From: Sminthopsis crassicaudata | Taxonomy: Eukaryota | Length of the DNA stretch: 64,000 bases | Reading direction: 5' to 3' | Assembly (NCBI RefSeq): GCF_048593235.1 | Contig: NC_133622.1 | Span: forward strand, 16,492,001-16,556,000 | Part shown: positions 1 to 64,000 of the stretch, one piece after another | Position numbering within the stretch: position 1 is the first letter of the stretch | Layout: every line of letters starts with the position of its first letter | Notes under the pieces: generated by a model | The model's input: only the letters and a program-made list of their open reading frames with translations | The model's database searches: none | Told to the model about the DNA's origin: nothing | Made by a program: the position numbers and the translations under genes

Positions 1-1075
1 CAGCATTCATTCTTCCAAAACCCTTGTGTTTCAAATTTTTCCCTCCCTTTCCCCCATTCCTTCCCCTAGACAGCAAGTAATCAAATATATGTTAAACATG
101 TACAATTATGCAATTCTTCTATACATATTTCTGCAATTATACTGCTCACGAAAAATCAGATCAAAAAAGGAAAAAAATGAGAAAAAACAAAATGCAAGTC
201 AATAACATCAAAAAGAGTGAAAATGCCATTTTGTGACCCATACTCAGTTCCCACAGTCCTCTCTCTGGTTGCAGATGGCTCTCTCCATCCCAAGTCTATT
301 GGAAGTGGCCTGAATCATCTCATTCATTCTCATAAGTATTGTTGTTGCTTTGTATAATGATCTCCTGGTTCTGCTCACTTCACTCAGCATCAGTTCCTGT
401 AAGTCTTTCCAAGTCTTTCTGTATTCATCTTGCTGATCTTTTCTTACAGCACAATAATATTCCATAACACTCATATACCATAACTTATTCAGCCATTTTC
501 CAACTGATGGGCATCTTCTCAGTTTCTAGTTTCTTGCCACTACAAAGAGGGCTGCCACAAACATTTTGGCACACGTGGGTCCCTTTCCATTCTTAATGAT
601 CTCTTTGGGATACAGATCCAATAGAAACACTGTTGGACCAAAAGGGTATGCGCATTTTGATAACTTTTTGGGCATAGTTCCAAATTGTTCTCCAGAATGG
701 TTGGATCCATTCACAACTCAACCAACAATGCATCAGTGTCCCAGTTTTCCCACATCCCCTCCAACATTTGTCATTATCTTTTCCTGTCATTTTAGCCAAT
801 CTGAGAGATGTGTAGTAGCATCTCCGAGTTGTTTTAATTTGCATTTTTCTGATCAATACTGATTTAGAGCACCTTTTCATATGACTAAAAATGGTTTTAA
901 TGTCTTAAAATTGTCTGTTCATATCCTCTGACCATTTATCAGTTGGAGGATGGCTTGAATTCTTATAAATTTGAGTCAGTTCTCCATATATTTTAGAAAT
1001 GAAGTCTCTATCAGAACCTTTGTATGTGAAAATGTTTTCCCACTTTATTGCTTCCCTTCTAATCTTGTCTGCACT
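1..1075 (-). mobile_element. L1 3' fragment (ORF2 C-terminus plus 3' UTR), decayed; runs off the window start
   Basis: Minus-strand ORFs MKRCSKSVLIRKMQIKTTRRCYYTSLRLAKM...[15 protein letters not shown] and ...LYPKEII...MFVAALFVVARN match the L1 ORF2 C-terminus, broken by stops and frameshifts. Confidence 0.9.
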
Positions 1076-1590
1076 TTTATTTTCAAAATACATGCAAAGA
1101 TAGTTTTCAATATTCACCCTTGCAAAACCTTGTGTTCCCGATTTTTTTTTCTCCTTCCCCCACTCCCTCTCCTAGATAGCAAGCAATCCAATATAGCTTA
1201 AAAGTGTGCAATTCTTCTAAACATATTTCCCCATTTATCATACTGCAGAAGAAAAATCAGATCAAAAAGGGAAAAACAAGAAAGAAAAATCAAGCAAACA
1301 ACAATAATAAAAAAGGTGAAAATACGATGTTGTGATCCACATTCAGTCCCCATAGTCTTCTCCATGACAAGTCTATTGGAATTGGCCTTAATGACCTCAT
1401 TGTTATAAAGAGCCAAGACCAGCACAGTTGATCATCACATATCTCATTGCTGCTGTGTACAGTGATCTCTTGGTTCTACTCTACTTAGGGTTAGTTCATG
1501 TAAATCTTTCCAGGCTTCTCTAAAATCATCCATAACCTTCACATACCATAACTTATTCAAATTCCCCAACTGATGGGCATCCACTCAGTT
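1076..1590 (-). mobile_element. Second L1 3' UTR fragment
   Basis: Repeats the same marsupial L1 3'-end motifs as 1-500 (caatattcacccttgcaaaacc, aaatcagatcaaaaaggg, gggcatccactcagtttccag). Confidence 0.8.
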
Positions 1591-1756
1591 TCCAGTTATA
1601 GATTATTATTTATAAGGGAAAAAAATGATTATATTTTTATAGAAACTTTTAAAAAAGACTTTAAAAGCAATTGATAAGATTGAGGATTTTGAAGGAATTA
1701 GAAAGTCTCTCTGTCTCTTTCTCTCAATATATATAAAGGTTATGTTGTGCCTCAGT

Positions 1757-2408
1757 TCCTTTTTTTTTTTTTAATTTTATTATTTTTAATATGACTTTTA
1801 ATTTACCAGATGATATCCATGGTAATCTTACAGCATTGACAATTGCCAAACCTTTTGTTCTAATTTTTCCCCTCCTTCCCCCCACCCCCTCCCTCAGATG
1901 GCAGGTTGACCAATACATGTTAAATATGTTAAAGTATAAATTAAATACAATATATGTACAAAAAGAATCAGACTTCTAAATAGTGTACAATTAGCCTGTG
2001 AAGGAAATTAAAAAATGCAAGTGAATAAAAATAGAGGGATTGGGAATTCTATGTAGTGGTTCATAGTCATCTCCCAGAGTTCTTTTACTGGGTGTGGCTG
2101 GTTCAGTTCCTTACTGCTCTATTGGAACTGATTTGGTTCGTGTCATTGTGGAAGATATCTATGTCTATTAGAATTGATCATCATATAGTGTTGTTGAAGT
2201 ATATAATGATCTCCTGGTTCTGCTCATTTCACTCAGCATCAGTTCCTGTAAGTCTCTCCAGGCCTCTCTGTATTCCTCCTGCTGGTCATTTCTTACAGAA
2301 CAATAATATTCCATCACATTCATATACCACAATTTATTCAGCCATTCTCCAATTGATGGCATGCACTCAGTTTCCAGTTTCTGGCCACTACAAAGAGGCC
2401 TGCCACAA
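1757..2408 (-). mobile_element. L1 3' end with poly(A) tail (poly-T on + strand)
   Basis: T-run at 1760-1772 followed by the L1 3' UTR; ORF piece MPSIGEWLNKLWYMNVMEYYCSVRNDQQEEYREAWRDLQELML. Confidence 0.9.
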
Positions 2409-2870
2409 TCAGTTCCCTTTTAAAGTCCTGACCCAGTTTCCCTATTTGTCCTATTCAGTCACTCTGCCTCAGGTTATAACCATTCCCTCTTAATGCTTGA
2501 TAGGATAAAGGTCTTATCTTATACCTTAGGCTATAGTCATTTCCTCTTAATGTTTGATGGGATAAAAGTCTTTATTCATTTTAGACATCATTAGAATATC
2601 TGGAGCCTCTCTAGTACTTCCAATTATGTCATCCTAAGTACCTCCCCCCCATTAGTTCATCCCCATCCAGCTTCCCCCCATTATGTCATCCTTCTTGTTA
2701 CACCATAAAAGAATCTTGTATCTGACATTTGCTGCTGGATTCTTGGAGACCATAGTCTCCTTCAGCCCTGGGACCAAACCATGGATCCATTTGGTCCCAG
2801 TACATCTCTCCCTTTTAAATAAATTATTATAATGTTCTCTAATCTGTATCCTGCCTCAGTTTCTCCAGCA
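2409..2870 (+). mobile_element. Probable solo LTR
   Basis: Internal direct repeats (ttccctcttaatgcttgat / ttcctcttaatgtttgat; ccccccattatgtcatcc), AATAAA near 2818, and an end ...ctgcctcagtttctccagca resembling marsupial LTR U5 ends. No TSD confirmed. Confidence 0.5.
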
Positions 2871-3547
2871 GTGAGAAGGGTTAGGCATGTAGAGTTTGGG
2901 AACTTTTGAGAAAACAGAAAAGCAGTACATTACCACTTTCAAAACTCTGGCCAGCAAGGAGACTTCATTATCAGAACTCATGCTTGTGGAATCATGCCAG
3001 GAAGAATCTCAAGGTAAATTTGGAGCCCATTTGAAGTAAACCTTGGCACTTAACTGTTTCCTGGCTTACAAAAGAGAAAATGTTTGTGTGAGTTGGGAAA
3101 ACATCCAAAAGGTAATTGAGTTTGACTGGAACATCGAGTTAGAATTTAGTTAATCTCACAAACTAAAACACTGGCTCATTTTAAAATATATTTTAAATTA
3201 TTGTGTGTGTTGAAATTGAAAACTATATATTATATGAGATTCCTGTTTATTTTTGTGATGGTTTCTCATCTTTCTGAAATTTAAAAATTGTTTTCTCCCT
3301 GAACTCAAGGAGAAACTTGTTTGAGGTAACAGGTGGGGAAGCCTTCTAAAAACTCTTAGAGCTGGTACTCTTTAAGAGCTTGGAGCAAGAAAATCCTACC
3401 ACTTGAGTTCACTACTGAATACTGATAAGCAATAGGTTCTTTCTGAGATCATAGAACTCAGATTTGGTTTGTTATCCAGTAACCTGAATATTAGAGCATA
3501 AATTGAAAAACTAACAGAAGGTGGAAACTGTGTTTACAATCTGTGGT

Positions 3548-3900
3548 TATTCAGTTCCAATTGTCTTGTGATGGAGAGCCATCTGCATCCAGAGAGAGGA
3601 TAGGGGGAACTGAATGTGGATCACAACATAGCATTTTTGCTCTTTTTGTTGTTTGTTTTCATTTTGTTTTCTTAGTTTTTTTCCTTTTTGATCTGATTTT
3701 TCTTGTGTAACATAATATTTGTGGATGTATAGAGGGACTATATATGTTTAACAAATATTGGATTGCTTGTCAACCTTGGGCAGGGGGTGGGGGGAGGGAG
3801 GGAAAAAGTTAGAACACAGGATTATGTAGGGGTGAATGTCACAAATTATCCATGTATATATTTTGAAAATGAAAAACTATAATTAAAACAAGAAAAACAA
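3548..3900 (+). mobile_element. L1 3' UTR fragment
   Basis: tgtggatcacaacatagcattt, the G-rich ggggtggggggagggaggg tract and an A-rich end. Confidence 0.8.
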
Positions 3901-4439
3901 CTTAATTTGATGATTACAAAAATCTGCAGTTATTAGCAATAATTTAGGAAATTAGGTATTTCCACCTTTGCCTGTGAGTTAAGGGGAAATTACAGCTAAC
4001 ACTATTTGGCTATTGTGAAAATTCTAAGATTGTTAACTAAATTATTTGGAGTTACTGTCATTATGTTAAAACCTAAAATTGGTAATTACTGTGTGAGGAA
4101 CAAGAGGGATGAGTGAAGCAACATCAAGAAGAGCTCATAGTAGACTGAGAAAGGAACTCAATGCAAAAGGATATTTAAAATTCCCCCTTTATTGGAGAGA
4201 TGGGAGAGTAGGAAAAGGGTTTGGGAAAAGCAAAGAATAGATGTCCAAATTTTATATATCTCAGAGATGGGGAATAATTTGTTAGGAGGCAGAGATAAAA
4301 TCATACAATTGGTATTGGAATTAAGTTGTTGAATCATCAAGTAGTTAAAATGGACCCTCGTCTAGTAGAATATGAATGGCAGGCAATCTGAAAAAGCCAG
4401 GGGATGTTGTGTGTGTTAGAATAGTCTATGTCATTAAAG

Positions 4440-6060
4440 GATTGCAATAAGGAGGAGCTATTAGAACTTTGTATGCCCCCTTTTCTACCCTTATTTTGCC
4501 TCTTAAGAAATCAGATGGGATTTATGGATTAATTCTAGACCTTGGGGGAGCTAGACCTCCTTCCCCAAATTAACTAATCAGAGACACCTTCAGGTTCAAA
4601 GACAAGACATTTATTTAATGCTTGAAGGGAGAGGCCCAGACACACCTGGGAACCATCCCAGGACTTGCAGTGGAACCTGACAACTTCTGGCTTATTGGGA
4701 TTTAAATAGCAAAACACCCAAACCTTTTCATTGGATAAGACTAAAAGGAAGTAACCATCCTTGACCAATGGTCACCAATGTTGTCTGCTTCCTGTGGGTC
4801 ATGTTGATATAAACTGTGATTTTGGAGCAGAAGATAGTCCTGGGTTAGAAATCTCAAACCTCTCTGGGCATTTACTGATTATAATGGACCATTTGATAGG
4901 ATAGGTGGAAGCTTTTCCCTGAGCGCTGCTCCCTCTTGAGAGGTTAGTAGAATCACATTGAAACAAATTATACCTAGATATGGATTGGTAGAGACTATTG
5001 ATTCTGATAATGGAACCATTTTATTTCTAAGGTTTTACAAGAAATAATGGATGGGACTGCAAATTGAATGGCAATTCTATACACTTTGGCAACTGCCCTC
5101 ATCAGGGAAAGTGGAAAGAATGAGTCAGATCACTAAATTGATATTAGAGACTAAATTGCCTTGAACTAAATGTTTGCTTATCGCTTCGTTAAAAATGAGC
5201 ACTGTCCCCAGGAATGGTCTGAGGCTTTCCCCATATGAGATGCTGTTTGGTATATTTGAGAGGAAAAGGGAAACACTCTTTAGAAACAAAGGATAAGTTT
5301 CTAAATAATTATATACTGGCAGTGTCCTCATCCCCATCAGCCTTAGGAAACAGATTACTGGCCCAGACAACAGCTTTGGAGTTTGAAACTCCAGAAGATG
5401 GGGTGCTCTGAAAGGAGCAGAATGGGAAGGACCTTATTAGATTTCACTGATGACTAAGAGTGAGGCTCAAAAAGTTCTTGAATAGACCTGTGGAGGAACC
5501 TCAAGAATGGACTGTAAAGGACAACTTATAACCTCTAAAACTAGCTTTGCAGTTACTTTCCTTCTTGTGTTTCTTCTTGTATAGGATTCTTGTCACTCCT
5601 TGAGAGTCTCAGAGCAGGATGGTTGCCTCTGGGAGAGCATCACCTCGGGATATCAGTGTGTTTCAGTTGGTGATAGTGCCAGGAAGATGCAGCAGATCCT
5701 GTGATGGCCAGTTTTTCCCTATATTTCCTTGGGTCTCTTTGAAATAATTAGAAAATGGCTTCCACACAAATTTTGATTGTTAAGAACTGGTATTTGGTCA
5801 AGGATGGAGAAGAGATTGAGAACCTGCATTGTGGTAGAGTAAGCTTGAAGTGTTTGGCCCAGAGGGTCTTTGTGGACAGTGAATTACTGGATGAGTTATA
5901 ATGAGAGATCAGTATTGTGAGGGAATTTGGTGTGAGGAATTCAGTGTCTAAAGTGAAGCCACTGGGAAGGAGTGAGTAAAAAGTGGTTGGAGAAAAAGAT
6001 TTAGTTGGTGTACAGGAGACAAAGAACATGGATTTCTGGTGTCAAGAAGATTCAAGTTCG
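4440..6060 (+). mobile_element. Decayed class I (gammaretrovirus-like, ERV1) internal region: RT fragment, integrase, possible env remnant
   Basis: ~4455-4545 translates as ELLELCMP...ILPLKKSDGIYGLILDL (RT: PILPVKKSDGSYRLVQDL). ~4870-5250 gives HLLIIMDHLIG*VEAFP...IIPRYGLVETIDSDNG...SSGKVERM...LSPYEMLFG (integrase core). WEGPY occurs at ~5425. Many stops and frameshifts. Confidence 0.8.
4550..4790 (-). mobile_element. Possible LTR fragment nested in the ERV pol region
   Basis: Interrupts the RT homology. Read on the minus strand it carries CCAAT (cattggat), a TATA-like element (tttaaatag) and AATAAA (tttatt ~4611) in LTR order. Confidence 0.4.
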
Positions 6061-6415
6061 AATATAGCCTCTGTTTGCCTTCGTTTTCTCAAGTGTGAAT
6101 GGGAAATTTAGTGATTTAGAGCTTTTTTTTTATATATGACTTTAATTTCTTCATTTGAAAATTGTTCATATCCTTTGATCATTTTATCAATTAAAGAATG
6201 TTATACATTTGATTTTTATTATAGGCTTATATTATATTTATAGCCAAACACTGCTATAAATCCCCCCACACACCTTTCTGCTTCCCTTCTAATTTTGACT
6301 GCTTTAAAAATTTTTAATGTAATCAAAATGATCCCTTTTTTCCTTTCCCAGTATTCTCTAGTTCTTCTTTGGCCATAAATTCCTCCGAAGTTCTAACAAG
6401 CAGATTATCTCTTTC

Positions 6416-6773
6416 TCCTTTTTTTTTTTTAATTTTATAATTATAATTTTTTTTTTACAGTATAAATGCATGAGTAATTTTTTTTTAACATTATCCCTTG
6501 TATTCATTTTTCCAAATTTTCCCCTCCCTCCTTCTACTCCCTCCCCTACATGACAGGCAATCCCATACATATTAAATGCATTACAGGACAACCTAGATAC
6601 AATATATGTGTGTAAATCCCATTTTCTAGTTGCACATTAAGTATTAGATTCCAAAAGTATAAGTAACCTGGGTAGATAGACAGTAGTGCTAACAATTTAC
6701 ATTCACTTCCCAGTGTTCCTTCTCTAGGTGTAGTTATTTCTGTCCATCATTGATCAACTGGAAGTGAGTTTAT
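6416..6773 (-). mobile_element. Young-subfamily L1 3' end
   Basis: Poly-T then ttttataattataa...atgcatgagtaatt...cattatcccttgtattcatttttccaaa, shared with the copies at 19378 and 54941. Confidence 0.9.
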
Positions 6774-6994
6774 CTCTTTTTCTCCTAATTTGTTTGTAGT
6801 ATCACCCTTTGTGATCATTAAGGGCATATTGTTCTTGATGATAGTAGCTGTGATTTGATGCAGTTAAAATTTTTAACCTGAATTTGGGGTCCGAGATCCT
6901 AGATTTAAATCCTGATTTTGCTTTTTGTTGCCTGTAAAACCTTAGGCCATTTACTTGCCTGTTTTTTCACCTAGTAAATTAAAAGATTACTTGT

Positions 6995-7136
6995 NNNNNN
7001 NNNNNNNNNNNNNNNNNNNNNNNNNNNNNNNNNNNNNNNNNNNNNNNNNNNNNNNNNNNNNNNNNNNNNNNNNNNNNNNNNNNNNNNNNNNNNNNNNNNN
7101 NNNNNNNNNNNNNNNNNNNNNNNNNNNNNNNNNNNN
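6995..7136. other. Assembly gap (N run)
   Basis: Run of n characters. Confidence 1.
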
Positions 7137-7299
7137 TAAATCTTATAATCTAAATTAAATCCTACATCCAGAAGAAACCTTTGAACTACTTAAAGATAGC
7201 TCTTCTGGCTCTTGGTCCCATAGAATCATTGGCTTAGAGCATTTTTGTTTGCCATGTTACATTTTTGATTCATATTAGCCATAATCTACTGAAACCTCC

Positions 7300-7880
7300 A
7301 CGTTCCTTTTTTACATGAAATTTGTTTAATAGCATTTTCCCTTTTTTTGCATTTGTGCTGTGGACCTTTTGACTTCACATTTACGCCTATGAAATTATTT
7401 TCCTCTCAATCCCTGTTATAGCCTGTCAAAATTTTTTGAGTTCCTGATTCTTTTATCTCACACTTTAGCAATTTCTCTTAGCTTTGTGTCATTCATAAAA
7501 TAGATAAGGACACCTTCTTTGTCTTTCATATTAACTGTAATTGATTAAAAAAATTCAACAAACATAAAGAAATCCACCATCTTTTGTCTTTTAGGTTGAC
7601 ATTAATCCTTGAATGAGCCCTTTTTAAGCTTAATGACTCTATCATCCAGTTTATGTTTTTCATATTACCACAAGCTTATCATAGAATATTTAGTCAATAA
7701 TCATCCATCAATAAACATTTATTAAGCCTTTACTTTATACCTGACATTGTGCTAAAATCTGGGGATGCAAAAGGAAGTCCCCTTGCTCAAAGAGCTCATA
7801 ATCTAATGGAGGAGGCAAGAAGCAAACAAATAGGGACAAACAAGGTAAATACACGATAAATAGGAAGTAATGGAGAGAGT
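7300..7880 (-). mobile_element. Ancient L3/CR1 remnant (~7300-7660) followed by an L2 3' end (~7690-7880)
   Basis: ttagctttgtgtcattcataaaatagataagg resembles L3; aataaacattttattaagcc...cccttgctcaaagagctcataatctaatgg resembles the L2 3' terminus. Confidence 0.5.
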
Positions 7881-7959
7881 ACAGGCATTTGGCCTTTGGC
7901 TTTCAGATTGAATAAGTAAAGATGGATTTTTCAGAGACCCCCACTTGGGGTAGGACTGT

Positions 7960-8259
7960 AATCAAAAGTCCACTTGAACAAAAAGCCCTTAAGACTGAGA
8001 ATATCCTCGGAGTCCTTCCCAGTTTACTTCAGGGATTATTATAATCCTATCAGTGCATCAAAATTCCTTCAATTCTATGACTACTTGTTTCTAGGCACTG
8101 AACTGAAATCAAAAGTCCACTTGAACAAAAGGCCTACTTAAGAACAAAAAGCCCACTTTAGGCTGGAAGGATCTTATCTGTATTCTTCCAGAGCTTATTA
8201 GGGAAATATAATCCTATCAATGCATCAACATTTCTTCACCCAATAATCACTGGTTTTTA
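7960..8259 (+). repeat. Diverged tandem duplication, period ~147 bp
   Basis: aatcaaaagtccacttgaacaaaa at 7960 and 8107; tataatcctatca(g/a)tgcatcaa present in both copies. Confidence 0.85.
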
Positions 8260-11200
8260 GCTCTGGGCTACAACTTTGCATGATATGGAGTAAGAGGGAC
8301 AATAAATATGGATATAACTTTATGGCTTCCCTTCTTTTGAAGCTTACCATCTGCGGCGGGAGGTACATGGTGTCTTGTCTCCTCCAGTAAGCTTCTGGAA
8401 AGAGAGACTTTTTTTATATCCTATTTACGTATTTCTGTGTGGAGTCTCACACAGTTGGTCCTCAGTAACTGTTGAATAAATGAATGAAGAGTACTATCTG
8501 TTTGTTCCTAGATTAAAAAGTGTTTGGAGTCATTTTGAAAAACTCAGCCTTCAAACATATTCCATCTCCCAATTTACAAAGCTAAAAACTCTTTTGGTCT
8601 GACTTTCCCTTTGTTTTTGTTCTATTTTCCATCTGTGACTTCATGAATGGTGGATTTTGAACAAAGAAACACCTTTTGCAGTGTCTAAATAGGAATGAAA
8701 TTTCCACACCCTATTCTTCTGCCTCTTCTATCAAGTAGTATGTGAGATGGTGGCTGGTTTGTGCTGGTGACTAGTTCATGAGTTTCAATTGTTCTCTGAT
8801 TTAACAAGCTGCTCCAAGCCAAGAGAGTCCTTTGGCAAGCAGAGGGGAAAATATAATAATAGCATTAACAACACAGCTTCTTCCAGTCTTTCAGGCAGTT
8901 TCATAGTAATTTCTCTTCCCCTCATTACAATGATGCTCATTAAATAATTTTTTAATAGCTTAAAAAAATCAGAGCCTACTGAATACCACACCTTTCACTT
9001 AGAAGCAGGACAACTTCAGGTTATAGGCATATTCTCATTGCATGGGACAGAGGGCAAATTGGTGGACTATGTGAGCTGTAAACAGTCTTATGGGAAAATT
9101 AGTAACAACTGGCTCCTCGGTCAGTTCATTATTAGTGAAAGCAGATATATATATGGAAAAATAAGATACTAAATAAAAAAAGAATATAAAAATATGTAAA
9201 CATTTATATGTACATACATCTATAGTACCTTATACATAAAGAAAAATGCTAATAGATTATCCATACATATTAAACACACAATGCATAGTAGATATGTGAT
9301 ACAATATATACATTATCTCCTTGTATATATTTAAGGCTTCTTAGGAGACATTTATTTTGGAAGAAGTTTAGTGGATTGTCTCACATACTGGTTATCACAA
9401 AAGTTGCCATTTCTACCCAAAGATATTCATTTCTTTGCTCTGTAAACAGTGATCTGGTCAAGTTAAAGACCTTAAGGAGCTGAGGGACTATTTGGCAAGC
9501 TAGCTGGTTCCACAAGGTTATTATTCAGGATAGCGTAGCATCAGGCTCCTTGCTCAAGGGTCTGAATTTCATCTCAAGTAATTTTGAGGTGACTCACCCC
9601 AGAACTTTGCACCTGACAAGTGTATGGCCCAAAGGGATGGCTGGATATTATTCTTTTTGTTGAAGCTTGCAGATTTGCAATCATTCCCCTCTCCACCCCG
9701 GGAGCATCCTTTTATTTTCTAATTTTAAAAGGTAGGAATACAAAGGATTCCACATTGTGAACAGGTAGAGACCTCCAGGATCATTTAGTAGAACCCTCTC
9801 ATACTGAGGCTAGGAAAGAGACATGACTATGTCAGGGTCGGCAGGCCAGAAAGGCAAAGGTAGCCAGCACAGGGCCAGGGGAAGCCTGATCAAGGTGACT
9901 CTTCTCTCGGCCTAGGGAGGGGGCCTGGCTGAGCACCCAGGAGGACAGGAAGCTGACAGTCTTGAATTTGTCCCATCATCTGATGGGGAGTGAGGTAGGC
10001 CCCGGCCCCTAGATCTGTCTAGGCCCAGCAACAGCTGACCACTGGAACAACCAAAATTCTGTTCTGTTTCTGTACTGAGTCCTTCCTCCAAGGCTGGAAG
10101 CATTGCATGCTGCTGAACCTGGGCCGGCCTTGAGGCTGGTGGGGGGTCTGGTTCCATAGAAATATTGCAAGTGAAAATCCAGACTTCTTGTTCTCTGGAC
10201 ATAATCTAGATCCTTCTGAGTTGGGAAGTGCTGGGCGGAGCTCTACTGGAGATCTGGGCCTTGTTCTGCCTGAGCACATCAAGGGAGAGATCCAGCAGGG
10301 GGAAGATGGGGTCAAGCTCTGTCAGCATCCTGTTTTCACAGGTTGTAATCAGATCCTTTTCTTCCATTTTGGTGGCTCCTCTGTCCTTTGTGGTAGTAGT
10401 AGGGATAGTGTGGGAAGAGACATCAGAGCCCTTTTCTTTGAGGGTAACTCCCTGAATGATCTTAGCAAGGGCCCCCTGCACATTCAGGATCAAGGGGCGC
10501 TCAGAACATACAAAAGAGACCAAGGTTAGGATTCCCTTCCTCCTGCTACATCAAGAATTGTTTTTATACTCTTGCCTCCAGTGCCCACCCAATCAAAACA
10601 GGTGGGTCAAAGAAAGAGCAGATGTCTCTCTACGACGTTAGCTACTCTTTGCCCCATGGGTGCTGAGAATGGAAGGCCTGGAAGCTGGTTGGATGGAAAG
10701 GATCCGGAAACTCCAGTCTTCCCTGACCTTTGTGACAATGAAATGGCAGGGAAGGATGGGAGTCCTGGAAACGCCCCCACCACAAAGAATTTATTCAACT
10801 GGATTGCCAATGAAAAAGCGAATCAGCTGATGTGGAAATACAGCACATGGACTCTCCACATTGGGAGGGGTCTCAGAGAACTTCTAATTTGTTTGACACA
10901 TCCCTGAGCAATCCCCTCTCTGCTATGTATCCAGCAATCGGCCTTGCAGGTTGTGCTTGTGAGGGGAGTCTAGCTCTGAGCTATGATTTTGATAGATTGC
11001 TCCAGTTTTTAGAAAGTTTTTTTTTTTTTTTTTTTCTATCATGAAGCAAAAACAAACAAACAAACAAACAAAAAACCTAACAGATTTTTTGTTCCTAACT
11101 CAACCTTCTTAGGTCCTATATGTCAGTATAGATGTATAGACAGTCACGGCCATAGACAAACATTATGGCCTTTAGAAAGGTGGGAGAGATAATGGTGTTT

Positions 11201-11684
11201 TTGAGGGATTTGGGGGGCAACGTCTCTTGGGGTATCTGGGATATCACAGAAGTTTCCTAGATGGGAAGGGCTTTGAAAGCAGGGATTATGTTTCATCCTT
11301 CTGTATACAGAGGATGCCCTGTCTCTAACCTCCAGCAACAGCCTGGTGGGTATGGATGGACTGCATTTCAGTAAATCTCAGTCTAACTTAATGGAAACGA
11401 GTACAGTACTGTGGAACAGGAAGGAGCCCAACTCTGCTGCTTTAAACTCAAAAACTAAAAAAAGATATTCATCTCCTCAGGCCTGGGACACAAGTAGGCA
11501 GTTTCTAAGGCCCAAATCTGCTGTTCTTTTATAACCTAGCAGAATTTTAAAGCAGAGTAGCCTGATGAAGGGTAATCTCGTGGAGTAGACCTAGTAGCCT
11601 GTGGTTTCCAAGTGGCAGGGTCTGTGAAGGTGGCCCCCTGGTTTATACGATCTATGTTCTGCAAGCAAAAGACCAATGTGGGGT

Positions 11685-11829
11685 GGGCAGGTAGGTGACA
11701 TAGTGGTTAGAATACCGGATCTGAAGTCAAGAGAATCTGAATTCAAATCTTGCCTCAGACACAACACTTCCTAGCTGTGTGACCCTGGGCACTTAAGTCA
11801 CTTAGCCCAATGGCCTCAGCAAAAACAAA
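11685..11829 (+). mobile_element. CORE-SINE (WSINE1-like)
   Basis: gggcaggtaggtgacatagtggttaga...ttcaaatcttgcctcagacac...ctagctgtgtgaccctgggc...A-rich tail. Confidence 0.85.
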
Positions 11830-12312
11830 GACCTGCTCAGAAGGTCTTAGCTCGAAGCTCCTGCTCAGAAAGACAGAAAACTAAGTTAACCTCCCATTTT
11901 TTTTTTTTTTTAAATAGATTCTCTTTCTCTGGGCCCAGCCCACATCTCTTTGAATGACTGAACGAATGAATGAATGAATGGGGGGAAAAAAGCCACAACA
12001 TTTGTTAAGCAGTTTCTGAGTCAACCATTAAAATTATAAATACAAAAGTGAAGCTAGTGCTCCTCCTTAGAGCTAATGTTATTGTTATTGTCTGGTAATC
12101 TCTGTTGGGGCTGACTCTTGGTGACCTGATTTGGATTTTTCTTGGCAAAGACTTTGGAGTTTTTGCCATTTCCTTTTCCAACTCATTTTGCTAAAGCTAA
12201 AAGAAAAAGCCACATATTTCACATCCTCACCTGGAGGGTTTTTTTTTTTTTCCTCCTTAAACAAAGATGGCAGTTTTAGGGTTAGGAGCTTCAGTAGAGA
12301 AAATGTACAAAG

Positions 12313-12343
<31 letters not shown>

Positions 12344-14551
12344 TATCCTTTTGACATCAGAGGGGAAAAGCAGAGATGAGGAAGTCTGCTGTTTCTGGGT
12401 CTCAGGCCTAGAGTGTGAGTGCACCTGGCTTTGGAGCTCAGCTGTAGAAGTGGCAGGGGACCACCCCGGGCAGAAATGATCAAGTACCAATTTTGACACC
12501 ATCACCTGTTAAAGCAATTTCAGGGGAGGCTCTGGCTTCTTGGAATTTTCTATAGCAACGAGAAGCAAGTAACAAAACACAGAGCCTGAAGGACACGTGT
12601 ACATGGTGGGTGGGAGGTGGGGGGAAAGGGACCAGGAAGAAGATGGAGGCAGTTGAATCTCCATCACCTTCATATCTGCCATTGATTGCCTCAGGTCACC
12701 CACAAGATGTCACACATCCCAGCTTCTCCTCCACCCTTCTCTCCCAATCTCAATGCAGCCATCAGATTAGAACAAGATGGTGAGTGAATCCAGACTCTCT
12801 TGTTCTCTGGAGATGGCCTCCTATCCAGACTCTCTAAGTTGTAAAGTCCTTCAAAGACCATCCAGAACAACTCACACGTGACTGAAAGTCCCCCCTAAGA
12901 ACCTAAGACAGAGCCTCCAACCTTTGCTTGCCTTCTGGGGCTGCTTCTACTTTCAGAAAGCTGTAAAGGGGTCTGGAAATCCTTTCCCACAGAGGGCCAC
13001 AAAGGAAGGGCTGCAGGGGGAGGAGGCTGGGTCACCGAGATGGGAGCTGGGAATGGGGGCTGTGGATCTTACCGCCGGGTCTCATTTCCTACCACGCATT
13101 TCCAGCCGAGCTTTGGGATGTGGGGAAGGGGCTCAGGGCAGAGCAGGAGCAGAAAGCAGCGTGTGGCAGAGTGGAGAGGGCCGGGAGCTCCCATCCAGCC
13201 TTCCATGCTCCCTAGGCTGTCTGTCCCAGTCCCCCTTACCAAGCGCATGAGCCCAGATGAGAAGTCAGGCCTCCCCGGCTCCAGGCCCCGCCCTGAGCTC
13301 TGCCCACTGCCCTCTCCGGCTGCCCCTAGACAGCAGCTGCCAGGGGAATAGACACCGTTCCTCCGGGGTGAAGTATTTAACTTCTCCATTTCAGCAAGGA
13401 CTGAACATCTAGTCCCTTCTAAAGCCCCCGTTAGGGGAGCTCCTGCTGGGCTTATGCCGGGCCAGGGGGGACAACACGCGAGTCAAGAAGTAAGAGGAGG
13501 GTGAAAGTTCCTTCTTGGCAAGGCCAGGCATTTATTAAACACCTCCTGTGTGCCACGCACTCCGCTAAGCGCTTCACAAATGTTATTGAAAATCCTCACA
13601 CAGCCCTGGGGGGGGAGGGGGCGTTATGTCCCCATTTTACAAAGGAGAAAATATAAACCCATGACTGCCACGAGGTCCATGGGTGGCGCAGGGGAAGAAG
13701 GGACCAGGGAAGGCGCCGTATGGAAAGCGGTGCTAGAGCAAAGCTTTGAAGGAAATTAGGGCTTGATTCCGTGGGTCAGGGGGAGAAGAGAGACCATTTG
13801 CAGGGCGGGAAACAGCCTGTGCAAAGGTGGGGAGCTGGGAGGCTCAAGTCCCCTGGGCTGGAGCTAGAAGGTGAAAGAGAAGCACGGGATGGGCGAGCTC
13901 TTCTTGGGATGGGCGAGCTCCTCTTGCGCCCTGGGCTCCCGTCCGCATGCTGTGTGAGGAGAAAGGGTCCCGGGCAAAAAGCAAAATAAACCGCAGCGTT
14001 CTTCTAACGGGCTGGAGCCTGTGCTTACCTTGGGGGGGGGGTGGGGTTGAACTTGAACTTGGACCGTTGGGACAGCTTTTCAATCTTGATCCTTCTCCTC
14101 ACTGTGTGACTCTGGGCAAGTCACTGCCCTGAACCTCAGAAAGAGGAGACAAGATTCAAACCAGCCTTGACCTTCCGCCCTCGGCCTTGAGAGCGCTTCT
14201 GTGCTCCAGGGAAAGTGGGAAACCATGCGCCGGGCAGCACATCCCAGGAGGAGCTTCTGGGAGGCCGGGACTAAAGGGTCCCCGCGGGTCTGCGGAGTCC
14301 TAGTGCCCAGGGCGAGGCGGAGGTTCTGAGAAAGGGGACAGGCATCCTTTAAACACCTCATTAGACGCGGTGCTAAGCTCCTTACAAACTTTTTGTTTTG
14401 AAAGGATTTGTTAACGGATTCTAAGGCTTTCTTCCTCCCACACCTCCCCTCTTCCCGAATCTTCCTGCCCATGGCTTTTACATTGGCCTATAACGCGGAT
14501 CCCTACGGAGTTTGCTAAATGATAGCCCATCCCTTTTCTCTTAGTTTCTAA

Positions 14552-14670
14552 TTGTGGTTAAGTGACTTGTCCAGGAGCCCACAACTATGATGCGTTAAGT
14601 GTCTGAGGCTGGATTTGAACTCAAGTCCTCTAAACTTCAGGGCTGGTGCTCCATGCACTGCATCATCTAG
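14552..14670 (-). mobile_element. CORE-SINE (WSINE1-like) immediately upstream of the promoter
   Basis: ggttaagtgacttgtccagg...gtgtctgaggctggatttgaactcaagtcctc...cagggctggtgctc. Confidence 0.8.
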
Positions 14671-14790
14671 TCTCCCTTTGTCCCTTCTGGAGAAGAAAGG
14701 GGTCCCAGAGCAGCCGGGGGTGTCCCGAGGCCCGAGTCCCCACGTGCCCCGCAGGGGAGGCCGGGCCGAGCTTAGCGCAACCCCTCCCTC

Positions 14791-14797
14791 TATATAA
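14791..14797 (+). promoter_or_regulatory. SLC34A2: TATA box of SLC34A2
   Basis: TATATAA lies ~30 nt upstream of an Inr-like gCAtt (14821-14825) and 70 nt upstream of a strong donor CAG|GTGAGT. A C/EBP-like TAGCGCAA is at 14773-14780. Confidence 0.75.
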
Positions 14798-14822
14798 GGG
14801 CGGCGGGGCCGGGCCGCGGGGC

Positions 14823-14861
14823 ATTGCTCCCAGGTCCTCGGTCCGGGACGGAGGCGCACAG
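14823..14861 (+). other. SLC34A2: SLC34A2 non-coding exon 1 (TSS approximate)
   Basis: Ends in gcacag|gtgagt at 14861/14862 and contains no ATG. Eutherian SLC34A2 also has a short non-coding first exon. Confidence 0.7.
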
Positions 14862-15290
14862 GTGAGTGCGGGCGGGCGCGCCGGGCCTCGGGCATCCCGA
14901 GCAGCTGGGGGAAAGGAGGGGGGCCGCGCCCGGGAAGCTCCTCCCCGCGGCCCAAACTTTCGGCTCTCGGCTCCTGACTCCTCCCGGGTCTGGACGCTGA
15001 ACAAGTCCGGGCTCCCAGGCCCCCGGACGGGTTTCTGCCGGACCGTGCCCGCGCCCCAGGCCCCGAGATTTCCGAGGGTTGCCCGCCGGGAAAGGGGGCT
15101 CCGAGGCTGGCTGCCGCTCCCCCCGGGGGGAGGGGCTGCTCCGAGGGGGAGCGCGGAGGGGCCCGGAGCTGGCCCTGGGCAGCAGCTGCGGGACAGAGAC
15201 GGGGGCGGGGGGGGAGCAGGTTCTATGGGGGGGCGTGCCATGGGGAGGGTCGTTCCGCCTGGATGTCAGAGCGCAGAAGCTTCTGGGAGC

Positions 15291-15411
15291 GCAGGAGGTG
15301 AGGACAGGAGGTGAGGGAAGCAGGAGGTGAGGGAAGCAGGAGGTGAGAGAACAGGAGGAGGTGAGGGCACAGGAGATGAGAGCAGGAGGTGAGGGAAGCA
15401 GGAGGTGAGGG
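15291..15411 (+). repeat. Minisatellite, ~16-bp unit GCAGGAGGTGAGGGAA, ~8 copies
   Basis: Directly visible; seven copies contain GAG|GTGAG. Confidence 0.95.
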
Positions 15412-16666
15412 CAGCAGCAGCAGGCTCATTTACGCCACAGAGAAAGCGATCCGAAATTCAAGGCAGTGTGGATGGCGAGGCTGGCCCGAGGGAGCAGAAG
15501 TTAGGAGGAGGAAGGGGCGGCGGTGGAGGCAGAGGATCTGTCACTTCCCACCTGGGGGACCCTGGGACTCCTCGAGCAGCCTCAGTTCCCTCATCTGTAA
15601 AATGCTAATACGAATTTAAGTGATTTTAAAGGTTTCCCTCTGTAGATCCTGGGTATTCTTTGCTTAACACTAGGGCTGGAGTGGAGCTCTGGGATAAATT
15701 CTGAATAACATCACTGAGTGAGCGAGCCTCAGCTTCCTCCTCTGTAAAATGGGGACACGGCCGTGATGAAAACATTTTGCCAATTCTGTAAGATCCAAGG
15801 ACCCCATGAACTCTAGAGCTGGAAGGGCTTTTTGTCTAGAGCGGACCTTTCAGAGAAACTGCCAGAGAAGTTCGCTCAGCTGGCGCACAAGCCGCGGCCC
15901 AGATAGTGTAGACTCTGAATTCAGTGTGGGCGTGCCTTAGCCGGGGTTCTTTATCTGGTTGCATCTCATCTCTCATTTAAAAGGGAAAAACCAAAAGCAT
16001 TTCTGTACATTTGTTCACTGTCTGATGCCTTCCAGAAATACTATTACCTCCTTCTCCACTCTTTAGTCACTTCTTTTGTAATTTTTAGGGAAGTTGAGGA
16101 GGCCAAGAACACCATATTATTCTAAGTCATTACTCCATTTAATTTAATGGAGAGAGACTCTGTAGCTCTGAACCCTTATAGATTGCTGGGTGCTACATGG
16201 TTTTCTCCTGCCAAACTAAGAAATAAAAATACTAAGAAAATCAGATGAAATTGGAGACCTTTGTCCCATAATTTAGGAGGGAAGACCTAAAAAAATATTG
16301 TGATTCAGTGAAAAATCTTGGTGATTTTTCTATTTCATCCCCATTTTCCTTTTCTGATACCTGGGCAATAATTCTCTTTTTCTATGTCTCCTATCGTTTT
16401 GATGATCACATGTTGCTCTTTCTCCTAGATAAAGCAATTTCCTCAATGTTCTTCATGGAACTCTACTCCTCTACCAAGGAGACCTACTCTTTTGATTACT
16501 CTATTTTCATTAAAAAACCGCAGTGAGGATCTACATCAAGTCATGTGTAAAATGCTATAAATTATTGAGTATAATGGGGGTTGAAAAGGCCAAAAAAGTG
16601 AAAGGGAGTGCCTCAAAACTGAAGCACATGTTTGTTAGGTCACTTGTGTTCTCATATTTTTTTCCC

Positions 16667-16794
16667 TGAGGCTGGGGTTAAGTGACTTGCCCAGGGTCAC
16701 ACAGCTAGGAAGTGTTAAGTGTCTGAGACCAGATTTGAACGGTCCTCCTGAATTCAGGGCTGGTGCTCTATCCACTGCACCACCTCTCTGCCCC
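16667..16794 (-). mobile_element. CORE-SINE (WSINE1-like, short 3' end)
   Basis: tgaggctggggttaagtgacttgcccagggtcacacagctaggaagtgttaagtgtctgagaccagatttgaac...tccactgcaccacct...gcccc. Confidence 0.9.
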
Positions 16795-17989
16795 AAGCTT
16801 ATGATATTTAATGCTTAGCTCCCATTGGTACTGAAACCTGCCTAAATCTCAACTTAGCTGTGTTTGGGATTCCTGCATAGATATATTGGGATTTCTCTGA
16901 AACTTTCAAGCAGATGCTCAAATGTTGCTGAAACAATTTCCCTTGGGCTCTTCCTTCTGAACATGGCAAAAGCATCTTAGCAGCCTTTTTGTCTAGATTA
17001 GGGTGACTTTGTATTTCTGTTTTTGCCAGTTATCCTGTTTAAACAATTGACCAACTTCATGAGTGAAAAAGGCCATGAAGAAGAAATCTCTTGCAAAACT
17101 AGACTTATTCTGACCTTATTTCCAAGAGTAAAAGGAAGAAGTAGATTAGATGACTTTTTAAAGAATCTTGACTAGTCCAAGAGTTCTCCCTTCAATTATA
17201 TAACCCATGAGCCAATTAACTGGGGTAAAATCTAGCTCAATAAGTCTGCTCTGGAGGTCAAGACACCTGTCACTTCCTCATTATTCTATTACTCTAGGAA
17301 AATGACTTTTAGGCTTTAATTTTCTCATTTATTTAGCTATGGTGTCTTCTAGCTAACTTGATATTTTAGTTAAGAAATCAAATTATTCTAGTTTTGCCCG
17401 CTGGGGCAAGGTAGGTGTTAAGGGATCTATTCTACCGCTGTAAGAAAGAATACTAAAAATTGCTACACAGATCCCTTTTCTGGGATAGGAAAAAGCAATA
17501 GAGAAAACCCTGAAATTTTTTAGTTGGTTTGAGTTGGTATGCATCTGCTCCCTGAGGTGATGGCTCCAGAGCTGGATAGGTCACTTTGATGTGAAATGTT
17601 CTTTTCTAAAGGTTTTTTTTTTTTTATCATATAAAATTCTGATGCTATTTATCACTGGTCTTATGCAAGATTTTAGAGGTTAAAAGGGATCTTCTAGTCT
17701 AATCTCCAAGATTTATGGTTAAGGAAATGGATGCCCAAAGCCTGGGTGATGGGAATGAAATCAGGTCTCTAGGTTGTCAACTCAAGGTTTGACTCATTGC
17801 TTTTCTACTTGAATGGGGAGATGGTCGAGAACTCGGTTTGATGTAATCAGGTTGGCTGTTTAATGTCTTCATGTGAATAGTCTCTAAATAAGACAGGATC
17901 CTGTGGTAATTACTGAATGGAAGTGAAATGTATACAGTTGGGGTTTCCATAAAGAATATGCACACTGCAGGTGTGAGCACAATGTGCTC

Positions 17990-18890
17990 TGAGATCAGAT
18001 GAGAGAGATTACTTCCAGGAGAAGCTTCGTTCAGGAGATAGCAGCTGACCTGGGCTTAGAGTGATGGGGACATTATCTGGAGATAGAACTTGGGAAAGAG
18101 CTGAAGAGGAAAGCCTAGGTGAGGAGGGAAGGCTCAGTGAATAATCCTGTTTGGATAGAAGGTTGAGCATCCAAGGGAGCATACATCAGGAGAGAAGCTG
18201 CTTTTCTAGCTTCCCATAGGTTGAGAGCCACAGTTCTGAATGGGATTGTTCTATTTTTTTCCTTAGCCTGGTTTACCTACCAACTAGCCAGTGAACTTAG
18301 AGAATGTAAAGGGATTCCCCCTTCCTTGGCATTTGTGTTTTAAAATGGTATATTGTGGGAGTGAGATGAATGAATGAGTGAATGAATTAATGAATGAATG
18401 AACCTAGAACCATGGGAACCAACCAGCTGAGAAAATCTAAAGTACAACTTCTCACCAGGGCTCCTGCTGAATGAATAACACACCAGGAGTATGTAATAGG
18501 AACCGAGGAGATGGGAGACTGGGGGACAGAACATTATTGTATCATTTTAGAAAGGGCTGTGGAGGGCCGGAACCATGCTGATGGAAGTGGAAGGGAAAAA
18601 GGAAACGATGGTCATGAGGAACACTGAGACATGACTTGAGGATTTGATGACTGATTAGCTATAAATAATATAATAATAGCTATAAAGTTCAGTTTGGGGA
18701 TAGAGTAGGGAGGGAGAGAGAATGCTGACAGAACAAGGAAAGTTGAAGGTGGCTGCATGGTTACGGGGAGAGACGCCCAGTCCAATTGTAGATCTGTTGA
18801 GTTGAGTCATTTATATCTGAATGAAAAAGTGTAAGTTCAGATAGAAATATACAGCAGGTCATTGGAGACAGGAAGCTATAGTAGATATAG
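17990..18890 (-). mobile_element. Ancient L2 remnants (fragmented)
   Basis: GA-rich degenerate sequence typical of antisense L2 (gatagcagctgacctgggcttag; gatgactgattagct...agtagggagggagagag). Confidence 0.4.
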
Positions 18891-19377
18891 TATGTTGTAG
18901 ATTTGTGGGATATGTCATCAGCATTCCTTCTCTGTAGGAGACGTCATAGACTATAGGAGAGTCTCTCCCTTTCTCCAAGCAGCCCACTGATGAGGGAGAC
19001 TCGTGTTGTTTGCTCATCCTTATTGCGCCTGTATTGGGGTTTATTTCTAGGATTAAGGAGCTTTTCTGTGCCAGTCATACCTTTAGAGAGGGATTCACTT
19101 ATTCTGGCCACATGAGTTGATCATTATGCCATAGTGGCTGGGATACTAGATTTGTGAGTCTAATCCCTTCTCAGACACTCAAATGTTGCTTATTTTCCTC
19201 TTATGTAAAAGCATAAGAGTACCAACCTAACAGTTGTGGGATCAAGTGAGAAATGATTTGTAAACATTATATAAACTTTTTGATATCAATATTCAGGATG
19301 GAATTTATGTGAAGTAGATAGTTGTTAAGGGTGCCTTTTTGAGGAAAACAAAACATAAACTAACTCAGACCCTTAAT

Positions 19378-19555
19378 TAATTTTATAATTTTTTTGACAG
19401 TATATGCATGAGTAATTTTTTTTTTATAACATTATCCCTTGTATTCATTTTTCCAAATTATCCCCTCCCTCCCTCCACTCCCTCCCCTAGATGACAGGCA
19501 ATTCAATTCCATACATTTTACATGTGTTACAATATAACCTAGATACAATATGTGT
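19378..19555 (-). mobile_element. 178-bp 5'-truncated young L1 with a perfect 18-bp TSD
   Basis: CTAACTCAGACCCTTAAT at 19360-19377 and 19556-19573 flanks L1 3'-end sequence. Confidence 0.95.
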
Positions 19556-19591
19556 CTAACTCAGACCCTTAATGTGGAAAAATTAACATTT

Positions 19592-19732
19592 TTTTTTCTT
19601 TTTTTTTTTTTTGAGGCTGGGGTTAAGTGACTTGCCCAGGGTCACATAGCTAGGAAGTGTTAAGTGTCTGAGACCAGACTTGAACTCGGGTCCTCGGCTG
19701 GTGCTCTATTCATTGCGCCCCCTAGCTGCCCC
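19592..19732 (-). mobile_element. CORE-SINE (WSINE1-like) with poly(A) tail and ~8-bp TSD
   Basis: Long T-run followed by the SINE body; TAACATTT at 19584-19591 and 19733-19740. Confidence 0.9.
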
Positions 19733-19948
19733 TAACATTTTCAATCTATAGAATTAAAAAAAAAAAAATCTATACTATTTGAGGTACATCTCCCTAACAA
19801 AAACATTATCTGGCAAAGCCCATTAGTTACCAATTATTAAACACCTATTATGTGCCACGCCTTGTGCTAGGGGCAAAGAGTTAGAATTGGAAGTCTTTCA
19901 GAATTAACATAAGAAACTGAAATTTCATTCCTTCACTTTCCTGTTTTC

Positions 19949-19987
<39 letters not shown>

Positions 19988-20928
19988 GAAAATGAAAGGA
20001 TCTCATTGGATTCATGTGAAGAGTAGATTCTACCCAATAGGTTAAAGCCATTCCTTGAGACATTCATTCCAGGAAACAATAAGAAAAGGGCACATGGATT
20101 GTTCACAGTTAAACATTCGAAATGCCAGCATTCTCCCCATGGTCTTTGTCCTAACAAGGAAATAAGAAAAGAGAAATTAATGGCATTATTCCCATCCCCG
20201 TCCCAAATAATTTCCCAGCTTTATAAGGGGTCTCATAATTCTGAGCAGACTCTGCATTATTTAGTTGCTCAAAATTCATGTTTCCTTCACACTTACAAGT
20301 CCCAAGAGCTGGTGATTTTAGAACTTGAGCCAGAACAGGAGCATGTTTAAGTGAGAGAGGAACAAGTGAATGTATAGTCAACGTTTCTCCCACTTTGCGA
20401 TTTAGTCGGGATGTAGCTTCTGACCCATAGATGGCATAATGTGTCAGTAGTAGTACCCTTCATCTCTGGGATAGCCTCAGAAATAGTATGGAACACTGCA
20501 GTGTCTGCTAGAGAGAGTGACCCTAGGATTAAAGGAGATGAAAGTGATTGATAAGTTTGAAGTAGAGAATGTGTGGAGGAGGAGCTCTTACTGAAGAAAA
20601 AGTTAAGAAAAAGTTAACATTTGTTGAGCTGGTGACTGACTATAAGACAGGTGGTCTGGATAGTTTAGGCCCATGAGGGGGAGAGAATGAATCCCGGGAG
20701 AAGCGACATGACTTGGAAAGGCTGGATGTGTGGTTGGGAAAGTCAAAGATTGAAGTTTAAAAAGTGACCCTATGATGTCATAACTTGGAAGAAAAAAATG
20801 GTGGGTTTTTAAAAATGAACTTTAGAATCATTGATTTTGCTTTGTTTTGTCAGTGTTATTGTATGTCTCATCTTTCTGGGGTCCTTGTTGATATAAAATC
20901 CAACTTAAAATTTCATTATTCACAGACC

Positions 20929-21013
20929 ATGGCTCCTTGGCCTGAATCGGATAACTCCCACGCTGATCCTAATAAGTTTGTTCAAGAGGAAAAAGAAAAA
21001 GGAAGCTCTAGCA
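20929..21013 (+). CDS. SLC34A2: SLC34A2 exon 2 coding part (acceptor cacag|acc at 20925/20926)
   Basis: ACC ATG G Kozak context; [28 protein letters not shown]; donor A|GTAAGT. Confidence 0.95.
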
Positions 21014-24000
21014 GTAAGTACCATTCTCTCTTCTTGAAGTAGCACTTGCTGCCATCTTCCACTCTTCCCCAATGGAAATGGGCCTTATTCCTGATGGATT
21101 TTTGCTGTCTTTAGCAGATAATGCCCATTCTTCTGGAAACAAGATAGAACTTCAGCCAACTTGCTCTACTATTGCCCTGGTTGAAGAGCCAGTGGTACAG
21201 CAAGACCCATCTGACATGCCTAAAGTGAAGGATCCTGAGATCAAGTGGTCAGGTAACCTCATAGGGGAGAATATGTGATCTACTGCTGCTTCTGTGGTTT
21301 GCTTTATTTTAACTATTTNNNNNNNNNNNNNNNNNNNNNNNNNNNNNNNNNNNNNNNNNNNNNNNNNNNNNNNNNNNNNNNNNNNNNNNNNNNNNNNNNN
21401 NNNNNNNNNNNNNNNNNNNNNNNNNNNNNNNNNNNNNNNNNNNNNNNNNNGTTTCTTTTTGTGGGAAGAGGAAGCATTTTATCATTTCCAGATAATGCAA
21501 TACTTGAATTTGTAGTTTAAAAATCAGGTTTGTGTTGCTTTTGACACTTCCTAAAGGAGTGACCTTGGATTTAGAATGTTATATTTGGATTCTCTACCTC
21601 ACAAGTTTTTTGTGAAGAAAACATGGAGTTCATCTTAAAGCACTGCAGAAATGCTGGCTGGTATTATTTTTATCATTTTCTGCTGCCCCCAAGCCTGTGG
21701 TTAGAGCTGTCTTTCTGCCACATCTACAGGGGTTGAGGACTTTAAGGCCTTGTGAACATTTCTTATTATATTATATCTCTCAATGTGGATTATTGTTGGG
21801 CTGCTTGAACTCAATTTATGTCTTAGTTCAGGACTCCATTGTAATATTCTCTAATATCTCTGGCTTCCTGTTCTTGAACAATGACCAACGGGAACCATTA
21901 GATTCTCCTTACCTCCTTTATCCAAATCCCATGAATTTGGTTCCTACAGACATTAAGAGTCATACTGTTCTATAGTATACTAACGTGTGATGGGGAAGGC
22001 TTGGCGTGGTAGCAGACCTTATAAAAAAGTTAATCTTAACAGGAACCACTAGTAGGACATTTTTGTCTCATTGATTTATTTTTAAAATGGAGGTAATCTC
22101 TTTATTTTTGGTACAAATCTGATTTTCTAGCTGTAGCAAACTCAGTATAGAAATTTCTTTCCTCTGCTGATACAGATTAGCAGTTCATCTCTTAACTTAT
22201 GGTTTTAGAAAGTTGTCTGGGAGTACTGGGAGGAAAATGCTTTGTCCATAATCATTAGGAGAGCAAGATTTGAACTGAGGTCTTAGTGCCTTCAAGGGCT
22301 ACATCCCCCTGCCTCCTTATGCTGGACTGCATTCAAAGAAGGAGGGTGTTTGACTCATGGTAAGTGCTTTTATCATCAGAGCACAGTGGGATGTCCATCC
22401 TGGTGCTGCAGTGAAGCAGTTCAGGGACTTGGGTGGGATAGAAATAGATGAGAAGGCTTCTCCCAGAGGGCAGGCAGGTTGAGGGATTGCAGTAAAGGAG
22501 CTAGGAAAGCTTAGATGGAAATGAAATCTTTGGATGTATGAAGGGATGTCCTGTGGAAAAGGGGTGAATTGGTCTTGTTAGAAATTCTATGGAGGTTCCA
22601 GAAGAAAGATGATCTAATTAAATCCAAGAAATGGCCAGAAGTGGAATGTGCTCTCATTAGTGCAGATGGTACAATCAGGCTTGAATTACTGATGATGCAG
22701 AAGGGAGTCTTGGAAAGAATTGGAAGTTTCATCCTACAATTCCACTATGATGCAGGTGTATTCATCCATAGACATTATTAGACATGTTCAGGGGACAGAC
22801 TTGGGGGATATATGAAAATAGTAAATAACCTGGACCCTGCATAAGATACAGAGTTGGCTCTAGTCATTCAGTGCCCCTAATTATAATCATGACATCATCA
22901 TAACATAATGAAACACTTTGCAATATTATAAGAATTGACAAAGACACTGTACAACCACATGGTGTTGGAAAAATGCTCTGATAGATGGCTACAAAGCATA
23001 ATAGAGTGAGGTAAGCTTGTAAACAGCTTAGCTCCTCCTCTCCATGCTCACTTCAGGGTGTGCACTAGCTGGCCCATAGATAGAACAGGAGATGCTAGAT
23101 CTGATGTCCAACACCCGAGTTTGACTGGACTTAAAGCAGCACCTGCCTCAGTCTGCATTCGAGGAAGAAATGAGATGAAATAGTTTTGCCAGTTTTCAAA
23201 GCACTCTGGGCACTTTGGCTCCACCATTGAATCTCCCCTGGCTCCGGAACTGGGCTTTTGGAATGCAACTGTTACTTGTAGACAGGGAAGGAAGGTAGAA
23301 AAGTGGAAACTGGGAACAGGGATACTGGGTGAAAGGGGCCATTCAGCTTAGGGGTCAGTGAGAAATGGCATGTTCTCTGAGTATCCATGAGATGGGCCAG
23401 GCTGTGGGGAAGGTTGGGGCTGTGGGGAAGGGCTGGGGCGGGACTAAGGGCTAATCCTCCTAGGGTTGGCCAGCATTCATTAGGAAGATTTGGGGCCAAA
23501 AGAGTCTTTACAAAAACAGAACTGTCATTTTTATTGTAAAGCCCAAGACCCCAATGACCCCAAATGCCCTTCTGGAGAGCACTAAGTGCTCTGGCTGGTC
23601 ATTATCTGGGACCCCTCTACCTGGAACTGACTGGTCCTATTATCTGCTCCACTTAGCAAGCCAATGGGTCAGCCTGGTTTCCTTATGGCTCCCCCTCATC
23701 CCCTCCAGACCTCAAAGTCTTTAATGATACAAAGCTTCTCCATCAATGTGGCTTTTCAAATGTGGTGGGGGTGGGTGCCAAATTTTGGGGATCACTTCAA
23801 GGCCAGCTTCTTCAAATGCAGTTGCTCATGTATCACCCAAGCTGAAAATCCCAGCCTGCTTTCCCCTGGCTAGAAAGAGATGGGACATGATTGCACAAAA
23901 TGTCAGATTCCACCCCCCCCCCCATCTCCGGGGGTCTGTGGGTTTGTATGTCAAGCTGTACATATGCCTACATTAATAAGGCAATGTTTGTATAGCCCTT

Positions 24001-35158: not shown

Positions 35159-35424
35159 TCATCAAGAATCTTAAAAGGCTAGAATTAAATCTATCCTGTG
35201 AGATTTTTTCTTGTTCCTGGGTCTGGAAGCCTGAAATAAATCCACATATTGTAGACGGTATTTCCTGAACCATTCTTGCTGAACATTTCCAGATTAAGGA
35301 ATTAGGTCTGAAAGGTGCCATCAGGAACAGAGCCAGAAAGCATGGGGATACCATTTAATTAGTTTAATTACATTATCTATCAGATTGCACCCCCATCTTA
35401 AAATGTCACATGATGCCTAATTTT

Positions 35425-36450
35425 TTTTTCTATAAATCTTTTTATTTTTATTTTCACAACATATGCATGGATACTTTTTCAACATTGACCCTTGCATTGC
35501 CTCTTGTTTCAGATTTTCTTCCCTTAACCCCTCCCTAGATGGCAAACAATTTAATATATGTTAAGCATGTTGAAATATGTGTTAAATTCAATATGTATAA
35601 ATGTATTTATATAATTCTCTTTCTGCACAAGAGAAATCAGATTAAAAAAAAGAAAGCAAATGAATAAGAAAACAAAAAGCAAGTGAACAACAAAGAGAAT
35701 GAGAATGCTGTGTTGTGATCCATACTCAATTCCCACAGTCCTCTCTCTGGGTGTGGATGACACAAGATCATTGGAAGTGCCATCAATCATCTCACTGTTG
35801 AAAAGAGTCATGTCCAGTCTGAACTGATTGTCGTATAATATTGATGTTGCCATGTATAATGATCTGGTTCTGCTCATTCCCCTTAGCATCAGTTCCTGTA
35901 GATCTCTCCAAGCCTCTCAAATCATTCTCCTGATCATTTCTTATACAACAGTAATGTGCTATAACATTCATATACCATGTCTTATTCAGCCATTCTCCAA
36001 CTAATGGGCATCCATTCAGTTTGCAGCTTTTCACACTACACAAAGGGCTGCCACAAACATTTTTGCACATGGGGGTCCCTTTCCTTCCTTTAAGATCTCT
36101 GGGATGTAAGCCGTGTTAAGGACCATGCTTAAGTGAAGGGGAGGGTCAATTCTCAGAGAGCCTCCACAGCTGTGAATCATAACATCTGAAGGATTGCAGG
36201 GCAGCCCTTATTAGTGCAGATGTTCCCTGTAGATTGGGAATGAAATAAATTGGAAGCAAAAGGGAAGAGGAGGGAGGTCAGACAATGCAACTAACTGCCT
36301 CAGTGGAGAGGTGGGAGAATGCAACTGTCTCAGTCCTCCTTGTATCATCCTCTCACGTGAAGAGTTAGAACTCCAGCAATCACTGGCAGGTGGCTGCCCT
36401 ATCACAACAAAGCCCAATAGAAACACTGCTGGGTCAAAGGGTATGCACAA
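35425..36450 (-). mobile_element. L1 3' fragment interrupted by a solo LTR
   Basis: L1 homology stops at 36113 (gggatgtaagcc) and resumes at 36410 (aagcccaatagaaacactgctgggtcaaagggtatgcaca). Confidence 0.85.
36114..36409. mobile_element. Solo LTR (296 bp, TG...CA) with a 6-bp near-perfect TSD
   Basis: Begins TGTTAAGG and ends CAACA; flanks are AAGCCG (36108-36113) and AAGCCC (36410-36415). Confidence 0.75.
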
Positions 36451-37454
36451 TTATACAAGTTATTCTTGACAATTAATTCTTGTCAACCATTATTTACAAG
36501 TAATTGGAATTTTATTGTAATTCTATGATTTTTAGGAATTAAAAAAATTTACTTTAGTAGTGATGATTCATAAGCCAATTTGTGAATATTATGCTGAAGT
36601 TTATGTATAAACAACTTGTCAGCATAATTATAGTGGTGTTTTTAATGCAAATCTTGCAACTTAGAGCTATGATTTGGATGAGTATGTAGAATTTCTGAAC
36701 TATAATTCCATATCTTTTTGTGACCCTAGATAAATTGCTTGTTTATTTTGCATGCAGGAAAGTTTTATTTTGCATTCTTGAAAGACAGGGTGCCTTGAAA
36801 GACACACCTTTAAAACGCCAAAGGCGGGATTTTATTTCCTATCCTGAAGCACAAGTTTCTCCCATGATTCCCCATTAATTGGATGTTACAGAATTACAGG
36901 ACATGAATCTCCACTCTTTTTACATAGTCAGACCCTGCTCCCAAGTAGCTAAGAGAGGAGGGCTAAGGACAAATAATAAAAGATTCTTTTCACCTGACAC
37001 CTGACACCCCTGATTACAAAAGTCAGTCCCTGCTCACATGGAGTTTACATTCTTTTGGGGGAAGATAATTCCACCCTTGATTATTTCTTGAAGTCCATGT
37101 GGGTCATTTTTCTAATTTGTTTCAATTCTCTAGTTTAATTTTCATAACTGTGGAAACCCCAAATACCCATCCATTTCTTACAATTTTCCCCCTTTTTTCT
37201 TTTAATAATTTGGTTTCCGCATTCTTTTCAAATCGAAAAATTTGGCTAATTTTTACATCTTACTTCATAAAAATCTGTTAATCCTTTACACAGAATGAAT
37301 AGTTAATCCCTGAATTCTTTACCAATTATTCTGATGTGACTATACAAGGAGTAGATCTACTTCCAATTATAACAGAAGTCATTTAAAAAAAAAAAATTTG
37401 AAATGGACACTTTTGTACTTTGCAAGACTATAACTTGAAATAAGGAAAATTCTT

Positions 37455-39645
37455 TTTTTAAACTTTTTAAATTTTTTAAAATTATTTTTTATAATTATAA
37501 CATTTTCTTTGTTAGTACATATGCATAGGTTAATTTTTATTTTTATTATTATTATTTTTAACAACATTATCCCTTGTACTCCCTTCTGTTAAGAGTTTTT
37601 CCCCTCCTTCCCTCCACCCTCACCCCTAGATGGCAGGCATTCCCATACATATTAAACATCTTATAGTATATCCTAGGTACAATATATATGTGCAGAACCG
37701 AATTTTGTTGTTGTCGTTGTTGCAAAGGATGAATTGTATTCAGAAGGTAAAAATAATCTGGGAAGAGAAACAAAAACAAAACAAAACAAAAAAAACCAAT
37801 GCTCACAGTTTACACTCATTTCCCAGTGTTCCTTTTCTGGATGTAGCTGATTCTGTCCATCATTGATCAACTGGAATTGGATTAGCTCTTCTCTATGTTG
37901 AAGATTTCCACTTCCATCAGCATACATCCTCGTACAGTATTGTTGTTGAAGTGTACAGTGATCTTCTGGTTCTGCTCGTTTCACTCAGCATCAGTTGATG
38001 TAAGTCTCTCCAAGCCTCTCTGTATTCCTCCTGCTGGTCATTTCTTACAGAAAATAATATTCCATAACCTTCATATACCATAGTTTACCCAACCATTCTC
38101 CAATTGATGGACATCCATTCATCTTCCAGCTTCTAGCCACTATGAAAAGGCCTGCCACAAACATTTTGGCACATACAGGTCCCTTTCCGCTCTTTAGTAT
38201 TTCCTTGGGATATAAGCCCAATAGCAGCAATGCTGGATCAAAGGGTATGCACATTTTGATAAATTTTTGGACATAATTCCAGATTGCTCTCCAGAATGGC
38301 TGGATTCTTTCACAACTCCACCAACAATGCATCAGTGTCCCAGTTTTCCCACAGCCCCTCCAACATTCATCATTATTTGTTCCTGTCATCTTAGCCAATC
38401 TGACAGGTGTGTAGTGGTATCTCAGAGTTGTCTTAATTTGCATTTCTCTGATCAATAGTGATTTGGAACACTCTTTCATATGAGTGGAAATAGTTTTAAT
38501 TTCATCATCTGAAAATTGTCTGTTCATATCTTTGATCATTTATCAATTAGAGAATGACTTGATTTCTTTTAAATTAGAGTCAATTCTCTTTATATTTTGG
38601 AGATGGGCCTTTATCAGAACCTTTAACTGTAAAAATGTTTTCCCAATTTGTTACTTCCCTTCTAATCTTGTTTGCATTAGTTTTATTTGTGCAGAAACTT
38701 TTTAATTTGGTGTAATCAAAATTTTCTATTTTGTGATCAATTATGCTCTCTAGTTCTCCCTTGGACACAAACTCCTTCCTCCTCCACAAGACTGAGAGGT
38801 AAACCATCCCATGTTCCTCCAATTTATTTATGATTTCGTTCTTTATGCCTAAATCTTGGACCCATTTTGATCTAATCTTATTATGTGGCGTTAAATGTAG
38901 ATCCATGCCTAGTTTCTGCCATACTAATTTCCAGTTTTCCCAGCAGTTTTTGTCAAATAATGAATTCTTATCCCAAAAGTTGGGATCTTTGGGTTTGTCA
39001 AACACTAGATTGCTATTTTTAGTCACTATCTTGCCCTGTGAACCTAACCTATGCCACTGATCAACTAGTCTATTTCTTAGCCAATACCAAATGGTTTTGG
39101 TGACTGTTGCTTTATAATATAGCTTTAAATCAGGTACAGCTAGACCACCTTCATTTAATTTTTTTTTTTTCATTACTTCCCTTGAAATTCTCGACCTTTT
39201 GTTGTTCCATGTGAATTCTGTTGTTATTTTTTCTAGGTCATTAAAATAGTTTCTTGGGAGTCTGATTGGTATAGCACTAAATGAATAGATTAGTTTGGGG
39301 AGTATTGTCATCTTTATTATATTCGCTCGGCCTATCCAAGAGCACTGAATGTCTTTCCAATGATTTAAATCTGACTTTATTTTTGTGGCAAGTGTTTCGT
39401 AATTTTGCTCATATAATTCCTGACACTCCTTTGGTAGATATATTCCCTTTTATACTATCGACCGTTATTTTGAATGGAATTTCTCTTTGTATCTCTTGCT
39501 GTTGGATTGTGTTGATAATGTATAAAAATGCTGAGGATTTATGTGGATTTATTTTGTATCCTGCGACTTTGCTAAAATTCTGAATTATTTCTAATAGCTT
39601 TTTAGCAGAGTCTTTGGGGTTCTCTAAGTATACCATCATGTCATC
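37455..39645 (-). mobile_element. 2.2-kb 5'-truncated young L1 (ORF2 3' part plus 3' UTR) with a 12-bp TSD
   Basis: AGGAAAATTCTT at 37443-37454 and 39646-39657. ORF2 fragments at 39409-39639, 38580-39311 and 38045-38539 are in different frames. Confidence 0.95.
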
Positions 39646-39820
39646 AGGAAAATTCTTAATATGTTTTTTGTTACAGTAAATTATACCTTTTATGAAAGTC
39701 CTATATGTTTATAAAACTTGTTTCATGTTACCTTAATCTTCGTGTTATGTTGGTTTTTCACGTAAGAGAATTGTTGTCTAGTATAAAAGTTGAGTTGTAA
39801 CAATTATTTTCATATTTTAG

Positions 39821-39864
39821 TGTAGAAAATCACATGAAATTATGAAGTTCTAGAGTGATATCAG
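39821..39864 (+). pseudogene. ANAPC4: psiANAPC4 exon (EENSDEIIKLLGDVR)
   Basis: ttttag|t gta gaa aat cac at gaa att atg aag ttc TAG agt gat atc ag|ATacat: 1-nt deletion, a stop and a lost donor. Confidence 0.75.
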
Positions 39865-40253
39865 ATACATTTTCATGGAAATATTTGTGGTGATAAATAT
39901 AGGTTTCTTATTTTTAACTTAATTTGAGGAGGAAGTATTAAATGGATCGTTATGTGTTTGTACAATTTTTTTTTTCTTTTTCATTAAGCATTCTTTTAAC
40001 TTGATTTTATTCTATGGCCTTTCATTTTGTCAATTTAAAAAAATAGTTTTAATAGACTTGCATTCCTTTCCTATTTTTTTTTTTTTAAGAAAAGAAATTT
40101 TAATGGAGTAAAGTAGTTATGAATGAGATTTTATCTTTGACTCCTAGAGTTGGATGTTGTATTGCATTTAGGTCCCATCAAATATATTTATTATTAAGGT
40201 GGAGACATGGCACATAGACAAAAGAATTAGGGACATAGCGTGGACAAATTATA

Positions 40254-40708
40254 NNNNNNNNNNNNNNNNNNNNNNNNNNNNNNNNNNNNNNNNNNNNNNN
40301 NNNNNNNNNNNNNNNNNNNNNNNNNNNNNNNNNNNNNNNNNNNNNNNNNNNNNNNNNNNNNNNNNNNNNNNNNNNNNNNNNNNNNNNNNNNNNNNNNNNN
40401 NNNNNNNNNNNNNNNNNNNNNNNNNNNNNNNNNNNNNNNNNNNNNNNNNNNNNNNNNNNNNNNNNNNNNNNNNNNNNNNNNNNNNNNNNNNNNNNNNNNN
40501 NNNNNNNNNNNNNNNNNNNNNNNNNNNNNNNNNNNNNNNNNNNNNNNNNNNNNNNNNNNNNNNNNNNNNNNNNNNNNNNNNNNNNNNNNNNNNNNNNNNN
40601 NNNNNNNNNNNNNNNNNNNNNNNNNNNNNNNNNNNNNNNNNNNNNNNNNNNNNNNNNNNNNNNNNNNNNNNNNNNNNNNNNNNNNNNNNNNNNNNNNNNN
40701 NNNNNNNN
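40254..40708. other. Assembly gap (N run)
   Basis: Run of n characters. Confidence 1.
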
Positions 40709-41223
40709 GAAAATTTTCATCTTAGGTATAACTTCAGTTAGCCTTTCTAAGCTTCTGTTTCCTTATCTTTATAAACAGGGAATAATAACAGTTAAACCTT
40801 GTGGGCTTGTTGTGTGAATCCATAGCCCTAATATGTGCAGAGTGCTTTGTAAATCTTAGACTAGAAATGGCAGGTGTCATCTTAGTAGAGCTATGATGAT
40901 ACTGGTCACAGATAAGAAGCAGCACTGTATTGGTACTTTAATGATAATTTTTACTCTTATTATCTGCCAACAACCTGTTATCTTCCAGGTAGCAGGCTTT
41001 GCTCATTTGCACAGTTGAATTTTTATGCTGCTTTGGAAAAGATTAGGCATGTTTAGCTGAATTTGACCAACAAATCAGTAGACTTGTTTTGCTTTATCAA
41101 TTTCCACTGCAGGAGAACCTTAATATGTAGATTATATAGGAAAAGTCATTTAGAGCTGAGTTTTAGAACTTAATTATTTCTATTGTTGATTAGTCCTCAG
41201 CTTGTTGCCTTACTTTGAATTAG

Positions 41224-41308
41224 GCTTAATGCTCTTGTCCTTGGAGGAAACTCTGAGTTCATTGAGATCTATGCTTATGGAATGTACAAAATTGCCACTG
41301 TTACAGGG
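41224..41308 (+). pseudogene. ANAPC4: psiANAPC4 exon (RLNILVLGGSSGFIELYAYGMFKIARVTG), reading frame intact
   Basis: attag|; (R)LNALVLGGNSEFIEIYAYGMYKIATVTG; |GTGAGT. Confidence 0.93.
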
Positions 41309-42158
41309 GTGAGTTTTCCTTTTATATTTTCCCTATAATTTTTTTTAATACACCAGCTAATTCATTTGTGAGAGAAGATTCAAACACTAACTATTCTAAT
41401 TTTCAGTGATTGAAATAACTATTTCTCAAATACTGAGTGTATATTTTTTTTCTGAAAGGATTGATGAATATTTTCTTACAATCTTAGGAATTAATTAAAT
41501 TTGGAAGTTAGAGATTTCAGCTATAATTCATACAAAGTGTAAAAGTAAGAGACATAATACTCATAACAAGCAGGAGCTATTAGTTGCTAATGGAATTGAA
41601 GACAACTAACAAAAATGATTGAAATGCTTGTAGTTGCTTTATAACCTCACTTCTTGTTTATTATCTTTTTGCCGGCCTGTGGAGAATAAAAGCTAGAATT
41701 GGTGGCTAAAATACAGCTAAGCTAAATTAGTCACAGCTAGTTTTCTTTCTCTCCCCCGCACCAGAGCTAAATGCTTAGTGCTGAACTTGTTCCCTCCTCA
41801 ATTCTGCCTTCCCTCTCAGAGGGAGAAGAATTTCTGCTGCTGAACTCTTTAGTTGTGGAAACTGACTTTGTTGGGTAACCCAAGGGAAGAAGGGAGAAAA
41901 GAAACAGTGAGATCACTTCCCTGAATGAAGGCCCTAACTGTACAAGTTAGTTTGACACTTCAGTGCCCGTGGCAGAAGGCAGGCAATATCCTGATCCATG
42001 GAGATTTCTGTTGCATGAGCTGTCAGGTTTTCTAGGTTTTACATAGGTTTTTGCCTCATATATTATACACAACGGCAAAGTTGTGCATTAATATTAAAAA
42101 TGTTATTTGAGTGAAATGAACAAATAAAATTTATGACTGGAATCTTTTACCTTCTCAG

Positions 42159-42269
42159 GTTTCTGGTTCGTGTCTCGGCTTATGCTTATCAAGTGACTTG
42201 AAATCATTATCAGTTATTACAGAGACAGGAGATTCTACCAGTGTTATGTCAGAAATTTCATATTTTCAG
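42159..42269 (+). pseudogene. ANAPC4: psiANAPC4 exon (IAGTCLALCLSSDLKSLSVVTE...SEVSYFQ), reading frame intact
   Basis: ctcag|VSGSCLGLCLSSDLKSLSVITETGDSTSVMSEISYFQ|GTGAGT; 111 nt. Confidence 0.95.
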
Positions 42270-42829
42270 GTGAGTAAAACTGAGCTTCAGAGCAATGTGA
42301 AATACAGTCTATTTCTTGTAGACATGCTTTTCTTATCTAGTGAGTTCAGTGGCTGAGAACCATTTTGATGATGTATTGCTTAATAATATTAAAGACTGAG
42401 AGTTAGAGAGCTCTATAAGACCTGCAAAGATCTTCACATATATTCCCATTTCTGAGCTTTACATGACTGAGATAAGTACCAATGGTATTATTATCTCCAT
42501 TGAGATAGCTTGAGTCTCAGAGAGAAATGACTTGCCCATAGTCACATAGTAAATAGAATTCTATTCTGTAGAATATGTTCATACATATTCTGTCTGAAAC
42601 AGAATCAGAATCCAGAACTTCTTCCTTGACAATAAAACTCACCCATATCCAACATCCCATAAATACATAATATGGCCTTTATAACTCCAGCATCTTTTTT
42701 AGAGAAAATAGCTTTATGGGCATTGTGATTTCAGCAGAGAAAGCATTCATCAGAATTGGTTCTGTGTAGTAGTGGACGGCCTGTAGAAGCAGTAACATGG
42801 TTGGTCTGGTTATGGTGAATTCCACGTAA

Positions 42830-44860
42830 AGCAAACCTTAAAATTGTACAAAACTTATCAGTAACTACAATAAAAGACTGCAGGTCCTGGAAGTGTATCT
42901 ACTGACAATCAAAAAAAGTAGGTCTGGGCCAAAAATATCACAACCAGCAAAATTATTATTATTATTTTTAATAGTTTTTATTTACCAGATATATGCACGG
43001 GTAATTTTACAACATTGACAATTGCCAAACATTTTGTTCTAATTTTTCCCCTCCTTCTCCCCCCCACCCCGCCAGCCAGATAGCAGGTTGACCAATACAT
43101 GTTAAATAGTTAAGAATATAAATTAAATATAATATATATACATGACCAAACAGTTGTTTTGCTGTACAAAAAGAATCAGACTTTGAAATAGTGGACAATT
43201 AGCCTGTGAAGGAAATCCAAAATTCAGGTGGACAAAATGAGAGGGATTGGGAATTCTATGTAGTGGTTCATAGTCATCTCCCAGAGTTCTTTCACTGGGT
43301 GTAGCTGGTTCAGTTCATTACTGCTCTATTGGATCTGATTTGGTTCATCTCATTGTTGAAGACGGCCTTGTCCATCAGAATTGATCATCACATAGTATTG
43401 TTGTTGAAGTGTATAGTGATCTCCTGGTCCTGCTCATCTCACTCAGCATCAGTTCCTGTCAGTTTCTCCAGGCCTTTCTGAAATCATCCTGTTTGTCGTT
43501 TCTTACAGAACAATAATATTCCATAATATTCATATACCACATTTTATTCAGCCATTCTCCAATGGATGGGCATCCACTCAGTTTCCAGTTTCTGGCCACT
43601 ACAAAGAGGGCTGCCACAAACATTCTTGCCCTTTCCCTTCTTTAAGATCTCTTTGGGATACAAACCCAGTAGTAACACAGCTGGATCGAAGTGTATGCAC
43701 AGTTTAATAACTTTTTGAGCATAGTTCCAAATTGCTCTCCAGAATGGCTAGATGTATTATTCACAATTCTACCAACAGTATCCCAGTTTTCCCACATCCC
43801 CTCCAACATTGCACATTATCTTTCCCTGTCATTCTAGCCAATATGACAGGTGTGTAGTGGTATTTCAGAGTCAGCAAAATTATTTGTAATAATGAACAAG
43901 AGAAAATGGACATTCAGTGAACTTACAGATTTTCAAGACTTTCTATCAACCCAACCCAAAGTTAATAGAAAATTTAACATATAAGAATCCATATTAAAGA
44001 TCAGTTTTAAAGAACTCAACTCATGGACAAATTGTTTAAACATTCTTTTTTTTTTTTTTTAATATGGATAATGTATATGCTTAAGATTCACATTAGCAAT
44101 AATGTAGCTCAAAAGAATGGCAGTGTTAATGTAAAATAGTAATTATGTTATATAAATGAGGTTTAGAGAAAGAATAGACACAGAGGCATTAGAGGGGGAG
44201 GAGGACTTGCAATTCTGAAAACCTACTCATATCTGGAATGGGTTTAATAGGCAACACTACATATATAACATGAAGGCGGTATAGCACCCTCTAAAATCTG
44301 TAAAGAAATAAGAGAGGAGGGATGGGGCAGATGGGGAAGCAGAGGATGAAGGAAGAGACAAGGAAGGGATCCTTGGGTGGGGGGAGGTTAAGTAATAGCA
44401 AGTCAAGTTAGGAACAGAATTAAAGCAAAGAATCAGTAGGGATATGTGGTAGGGGATATATGTATGTATGTATGTACATATTTATACATAAATTAACTAT
44501 AACTTTCTTGAAGGGGATGATGGGGCATTTAAGAGGAGAAAAGAATAAATGAATGAGATGCTTAGTAGAGAACCAAAAAACAATTTACAAGAAGTAAAGA
44601 AAAATGGACATTCATGAATATAATTTCTTCTACTAATACACACCCACACACACCCACACACACAAACAGACACACATACACTTTTTTGATATGGTAATTT
44701 GTAATATATTTTGAATCCTCTATGATGTTCTATGATGTGCTGTGCTCGATAATGTTCTCTTTTGTTTTGCTTTATTTTGTTTTGTATTCCTTTTCTGTTT
44801 TTTTCTCATTCTGTTTTTTCAAATAAACAGAAAATAAGCAGAAAAAGCCAAAAGAAAATA
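42830..44860 (+). mobile_element. HAL1-like element (L1 ORF1 C-terminus plus long 3' UTR, no ORF2), interrupted by a later L1
   Basis: IVQNLSVTTIKDCRSW...KVGLGPKISQPAKL (42840-42957) continues after the insertion as FVIMNKRKWTFSELTDFQDFLSTQPKVNRKFNI* (to 43984). About 840 nt of non-coding sequence then leads to AATAAA (44822-44827) and an A-rich tail. Confidence 0.7.
42958..43871 (-). mobile_element. 5'-truncated L1 with a 13-bp TSD, nested in the HAL1-like ORF1
   Basis: CAGCAAAATTATT at 42945-42957 and 43872-43884. Confidence 0.95.
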
Positions 44861-45314
44861 ATTTTTAGAGTTTAATTTGGAAAATATTTCAAAAGGTATT
44901 ATAAATTATATAGCTTTTAAATGACAGTGCATTTTTAGAGGTCAGTGTTTAATTAAAAGTTCTGTTCTAAAACTGAGGATTTATATCAACCTCCATGATT
45001 TGACCAAACACTCATTTTGGCAATTAGTATAATCTGAAATATGCTTGTGGAAAATTTTAAATAGGTTATTTCAGTAGGAGGTTTGTTCAAATCATCTTTA
45101 GAATAGTCTTTGAAATTTATCTTGATGCTGGCTACTATTATTTATGTTTTTATCTTTTTCCTGTGAGGCTCAAAGCTAAATTCATTAAGGTCAGCACTTT
45201 ATCCATTATACTGTGTTCCCTCTTCTGAATTTAACAAGCTCATCTAATTGCTTCCTTTAAATTGGCATATTGTCCCTTCGGTGAATGCTAAATTATTTCT
45301 TTTTTTTAAATTAG

Positions 45315-45392
45315 GACTTGGAAAAAGCTTGGCCAGTCAATAGAGTCTTCATACTCCAATATACAGAAATTGGTCAAAAGTCACTTACAAAG
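45315..45392 (+). pseudogene. ANAPC4: psiANAPC4 exon (GLKKLGQSIESSYSSIQKLVISHLQ)
   Basis: ttag|...KKLGQSIESSYSNIQKLVKSHLQ..|GTATGA; 78 nt against 77 expected, i.e. a +1 frameshift at the 5' end. Confidence 0.93.
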
Positions 45393-45537
45393 GTATGATT
45401 ATTTGGAATACTTTAGCAAATGTAGCTGTTGAAATTAATTTAACTAAAATTTTGTAGTGATTCTAGTTATGGTTCTAACTGTGGTTCTTGAGCTTGTTAT
45501 TTTGGTTTATCAATCATTGAATTGGATATAGGAGGAG

Positions 45538-45936
45538 AATTTAAAAAGCAAATGTCCAAATCCATCTATCCCTTACCTCCATATTATTTTCTCTACTGCA
45601 TATACATTGACCCTTTTTCCTAGTTTAATAAAAGCATGTATCAAAATAAACAAATAAAAATAAAAGCCTGTGTCAATTTAAAAATAACTGAAAATTGACG
45701 TCATCAAAGATCCATTTATTACTGAGCAAAATCAGTTAATTTAAAAAGCGAATGTCTGAGTCCATCTGTCATCACCTCCATATTATTTTCTCTACTGCAT
45801 ATACATTGACCGTTTTTCCTAGTTTAATAAAAGCATATATCAAAATAAACAAATAAAAATAAAAGTCTATATCAATTTTAAAATAACTGAAAATTGACAT
45901 CATCACAGATCCATTTTACTATTGAGCAAAATCAGT
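45538..45936 (+). repeat. Tandem duplication, 200-bp unit x2
   Basis: ttaaaaagc at 45541 and 45741; both copies continue acctccatattattttctctactgcatatacattgacc...gagcaaaatcagt. Confidence 0.95.
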
Positions 45937-46114
45937 GAACAATAATGCTTCCTTATCACACAACTGACCTTTAAATGAGCAGATGTGAGCTGTATTTGGA
46001 CTTTGCTCTAGAATGGAAAATATGCATGCTTTATTATAAAACTATGTCTGATAATTTATTTTTAAGTAAATGTGATTGATGTTGTGTTGTCATGTAATAT
46101 GTTTGTTTCTCTAG

Positions 46115-46170
46115 CATCCAGAAACAATTTTTGAAAAGGAAAGTATTTCAATGCAGAAAGAATTGGTCAG
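46115..46170 (+). pseudogene. ANAPC4: psiANAPC4 exon (APDLYNRKGKYFNVERVGQ)
   Basis: ctag|...GKYFNAERIGQ|ATaaaa; 56 nt against 57 expected; donor GT>AT. Confidence 0.85.
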
Positions 46171-46434
46171 ATAAAACATTTTTATTGACTTTGGTTATCA
46201 TGCTAATTCTCTAACAATCTGTAAAAATTTATGGTACTATTAATCTGAATGCTTAATAATTGGTATGGTTTGATCATTTGATTTTGTATGGTTAATGCTA
46301 ATAAATCACTTCTAGGAGATCTAAAATTGAGATGAATGATTCTGCATACATAATACCATAAAATAGAAGCACTCCCTGTTCTTTGGCACAATTTCTTGTT
46401 TTCTTGAGTTTAGTTCTAAATAATTTGTTTCCAG

Positions 46435-46476
46435 TATTTGAAAGATGAAGATGATGATCATGTGTCACCACAAGGA
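46435..46476 (+). pseudogene. ANAPC4: psiANAPC4 truncated exon (YLKDEDDDLVSP)
   Basis: ttccag|YLKDEDDDHVSPQ; homology then ends abruptly and L2-like sequence follows. Confidence 0.85.
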
Positions 46477-46519
46477 GAAAAGATAATGAGTTCTCTTTTT
46501 GGTTGAATTTTAAAAGTCT

Positions 46520-47060
46520 ATGGCACATCCAGTTTGAGATGTTTGAAAGAAAATGAGAGAGGCAAGATTAGAGGTTAGCAGAGGGATGGGACACGTAGAC
46601 TGGGAAATCAGCAACATAGAGGTGGTCATAAAATCCATGGGCTTTCACCAAGTAGTATAGAGGGAGAAGAGAAAGAGACCCACCATGGAAGCCTGAGACT
46701 TACCTGCCTGGACAGGGCATAGTATGAATGGGGATGCAGCAAAGGATATTGAGATGCATGGTGAGCTATTGGATAGGAGAATCCTCCAGAGCAGCAGCAT
46801 GAAAGCAAAGAGAAGGGAAAGATTTTTGTGGGGGGAAAAGGGAACGGTATGAAGTGTAACACTGAGAAAAGGCCATCAGAACTCCTCGGCACCTTTGGAC
46901 AGAGTGGCTGCAGTGAGTGATGAGGTCAGAGGCCAGATGGCAAAGGGTTGAGGTGTAAGTGAGAGCAAAGGACGTGGAGGCAGGAAGAAGCTGCAGCTTT
47001 TTCTCTGAGTTTAACTAAGCATGAGCGGGGAGGACCAGGGTAAGGAGATGCTGTGAGCTA
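46520..47060 (-). mobile_element. L2 remnant
   Basis: gtagactgggaaatcagcaacatagagg...agggagaagagaaagaga...ggccatcaga...gaggtcagaggccagatggcaaaggg. Confidence 0.55.
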
Positions 47061-47785
47061 AGGAAGCTCTATTTTCCGGACAGATCTGATTGTTTATTCC
47101 TAGTTCCTGGTGTTACACTAGAAGAACGTTGCTTGACTTTTTTTTATTTATCCTCCACGCAAACTGGCATTCCTGGGAGTAAATCTAGAATTCTTTCCCA
47201 TTCAATAAACATTCAAGATACCACTAGAAATATTAAAAAAAAAAAAAAAAGAATTAGTGATAAAATCCCTGCTCTCAATAGTCTAGTGGGTTGGGAGAAA
47301 TAGCAGGATGTATCCAGATATGTAACTTTTTAAACTACAAGATTGTCACAATTTTTTTTTTTTTTTTGAGGACAGTGATTCACTATGCGTGTTGTGAGAG
47401 GTAGTATGACATATTAGATAGAGTGCTCCTCTGACAAAACTAGCTGAGTGGCTGGAAAATGACTTCACTTCTCAATGTTTTGGGGAATTCTCTAGTCAAA
47501 GTGCAGAGAAGGTGCCAGCCTACTTTGGAGCAGGTTCTCTGATCATGAACAAATTTGTTTCTGTATTCTTGGTTTCATGAATGTGTAATCAAAAATCTCG
47601 TTTGATCTATCTGTCATCAATAATAGAACAGCAGGACAGGGGGAATTTAGAAGAAAATAGAATGCATCCAAATATAATGACTCTTGATCTTTTTCTTTTT
47701 CCCCTCCCTCTGCCAGTTTAATGTCTGTGCTTTAGTGATCCTTCAGTTAAAGGAGGATCTCTCAATATAATACATTTTCCTCTAG

Positions 47786-47925
47786 CTCCTACGACTGTGT
47801 TAATGCACATCTTTATGATGATGAAATGATAACAGTCACTCTTAAGGTCTTAGTTCAGTTACCATTATCTTTGGTATACACTAAGGAAGACACTCTCGAG
47901 GAGTTCAGCAGGACAGCTATTAAAG
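47786..47925 (+). pseudogene. ANAPC4: psiANAPC4 exon (YSCLDAQFYDDETVTVVLK...LLVQLPLSLVY)
   Basis: ctag|SYDCVNAHLYDDEMITVTLKVLVQLPLSLVYTKED...|GTACAA; ~10-codon internal deletion (DTVGREGRDR) and a phase shift at the 3' end. Confidence 0.9.
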
Positions 47926-48558
47926 GTACAATGATATGGATAATTACTTCTCTCAGCTAGTAGTTAAATTAAATGTATTTTTAAAAATACATTTAGTTAT
48001 TTAGGGTATAATTGGTAAGAGTAATATATTGGGTAACTGAAAAGCAGGGAATTCCCCTCTGTAATTGTACCTTCTGTTGTTAGAACAAGGTGAGGTATAC
48101 TTGGGTGGGATGAAATGATCTCCTCAAATCCATATCCCAAAAAAGCCCTAGAATAGCATTAATAGAGATTTGTTGGAAATAGAGAATAGTGGAACAAAGA
48201 GAAAATATTTAGCAAGATTATGAAGATCTTGGTGATTTTTTAATCAAAGATGATTTCCCAGACTAGCTTTTGCTTAGGCAGGCCAGAGACCCAAAATTGA
48301 ATCTTATCTTTGATCTCACTAGTTGTGGGATCTTGGGCAAGACCTTAGCCTCTTTGGCTTCAGTAAAATCTGTAAAATCAGAGGATTAGGCTAGCTGAAT
48401 TTTGAAATCTTTTCCATCTCTAAATCTATGAGCTTGTGATCCTAAAACTATAGGCTTTTTTTCTTTTTCAAGAGAAGCATGCTAAATGAACTTGGATAGA
48501 AGTTGAAGGCACAAAAAATGAAGGGAAATTCTACTCATTATGGTTTAACTCTGGGTAG

Positions 48559-48678
48559 GCTTGATGAACAGAGTGATCTTATACCTACATTGTCTTCCTG
48601 GAGAGTCAGTGGAGAATACTGAAGAATATGAAAGTGCAGTATGTTGCTGTGAATGGTTTTCAGAAAGTTTCTTGTGTA
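48559..48678 (+). pseudogene. ANAPC4: psiANAPC4 penultimate exon (RLDEQ...WRLLESMKAQYVAGNGFRKVSCV)
   Basis: gtag|LDEQSDLIPT..(frameshift)..ESQWRILKNMKVQYVAVNGFQKVSCV|GTATTT; 120 nt against 124 expected. Confidence 0.92.
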
Positions 48679-48860
48679 GTATTTATATTTGAATAGGGCT
48701 TTTAAAATTTGTTATGGCATATCACTTGGATACTTTGGATCCTTAGCTGTTCAGTTTTGTGTTCAATTGTTCAGTTTTGTGTTCAGAGAGTATTAAGTTA
48801 AAACCAAACACTCTATATTTTTATAATCCACATATTCCTTTAATATATCAGAAGTCTAAA

Positions 48861-49380
48861 GATTTCAGAAAGGCCTGGAAAGACTTACATGAACTGATGC
48901 TGAGTGAAATGAGCAGGATCAGGAGATCATTATACATGGCAACAACAATACTGTATGAGGATCAATTCTGATGGAGGTGACTCTCTTCAACAATGAAATG
49001 AATCAAATCAGGTCCATTTGTAGAACCAGCTACACCCAGTGAAAGAATTCTGGGAAATGAGTGTGAACCACAACATAGCATTTCCAATCCCTCTGTTTTT
49101 GTCCGCTTGCATTTTTGGTTTCCTTCTCAGGTTAATTTTACATTATTTCCAAGTCCAATTCTTCTTGTGCAGCAAAATAACTGTATAAATATGTATACAT
49201 ATATTGTATTTAACATATACTTTAACATATTTAACATGTATTGGTCTACCTGCCATCTTGGGGAGAGAGTCAGGGGAAGGAGGGGAAAAGTTGGAACAGA
49301 AAGTTTTGCAAGGGTCAATGCTGAAAAATTACCCATGCATATATCTTGTAAATAAAAAGCTATAATAAAAATATATATAC
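48861..49380 (+). mobile_element. 5'-truncated L1 with a 12-bp TSD (1 mismatch) in the last psiANAPC4 intron
   Basis: CAGAAGTCTAAA (48849-48860) and CAGAAGCCTAAA (49381-49392); REAWKDLHELMLSEM-type sequence; AATAAA and an A-rich tail. Confidence 0.9.
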
Positions 49381-49585
49381 CAGAAGCCTAAATCTAGTAA
49401 TTTTAGAATAAATTGAGATAAATGAGTTATTTCCCTTTAAAAAATCTTTTTCCAAGAAAATTTCAGTTTGTGCTTCTATTTTACAATTGCTGAAAAATAT
49501 ATTTATTGGGTTGCTCAAAGGTATTGATTTTTAAAAATTAATATCTTAAATATATTTAAAACTAAGTCTACTTATATTTCTTTAG

Positions 49586-49802
49586 TTACACCCAAATCTC
49601 TATTAGAGTATGTGAAATGGATGTAAACGATGGGGAAGTTGAAGAATAAGATGAGGATGAGGAAGAGGAATTTTCATCCCATCATGTGCTTGGTGAGCAG
49701 GAAGAAGTAATTCAATCTGCAGATAACTAAGAAAATGTTGCCAATGAATCTGCCGATCTGGTGGATGCAGTGGAAGATCAGGAATCTAACTTAGATTCAT
49801 AA
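49586..49802 (+). pseudogene. ANAPC4: psiANAPC4 terminal exon (LSSNLRHVRVFEMD...acidic tail...LDS*)
   Basis: tttag|LHPNL..RVCEMDVNDGEVEE*DEDEEE...N*ENV...ESNLDS TAA; a frameshift and two internal stops. Confidence 0.9.
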
Positions 49803-50184
49803 TCTGAGCTGCAATTATTTTGTATGTTTTCATTATGTTTGTTAATAAGTAGGTGTGGACTAAGATTATTTTCTTTTAAACACCTTAATTCTTTCTTTGT
49901 TCCAAAGAAAGAAATAATTAATTATCTTGTGAACAAGGCATATTTTCTTTAAATCTGCTTCATCTTCCAGAAATGTAACCATTGGAAGGACATTTCCTTT
50001 TGCTGATGTTTCTTTATAAAACTGCCTGAAGAACTGTAGTTTTTAAAGCAAACATTAATTGAATGTGAGGAAGGTAATTCAGTGTTTTCTGCTTCTCAAA
50101 AAGTATCAGGACTTATTCCTCTTAGCACAATGAGTTTACATGAAAGCAGTTGTCATTTATTACTGAAGGAGGCTATTCAGCTTT

Positions 50185-50357
50185 CCTTTTTTTTTTTTTT
50201 TTTTATTTATTTTTTAGCTAAGGCAATTGGGGTTAAGTGACTTGCCCATGGTCACACAGCTGGGACATGTAGTATTAAGTGTCTGAGATCAAATTTGAAC
50301 TCAGGTCCCCCTGACTTCAGGGCTGGTGCTCTATCCACTGCACCACCTAGCTGCCCC
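50185..50357 (-). mobile_element. Full-length CORE-SINE (WSINE1-like) with a 12-bp TSD
   Basis: CTATTCAGCTTT at 50173-50184 and 50358-50369. Confidence 0.95.
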
Positions 50358-51296
50358 CTATTCAGCTTTTTTAGCATTAAAATTTTTTTAATCAACGAGA
50401 TGTATTATTTTTATAGCATTTCTTCTTTGTAAAATCCCTGAATGCTTTGTATTTGTTACTTGTATATTTCCTTTATCAGTTAAAAATGTGAATGCCTGCA
50501 GTGCTAAGTTTTTAAAATGTTAAAAGATTGATGTCCTTATCAATTAAATATCCCTAATACTTTTTGTCCCTAAGTGGATAACTTTCCACATTCTGTTATT
50601 GTACTTGATTGAGTTTTTGATTCTTTGAATCAACAATATTCACAGATACAACTACTGGATATTAAGGACATATAGGGGACATCTGCCCAATTTTACTTCT
50701 TGGGAACATTAGGAGTAATAGATTCAAGTAAATATAATTTAATATTAGCGTTAATGAACTCCTATGCACTGTTAATTTTTTAATATCTCTCCCAAATTAA
50801 TGGGTATTGTTTCTGTGCAACTGTCAATATTCCCACCTCTTACCTCAGTCCTTGTTGCAGTGTTTAGATCCATCCATAAATCAATTTATAAAGGCTCAGG
50901 ATTTCTTTAGACTGGAAAGTGCAATCGAATGAATAGTTATGTGTAAGACTATTCTGTGCTTTGGCTGCTGTTTCATATATTGTTTCTTTCCTTACACACT
51001 GCTAATAGATTGGTCAGAATGCATCTGTTGGTTTGTCCTTTAGAAGAGTGAGTGAAACTGAAGAGAATTCGTTGTTTTAGTCGTGCTCAGGAAACTGTAG
51101 AATTGCCTTCTTTTGTACTGTGACAGATTCTGTAGCATAACATAGCATCCTTCCCCCAAAAAGTATTCACATATGTATTGATTAATTCTTAATTAATGAG
51201 TATTTAGGTCGTGGTGCAACACTTAGTTAGTTAAGAGAGAGGATAAGATGTTTGGAAGAAGTGTGGGTTACATACAAGAAGCCATAGAGCTAGCTC

Positions 51297-51515
51297 AGTC
51301 TAGTTTGTGAGAGCCAATTGTTCTGATTTCAGTGGGAGCATTTACACACTGGAAATCAGACAATACTGCAATCAGGGATTGGTCTATTGTTCTGTCATAA
51401 TCTAGATTTAAGAAAATAACGAAGAAAATGTTAATAGGGAAGATTGAACACAAGTTGATTTGGATACATGTTTTACTTGTTTTTGGAGAGCAGATTATTA
51501 AACATGCGCCTGAGC
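51297..51515. mobile_element. Probable non-autonomous hAT-type DNA transposon remnant
   Basis: gagagccaattgtt...gagcatttacac...aatcaggg...gagagcagattattaaacat resembles a common marsupial MITE, recalled from memory. Confidence 0.4.
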
Positions 51516-51924
51516 ATCCCTGGTTTTATATGTAGAATATTTCTTGATGGTCAAGCTAGATCGGGGCACAAAGTTAGAAAAAAAGTGACATATCCAATTT
51601 TGGGGGCAAATTATTGATGCTTATCCTTACAATGAATTTTGATATCTCAAGGAATTATTGAATTCTAAAATATCTCTTCTCATTTAATAACTGCACTACT
51701 GGGTACAGTAGTGTTTTGATTCATTTGGAAATGTTCTGAGCTGGGGAAAAGTTGAAATGAAGACATCTAAATTCCTTGCCTTAAAGTGAACCTATAAACA
51801 GAATGAAATAAGGTGACTGTAATTACTTAAATATTGAAGATGGGACAAATGAATGGGGTTAAAATATGGCTGTGATCATTTTGAAATTGGAGATTTGTTC
51901 TTTCCCCTTAATTTCTTATATTCC

Positions 51925-52080
51925 CAAACTCCAACTGCTAGGCATCCACTCAGTTTCCAGTTCCTTGCCAGTATAAAAAGGGCAGCCACAAACATTTTTG
52001 AACAAATGGGTCGTTTCCCTTCTTTTGCTATCTCTTTGGATCTAGTCAAGACACTGCTGGATCAAAGGGCATATGCAGGG
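51925..52080 (-). mobile_element. Short L1 fragment
   Basis: ggcatccactcagtttccagttcc...agggcagccacaaacattttt...ctgctggatcaaaggg. Confidence 0.75.
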
Positions 52081-52553
52081 TGACAAAGCACTTTGTGAAT
52101 TTTAGGATTAGTGTCAGGGTTTTTTGTACCTTACTATACCATTCAATAGTCACTGTGGCCACATTTATGCAGTCTGTTATCTGATGACTGACCTTTTGGG
52201 ATAGAAATCTGATTTTAGCTAGATAGGCAATCTGGCACCACTTATTAATGCCACATTTACATTTATAAGGAAGGTAGGAGCTTTGGCTCCACTGGCATAA
52301 TCTTTGGATACTCTATGTCTTAAAGGAAAACAGAGTTTAAAATTGTAGAGGTGGATATTTTGTTTTCTTTAAAAGTGCTTCTTTTATAGTCTCCAAAAAA
52401 CCTTAGTCTCTTTCTTCAGAACATTTAGCATTTACAATGGTGAAGAAAATTACTGATTGAAAAAAGAGTTACAAAAGAACACTGAGTACATGAGGCTATA
52501 AAATAGGAAAGTTTATATACCTGTATCTCCTACTTAGGGATTATTTCACATTT

Positions 52554-53086
52554 TTAAAAATAGCTTTTTATTTTTCAAAATGCATGCATAGATGCTTTTC
52601 AACATTCATCCTTGCAAAACTTTATGTTCTACATTTTTCTCCCTCCTTTTCCCCCCTCCCTCCTCCCCTGGACAGCAAGTAATCCAACATAGATTAAACA
52701 TGTACAATTCTCCTAAACACATTTCCACACTGATCATGCTGCACAAGAAAAATCAGATCAAAAAAGGGAAAGAATGAGAGAGAGAAAACAACAGGCAAAC
52801 AAACAATAGCAACAAAAACAAGGGTAAAAATTTAATGTTGTGAGCCATACTCAGTGCCCATAATCCCCATGGCTGCAGATGACTGTCCATCACAAGTCTC
52901 TTGGATCCTGCCTGAATCATCTCATTGTTGAAAGGAACCATGTCTATCAGAGCTGATCATCACACACTCTTGTTACTGTGTACAATGGTCTCTTGGTTCT
53001 GCTCTGTTCACTCAACATCAGTTCATGTAAATTTCTCCAGGCCTTTCTGAAATCATCCTGCTGATCGTTTCTTATAGAACAATAAG
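52554..53086 (-). mobile_element. 5'-truncated L1 3' end with an approximate TSD
   Basis: tattt(t)cacatt near 52542 and 53087; L1 3' UTR motifs in between. Confidence 0.85.
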
Positions 53087-54422
53087 TATTTTCACATTGT
53101 TAATAGAAGTGCAGCCAACAGACAGGTGCTGAAGATTTATTTGTATTGGAATCTTGTATCTAGAGCTATGGGTTACATGATTCTGGCAGGAGGAAGCCAG
53201 ATTTCTTTTGGTCTGTGCTGTCTTTATGACAACTATCTATAGACTGTGTCTTGAGCTTATCAGTTTTAGTTCATACTGGACTGATCACAGGGAGATAATA
53301 CTCGCTATCACATTAACTCAAGGACATTACATCTTATAATAAAAGAGCACATTATGTGTTAGTAATGTGAATAGTAGTTTAATTCTTAAGAGCAATGTAT
53401 AATTCAAAAATTCTGATATACTTTTGTCTTTAAGAGTTAGATTTCGCAAGAATATGAATTTTAATATAAGGAAATTAATGTTTTATTCACTGAATCAGTA
53501 TGAACAACCTTTCACTTATTATCCTTCTGGTTTCTGAGCAAAAGCTATGACTGGAAATTAAATAAAGCAAAAAGTGTTGATCAGTATTCAAGTGTAAGTA
53601 CAGAAACTATACCCTAGATTTACTGAAAATTGATTTTTTTTCATGCACATGGCTTGAGTGGTGTGCTTAATTACACATGCATCTCAGTTCTATAAATCTG
53701 TTTACACAATGGTGTTCTTAATTGTACCCTGGCTCCCTTTATGAACTCTGGCATTTGGAAATTGATCCCTCAAGGCCATGTTTCAGCCCAGTGACAATTA
53801 TGTTCTGGCTGAGTTGTAGATGAATGAAACAGTTGGGTGTATATGGGCAAGGCTGATAAGCCATTAAGGCTAGTAAGTGACTCTTTTACTCTGGTGTGTG
53901 CAGTGAGACTGAACTTACAATGCTCTAAGACATGAAGCGTAATATTATGGTTACCGCTGTATGGGTGATAAATCTGTCCCATGCCATGACTACAAATGAA
54001 GCTTTTGTTTACTGTGCCAATGGGAAAAGTGTGGGAAAGTATGCTGTTGGGATGGTAATTTTCTTTCAAAGAGGTCAAAATGCTTTTATGGGGTTCTAAT
54101 ATGTCCTCAAGTATTCATATGGTTTATTAGTTCAAATGGAGAAATGGAGGCATATAGTTTTCTGACACTGTTATCTTAAGAAAGTCTATGTTGATGAATT
54201 GGCCTCTCAGCCATATGCTAGCCTTTTGTCAAATTGACTTTTGTTGACTCAGCAGCTATGTATTTAGTACTCCCTTTTTGTAAGGCACTGTCCTAGGTGA
54301 TATATTCCAATGGGGATCCCAAACAATAGGATCTGTGGGCAGTTTGCTACAAATAAATACATAAAAAACAAGATCATGTTTCAGGCTGGTTCTCAAGGCT
54401 CTTACCAGAAATAGATTTTCTT

Positions 54423-54925
54423 TCTTTCTTTCTTTCTTTCTTTTTTTAATTATAGCTTTTTATTTACCAGATATATGCACGGGTAATTTTACAACATTGA
54501 CAATTGCCAAACATTTTGTTCTAATTTTTCCCCTCCTTCTTCCCCCCACCCCACCAGCCAGATAGCAGGTTGACCAATACATGTTCAACATGTTAAAGTA
54601 TAAGTTAAATACAATATATATATACATGTTCATATAGTTATTTTGCTTTACAAAAAGAATCAAACTTTTAAATAGTGTGAAGGAAATTAGCCTGTGAAGG
54701 AAATCCAAAATGCAGGCGGACAAAATTAGAGGGATTGGGAATTCTATGTAGTGGTTCACACTCATCTCCCAGAGTTCTTTCACTGGGTGTAGCCGGTTCA
54801 GTTCATTGCTGCTCTATTGGAAGTGATTTGGTTCATTTCATTGTTGAAAATTGCTGCATCCATCAGAATCGATCATCATATAGTATTGTGGTTGAAGTAT
54901 ATAATGATCTCCTGGTTTTGCTCAC
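54423..54925 (-). mobile_element. L1 3' end (older subfamily), first of two stacked insertions
   Basis: Flanked by AGAAATAGATTTTCTT at 54407 and 54926; (TTTC)n tail. Confidence 0.92.
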
Positions 54926-54941
54926 AGAAATAGATTTTCTT

Positions 54942-55846
54942 TTTCTTTCTTTTTTTTAATTTATTTAGAATTTTTTTTCACAGTATATATGCATGAGTAA
55001 TTTTTTAAAATAATATTATCCCTTGTATTCATTTTTCCAAATTATCCCCCCCTCCCTCCACTCCTCCCCCCGATGACAGGCAATCCCATACATTTTACAT
55101 GTGTTACAATATAGTCTAGATACAACACATGTGTGCGAATATCATTTTCTTGTTGCACAATAAACATTAGATTCCGAAGGTATCAGTAACCAGGGCAGAC
55201 AGATATTAGTGCTAACAATTTACATTCACTTCCCAGGGTTTCTTCTCTGGGTGTATCTACCTCTGTCCATCATTGATCAACTGGAAGTGAGTTGGATCTT
55301 CTTTATGTTGAAGATTTCCACTTCCATCAGAATACATCTTCATACAACATAGAAGTGTACAGTGATCTTCTGGTTCTGCTCATTTCACTCAGCATCAGTT
55401 GATGTTAGTCTCTCCAAGCCTCTCTGTATTCCTCCTGCTGGTCATTTCTTACAGAGCAATAATATTCCATAACCTTCATATACCATAATTTACCCAAGCA
55501 TTCTCCAATGGATGGACATCCATCATCTTCCAGTTTCTGGCCACTACGAAAAGAGTTGCCACAAACATTTTGGCACATACAGGTCCCTTTCCCCTCTTTA
55601 GTATTTCTTTGGGATATAAGCCCAGTAGTAGCACTGCTGGGTCAAAGGGTATGCACAGTTTGATAACTTTTTGGGCATAATTCCAAATTGCTCTCCAGAA
55701 TGGCTGGATTCTTTCACAACTCCACCAACAATGTATCAGTGTCCCAGTTTTCCCACATCCCCTCCAACATTCATCATTATTTGTTCCTGTCATCTTAGCC
55801 AATCTGACAGGTGTATAGTGCTATCTCAGAGTTGTCTTAATTTGCA
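54942..55846 (-). mobile_element. L1 3' end (younger subfamily), second stacked insertion
   Basis: Flanked by AGAAATAGATTTTCTT at 54926 and 55847; ORF2 C-terminal piece at 55476-55802. Confidence 0.92.
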
Positions 55847-56559
55847 AGAAATAGATTTTCTTAATCTAAAACATGACACTAAAATTTTTTTTTTGATAAT
55901 GATTTCACAATACTTATTTGGTTTCCTTTGTAATCTTATGTATTTTGACATATGTGTTTATTATTCTGAGGAGCCCATGGCCATTACCAGACTGCCAAAG
56001 GGTTGTATGACACAAAAAAGTTAAGAACTTTATCAGAAGAAAGTGAGCAAAGGCCTTAGGTATTCAAAACCTGGATTACCTGTATAACATATAAGTTCTT
56101 GAACCAATTAAGTTTCTCTGTAACTAAATGGATCATTTATTTCTTCATCTGTAAAGTGAGGGAGATTGGACAATATGGTACCATCAGTTTTTTTCAGCCC
56201 TATAATTCTTATTTTATAAAATGTGAAGAAAATATTACTTTATATTTTAATATATGTTAAGATCAGCTATTATAACCCAGTAGTTAAATTTTAAGATGCT
56301 AATTTTATGAAGGTAGCTAAGAGTATATTGGCTTTTTATTCAATAACTACTCAAATGATCCATCTCTAGGAACAGAAATAGGGCTCTATCTTGTAGCATG
56401 ATTATGATAGTGTCACTGACACTTGTTTGTCAGGTAATTATGTTTCCTTCTATTATTGGTTCAAGAGATTGAGGGCAGCATCCCAGAGTTATTTGAGATT
56501 AAAACATTTCTTGGAACAATTTAGTAGAAGAAATACCACTTTCTTTTCTTTCCCCCCCC

Positions 56560-58030
56560 TTTTTTATTTAACAAGCATTTATTTTCTTTCTTATCATTTT
56601 CTTGAAGAAAAAGAAAAAAACTCAAGTAATTATGAAGTCAGTCAAGACATATTGATATATTTATTATCCATGTCTAAAAATATGGCTTTGCTCATTGGAT
56701 CCATGACTTCTGTCAGGAATTTGATAATATTCTTCATTATTGGTACTCTAGAATCATGGATAGTTTTTGCATTGATCAGATTGATTATAGTCTTGTCTCT
56801 GGGTGTAGATGGCTCTCTTCATCACTGAACAATTTGGAATTGGTTTGAATTATCTTATTGTTGAAGAGAGCCACATTCATCAGAATTAATCATCATGTAA
56901 TCTTGTTGCTGCCGTGTATAATGATTTCCCGTTTCTGCTCATTTTACTCAGCCTCAGTTCTTGTAAGTCTCTCCAGGCCTCTCTAAAATCATCCTGCTGG
57001 TTGTTTCTTACAGAACAATAATATTCCATAACATTCATATACCACAAACTCAGCCATTCTCCAATTGATGGGCAGCCACTCAGTTTCCACTACAAAAAGG
57101 GCTGCCACAAACATTTTTGCATATACACATCCCTTTCCCTCCTTTAGTATATAAGCCCAGTAGAAACACTGCTGGATCAAAGGGTGTGCACAGTTTGATA
57201 ACATTTTGAGCATAGTTCCAAGTCGCTCTTTAGAATGGTTGGATTTGTTCACAGTTCTACCAACAATGTATTAGTGTCCCAGCTTTCCCACATCCCCTCT
57301 AATGTTCATCATTATATAAATTTGAGTTGATTCTCTATCTTAAAAATGAGACCTTTATTAGAACCTTTGAATATAAAAAATGTTTTCCCAATTTATTGCT
57401 TCCCTTCTAATCTTGTCTGCATTAATTTTGTTTGTACAAAAACTTTTTAACTTAATGTAATCAAAATTATCTATTTTTTTTTTGTGATCAGTAATCTCTA
57501 GTTCTTTGGTCACAAATTCCTTCTCCACAGATCTGAGAGATAAACTATCCTATGTTCTAATTTGTTTATAATATCATTCTTTATGTCTAGATCATGAACT
57601 TATTTCGCCCTTATCTTGGTATGCAGTGTTAGGTGTGGATCAATGTCTAGTTTCTGCCATACTAGTTTCCAATTTTCCCATCAGTTTTTGTTGAATAGTG
57701 AATTTTTATCCCAAATGCTGGGATTACTAGATTACTATAGCCATTGACTATTTTGTCCTGTGAACCTAACTTATTTCACTGATCAACTAATCTATTTCTT
57801 AGCCATTTCCAAATGGTTTTGATGACTGCTGCTTTATAATATAGTTTATTGTATTATATATAATATTAAAAGCTTCATTTGCTTTTTTTCTTCTTCATTA
57901 ATTCCCTTGAAATTCTTGAGCTTTTGTTCTTCCAGATGAATTTTGTTATTTTTTTTCTAGGTCAGCAAAATAGTTTCTTAGGATTTTGATTGGTGTAGCA
58001 TTGAATAAGTAGATTAGATTTGGTAATATT
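56560..58030 (-). mobile_element. Older L1 3' portion with internal deletions
   Basis: Degenerate 3' UTR and ORF2 sequence (cagccattctccaattgatggg, ttcccttctaatcttg, gtgaacctaac). Confidence 0.85.
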
Positions 58031-59429
58031 GTCTTGATTACATCTTTCAAAGGTGAGAGTGCTATCCTTAGTGATCAATGAAACTTAAAGCAAGAAGGTG
58101 TTTCTATATGTTCATACAAAAAATATATTAAACTTTTAAATATACATGGTACCACATTGAGCATTATTCAAAGCAAGTTCTGTTTTTGGTTCTAAAATAC
58201 TGATTTTTCCCCCCACATACATATGCATATACTTTCACAGTAATACCATTACAGCAAAATAGAAACAGTAATATAATATGTAAGTATGGGCAGAGAGTCA
58301 TGTTTGTATATAGGTCAAATTCGAGTAGAAATCAAATTTAGTTTAGTTTCAGCTTTTTATTCTACATTTGTCCCTTTTCCTTATGTGAAATATGTATTTA
58401 TTATTGAAACTGAGAAAACTGCTATTATTTTTAACTCCATTTCCACAGGTAACCTAACTTTATATAAGGCATTTTGATGATGATCAAGAATAGATAAAGT
58501 GATTGTTTTTTCATAATGAAATGACTAAGGGGAAACAAGACAAATATCTTTGCAGTTATGGATATGGAGTGATATTATATTTGTATCTACTGCCTTTGCC
58601 AATTTATCAAGGTCATTTTACATTTAATGAGCTTGCTACAGCAGCACTTTCAGGAAAGACAGAAAGCATACATTTATGATTCAAAATGAATTTGATAGTT
58701 ACCAAGTTCTGGATATGGTTGTGCGATGTGAATTTGAACAAAAACATACAGGATTAGCCAATTAATTTGATGATAGAGGATATAACCCTGGGTACTAAGA
58801 AATTAAGCCTCATCAAAGTAGCTCAAAACACTGAGCTATGAGATAATGATTATCCCATTTATTGTTACAGCATGCTGAGAAAGTCTGGGGTCATAGAGAT
58901 GAAGTATTATAACTCAGTTTTATAGAAAGTGAAATCTGAAAAGGTAAATATTAAACCCAGAATCCAGCTTTATAAATTTCATTTCAGCACTTTCCCCATT
59001 CGGCTTTATTCTTTCTAGGTCATTGCATTCTGTTGCATTATCAATTTCTGAAGCTCCACATTTGATGTCATAACCCATTATGACACAATTAGTATTTATT
59101 TTAACGTAATCTTGTTGATAGGCAATAGACAGTGACACAAAGAATCAGAGATCATAGATTCTGGTCTAAAATAAAACTTTAAGGTCCAAAATCTTCACAT
59201 TACAGATGAAGAAACTGAGGCACAAAGAGAATGAAAGAATTACCCATTGCCTCCCAGATAATAACTTGCCAGACCCTCCCATTAAATCTGGAGCTCAAAG
59301 TCTGCTTCCAAACACCCACTGATTCTGCCTCCTCTCTACTCACACAGCCATGTAGAATGTAAGCCAAAATCTTTTCTTTTTTTGTCTTTCTGATGTATCT
59401 GGTGTGGGACCCAACACGTGCTTGTGATT

Positions 59430-59910
59430 GGCCCTCATTATCTTTCATTTGGACTGCTGCAACAGTCTCATCAGGCTTGCTGCTTCCTTTGCACTGCTTT
59501 CATTCTCCACACAGCTGCCAAAATGACTTCCTAAATCACGGATCTGACCAGACTCTCACCCCATAATCTTCATTAGTTCCTTACTAGCTCCAAGACAAAA
59601 TGCAAACTCCTTAGTCTGGCTCTGTGTAGCCTCCACAATATGGCTATAGCCAACTTTGCCATCCTTGCTGCACGTTCCCATCTCTTTGAATGATAGACAT
59701 CTCATTGAGGCTGGTCTCCTTGCTCTCCCCCATACCTGACATTACCTCTCTGTGACTTTACACAGGCATTCCTCTATACCTTGAATGCAACCCCTCTCCA
59801 CGCTACCTCTTGTGATCACTGGAGGCCTCCCTCAGATCTCTCTTTGGGACCACCTTTGGAAGAGCCAAGAGGTCTCACTCTGCCCGCCTTCCTATTTGTT
59901 TCTCAGGACT
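59430..59910 (+). mobile_element. L2 remnant
   Basis: ggactgctgcaacagtctc...ctccacacagctgccaaaatgacttcctaaa...caggcattcctctatacctt. Confidence 0.6.
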
Positions 59911-59924
59911 AGTCACTAATATAT

Positions 59925-61141
59925 CTTCTTCTTCTTATTATTATTATTTTCTTATTAATTTTATAATTATAACATTTTTTAAATTTTTTTTTAAATTAAT
60001 TTTTATAATTATAACATTTTTTTTGACAGTACATATCCCTTGTACTCCCTTCTGTTCCGAATTTTTCCCCTCCTTCCCTTCACCCCCTCCCCTAGATGGC
60101 AGGCATTCCCATATATATTAAATATCTTATAGTATATCCTAGGTACATTATATATGTGCAGAACCGAATTTTGTTGTTGTTGTTGATGCAAAGGATGAAT
60201 TGTATTCGGAAGCTAAAAATAATCTGGGAAGAAAAACAAACAAAAAAAAATGCTCACAGTTTACACTCATTTCCCAGTGTTCCTTCTCTGGGTGTAGCTA
60301 ATTCTGTCCATCATTGATCCATTGGAATTGCATTAGCTCTTCTTTATGTTGAAGATATCCACTTCCATCAGAATACAGCCTCATACAGTATCATTGTTGA
60401 AGTGTATAATGATCTCCTAGTTCTGCTCGTTTCACTCAGCATCAGTTGATGTAAGTCTCTCCAGGCCTCTCTGTATTCCTCCTGCTGGTCATTTCTTACC
60501 GAGCAATAATATTCCATAACCTTCATATACCACAATTTACCCAACCATTCTCCAACTGATGGACATCCATTCATCTTCCAGTTTCTAGCTACAACAAAAA
60601 GAGCTGCCACAAACATTTTGGCACATACAGGTCCCTTTCCCTTCTTTAGTATTTCCTTGGGATATAAGCCCAGGAGTAGCACGGCTGGGTCAAAGGGTAT
60701 GCACATTTTGATAACTTTTTGGGCATAGTTCCAAATTGCTCTCCAGAATGGCTGGATTCTTTCACAACTCCACCAACAATGCATCAGTGTCCCAGTTTTC
60801 CCACAGCCCCTCCAACATTCATCGTTATTTGTTCCTGTCATCTTAATCAATCTGGCAGGTGTGCAGTGATATCTCAGAGTTGTCTTAATTTGCATTTCTC
60901 TGATCAGTAGTGATTTGGAACACTCTTTCATATGAGTGGAAATAGTTTCAATTTCATCATCTGAAAATTGTCTGTTCATATCCTTTGACCATTAAATTAT
61001 GGCATTTTTTGACAGTACATATGCATAGGCAATTTTTTTACAGCATTATCCCTTGTACTCCCTTCCCTTCCGAATTTTCCCCTCCTTCCCTCCACCCCTC
61101 CCTTAGTTGGCAGGCATTCCCATACATATTCAATATGTTAT
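59925..61141 (-). mobile_element. Composite young L1 insertion: ~1.07-kb 3' piece plus a second ~150-bp 3'-end piece inside one 12-bp TSD pair
   Basis: TCACTAATATAT at 59913-59924 and 61142-61153; ORF2 C-terminus open over 203 codons (60368-60979). Confidence 0.92.
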
Positions 61142-61539
61142 TCACTAATATATTTTGATATAATTAACCAAATCTCTCACTCCTTCAGTTTTCCCTTCTG
61201 TAAAACAAACATTGGTCATCTACTTGTGTTTGAACTGTGGTTATGGGGAATAATGCATGTAATGTCAAATATGGGAGGTATCTCTGAGGATTGTAAATCA
61301 GTATTAAGTGACTGAAAGACTAAAACTTTTTCCTTTCTATCTTTGTATCCCTAGCATCTTGCACAGAGTAAATACTTAACCTTGATTAGATTTAGAACTC
61401 AGTCCAGCCTCCCAAAGTGCAGTGATTGCTAATGTGAAGAAGAGAGAAAAAAGGTCACTAAAGACACCCTGATGGAAAAGTTGATCATGACAACATGCTG
61501 AATCAATGGTATCCTTATACGTTTCTAGATACAGTTATC

Positions 61540-61630
61540 CTTATTGGAGAAGGAAATGGTGAACCATTTCAGCATCTTTGGCAAGATAAGTCTTAGTAGA
61601 AACATGAAGAGTCTAACATGACTAAAATCC
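61540..61630 (+). mobile_element. RTE-related SINE (Mar1-like) 3' tail
   Basis: ggagaaggaaatggtgaaccatttcagcatctttggcaag...gaagagtctaacatgactaa. Confidence 0.6.
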
Positions 61631-62589
61631 ACAACCACATTCCTTCCACCTTACTTCACAAACTTTGATATTTAATCTGAGATCTGTGCCCTTTTCACAA
61701 GGAACTATGCCTGGACTTTTCAAATGAAACCTTTATCTCAGTCCCAAGATTTGCCCAGAAATGTTTTTAGAAATCACAGGCTTCTGAAACTAGAAGAGAG
61801 TCTTGCCAGATGCAACCCACGACTCTAGTGCAAGCCAAACCAGATTAAAAGGTAATTAGGACATATTTAACAAAATAAAAATAAAACAGAACATAGATAA
61901 TACATTTTAAAATACTATCTTGCCAGCAGGTCATGATTTAGTGGTCCCCTTTCCAATTTGAGTTTGGTAACATTGTTTTAGACTTCTGCTTTTTGGACCT
62001 GAACTACCTTCCAGCTTTATTTCCTAGGGCCTGCAACTGTGTGAACACACAAGGAAAGCTTTCAGGTATAAGGATAATGTACCAGTGTAAATAATGTTCA
62101 GCTGACTTCCAGTGTATTGCAGAGTCATCCAGTGGCCAGTAGAGGCATATATTCTTCCCAGGCACACTTGATATAGTTGTTGCTATCTGAAAAACAGGAA
62201 ATCAAAGTGAAAAAGAAGTCTAAAGCTTTGTTTAAAGATTTCCCTGGTGATGGGTGAATGAATGCCTGTAGAATCTGAGTTCTTCTGGTGTCCTGTAATT
62301 GCTCTGCCCCTGGTCACTTCAAGGTAGCCAGTGGCTCTGCTGAAGGAAAGCTAGCTGGAGAAGTCCTATAGAATTCATGGGAGTAGTTTATTGATGGGAT
62401 TCCTTTTTCAGATAGATGATTATTGATATCAGTGTAAGTCAGTTACACCTACCTAGCTGCTTTTAAATAATTTCTTTCCTCTCTCCTACCTTTCATTTGT
62501 TTATAGAGTGTCTGCTGGAGAACCATTTAGTTTTTCCAAGCTTTGCTTAGAAAACCAGACTCGTTTATTTTTTATCCTTGGCAAAAAAT

Positions 62590-62760
62590 CATAGATGATC
62601 TTTCTATGAGATTTTAAGGTTTTCACAGCACTTTACATACACATCTCCTGGAGCTTCACTTCCAGTTTTGAAACTGAAGAAGCAGAAGGTGAATGATTTA
62701 CCCACAATCACACCTCTGGAGTCTAGATTTGAACTTGAAGCTTCCTCCTGTCTCTGAGAC
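62590..62760 (-). mobile_element. MIR/CORE-SINE remnant
   Basis: tttacatacacatctc...gaaactgaag...tgatttacccacaatcacac...gatttgaacttgaagcttcct. Confidence 0.55.
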
Positions 62761-64000
62761 CAGCAGACATATGAATATTGCTTTTTCCTCCAATGTTTCA
62801 CAGAACTTCCCCTCCAGAAGGGAGATGGTAGAGAGGAGTAGGTCATGGTGGTTTGGCAAGGCTGGCACATGCCAGCTCTCTGAGTACCTTGCTGCTGAGT
62901 ACCTTAAGGACTGAGTGACCTTTCCATCTGACTTGAAGCTGAAACCTAGAATGAGGGCTTCGGAGCATTAATCTTGCTTTCTCTTCATATCCCCAGTGAT
63001 TTCACAGTAAGTGATTAGCAAATGATTTTTTTTTTCCATTCATGCATGTTATATTCCAGCCAAACCGGAATTAGTTACAAGTTGTTCTCTGTTCTCATAC
63101 TTGACTCTCCTGCTCCATTATTCAAGCAGGTAAACTGACCTTCCTCTCATATTTAGAATATACTGCTTTCTCCTGTTGAAATGCTCTTCATAGTCAATCA
63201 ATAAAAATGTATTAAGTGACTGTTAGGTGCCAAGTGATGCAGTGATGAGAATGCAAAAAAAGATAGCATTTTTTATTTTTGCCTTCAAGGAGCTTACAAT
63301 CTAATATATGGGGAAAGCTGAAAAAGGTGGGGGATGGGGGGTGGGGGGAACAGATACCTGGTTTGTATGCATGACAGGGAGGTAGGGTGCTGGTGGTAAG
63401 AAACAAGATGAAGTCTTGCAGCTGCAGAATTGGTTTCATGTTGCAGAATGATGAGTTTCTGGAGATCCTGAAGTCCAGCAGAGTAGCTATTAGGAAATGA
63501 GATCAGTGCCTTGTTCGTTCTCCTTAAATGGAAGATCTGGAGTTGGAGGGAACTCTCCAATCAATATCCCTTTCTCCAACCAGAAGGAGATAGGAACTCT
63601 AAGGGTGGGGTGAGGGGATGCTAAAGAGGTGAGTTACAAAGGTGATTTCAATTTGCATAATGATAATTTTGTGAAGAACATGAAGTCTAAGAGAGCAGCC
63701 AGGTGGGAAAACAGAAGGAAAAAATGGCAACAATCACAGCCAGAACTGCTGACTGTTATTAGAGAGAAAAGTCCTAGAAAATCTTTCTGTGCTCCAGAAA
63801 ATTGTAAAACTACCAATTAATAACTTTTGGTATACAGCTCTGAGCCCCTATCAAGGTAAACTATGCCAGAGTTGTGAAATCTCTTTCTCTTCACTCTCTC
63901 TCTGCTGCAGCTGTCCAATGACACACAAAGTTCAGTAATGCAACTGTTAAACCATGTGCTTCATAATAACTACCTTATTACCTGCTTAAATAAGCAGAAG

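Follow-up and report, generated by a model that had tools for sequence, protein, structure and literature searches.

The genome of Sminthopsis crassicaudata, the fat-tailed dunnart, contains an intact SLC34A2 gene with a decayed copy of ANAPC4 behind it, and the question raised by this locus is how the two came to stand in this order. The DNA analysed here (the window) is the 64,000-nucleotide stretch of CM109186.1 from 16,492,001 to 16,556,000; coordinates below refer to the window unless given otherwise. An expansion of the SLC34A2 orthogroup in the dasyurid lineage was found by CAFE (PMC12866920, Mol Biol Evol 2026). A preliminary description of the window, made from its letters only, had proposed a tandem duplication of the ANAPC4-SLC34A2 block. 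The comparisons below make it highly probable that a block of approximately 200 kb containing both genes was duplicated head-to-tail in a dasyurid ancestor.

The features of the SLC34A2 gene in the window, here designated A2, and of its surroundings were as follows.

12000–16000, plus strand: CpG island 5′ of A2 (GC 0.51–0.59, 41–99 CpG per 2 kb)
20929–32709, plus strand: SLC34A2 paralogue A2 (NaPi-IIb-like), identified by open ORF, NCBI identity, Pfam and PDB
20929–21013, 21118–21252, 24067–24195, 25456–25599, 26081–26192 and 27820–28015, plus strand: A2 coding exons 1–6
28727–28822, 29307–29427, 29989–30156, 30735–30851, 30959–31083 and 32134–32709, plus strand: A2 coding exons 7–12
21319–21450, no strand: assembly gap in A2 intron 2, no exon affected
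32710–35370, plus strand: A2 3′ UTR and downstream flank, common to other copies

The A2 reading frame extends from an ATG at 20929 to a stop codon at 32707–32709 and comprises 12 coding exons and 667 aa, with GT-AG boundaries at 11 of 11 introns and no internal stop. The translation showed 100% identity to residues 13–679 of S. crassicaudata NaPi-2B-like isoform X2 (P0173) and was likewise identical to NCBI isoform P0269. Four isoforms (667, 668, 679, and 680 aa) are modelled for A2 by NCBI, and the 668-aa protein described earlier corresponds to isoform X3 on that record. Two Na_Pi_cotrans stretches (PF02690, E 3.6e-32) were detected in P0269, and the protein matched Slc34a2a in PDB (9z60_A, E 1.5e-251). 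Each repeat contains one QSSS motif (VQSSSTSTS and VQSSSVFTS), and these motifs define the SLC34 family; the C-terminal TAL is also kept. A2 showed 64% identity to human NaPi-IIb and 83% to the canonical copy of the dunnart. The flanks of the gap in intron 2 were colinear with 8848–10398 and 10472–14135 of the Antechinus A2 locus (L007), where about 73 bp lie between them, and the exons on either side join in frame. Upstream, 10612–14884 aligned to the upstream flank of Antechinus A2 (K2P 0.135), and the CpG island probably represents the A2 promoter together with a 5′ UTR exon. The segment downstream (32710–35370) has counterparts behind four other copies, aligning with the 3′ flank of each: A1 (L006) and A2 (L007) of Antechinus, A2 of Sarcophilus (L008), and copy C of the dunnart (L004).

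The first retained ANAPC4 exon begins at 39819, 7.1 kb past the A2 stop. The succession reported earlier, an intact SLC34A2 and then, about 7 kb on and in the same orientation, an ANAPC4 relic with introns, was thus confirmed. The following features were assigned downstream of A2; identities of exons are to the corresponding Antechinus exons.

35371–36409, no strand: interspersed repeat at the site of the lost junction and relic exon 3
36410–37459, plus strand: remains of ANAPC4 intron 3, with orthologues in the relics of Antechinus and Sarcophilus
37460–39642, minus strand: LINE-like insertion carrying ORF remnants, present in multiple copies in the window and the other loci
39819–39865, plus strand: relic exon 6 (aa 150–165), 1-bp deletion and GT-to-AT donor change, 40/48 positions identical with Antechinus exon 6
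40254–40708, no strand: assembly gap in relic intron 6, no exon expected inside
41224–41308, plus strand: relic exon 7 (aa 166–195), 89/90 identity, splice sites intact (AG and GTGAGT)
42159–42269, plus strand: relic exon 8 (aa 194–230), 103/105 identity, splice sites intact, matching 4ui9_I residues 200–242
42956–43871, no strand: interspersed-repeat insertion in the relic, matching many places in the window and the other loci
45315–45392, plus strand: relic exon 13 (aa 324–348), 68/75 identity, 1-bp insertion, PF12896, AG and GTATGA
46115–46170, plus strand: relic exon 19 (aa 454–472), 44/57 identity, 1-bp deletion, donor GT changed to AT, tblastn match to aa 461–472
46435–46471, plus strand: relic exon 20, first 37 nt only with the remainder deleted, 36/37 identity
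47784–47926, plus strand: relic exon 26 (aa 629–687), 118/177 identity, deletions of 30, 3, and 1 bp, PF23405
48560–48678, plus strand: relic exon 27 (aa 688–728), 113/123 identity, 4-bp deletion causing a frameshift, PF23405 (E 2.2e-12)
49586–49802, plus strand: relic last exon (aa 729–802), 193/225 identity, deletions of 5 and 3 bp
49803–64000, plus strand: duplicate of the ANAPC4 3′ UTR and of the intergenic DNA beyond it, start of the spacer of about 200 kb to the canonical SLC34A2

The relic (39.8–49.8 kb, plus strand as A2) was shown to be unprocessed and colinear with APC4 residues 150–802. It matched human APC4 in PDB (4ui9_I, E 5.8e-9) and gave colinear tblastn matches with Antechinus APC4 (P0301). 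Both PF23405 matches (E 2.8e-6 and 2.2e-12) were above the Pfam cutoff, whereas PF12896 (E 1.8e-4) scored 21.5 bits, slightly below the cutoff of 23.1 bits. Nine of 28 coding exons (6, 7, 8, 13, 19, 20, 26, 27, and 28), representing 37% of the coding length, are kept. Six exons are frameshifted, two donor sites are lost, and the last exon contains two in-frame TAA stops (49647–49649 and 49728–49730) ahead of the original stop TAA at 49800–49802; exon-by-exon comparison revealed no complete ANAPC4 ORF of about 800 aa in the relic. The introns are kept as well: 36.4–51.5 kb was colinear with 17.4–44.9 kb of the Antechinus ANAPC4 locus (L005), with a jump in the alignment after relic exon 20 (L005 34297 to 35838), and 49413–51537 and 63659–63993 were colinear with L005 43170–46004. 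Since introns and downstream intergenic DNA are kept in order, the relic is not a retrocopy. Within the intron 3 relic (36410–37459), K2P was 0.107 to the Antechinus relic and about 0.20 to the real Antechinus ANAPC4 (129 sites). The flanks of the gap in relic intron 6 aligned to L005 18851–19245 and 19356–21275, which are about 110 bp apart and separated by an exon-free interval.

Among the repeats, 35421–36112 matched multi-copy repeats, and a copy of the LINE-like insertion with 93.5% identity was present at L003 24049–26101. The ORFs of this insertion (38045–38539 and 38580–39311) gave no match in a Pfam search; judging from a Cys-rich ORF2 tail it is presumably LINE-1.

The preliminary description had predicted a second SLC34A2 further downstream. 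In the window itself, tblastn with six family members revealed none at 33–64 kb or at 1–20.8 kb, and comparison of the window with itself showed interspersed repeats only and no large internal duplication. The predicted partner was identified as the canonical dunnart SLC34A2 (A1; 694 aa, P0289), on the same strand and about 200 kb downstream of A2, so that its existence held and a position close by did not. On the chromosome the A2 stop is at 16,524,709, the relic at 16.532–16.542 Mb and the end of the A1 reading frame at 16,746,881; A1 and the far end of the spacer between relic and A1 are known here from protein models and coordinates. Beyond A1 follow four older paralogues (16.767, 17.015, 17.083, and 17.118 Mb), which belong to the marsupial-wide clades B and C. 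All copies of the array are on the plus strand; the genome thus holds several SLC34A2 copies on one strand, rather than the single one named earlier as the case that would speak against a duplication. Shortened members (P0203, 566 aa; P0155, 589 aa) are present in the array. No ANAPC4 remnant was found in the fetched 10-kb flanks of the other four dunnart copies or of Antechinus A1.

The same order was found in two sister genera. In Antechinus, ZCCHC4 is followed by ANAPC4 (15,710,006–15,743,739), A2 (15,820,592–15,833,974), the relic and, about 200 kb beyond A2, A1 (16,036,393–16,054,819), with ANAPC4, A2, relic and A1 all on the plus strand. In Sarcophilus, ZCCHC4 is followed by ANAPC4 (15,305,971–15,341,630) and A2 (15,397,841–15,408,926), with the relic behind A2. 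In both genera the intact ANAPC4 thus adjoins ZCCHC4, as in human, and lies upstream of A2, and relic exons with stops are present 4–5 kb behind A2. Besides, both retain the junction, which could be resolved to about 10 bp: the SLC34A2 3′ flank, 6.45 kb past the stop, meets ANAPC4 intron 2. In Antechinus, L007 26485–26656 corresponds to the A1 3′ flank (L006 34699–34873) and 26663–26750 to ANAPC4 intron 2 (L005 15832–15918); the Sarcophilus junction has the same breakpoints (L008 25702 and 25708), and over 31 kb two Sarcophilus assemblies are identical at every base. Because the SLC34A2 flank passes into ANAPC4 intron 2, promoter and exons 1–2 were missing from the ANAPC4 copy from the outset. 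The earlier view of a dead ANAPC4 therefore stands as to the pseudogene, which was truncated at birth rather than dying later. In the dunnart, the junction and relic exon 3 are lost: Sarcophilus L008 24561–28534 and Antechinus L007 24766–29108 have no counterpart at 35371–36409. The head-to-tail order inferred earlier was thus borne out, as ANAPC4, A2, relic and A1 in Antechinus and as A2, relic and A1 in the dunnart, with the junction in both sister genera.

A functional ANAPC4 had also been expected elsewhere, and this was found to hold in Antechinus and Sarcophilus; for the dunnart, flank orthology suggests one. The dunnart upstream flank (L001 1–1860) is orthologous (K2P 0.096) to DNA 3.7–5.6 kb past the stop of the real Antechinus ANAPC4, from which we infer that the intact dunnart gene lies just upstream of the DNA read. 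A search with APC4 protein showed no dunnart APC4 among the matches listed; it may be contained in the 19-member cluster of P0305.

Within the marsupial SLC34A2 proteins, high support was obtained for the A2 clade (100/100), the A1 clade (99/97) and A1 plus A2 (100/99). A2 is sister to the dasyurid canonical copies, and the A1 and A2 clades each repeat the species order. By the tree, A1 and A2 separated on the dasyurid stem; the duplication proposed earlier is real, and its scope is neither dunnart-specific nor pan-marsupial. The earlier view that the window copy is a diverged paralogue was supported by 72 lineage-specific changes in A2 versus 13 in A1 (chi-square 41), by differences at 14 versus 3 of 263 near-invariant columns and by a dN/dS of 0.59 for A2. 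Pairwise dS was 0.215 between A1 and A2 and 0.181 between A2 orthologues, and K2P was 0.17–0.21 between relic and real ANAPC4 in Antechinus compared to 0.10–0.14 for orthologous dunnart-Antechinus DNA. Both splits, relic from real ANAPC4 and A1 from A2, are thus about 1.2–1.9 times as old as that between dunnart and Antechinus. Three-species distances from global MAFFT alignments were inflated for short indel-rich blocks, for which HSP-based K2P was used. Divergence along the relic is a mosaic (K2P 0.06–0.24), which is not predicted by a single undisturbed duplication.

In the mechanism that we propose, a block bounded by ANAPC4 intron 2 and by a point about 6.45 kb beyond the SLC34A2 stop would have been doubled head-to-tail in the common ancestor of living dasyurids. 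Copy 1 would have comprised a full ANAPC4 and one SLC34A2 (A2), its ANAPC4 being complete because the promoter and exons 1–2 lay just outside the block. Copy 2 would have comprised a promoter-less ANAPC4 without exons 1–2, the spacer and the second SLC34A2 (A1). The window would then represent the middle of the structure, with A2 of copy 1, the former junction site and the ANAPC4 fragment of copy 2. This fragment would have been dead on arrival and has since accumulated exon deletions, transposon insertions, frameshifts and stops. A1 has remained conservative, whereas A2 has retained an open frame with correct splicing in three genera and evolves approximately five times faster. The copies are of unequal length in Antechinus today (about 121 versus 224 kb), and later deletions or insertions are therefore required.

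Other origins of the arrangement were considered. The relic could be the ancestral ANAPC4 that decayed in place (a unitary pseudogene), its function having moved elsewhere and the SLC34A2 of the window having been inserted upstream. It has the same orientation as the canonical SLC34A2 and precedes it by about 200 kb, a spacing that matches that of human ANAPC4 and SLC34A2; several of its blocks are no further from the real Antechinus gene than expected of orthologous DNA, and the absence of dunnart APC4 among the matches listed points the same way. However, Antechinus and Sarcophilus hold both an intact ANAPC4 by ZCCHC4 and the relic behind A2, and this explanation was dropped once the two were seen together. 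In both genera, moreover, exons 1–2 are missing from the relic, whose start coincides exactly with its junction to the SLC34A2 3′ flank, and in the dunnart the sequence upstream of A2 has its orthologue in the flank of the real ANAPC4, which makes decay in place very improbable. We see just as little chance that the arrangement stems from the assembly, through false duplication, a haplotig or wrong joining at the gaps: although the window has two gaps of estimated length, with K2P falling from about 0.15 before the second (40254–40708) to 0.06 after it, both sides of each gap are colinear with one Antechinus sequence, the order and the relic recur in independent assemblies of three genera, and the copies differ by 15–20%, far beyond haplotypes. 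Slighter still is the likelihood that the relic came to lie behind SLC34A2 through an unrelated, dispersed duplication of ANAPC4 or by retrocopying, for which nothing speaks beyond the general frequency of such events. A retrocopy is at odds with the ordered introns and intergenic DNA; a dispersed copy is at odds with the junction that ties the relic straight to the SLC34A2 flank, with the colinearity of the DNA past the relic with that downstream of the real ANAPC4, with the canonical SLC34A2 about 200 kb on, and with the agreement in age between the relic and the A1/A2 split.

Given the tandem duplication, it can still be asked what became of A2. On account of the replacements at almost invariant positions, A2 is most probably a functioning transporter whose constraints have been relaxed or altered. 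That it is instead on the way to becoming a pseudogene we consider unlikely. The dN/dS of 0.59, the 14 near-invariant changes, which include residue 196 (the proposed Na1-site Asp) and residue 207 (an electrogenicity position), the shortened Cys-rich tail and the already truncated array members P0203 and P0155 would fit such decay, but an open frame and canonical boundaries at each of the 11 introns have persisted in dunnart, Antechinus and Sarcophilus from a time before these genera separated, dN/dS falls clearly short of 1, neither QSSS motif nor TAL has been lost, and four isoforms are modelled by NCBI.

More doubtful is a linked pair of readings, in which A2 would be neofunctionalised, with Na+ coupling or electrogenicity altered via Asp196Asn and Ala207Gly and a role in dasyurid uterine, yolk-sac or milk phosphate supply, and in which the relic would be partly alive, its exons 7, 8, and 13 supplying the canonical SLC34A2 with alternative 5′ exons. 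The sole support for a milk or uterine role is an opossum pregnancy transcriptome in which an SLC34A2-like gene ranks within the top 100 uterine transcripts by abundance (PMC5012577). The annotated frame of A1 isoform X1 (P0288) starts at 41282 in the window and ends 213.6 kb further: residues 1–9 are from relic exon 7 (ATG at 41282), residues 10–46 from exon 8, and residues 47–72 from exon 13, read in a shifted frame. The join between relic and A1 exons is seen only in this NCBI model, and the splice sites are intact. Under these readings, the nearly perfect state of exons 7–8 would result from recurrent gene conversion by the real ANAPC4 or from selection on their use.

The analysis provides a base-level account of how an extra phosphate transporter of the intestinal/lung type was gained in one marsupial lineage, including the block, its breakpoints, the timing and the diverged copy. 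The dead ANAPC4 fragment is a breakpoint fossil that dates and orients the event, and A1 and A2, which differ at the proposed Na1-site residue and the electrogenicity residue, form a natural pair for identifying the residues on which Na+ coupling depends in the SLC34 family. In evolutionary terms the event is a clear, if ordinary, gene duplication. The duplication explains the gene-count signal of PMC12866920; that paper is confined to copy counts, its authors state that they did not follow the group up, and it makes no mention of ANAPC4, the junction, the order of genes or the rates.

Compared to SLC34A2/NaPi-IIb as known from the solved Slc34a2a structures (9z60–9z66), A2 shows the two Na_Pi_cotrans repeats, the layout of 12 coding exons, both QSSS motifs, the C-terminal Cys cluster and the TAL tail. 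It differs in being an additional copy confined to dasyurids with an evolutionary rate about five times higher, in a far shorter Cys-rich stretch and in Asp196Asn and Ala207Gly, both positions being at least 97% invariant in 104 non-marsupial proteins. The relic shares colinear exons, introns and 3′ flank with ANAPC4 (human structure 4ui9 chain I; Antechinus P0301), but it has neither a promoter nor exons 1–5 in the window, and 19 of 28 coding exons are gone. It resembles truncated unprocessed pseudogenes at the breakpoints of segmental duplications in being a partial copy that starts from the junction, keeps introns and the orientation of its parent, and decays neutrally. Unlike these, it has three exons that the annotation assigns to the 5′ coding part of the next gene, and a 2-kb patch at exons 7–8 is far less diverged than the remainder.

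The preliminary description had reported an intact SLC34A2 followed by an intron-containing ANAPC4 relic, and this observation was confirmed by the exon structure of both genes. The SLC34A2 copy, a fast-evolving NaPi-IIb-like gene referred to as A2, has an open frame of 667 codons with canonical GT-AG sites at all introns, with database entries for isoforms of 667, 668, 679 and 680 aa. Two Na_Pi_cotrans stretches (Pfam) were found in its product, for which the nearest solved structure is Slc34a2a (PDB 9z60). No SLC34A2-like exons were found elsewhere within the 64-kb window, which corresponds to 16,492,001-16,556,000 of CM109186.1 (assembly GCA_048593235.1).

Features of the window
6995-7136, 21319-21450 and 40254-40708: runs of N (three)
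12000-16000: CpG island, GC up to 0.59, 99 CpG in 2 kb
20929-32709, + strand: A2, 12 exons
25070-25365 and 26482-26782: two repeat copies in consecutive SLC34A2 introns, 87% identical, probably SINEs
37460-39642: LINE-like element on the minus strand, with remnant ORFs (164 and 243 aa)
39.8-49.8 kb, + strand: ANAPC4 relic

The CpG island, situated 5-9 kb 5′ of the A2 start codon and conserved with the upstream flank of Antechinus A2, is probably the A2 promoter. The 12-13 additional N-terminal residues of A2 isoforms X1 and X2 were found to originate from an exon at position 10001 of the dunnart locus L001, 51 kb 5′ of the A2 ATG exon and about 14 kb downstream of the expected end of the real ANAPC4.

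APC4-like peptides were present in + strand reading frames of the relic, with Pfam matches to PF12896 and PF23405, and one matched residues 200-242 of human APC4 at E 5.8e-9 (chain I of PDB 4ui9). A marsupial reference was found via P0288, a protein from the 90% cluster of Antechinus P0162, whose first 46 residues, encoded by two relic exons, were used alone as query. This search returned marsupial APC4 proteins, the best among the matches listed being Antechinus P0301 (98% identity), and P0301 and its gene (locus L005, 28 coding exons) served as reference for the exon map.

ANAPC4 exons in the dunnart relic
Exons 1-2: never within the copied segment
Exons 3-5: lost by deletion in the dunnart
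Exon 6: retained, 1-bp deletion, donor gone
Exon 7: retained, identity 89/90, splice sites intact
Exon 8: retained, identity 103/105, splice sites intact
Exons 9-12: deleted
Exon 13: retained, 1-bp insertion
Exons 14-18: deleted
Exon 19: retained, 1-bp deletion, donor gone
Exon 20: only the initial 37 nt left
Exons 21-25: deleted
Exon 26: retained, 30-, 3- and 1-bp deletions
Exon 27: retained, 4-bp deletion
Exon 28: retained, 5- and 3-bp deletions, two premature TAA (49647 and 49728) ahead of the original TAA at 49800

About 37% of the ANAPC4 coding length survives, and the introns and 3′ flank keep their original order, although repeats have inserted at three places (37.5-39.6, 42.96-43.87 and 48.86-49.37 kb). 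The LINE-like element has a 93.5% identical copy adjoining another SLC34A2 copy (L003 24049-26101), and this family was therefore active fairly recently. Within the relic, an approximately 200-bp unit is doubled in tandem at 45538-45939 (90% identity); the Antechinus relic contains a separate 2.4-kb tandem duplication (L007 28.4-30.3 and 30.8-32.6 kb).

In Antechinus flavipes, ZCCHC4 was found to be followed by an intact ANAPC4 (15,710,006-15,743,739), an A2-type gene (15,820,592-15,833,974) and the canonical, conservative SLC34A2, A1 (16,036,393-16,054,819), and in Sarcophilus by ANAPC4 (15,305,971-15,341,630) and A2 (15,397,841-15,408,926). Relic ANAPC4 exons were present behind A2 in both genera: Antechinus has exon 3, carrying a stop and a frameshift, whereas in Sarcophilus exon 3 is accompanied by traces of exon 4 and by an exon 6 that contains two stops. 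The homology between the 3′ flanks of A2 and A1 stops 6.45 kb beyond the stop codon (34,873-34,884 of the Antechinus A1 locus, L006), and homology to ANAPC4 intron 2 (L005 15,832-15,842) starts within about 10 bp of this end, at L007 26656/26663 in Antechinus and L008 25702/25708 in Sarcophilus. This boundary is the head-to-tail junction of a tandem duplication, whose left breakpoint falls within ANAPC4 intron 2 and whose right one lies downstream of SLC34A2. The junction and relic exon 3 are absent from the dunnart window, where the A2 flank extends to 35,370 and is followed by a repeat and, from 36,410, by relic intron 3. The first 1.86 kb of L001 (16,451,519 onward) was orthologous to DNA 3.7-5.6 kb beyond the Antechinus ANAPC4 stop (K2P 0.096), which places the expected end of a predicted intact dunnart ANAPC4 near 16.448 Mb. 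The matches listed for the 46-residue P0288 query included no dunnart APC4, in a search where marsupial APC4s can merge in 90% clusters.

The second SLC34A2 that had been predicted downstream is present. The next gene opens its frame at window position 41282, spans 213.6 kb and ends at 16,746,881; the conservative copy, A1, is its isoform P0289 of 694 aa. Further copies lie beyond it.

Further SLC34A2 copies in the dunnart
16.767 Mb, + strand: P0203
17.015 Mb, + strand: P0297
17.083 Mb, + strand: P0213
17.118 Mb, + strand: P0155

No ANAPC4 remnants were found near the other copies in the 10-kb flanks fetched. In the 200-kb spacer between the relic and A1, the annotation calls a minus-strand gene of 430 aa about 106.5-108.6 kb past window position 41282 (2.1-kb coding range, no Pfam hit on record). 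Antechinus has four almost identical A2-type proteins (P0175, P0290, P0291 and P0292), two on the chromosome of the array and two on another chromosome-sized contig (636,717,922 bp); this suggests that A2 has recently been duplicated again or transposed.

In a maximum-likelihood tree, the A2 proteins of the three genera formed one clade (100/100) and their A1 proteins another (99/97). These two were sisters (100/99) nested within marsupial SLC34A2 proteins, and the order dunnart, (Antechinus, Sarcophilus) recurred in both. Two other marsupial paralogue clades, B and C, are older; both contain diprotodontians, and clade C also Dromiciops. Divergence between the Antechinus relic and real ANAPC4 was K2P 0.17-0.21, compared to 0.107 between the dunnart and Antechinus relics and 0.10-0.14 for orthologous dunnart-Antechinus DNA; dS was 0.215 between Antechinus A1 and A2 and 0.181 between A2 orthologues. 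These values therefore place the origin of both gene pairs shortly before the dasyurid crown radiation. The tandem duplication proposed in the preliminary description is supported by junction, gene order and tree, and is refined as to its timing, the truncation of the ANAPC4 copy at birth and the distance of the partner copy.

Compared to five non-dasyurid marsupial proteins, dunnart A2 showed 72 private changes vs 13 in A1 (chi-square 41), and Antechinus 83 vs 18. At 263 near-invariant columns (each ≥97% invariant across 104 non-marsupial SLC34A2 proteins), A2 departed at 14 and A1 at 3. L94I, V141I and I373M were common to every A2 protein, W542 was substituted in all of them by varying residues, A207G was shared by dunnart A2 and Antechinus, and D196N by dunnart A2 and Sarcophilus; position 196 corresponds to a proposed Na1-site Asp and 207 to a putative electrogenicity position. 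The dN/dS between dunnart and Antechinus A2 was 0.59. That all three genera retain the open frame and canonical splice sites speaks for a functional A2 under relaxed or shifted constraint.

P0288, the 767-aa NCBI isoform X1 of canonical SLC34A2 and a Na_Pi_cotrans product, is a putative, annotated chimera: its model takes its ATG from relic exon 7, continues through exon 8 and a frame-shifted exon 13 (window 41282-45392) and then joins the ATG exon of the transporter, which would lengthen the protein by 73 residues. The relic exons concerned have intact splice sites. The relic was shown to be a mosaic in its divergence from Antechinus real ANAPC4 (heterogeneity chi-square 53), with K2P of 0.06-0.09 at 40.7-42.7 kb, introns included, 0.16-0.19 at 44.9-46.2 kb, 0.18 at 47.6-48.2 kb and 0.09-0.12 at 46.3-47.5 and 48.2-50.2 kb. 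The 2-kb low-divergence patch (40732-42676) is neighboured by relic blocks that are 16-24% diverged, and exons 7-8 are identical at 192/195 positions; were only 10% divergence expected, so few as three differences would still have P about 2e-6. Gene conversion from real ANAPC4 is a possible and the simplest reading of this patch. The shift in divergence coincides with the assembly gap 40254-40708 inside relic intron 6. Both flanks of this gap, and of gap 21319-21450 inside SLC34A2 intron 2, were colinear with one single Antechinus sequence; the Antechinus intervals between the matched flank ends (about 110 and 73 bp, respectively) contained no exon.

An SLC34A2 orthogroup has been reported as one of those significantly expanded in the dasyurid ancestor (CAFE; PMC12866920, Mol Biol Evol 2026); the paper states that this group was pursued no further, and ANAPC4 is absent from its text. 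In full-text literature searches, no account of the block, its junction or the relic came up. In the uterus of the pregnant opossum, an 'SLC34A2-like' gene ranks within the top 100 transcripts by abundance (PMC5012577), and our tree showed the opossum paralogue to result from a separate didelphid duplication. The ANAPC4-SLC34A2 case is a well-resolved yet ordinary segmental duplication.

What the first reader, a model, noticed from the sequence alone, without database searches (positions are those of the whole stretch)
39821..49802. Hidden unprocessed ANAPC4 pseudogene, invisible in the ORF track
Seen: nine short segments, in the correct order and with AG/GT boundaries at the expected phases, translate to APC4 peptides (LVLGG..FIE.YAYGM, CLSSDLKSLSV, KKLGQSIESSYS.IQKLV.SHLQ, GKYFN.ER.GQ, YLKDEDDD.VSP, YDDE..TV.LK/LVQLPLSLVY, MK.QYVA.NGF.KVSCV, LDS*). 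They carry frameshifts, stops and two GT>AT donors. Many intervening exons are missing, so roughly the last three-quarters of the gene is compressed into 10 kb. I know of no description of such a copy. Inference: a genomic (DNA-level) duplicate that decayed through large internal deletions.
Basis: partly seen in the sequence, partly recalled or inferred. Interest (0 to 1): 0.72.

Follow-up and report, generated by a model that had tools for sequence, protein, structure and literature searches.

The report
Decayed partial ANAPC4 gene copy
This stretch is a dead, 5'-truncated DNA-level copy of the cell-cycle gene ANAPC4, left beside a duplicated phosphate-transporter gene in a dasyurid marsupial; it is an ordinary duplication relic, though parts of it look re-copied from a working gene much later.

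Summary
Observation and interpretation both hold. Nine remnants of the 28 coding exons of ANAPC4 (exons 6, 7, 8, 13, 19, 20, 26, 27, 28) lie in order on the + strand at 39821-49802. The DNA between them aligns to the introns and 3' flank of the working ANAPC4 genes of Antechinus, Tasmanian devil and koala. So this is an unprocessed copy, not a retrocopy.

Seven remnants carry frameshifts, stops, two GT>AT donors or truncation. Nineteen exons are missing, and eleven lie in three deletions of 1.7-8.8 kb. The copy starts in intron 3, about 3 kb behind an SLC34A2-like gene, not beside ZCCHC4 as in other dasyurids. The N gap lies inside intron 6 and should hide no exon.

A second individual's DNA contig keeps the 5-bp frameshift and one stop, so at least those are not assembly errors.

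New here: divergence is mosaic. Four blocks are 7-9% from the dasyurid genes, the rest about 18%, and block borders sit at deletion junctions. Exons 7 and 8 are intact. Block-wise gene conversion is the likeliest cause. Mis-assembly beside the gap is not excluded.

I did not see the working ANAPC4 of this genome directly. The scan noted this stretch before (s1-153306).

The parts
36454..37454 (+). 5' limit of homology: three pieces of ANAPC4 intron 3 (36454-36597, 36621-36749, 37394-37454). No trace of coding exons 1-5 upstream.
   Evidence: Sensitive blastn to L001 17414-17867. That L001 stretch is unique in both the window and L001. tblastn finds nothing credible for residues 1-143.
37492..39643 (.). 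LINE-1 insertion that splits the intron-3 remnant. ORF2 fragments lie on the - strand.
   Evidence: Many repeat hits. ORFs at 38045-38539 and 38580-39311 on the - strand.
39821..39864 (+). Remnant of coding exon 6: 1-bp deletion after 39829, in-frame TAG at 39851-39853, donor GT>AT at 39865-39866. CE4 and CE5 are lost in a 579-bp deletion with its junction near 39754-39757.
40254..40708 (.). Assembly gap inside intron 6. Flanks are collinear (L001 19245 and 19356). No exon is expected in it. The divergence class changes across it.
   Evidence: Not filled.
40732..42676 (+). Low-divergence block holding intact exon 7 (41224-41308) and exon 8 (42159-42269), both with AG acceptor and GTGAGT donor.
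   Evidence: blastn 90.5% over 1963 bp. Intron K2P to the dasyurid genes is 0.069. Only 1 copy-specific change in 196 exon bases.
42677..44856 (.). Non-homologous replacement where exon 9 should be: 279 bp unique, a LINE piece at 42956-43871, and 985 bp with no match.
45315..45392 (+). Remnant of exon 13 with a 1-bp insertion at 45320 (frameshift). Donor GT is kept. Exons 10-12 are lost in a 1659-bp deletion with its junction at about 45185-45188.
45538..45936 (+). Tandem 199-bp duplication (2 copies, 90% alike). Each unit carries the junction of the 8785-bp deletion that removed exons 14-18.
46115..46170 (+). Remnant of exon 19: 1-bp deletion after 46123, 12 substitutions in 56 bases, donor GT>AT at 46171-46172.
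46435..46471 (+). First 37 bases of exon 20. The remaining 57 bases are lost in a 1541-bp deletion.
46474..47514 (+). Intron-20 remnant, a low-divergence block. It is followed by the 4314-bp deletion that removed exons 21-25.
47786..47925 (+). Remnant of exon 26 with deletions of 30, 3 and 1 bp. The last one shifts the frame. 23 copy-specific changes in 140 bases.
48559..48677 (+). Remnant of exon 27: 4-bp deletion after 48588 (frameshift) and a 4-bp deletion in the donor consensus (GTAAGT becomes GTATTT).
48861..49373 (.). Interspersed-repeat insertion in the last intron, an inverted copy of 42963-43485.
49586..49802 (+). Remnant of the last coding exon (28): 5-bp and 3-bp deletions, TAA at 49647-49649 and at 49728-49730, native stop kept at 49800-49802.
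   Evidence: Contigs of two DNA samples.
49803..51537 (+). Copied 3' UTR and downstream flank of ANAPC4. A further piece lies at 63659-63993.
   Evidence: blastn to L001 43564-44918 and 45659-46004.
32290..32706 (+). Context: last coding exon of the upstream SLC34A2-like gene. The relic begins about 3-4 kb downstream of it.
   Evidence: PDB 9z60/9z64 residues 517-639, E 9e-28. A second exon at 27683-28084 matches residues 191-259.

Best explanation
This is an unprocessed, 5'-truncated pseudogene of ANAPC4 (subunit 4 of the anaphase-promoting complex). A DNA segment running from ANAPC4 intron 3 through its 3' flank was copied as part of the tandem block duplication that amplified the neighbouring SLC34A2 gene. 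The copy had no promoter and lacked the first coding exons, so it was dead on arrival. It then lost 19 of 28 coding exons, 16 of them in six mapped deletions, took in LINE and other repeat insertions, and collected frameshifts, stops and splice-site losses. It most likely has no function of its own. Several homology blocks, including exons 7 and 8, were later overwritten by gene conversion from a working or younger ANAPC4 sequence. That would explain why they are much less diverged and why two exons are still perfect. Shown: the homology, the lesions, the position and the mosaic divergence. Inferred: the duplication mechanism, gene conversion as the cause of the mosaic, and an intact parent gene elsewhere in this genome.
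For: Collinear APC4 protein hits. Collinear blastn chain over introns and 3' flank to Antechinus ANAPC4, 73-90% identity, E down to 0, and likewise to devil and koala. Twenty-eight coding exons mapped on Antechinus, nine with remnants and seven of those damaged. Exon divergence in the damaged remnants is 76 copy-specific changes in 690 bases (11%), which matches the copy's intron branch of 0.09-0.11, so they evolve neutrally. The working gene sits about 7 kb behind ZCCHC4 in Antechinus and devil. Here the copy sits behind an SLC34A2-like gene, and no CE1-5 or second copy is in the window. The SLC34A2 family is reported as expanded in the dasyurid ancestor (PMC12866920). In a second individual (X5), a contig over 49374-49802 is 98% alike with a single 3-bp gap, so it keeps the 5-bp frameshift and the second TAA. 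Mosaic: intron K2P to the dasyurid genes is 0.069 (95% bootstrap interval 0.055-0.085) and 0.090 (0.069-0.114) in four blocks, against 0.181 (0.159-0.204) elsewhere. Antechinus-devil distance is uniform at 0.036-0.048. Block borders coincide with deletion junctions or insertions. CE7 and CE8 have 1 copy-specific change in 196 bases. About 7.6 would be expected from the block's intron branch of 0.039, a Poisson probability of about 0.004.
Against: I never saw the intact ANAPC4 of this genome. The protein collection holds no APC4 from this species, and the laid contigs did not clearly show it. That tool filters human-like conserved sequence without notice. The left border of the youngest block is an assembly gap, so a mis-join could mimic gene conversion there. 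Contigs of a possible RNA run carry a variant of the 3' end, so transcription is not excluded. The old blocks are slightly further from the dasyurid genes than koala is. Without a rooted tree, the duplication could pre-date Dasyuromorphia rather than be dasyurid-specific.
Confidence: 0.88

Rival explanations
1. This is the species' only, working ANAPC4 gene, and the lesions and missing exons are assembly or sequencing errors.
For: One assembly gap lies in the region. Exons 7 and 8 are perfect. The working gene was not seen directly.
Against: At least 14 separate small lesions lie in seven exons, and 19 exons are absent. The exons without remnants are 1-5, 9-12, 14-18 and 21-25. Damaged exons diverge as fast as introns. 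The locus is not beside ZCCHC4. Contigs from a second individual reproduce the 5-bp frameshift and a stop. APC4 is a core APC/C subunit in the solved human complexes.
Confidence: 0.02
2. The relic is real, but the block 40709-42676 (intact exons 7-8) is an assembly chimera. It would be sequence from the working gene or from a younger copy, joined in at the gap and at the homology break at 42676. On this reading the mosaic is partly an artefact.
For: The divergence class switches exactly across the N gap. The block's distance to Antechinus and devil (0.069) is what an orthologue would show. DNA runs hold two or more further ANAPC4-3'UTR-like variants, so similar copies exist that could confuse an assembler.
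Against: From 40709 onward the sequence has no further gap through 42676 into clearly relic sequence. Three other low-divergence blocks lie inside that gap-free stretch, which a single mis-join cannot explain. Borders at heterology junctions are what conversion tracts would show.
Confidence: 0.15
3. The relic keeps a function: a non-coding transcript, a read-through 3' extension of the SLC34A2-like gene, or exons 7-8 used in some transcript and conserved for that reason.
For: Exons 7 and 8 keep consensus splice sites and near-perfect sequence. Contigs matching a variant of the 3' end occur in a run guessed to be RNA (X21).
Against: The kind of run X21 is a guess, and its 847 million letters of contigs look more like DNA. 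No joints were seen. Introns of the same block are also little diverged, which points to copying rather than exon-specific selection in place. There is no Rfam match and no promoter or first exon.
Confidence: 0.07
4. It is a processed (retrotransposed) ANAPC4 pseudogene.
For: None beyond its being a dead copy away from the parent position.
Against: Intron sequence is kept between the exon remnants, acceptor AG sites are kept at all nine remnants, and the 3' flank beyond the gene is copied.
Confidence: 0.01

Closest known systems
Working ANAPC4 genes of dasyurid marsupials (Antechinus flavipes XP_051821862.1, locus L001; Sarcophilus harrisii XP_003773387.1, loci L002/L003)
   Same: Same exon order, exon phases and intron sequence. 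73-90% nucleotide identity over about 7 kb of alignable DNA. Exons 7 and 8 differ by 1-2 bases.
   Different: The relic lacks exons 1-5, 9-12, 14-18 and 21-25 and part of exon 20. It carries frameshifts, three stops and two dead donors. It is not next to ZCCHC4.
Unprocessed pseudogenes in tandem segmental duplications that exchange sequence with their parent gene, for example human CYP21A1P/CYP21A2 and GBAP1/GBA1 (from my own knowledge, not tested here)
   Same: A DNA-level copy with introns, disabling lesions and internal deletions, with patchy low-divergence tracts suggesting gene conversion with the parent.
   Different: Here the copy is only a hitch-hiking 3' part of a neighbour of the amplified gene (SLC34A2). 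The direction and timing of any conversion are unknown, and no effect on the parent gene is shown.
SLC34A2 gene-family expansion in the dasyurid ancestor (PMC12866920)
   Same: The relic lies directly behind one SLC34A2-like copy, in the orientation expected if an ANAPC4(3' part)-SLC34A2 block was duplicated in tandem.
   Different: That paper reports only orthogroup counts and does not mention ANAPC4. The old blocks here suggest the first duplication may be older than crown dasyurids.

Membership tests
Unprocessed (duplicated) pseudogene | Keeps the intron-exon structure and intron sequence of the parent gene | tested here: met
   Collinear blastn chain through introns 3, 5-8, 9, 12-13, 18-20 and 25-27 and the 3' flank. 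AG acceptors at all nine remnants.
Unprocessed (duplicated) pseudogene | Disabling lesions that exclude a full-length product | tested here: met
   Frameshifts in six exons, three in-frame stops, two GT>AT donors and 19 exons absent. Part of this is confirmed in a second individual.
Unprocessed (duplicated) pseudogene | Neutral evolution of former coding sequence | tested here: met
   Seven damaged exons show 76 changes in 690 bases (11%), against a copy intron branch of 0.09-0.11. Exons 7-8 are the exception.
Unprocessed (duplicated) pseudogene | An intact parent gene elsewhere in the same genome | not testable with these tools
   No whole-genome search of this species was available, and no APC4 of this species is in the protein cluster. 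Inferred from synteny in two dasyurids and from the constrained history of the exon 7-8 block.
Functional APC4 (Pfam ANAPC4_WD40 PF12894 + ANAPC4 PF12896 + WD40_APC4_C-half PF23405) | Open reading frame covering the WD40 propeller and the helical insert | tested here: not met
   Only fragments match: PF12896 positions 100-125 and PF23405 positions 55-104 and 127-157. About 37% of codons have any remnant.
Processed pseudogene (retrocopy) | Introns absent, poly(A) tail, random insertion site | tested here: not met
   Introns and the non-transcribed 3' flank are present.

The most novel reading that the evidence does not exclude
The relic is not inert. It and the essential ANAPC4 gene, or sister relics in the SLC34A2 array, keep exchanging whole homology blocks by gene conversion. 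Tract borders would be fixed by the relic's own deletion junctions. The relic would then be a standing source of disabling variants for an essential cell-cycle gene, as CYP21A1P is for CYP21A2. It would also be a natural system for measuring how heterology limits conversion tracts.
Probability: 0.2. Interest if true: 0.45.

Novelty: new member of a known kind. Interest (0 to 1): 0.25.

Why it matters
Mostly for annotation. Gene finders could call a spurious short 'APC4-like' gene from the two perfect exons, and read mappers could misplace ANAPC4 reads on this copy. The relic also marks one breakpoint of the block duplication that built the marsupial SLC34A2 array, in ANAPC4 intron 3. Its oldest blocks give a minimum age for that duplication, near or before the split of dasyuromorphs from diprotodonts on a clock reading. 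The mosaic divergence is a tidy example of sequence exchange confined to homology blocks, if it survives a long-read check.

Tried and rejected
- **Large representative search.** With one 39-aa exon it returned mostly ORF fragments and a 577-aa snake model. That model served as bait in the word search for full-length marsupial APC4.
- **Second ANAPC4 copy in the window.** A self-comparison, and a search for unique homology between the window's two ends, found only interspersed repeats.
- **Pfam on SLC34A2-like ORFs.** No hits. The PDB search worked.
- **Rfam over 34-52 kb.** Nothing.
- **Read laying.** Only contigs were available, so expression could not be judged. The working gene's last exon was not clearly seen. 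The variant V2 at first looked like the real 3' UTR because it is ancestral at 10 of 16 sites. Its continuation beyond 50141 departs from a motif kept in Antechinus, devil, koala and this relic, so I do not call it the parent gene.
- **Rooting with more outgroups.** The bilby isoform was not on record.
- **Joined exon model.** All searches were exon by exon, by reference.
- **The N gap.** Not filled.
Full report

Yes.

Searched exon by exon and by reference, the pieces match APC4 and nothing else of note:
- Pfam ANAPC4 (PF12896, positions 100-125) for 45310-45429.
- Pfam WD40_APC4_C-half (PF23405) for 47751-47957 and for 48577-48693, the latter at E 2e-12.
- Human APC4 chains from solved APC/C structures, at residues 171-202, 200-242, 329-354, 633-683 and 705-734, in that order along the window.

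To get a full-length reference I used one 39-aa exon in the representative search. One of its hits then served as bait in the word search. That gave marsupial APC4 proteins, among them Antechinus flavipes P0079 (802 aa) and its cluster mate from the Tasmanian devil, P0147.

tblastn of P0079 on the window gives a collinear + strand chain for residues 144-802 and nothing credible for residues 1-143.

**2. What is it?**

I fetched the working ANAPC4 loci of Antechinus (L001), Tasmanian devil (L002, L003) and koala (L004). In Antechinus and devil the gene lies about 7 kb behind ZCCHC4. I mapped P0079 onto its own locus as 28 coding exons, CE1-CE28, all with AG/GT borders.

blastn of the window against L001 gives a collinear chain that runs through introns as well as exons (the first row also uses):

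| Window | L001 | Content |
|---|---|---|
| 36454-37454 and 39643-39757 | 17414-17984 | intron 3 |
| 39754-39880 | 18563-18690 | CE6 |
| 39895-40249 | 18851-19245 | intron 6 |
| 40732-42676 | 19356-21275 | CE7, CE8 |
| 44857-45188 | 22292-22582 | intron 9 |
| 45185-45618 | 24241-24684 | CE13 |
| 45813-46242 | 33469-33902 | CE19 |
| 46305-46471 | 34135-34297 | start of CE20 |
| 46474-47514 | 35838-36896 | intron 20 |
| 47575-48169 | 41210-41884 | CE26 |
| 48173-48860 | 42310-42996 | CE27 |
| 49413-50193 | 43170-43961 | CE28 and 3' UTR |
| 50358-51537 and 63659-63993 | 43943-46004 | flank beyond the gene |

Kept introns and a copied non-transcribed flank make this a DNA-level copy, not a retrocopy.

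The missing exons fall into mapped losses (L001 coordinates):

| Exons lost | Size of loss |
|---|---|
| CE4-5 | 579 bp |
| CE9 | about 1 kb, replaced by 2.2 kb of unrelated DNA that includes a LINE piece |
| CE10-12 | 1659 bp |
| CE14-18 | 8785 bp |
| last 57 bases of CE20 | 1541 bp |
| CE21-25 | 4314 bp |

The junction of the 8785-bp deletion was later duplicated in tandem, as 199 bp x 2 at 45538-45936.

CE1-3 are not present. Unique homology begins in intron 3, just after a LINE.

The N gap (40254-40708) lies inside intron 6. Its flanks map 110 bp apart in Antechinus, with no exon between them. The two sides are therefore collinear and the gap should hide nothing coding. I did not fill it.

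**3. Lesions**

| Exon | State in the relic |
|---|---|
| CE6 | 1-bp deletion, TAG at 39851-39853, donor GT>AT |
| CE7 | intact |
| CE8 | intact, one Ile>Val change |
| CE13 | 1-bp insertion |
| CE19 | 1-bp deletion, 12 changes in 56 bases, donor GT>AT |
| CE20 | truncated after 37 bases |
| CE26 | deletions of 30, 3 and 1 bp |
| CE27 | 4-bp deletion, plus a 4-bp deletion that weakens the donor (GTAAGT to GTATTT) |
| CE28 | 5-bp and 3-bp deletions, TAA at 49647-49649 and at 49728-49730, original stop kept |

**4. Are the lesions assembly errors?**

Only Logan contigs were available for read laying, over 49374-50200.
- Contigs from the probable source sample (X1) match exactly. This is not independent support.
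- In a second individual from another study (X5), a 450-bp contig covers 49374-49802 at 98% identity with a single 3-bp gap.
- That contig therefore keeps the 5-bp frameshift, the 3-bp deletion and the second TAA. Its own 3-bp deletion removes the first TAA.
- At least this exon is truly broken in the population.

The other lesions rest on the assembly alone. They are numerous, and the damaged exons have diverged as fast as introns: 76 copy-specific changes in 690 bases, against a copy intron branch of 0.09-0.11.

**5. Context**

Upstream on the same strand lies an SLC34A2-like gene.
- Its exon at 27683-28084 matches SLC34A2a structure residues 191-259.
- Its last coding exon at 32290-32706 matches residues 517-639.

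In other vertebrates ANAPC4 lies upstream of SLC34A2 on the same strand. That is from my own knowledge and was not tested here.

The order here, SLC34A2-like gene then the 3' part of ANAPC4, is what a tandem duplication of an ANAPC4(3')-SLC34A2 block would leave.

PMC12866920 reports a significant expansion of the SLC34A2 orthogroup in the dasyurid ancestor.

Earlier notes of this scan, which I did not check, name the genome as dunnart and describe an SLC34A2 array reaching more than 388 kb past the window. I found no paper that mentions an ANAPC4 pseudogene in marsupials.

**6.

I used intron columns only, at least 8 bases away from any gap, and Kimura two-parameter distances with bootstrap intervals.

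| Blocks | Relic to dasyurid genes | Dasyurid genes to koala |
|---|---|---|
| 40732-42676 | 0.069 (0.055-0.085) | 0.182 |
| 46474-47514, 48173-48860, 49413-50193 | 0.090 (0.069-0.114) | 0.220 |
| all other blocks | 0.181 (0.159-0.204) | 0.154 |

The Antechinus-devil distance is uniform at 0.036-0.048, so local mutation rate is not the cause.

In the old blocks the relic joins the dasyurid lineage at a depth of 0.071. Half the dasyurid-koala distance is about 0.077. On a clock reading, the first duplication is therefore near or before the origin of Dasyuromorphia.

In the young blocks the joining depth (0.030-0.037) is what a species-level split from Antechinus plus devil would give.

A sliding count shows that the switches between classes fall at the N gap, at deletion junctions (46471/46474, 47514/47575, 48169/48173) and at insertions.

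CE7 and CE8, in the youngest block, have one copy-specific change in 196 bases. About 7.6 would be expected if they had drifted like the block's introns (Poisson probability about 0.004). This block therefore spent most of its history inside a gene under selection.

The simplest reading is block-wise gene conversion from the working ANAPC4 or from a younger copy, with tracts stopped by heterology.

The alternative for 40.7-42.7 kb is a mis-join at the gap. I cannot exclude it. I give it about 0.15, because three other young blocks lie in gap-free sequence.

**7. Other copies**

The DNA contigs also show two further 3'-UTR-like variants in both individuals.
- V1 shares derived states with the relic. 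It is either an allele or a sister relic.
- V2 is ancestral at 10 of 16 differing sites. Beyond 50141, however, it departs from a motif that Antechinus, devil, koala and this relic all keep.

I therefore do not claim V2 as the parent gene. More ANAPC4-3' relics in the array are likely. The read tool drops human-like conserved contigs without notice, which may be why the parent's last exon was not seen.

**8. Function**

Most likely none. The relic has no promoter, no first exons and no open frame. There is no Rfam match. No joints or proven RNA were seen.

I put 0.88 on a dead hitch-hiking relic of the SLC34A2 block duplication. Within that reading, I put about 0.6 on gene conversion as the cause of the mosaic.

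**9. Novelty**

This is a new, undescribed member of a very familiar kind, the unprocessed pseudogene in a tandem duplication. It matters mainly for annotation and for dating the SLC34A2 array, and specialist interest is low. The mosaic pattern is a modest extra.

Noticed in passing
window 49779-50175 (contigs of runs X1, X5, X21): Two further ANAPC4-3'UTR-like variants exist in DNA of two individuals. V1 is about 3% from the window and shares its derived states. V2 is about 5% away and mostly ancestral, but diverges beyond 50141. This suggests sister relics in the SLC34A2 array or deep haplotypes.
   Followed up: partly
window 45538-45936: A 199-bp tandem duplication (90% alike) in which each unit contains the junction of the 8.8-kb deletion. 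The duplication therefore post-dates the deletion.
   Followed up: partly
window 39754-39757, 45185-45188, 45614-45618: blastn segments on the two sides of three deletion junctions overlap by 4-5 bases. This is compatible with microhomology-mediated deletion.
   Followed up: no
window 12000-16000: A G+C-rich island (up to 59% G+C over 2 kb) lies upstream of the SLC34A2-like gene. It may be that gene's promoter region.
   Followed up: no
window 43872-44856: 985 bp with no match to the ANAPC4 loci of three marsupials or to the rest of the window. It sits where exon 9 and its flanks should be. Its origin is unknown.
   Followed up: partly
window 49645-49647 in run X5: A 3-bp deletion polymorphism in a second individual removes the first premature TAA of the last exon. 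The frameshift and the second TAA remain.
   Followed up: yes
L001 1-3005, L002 1-2907: In Antechinus and Tasmanian devil, ZCCHC4 (Zn_ribbon_GRF plus N6-adenine methylase domains) ends about 7 kb upstream of ANAPC4 on the same strand. This is a useful synteny anchor for finding the parent gene.
   Followed up: no
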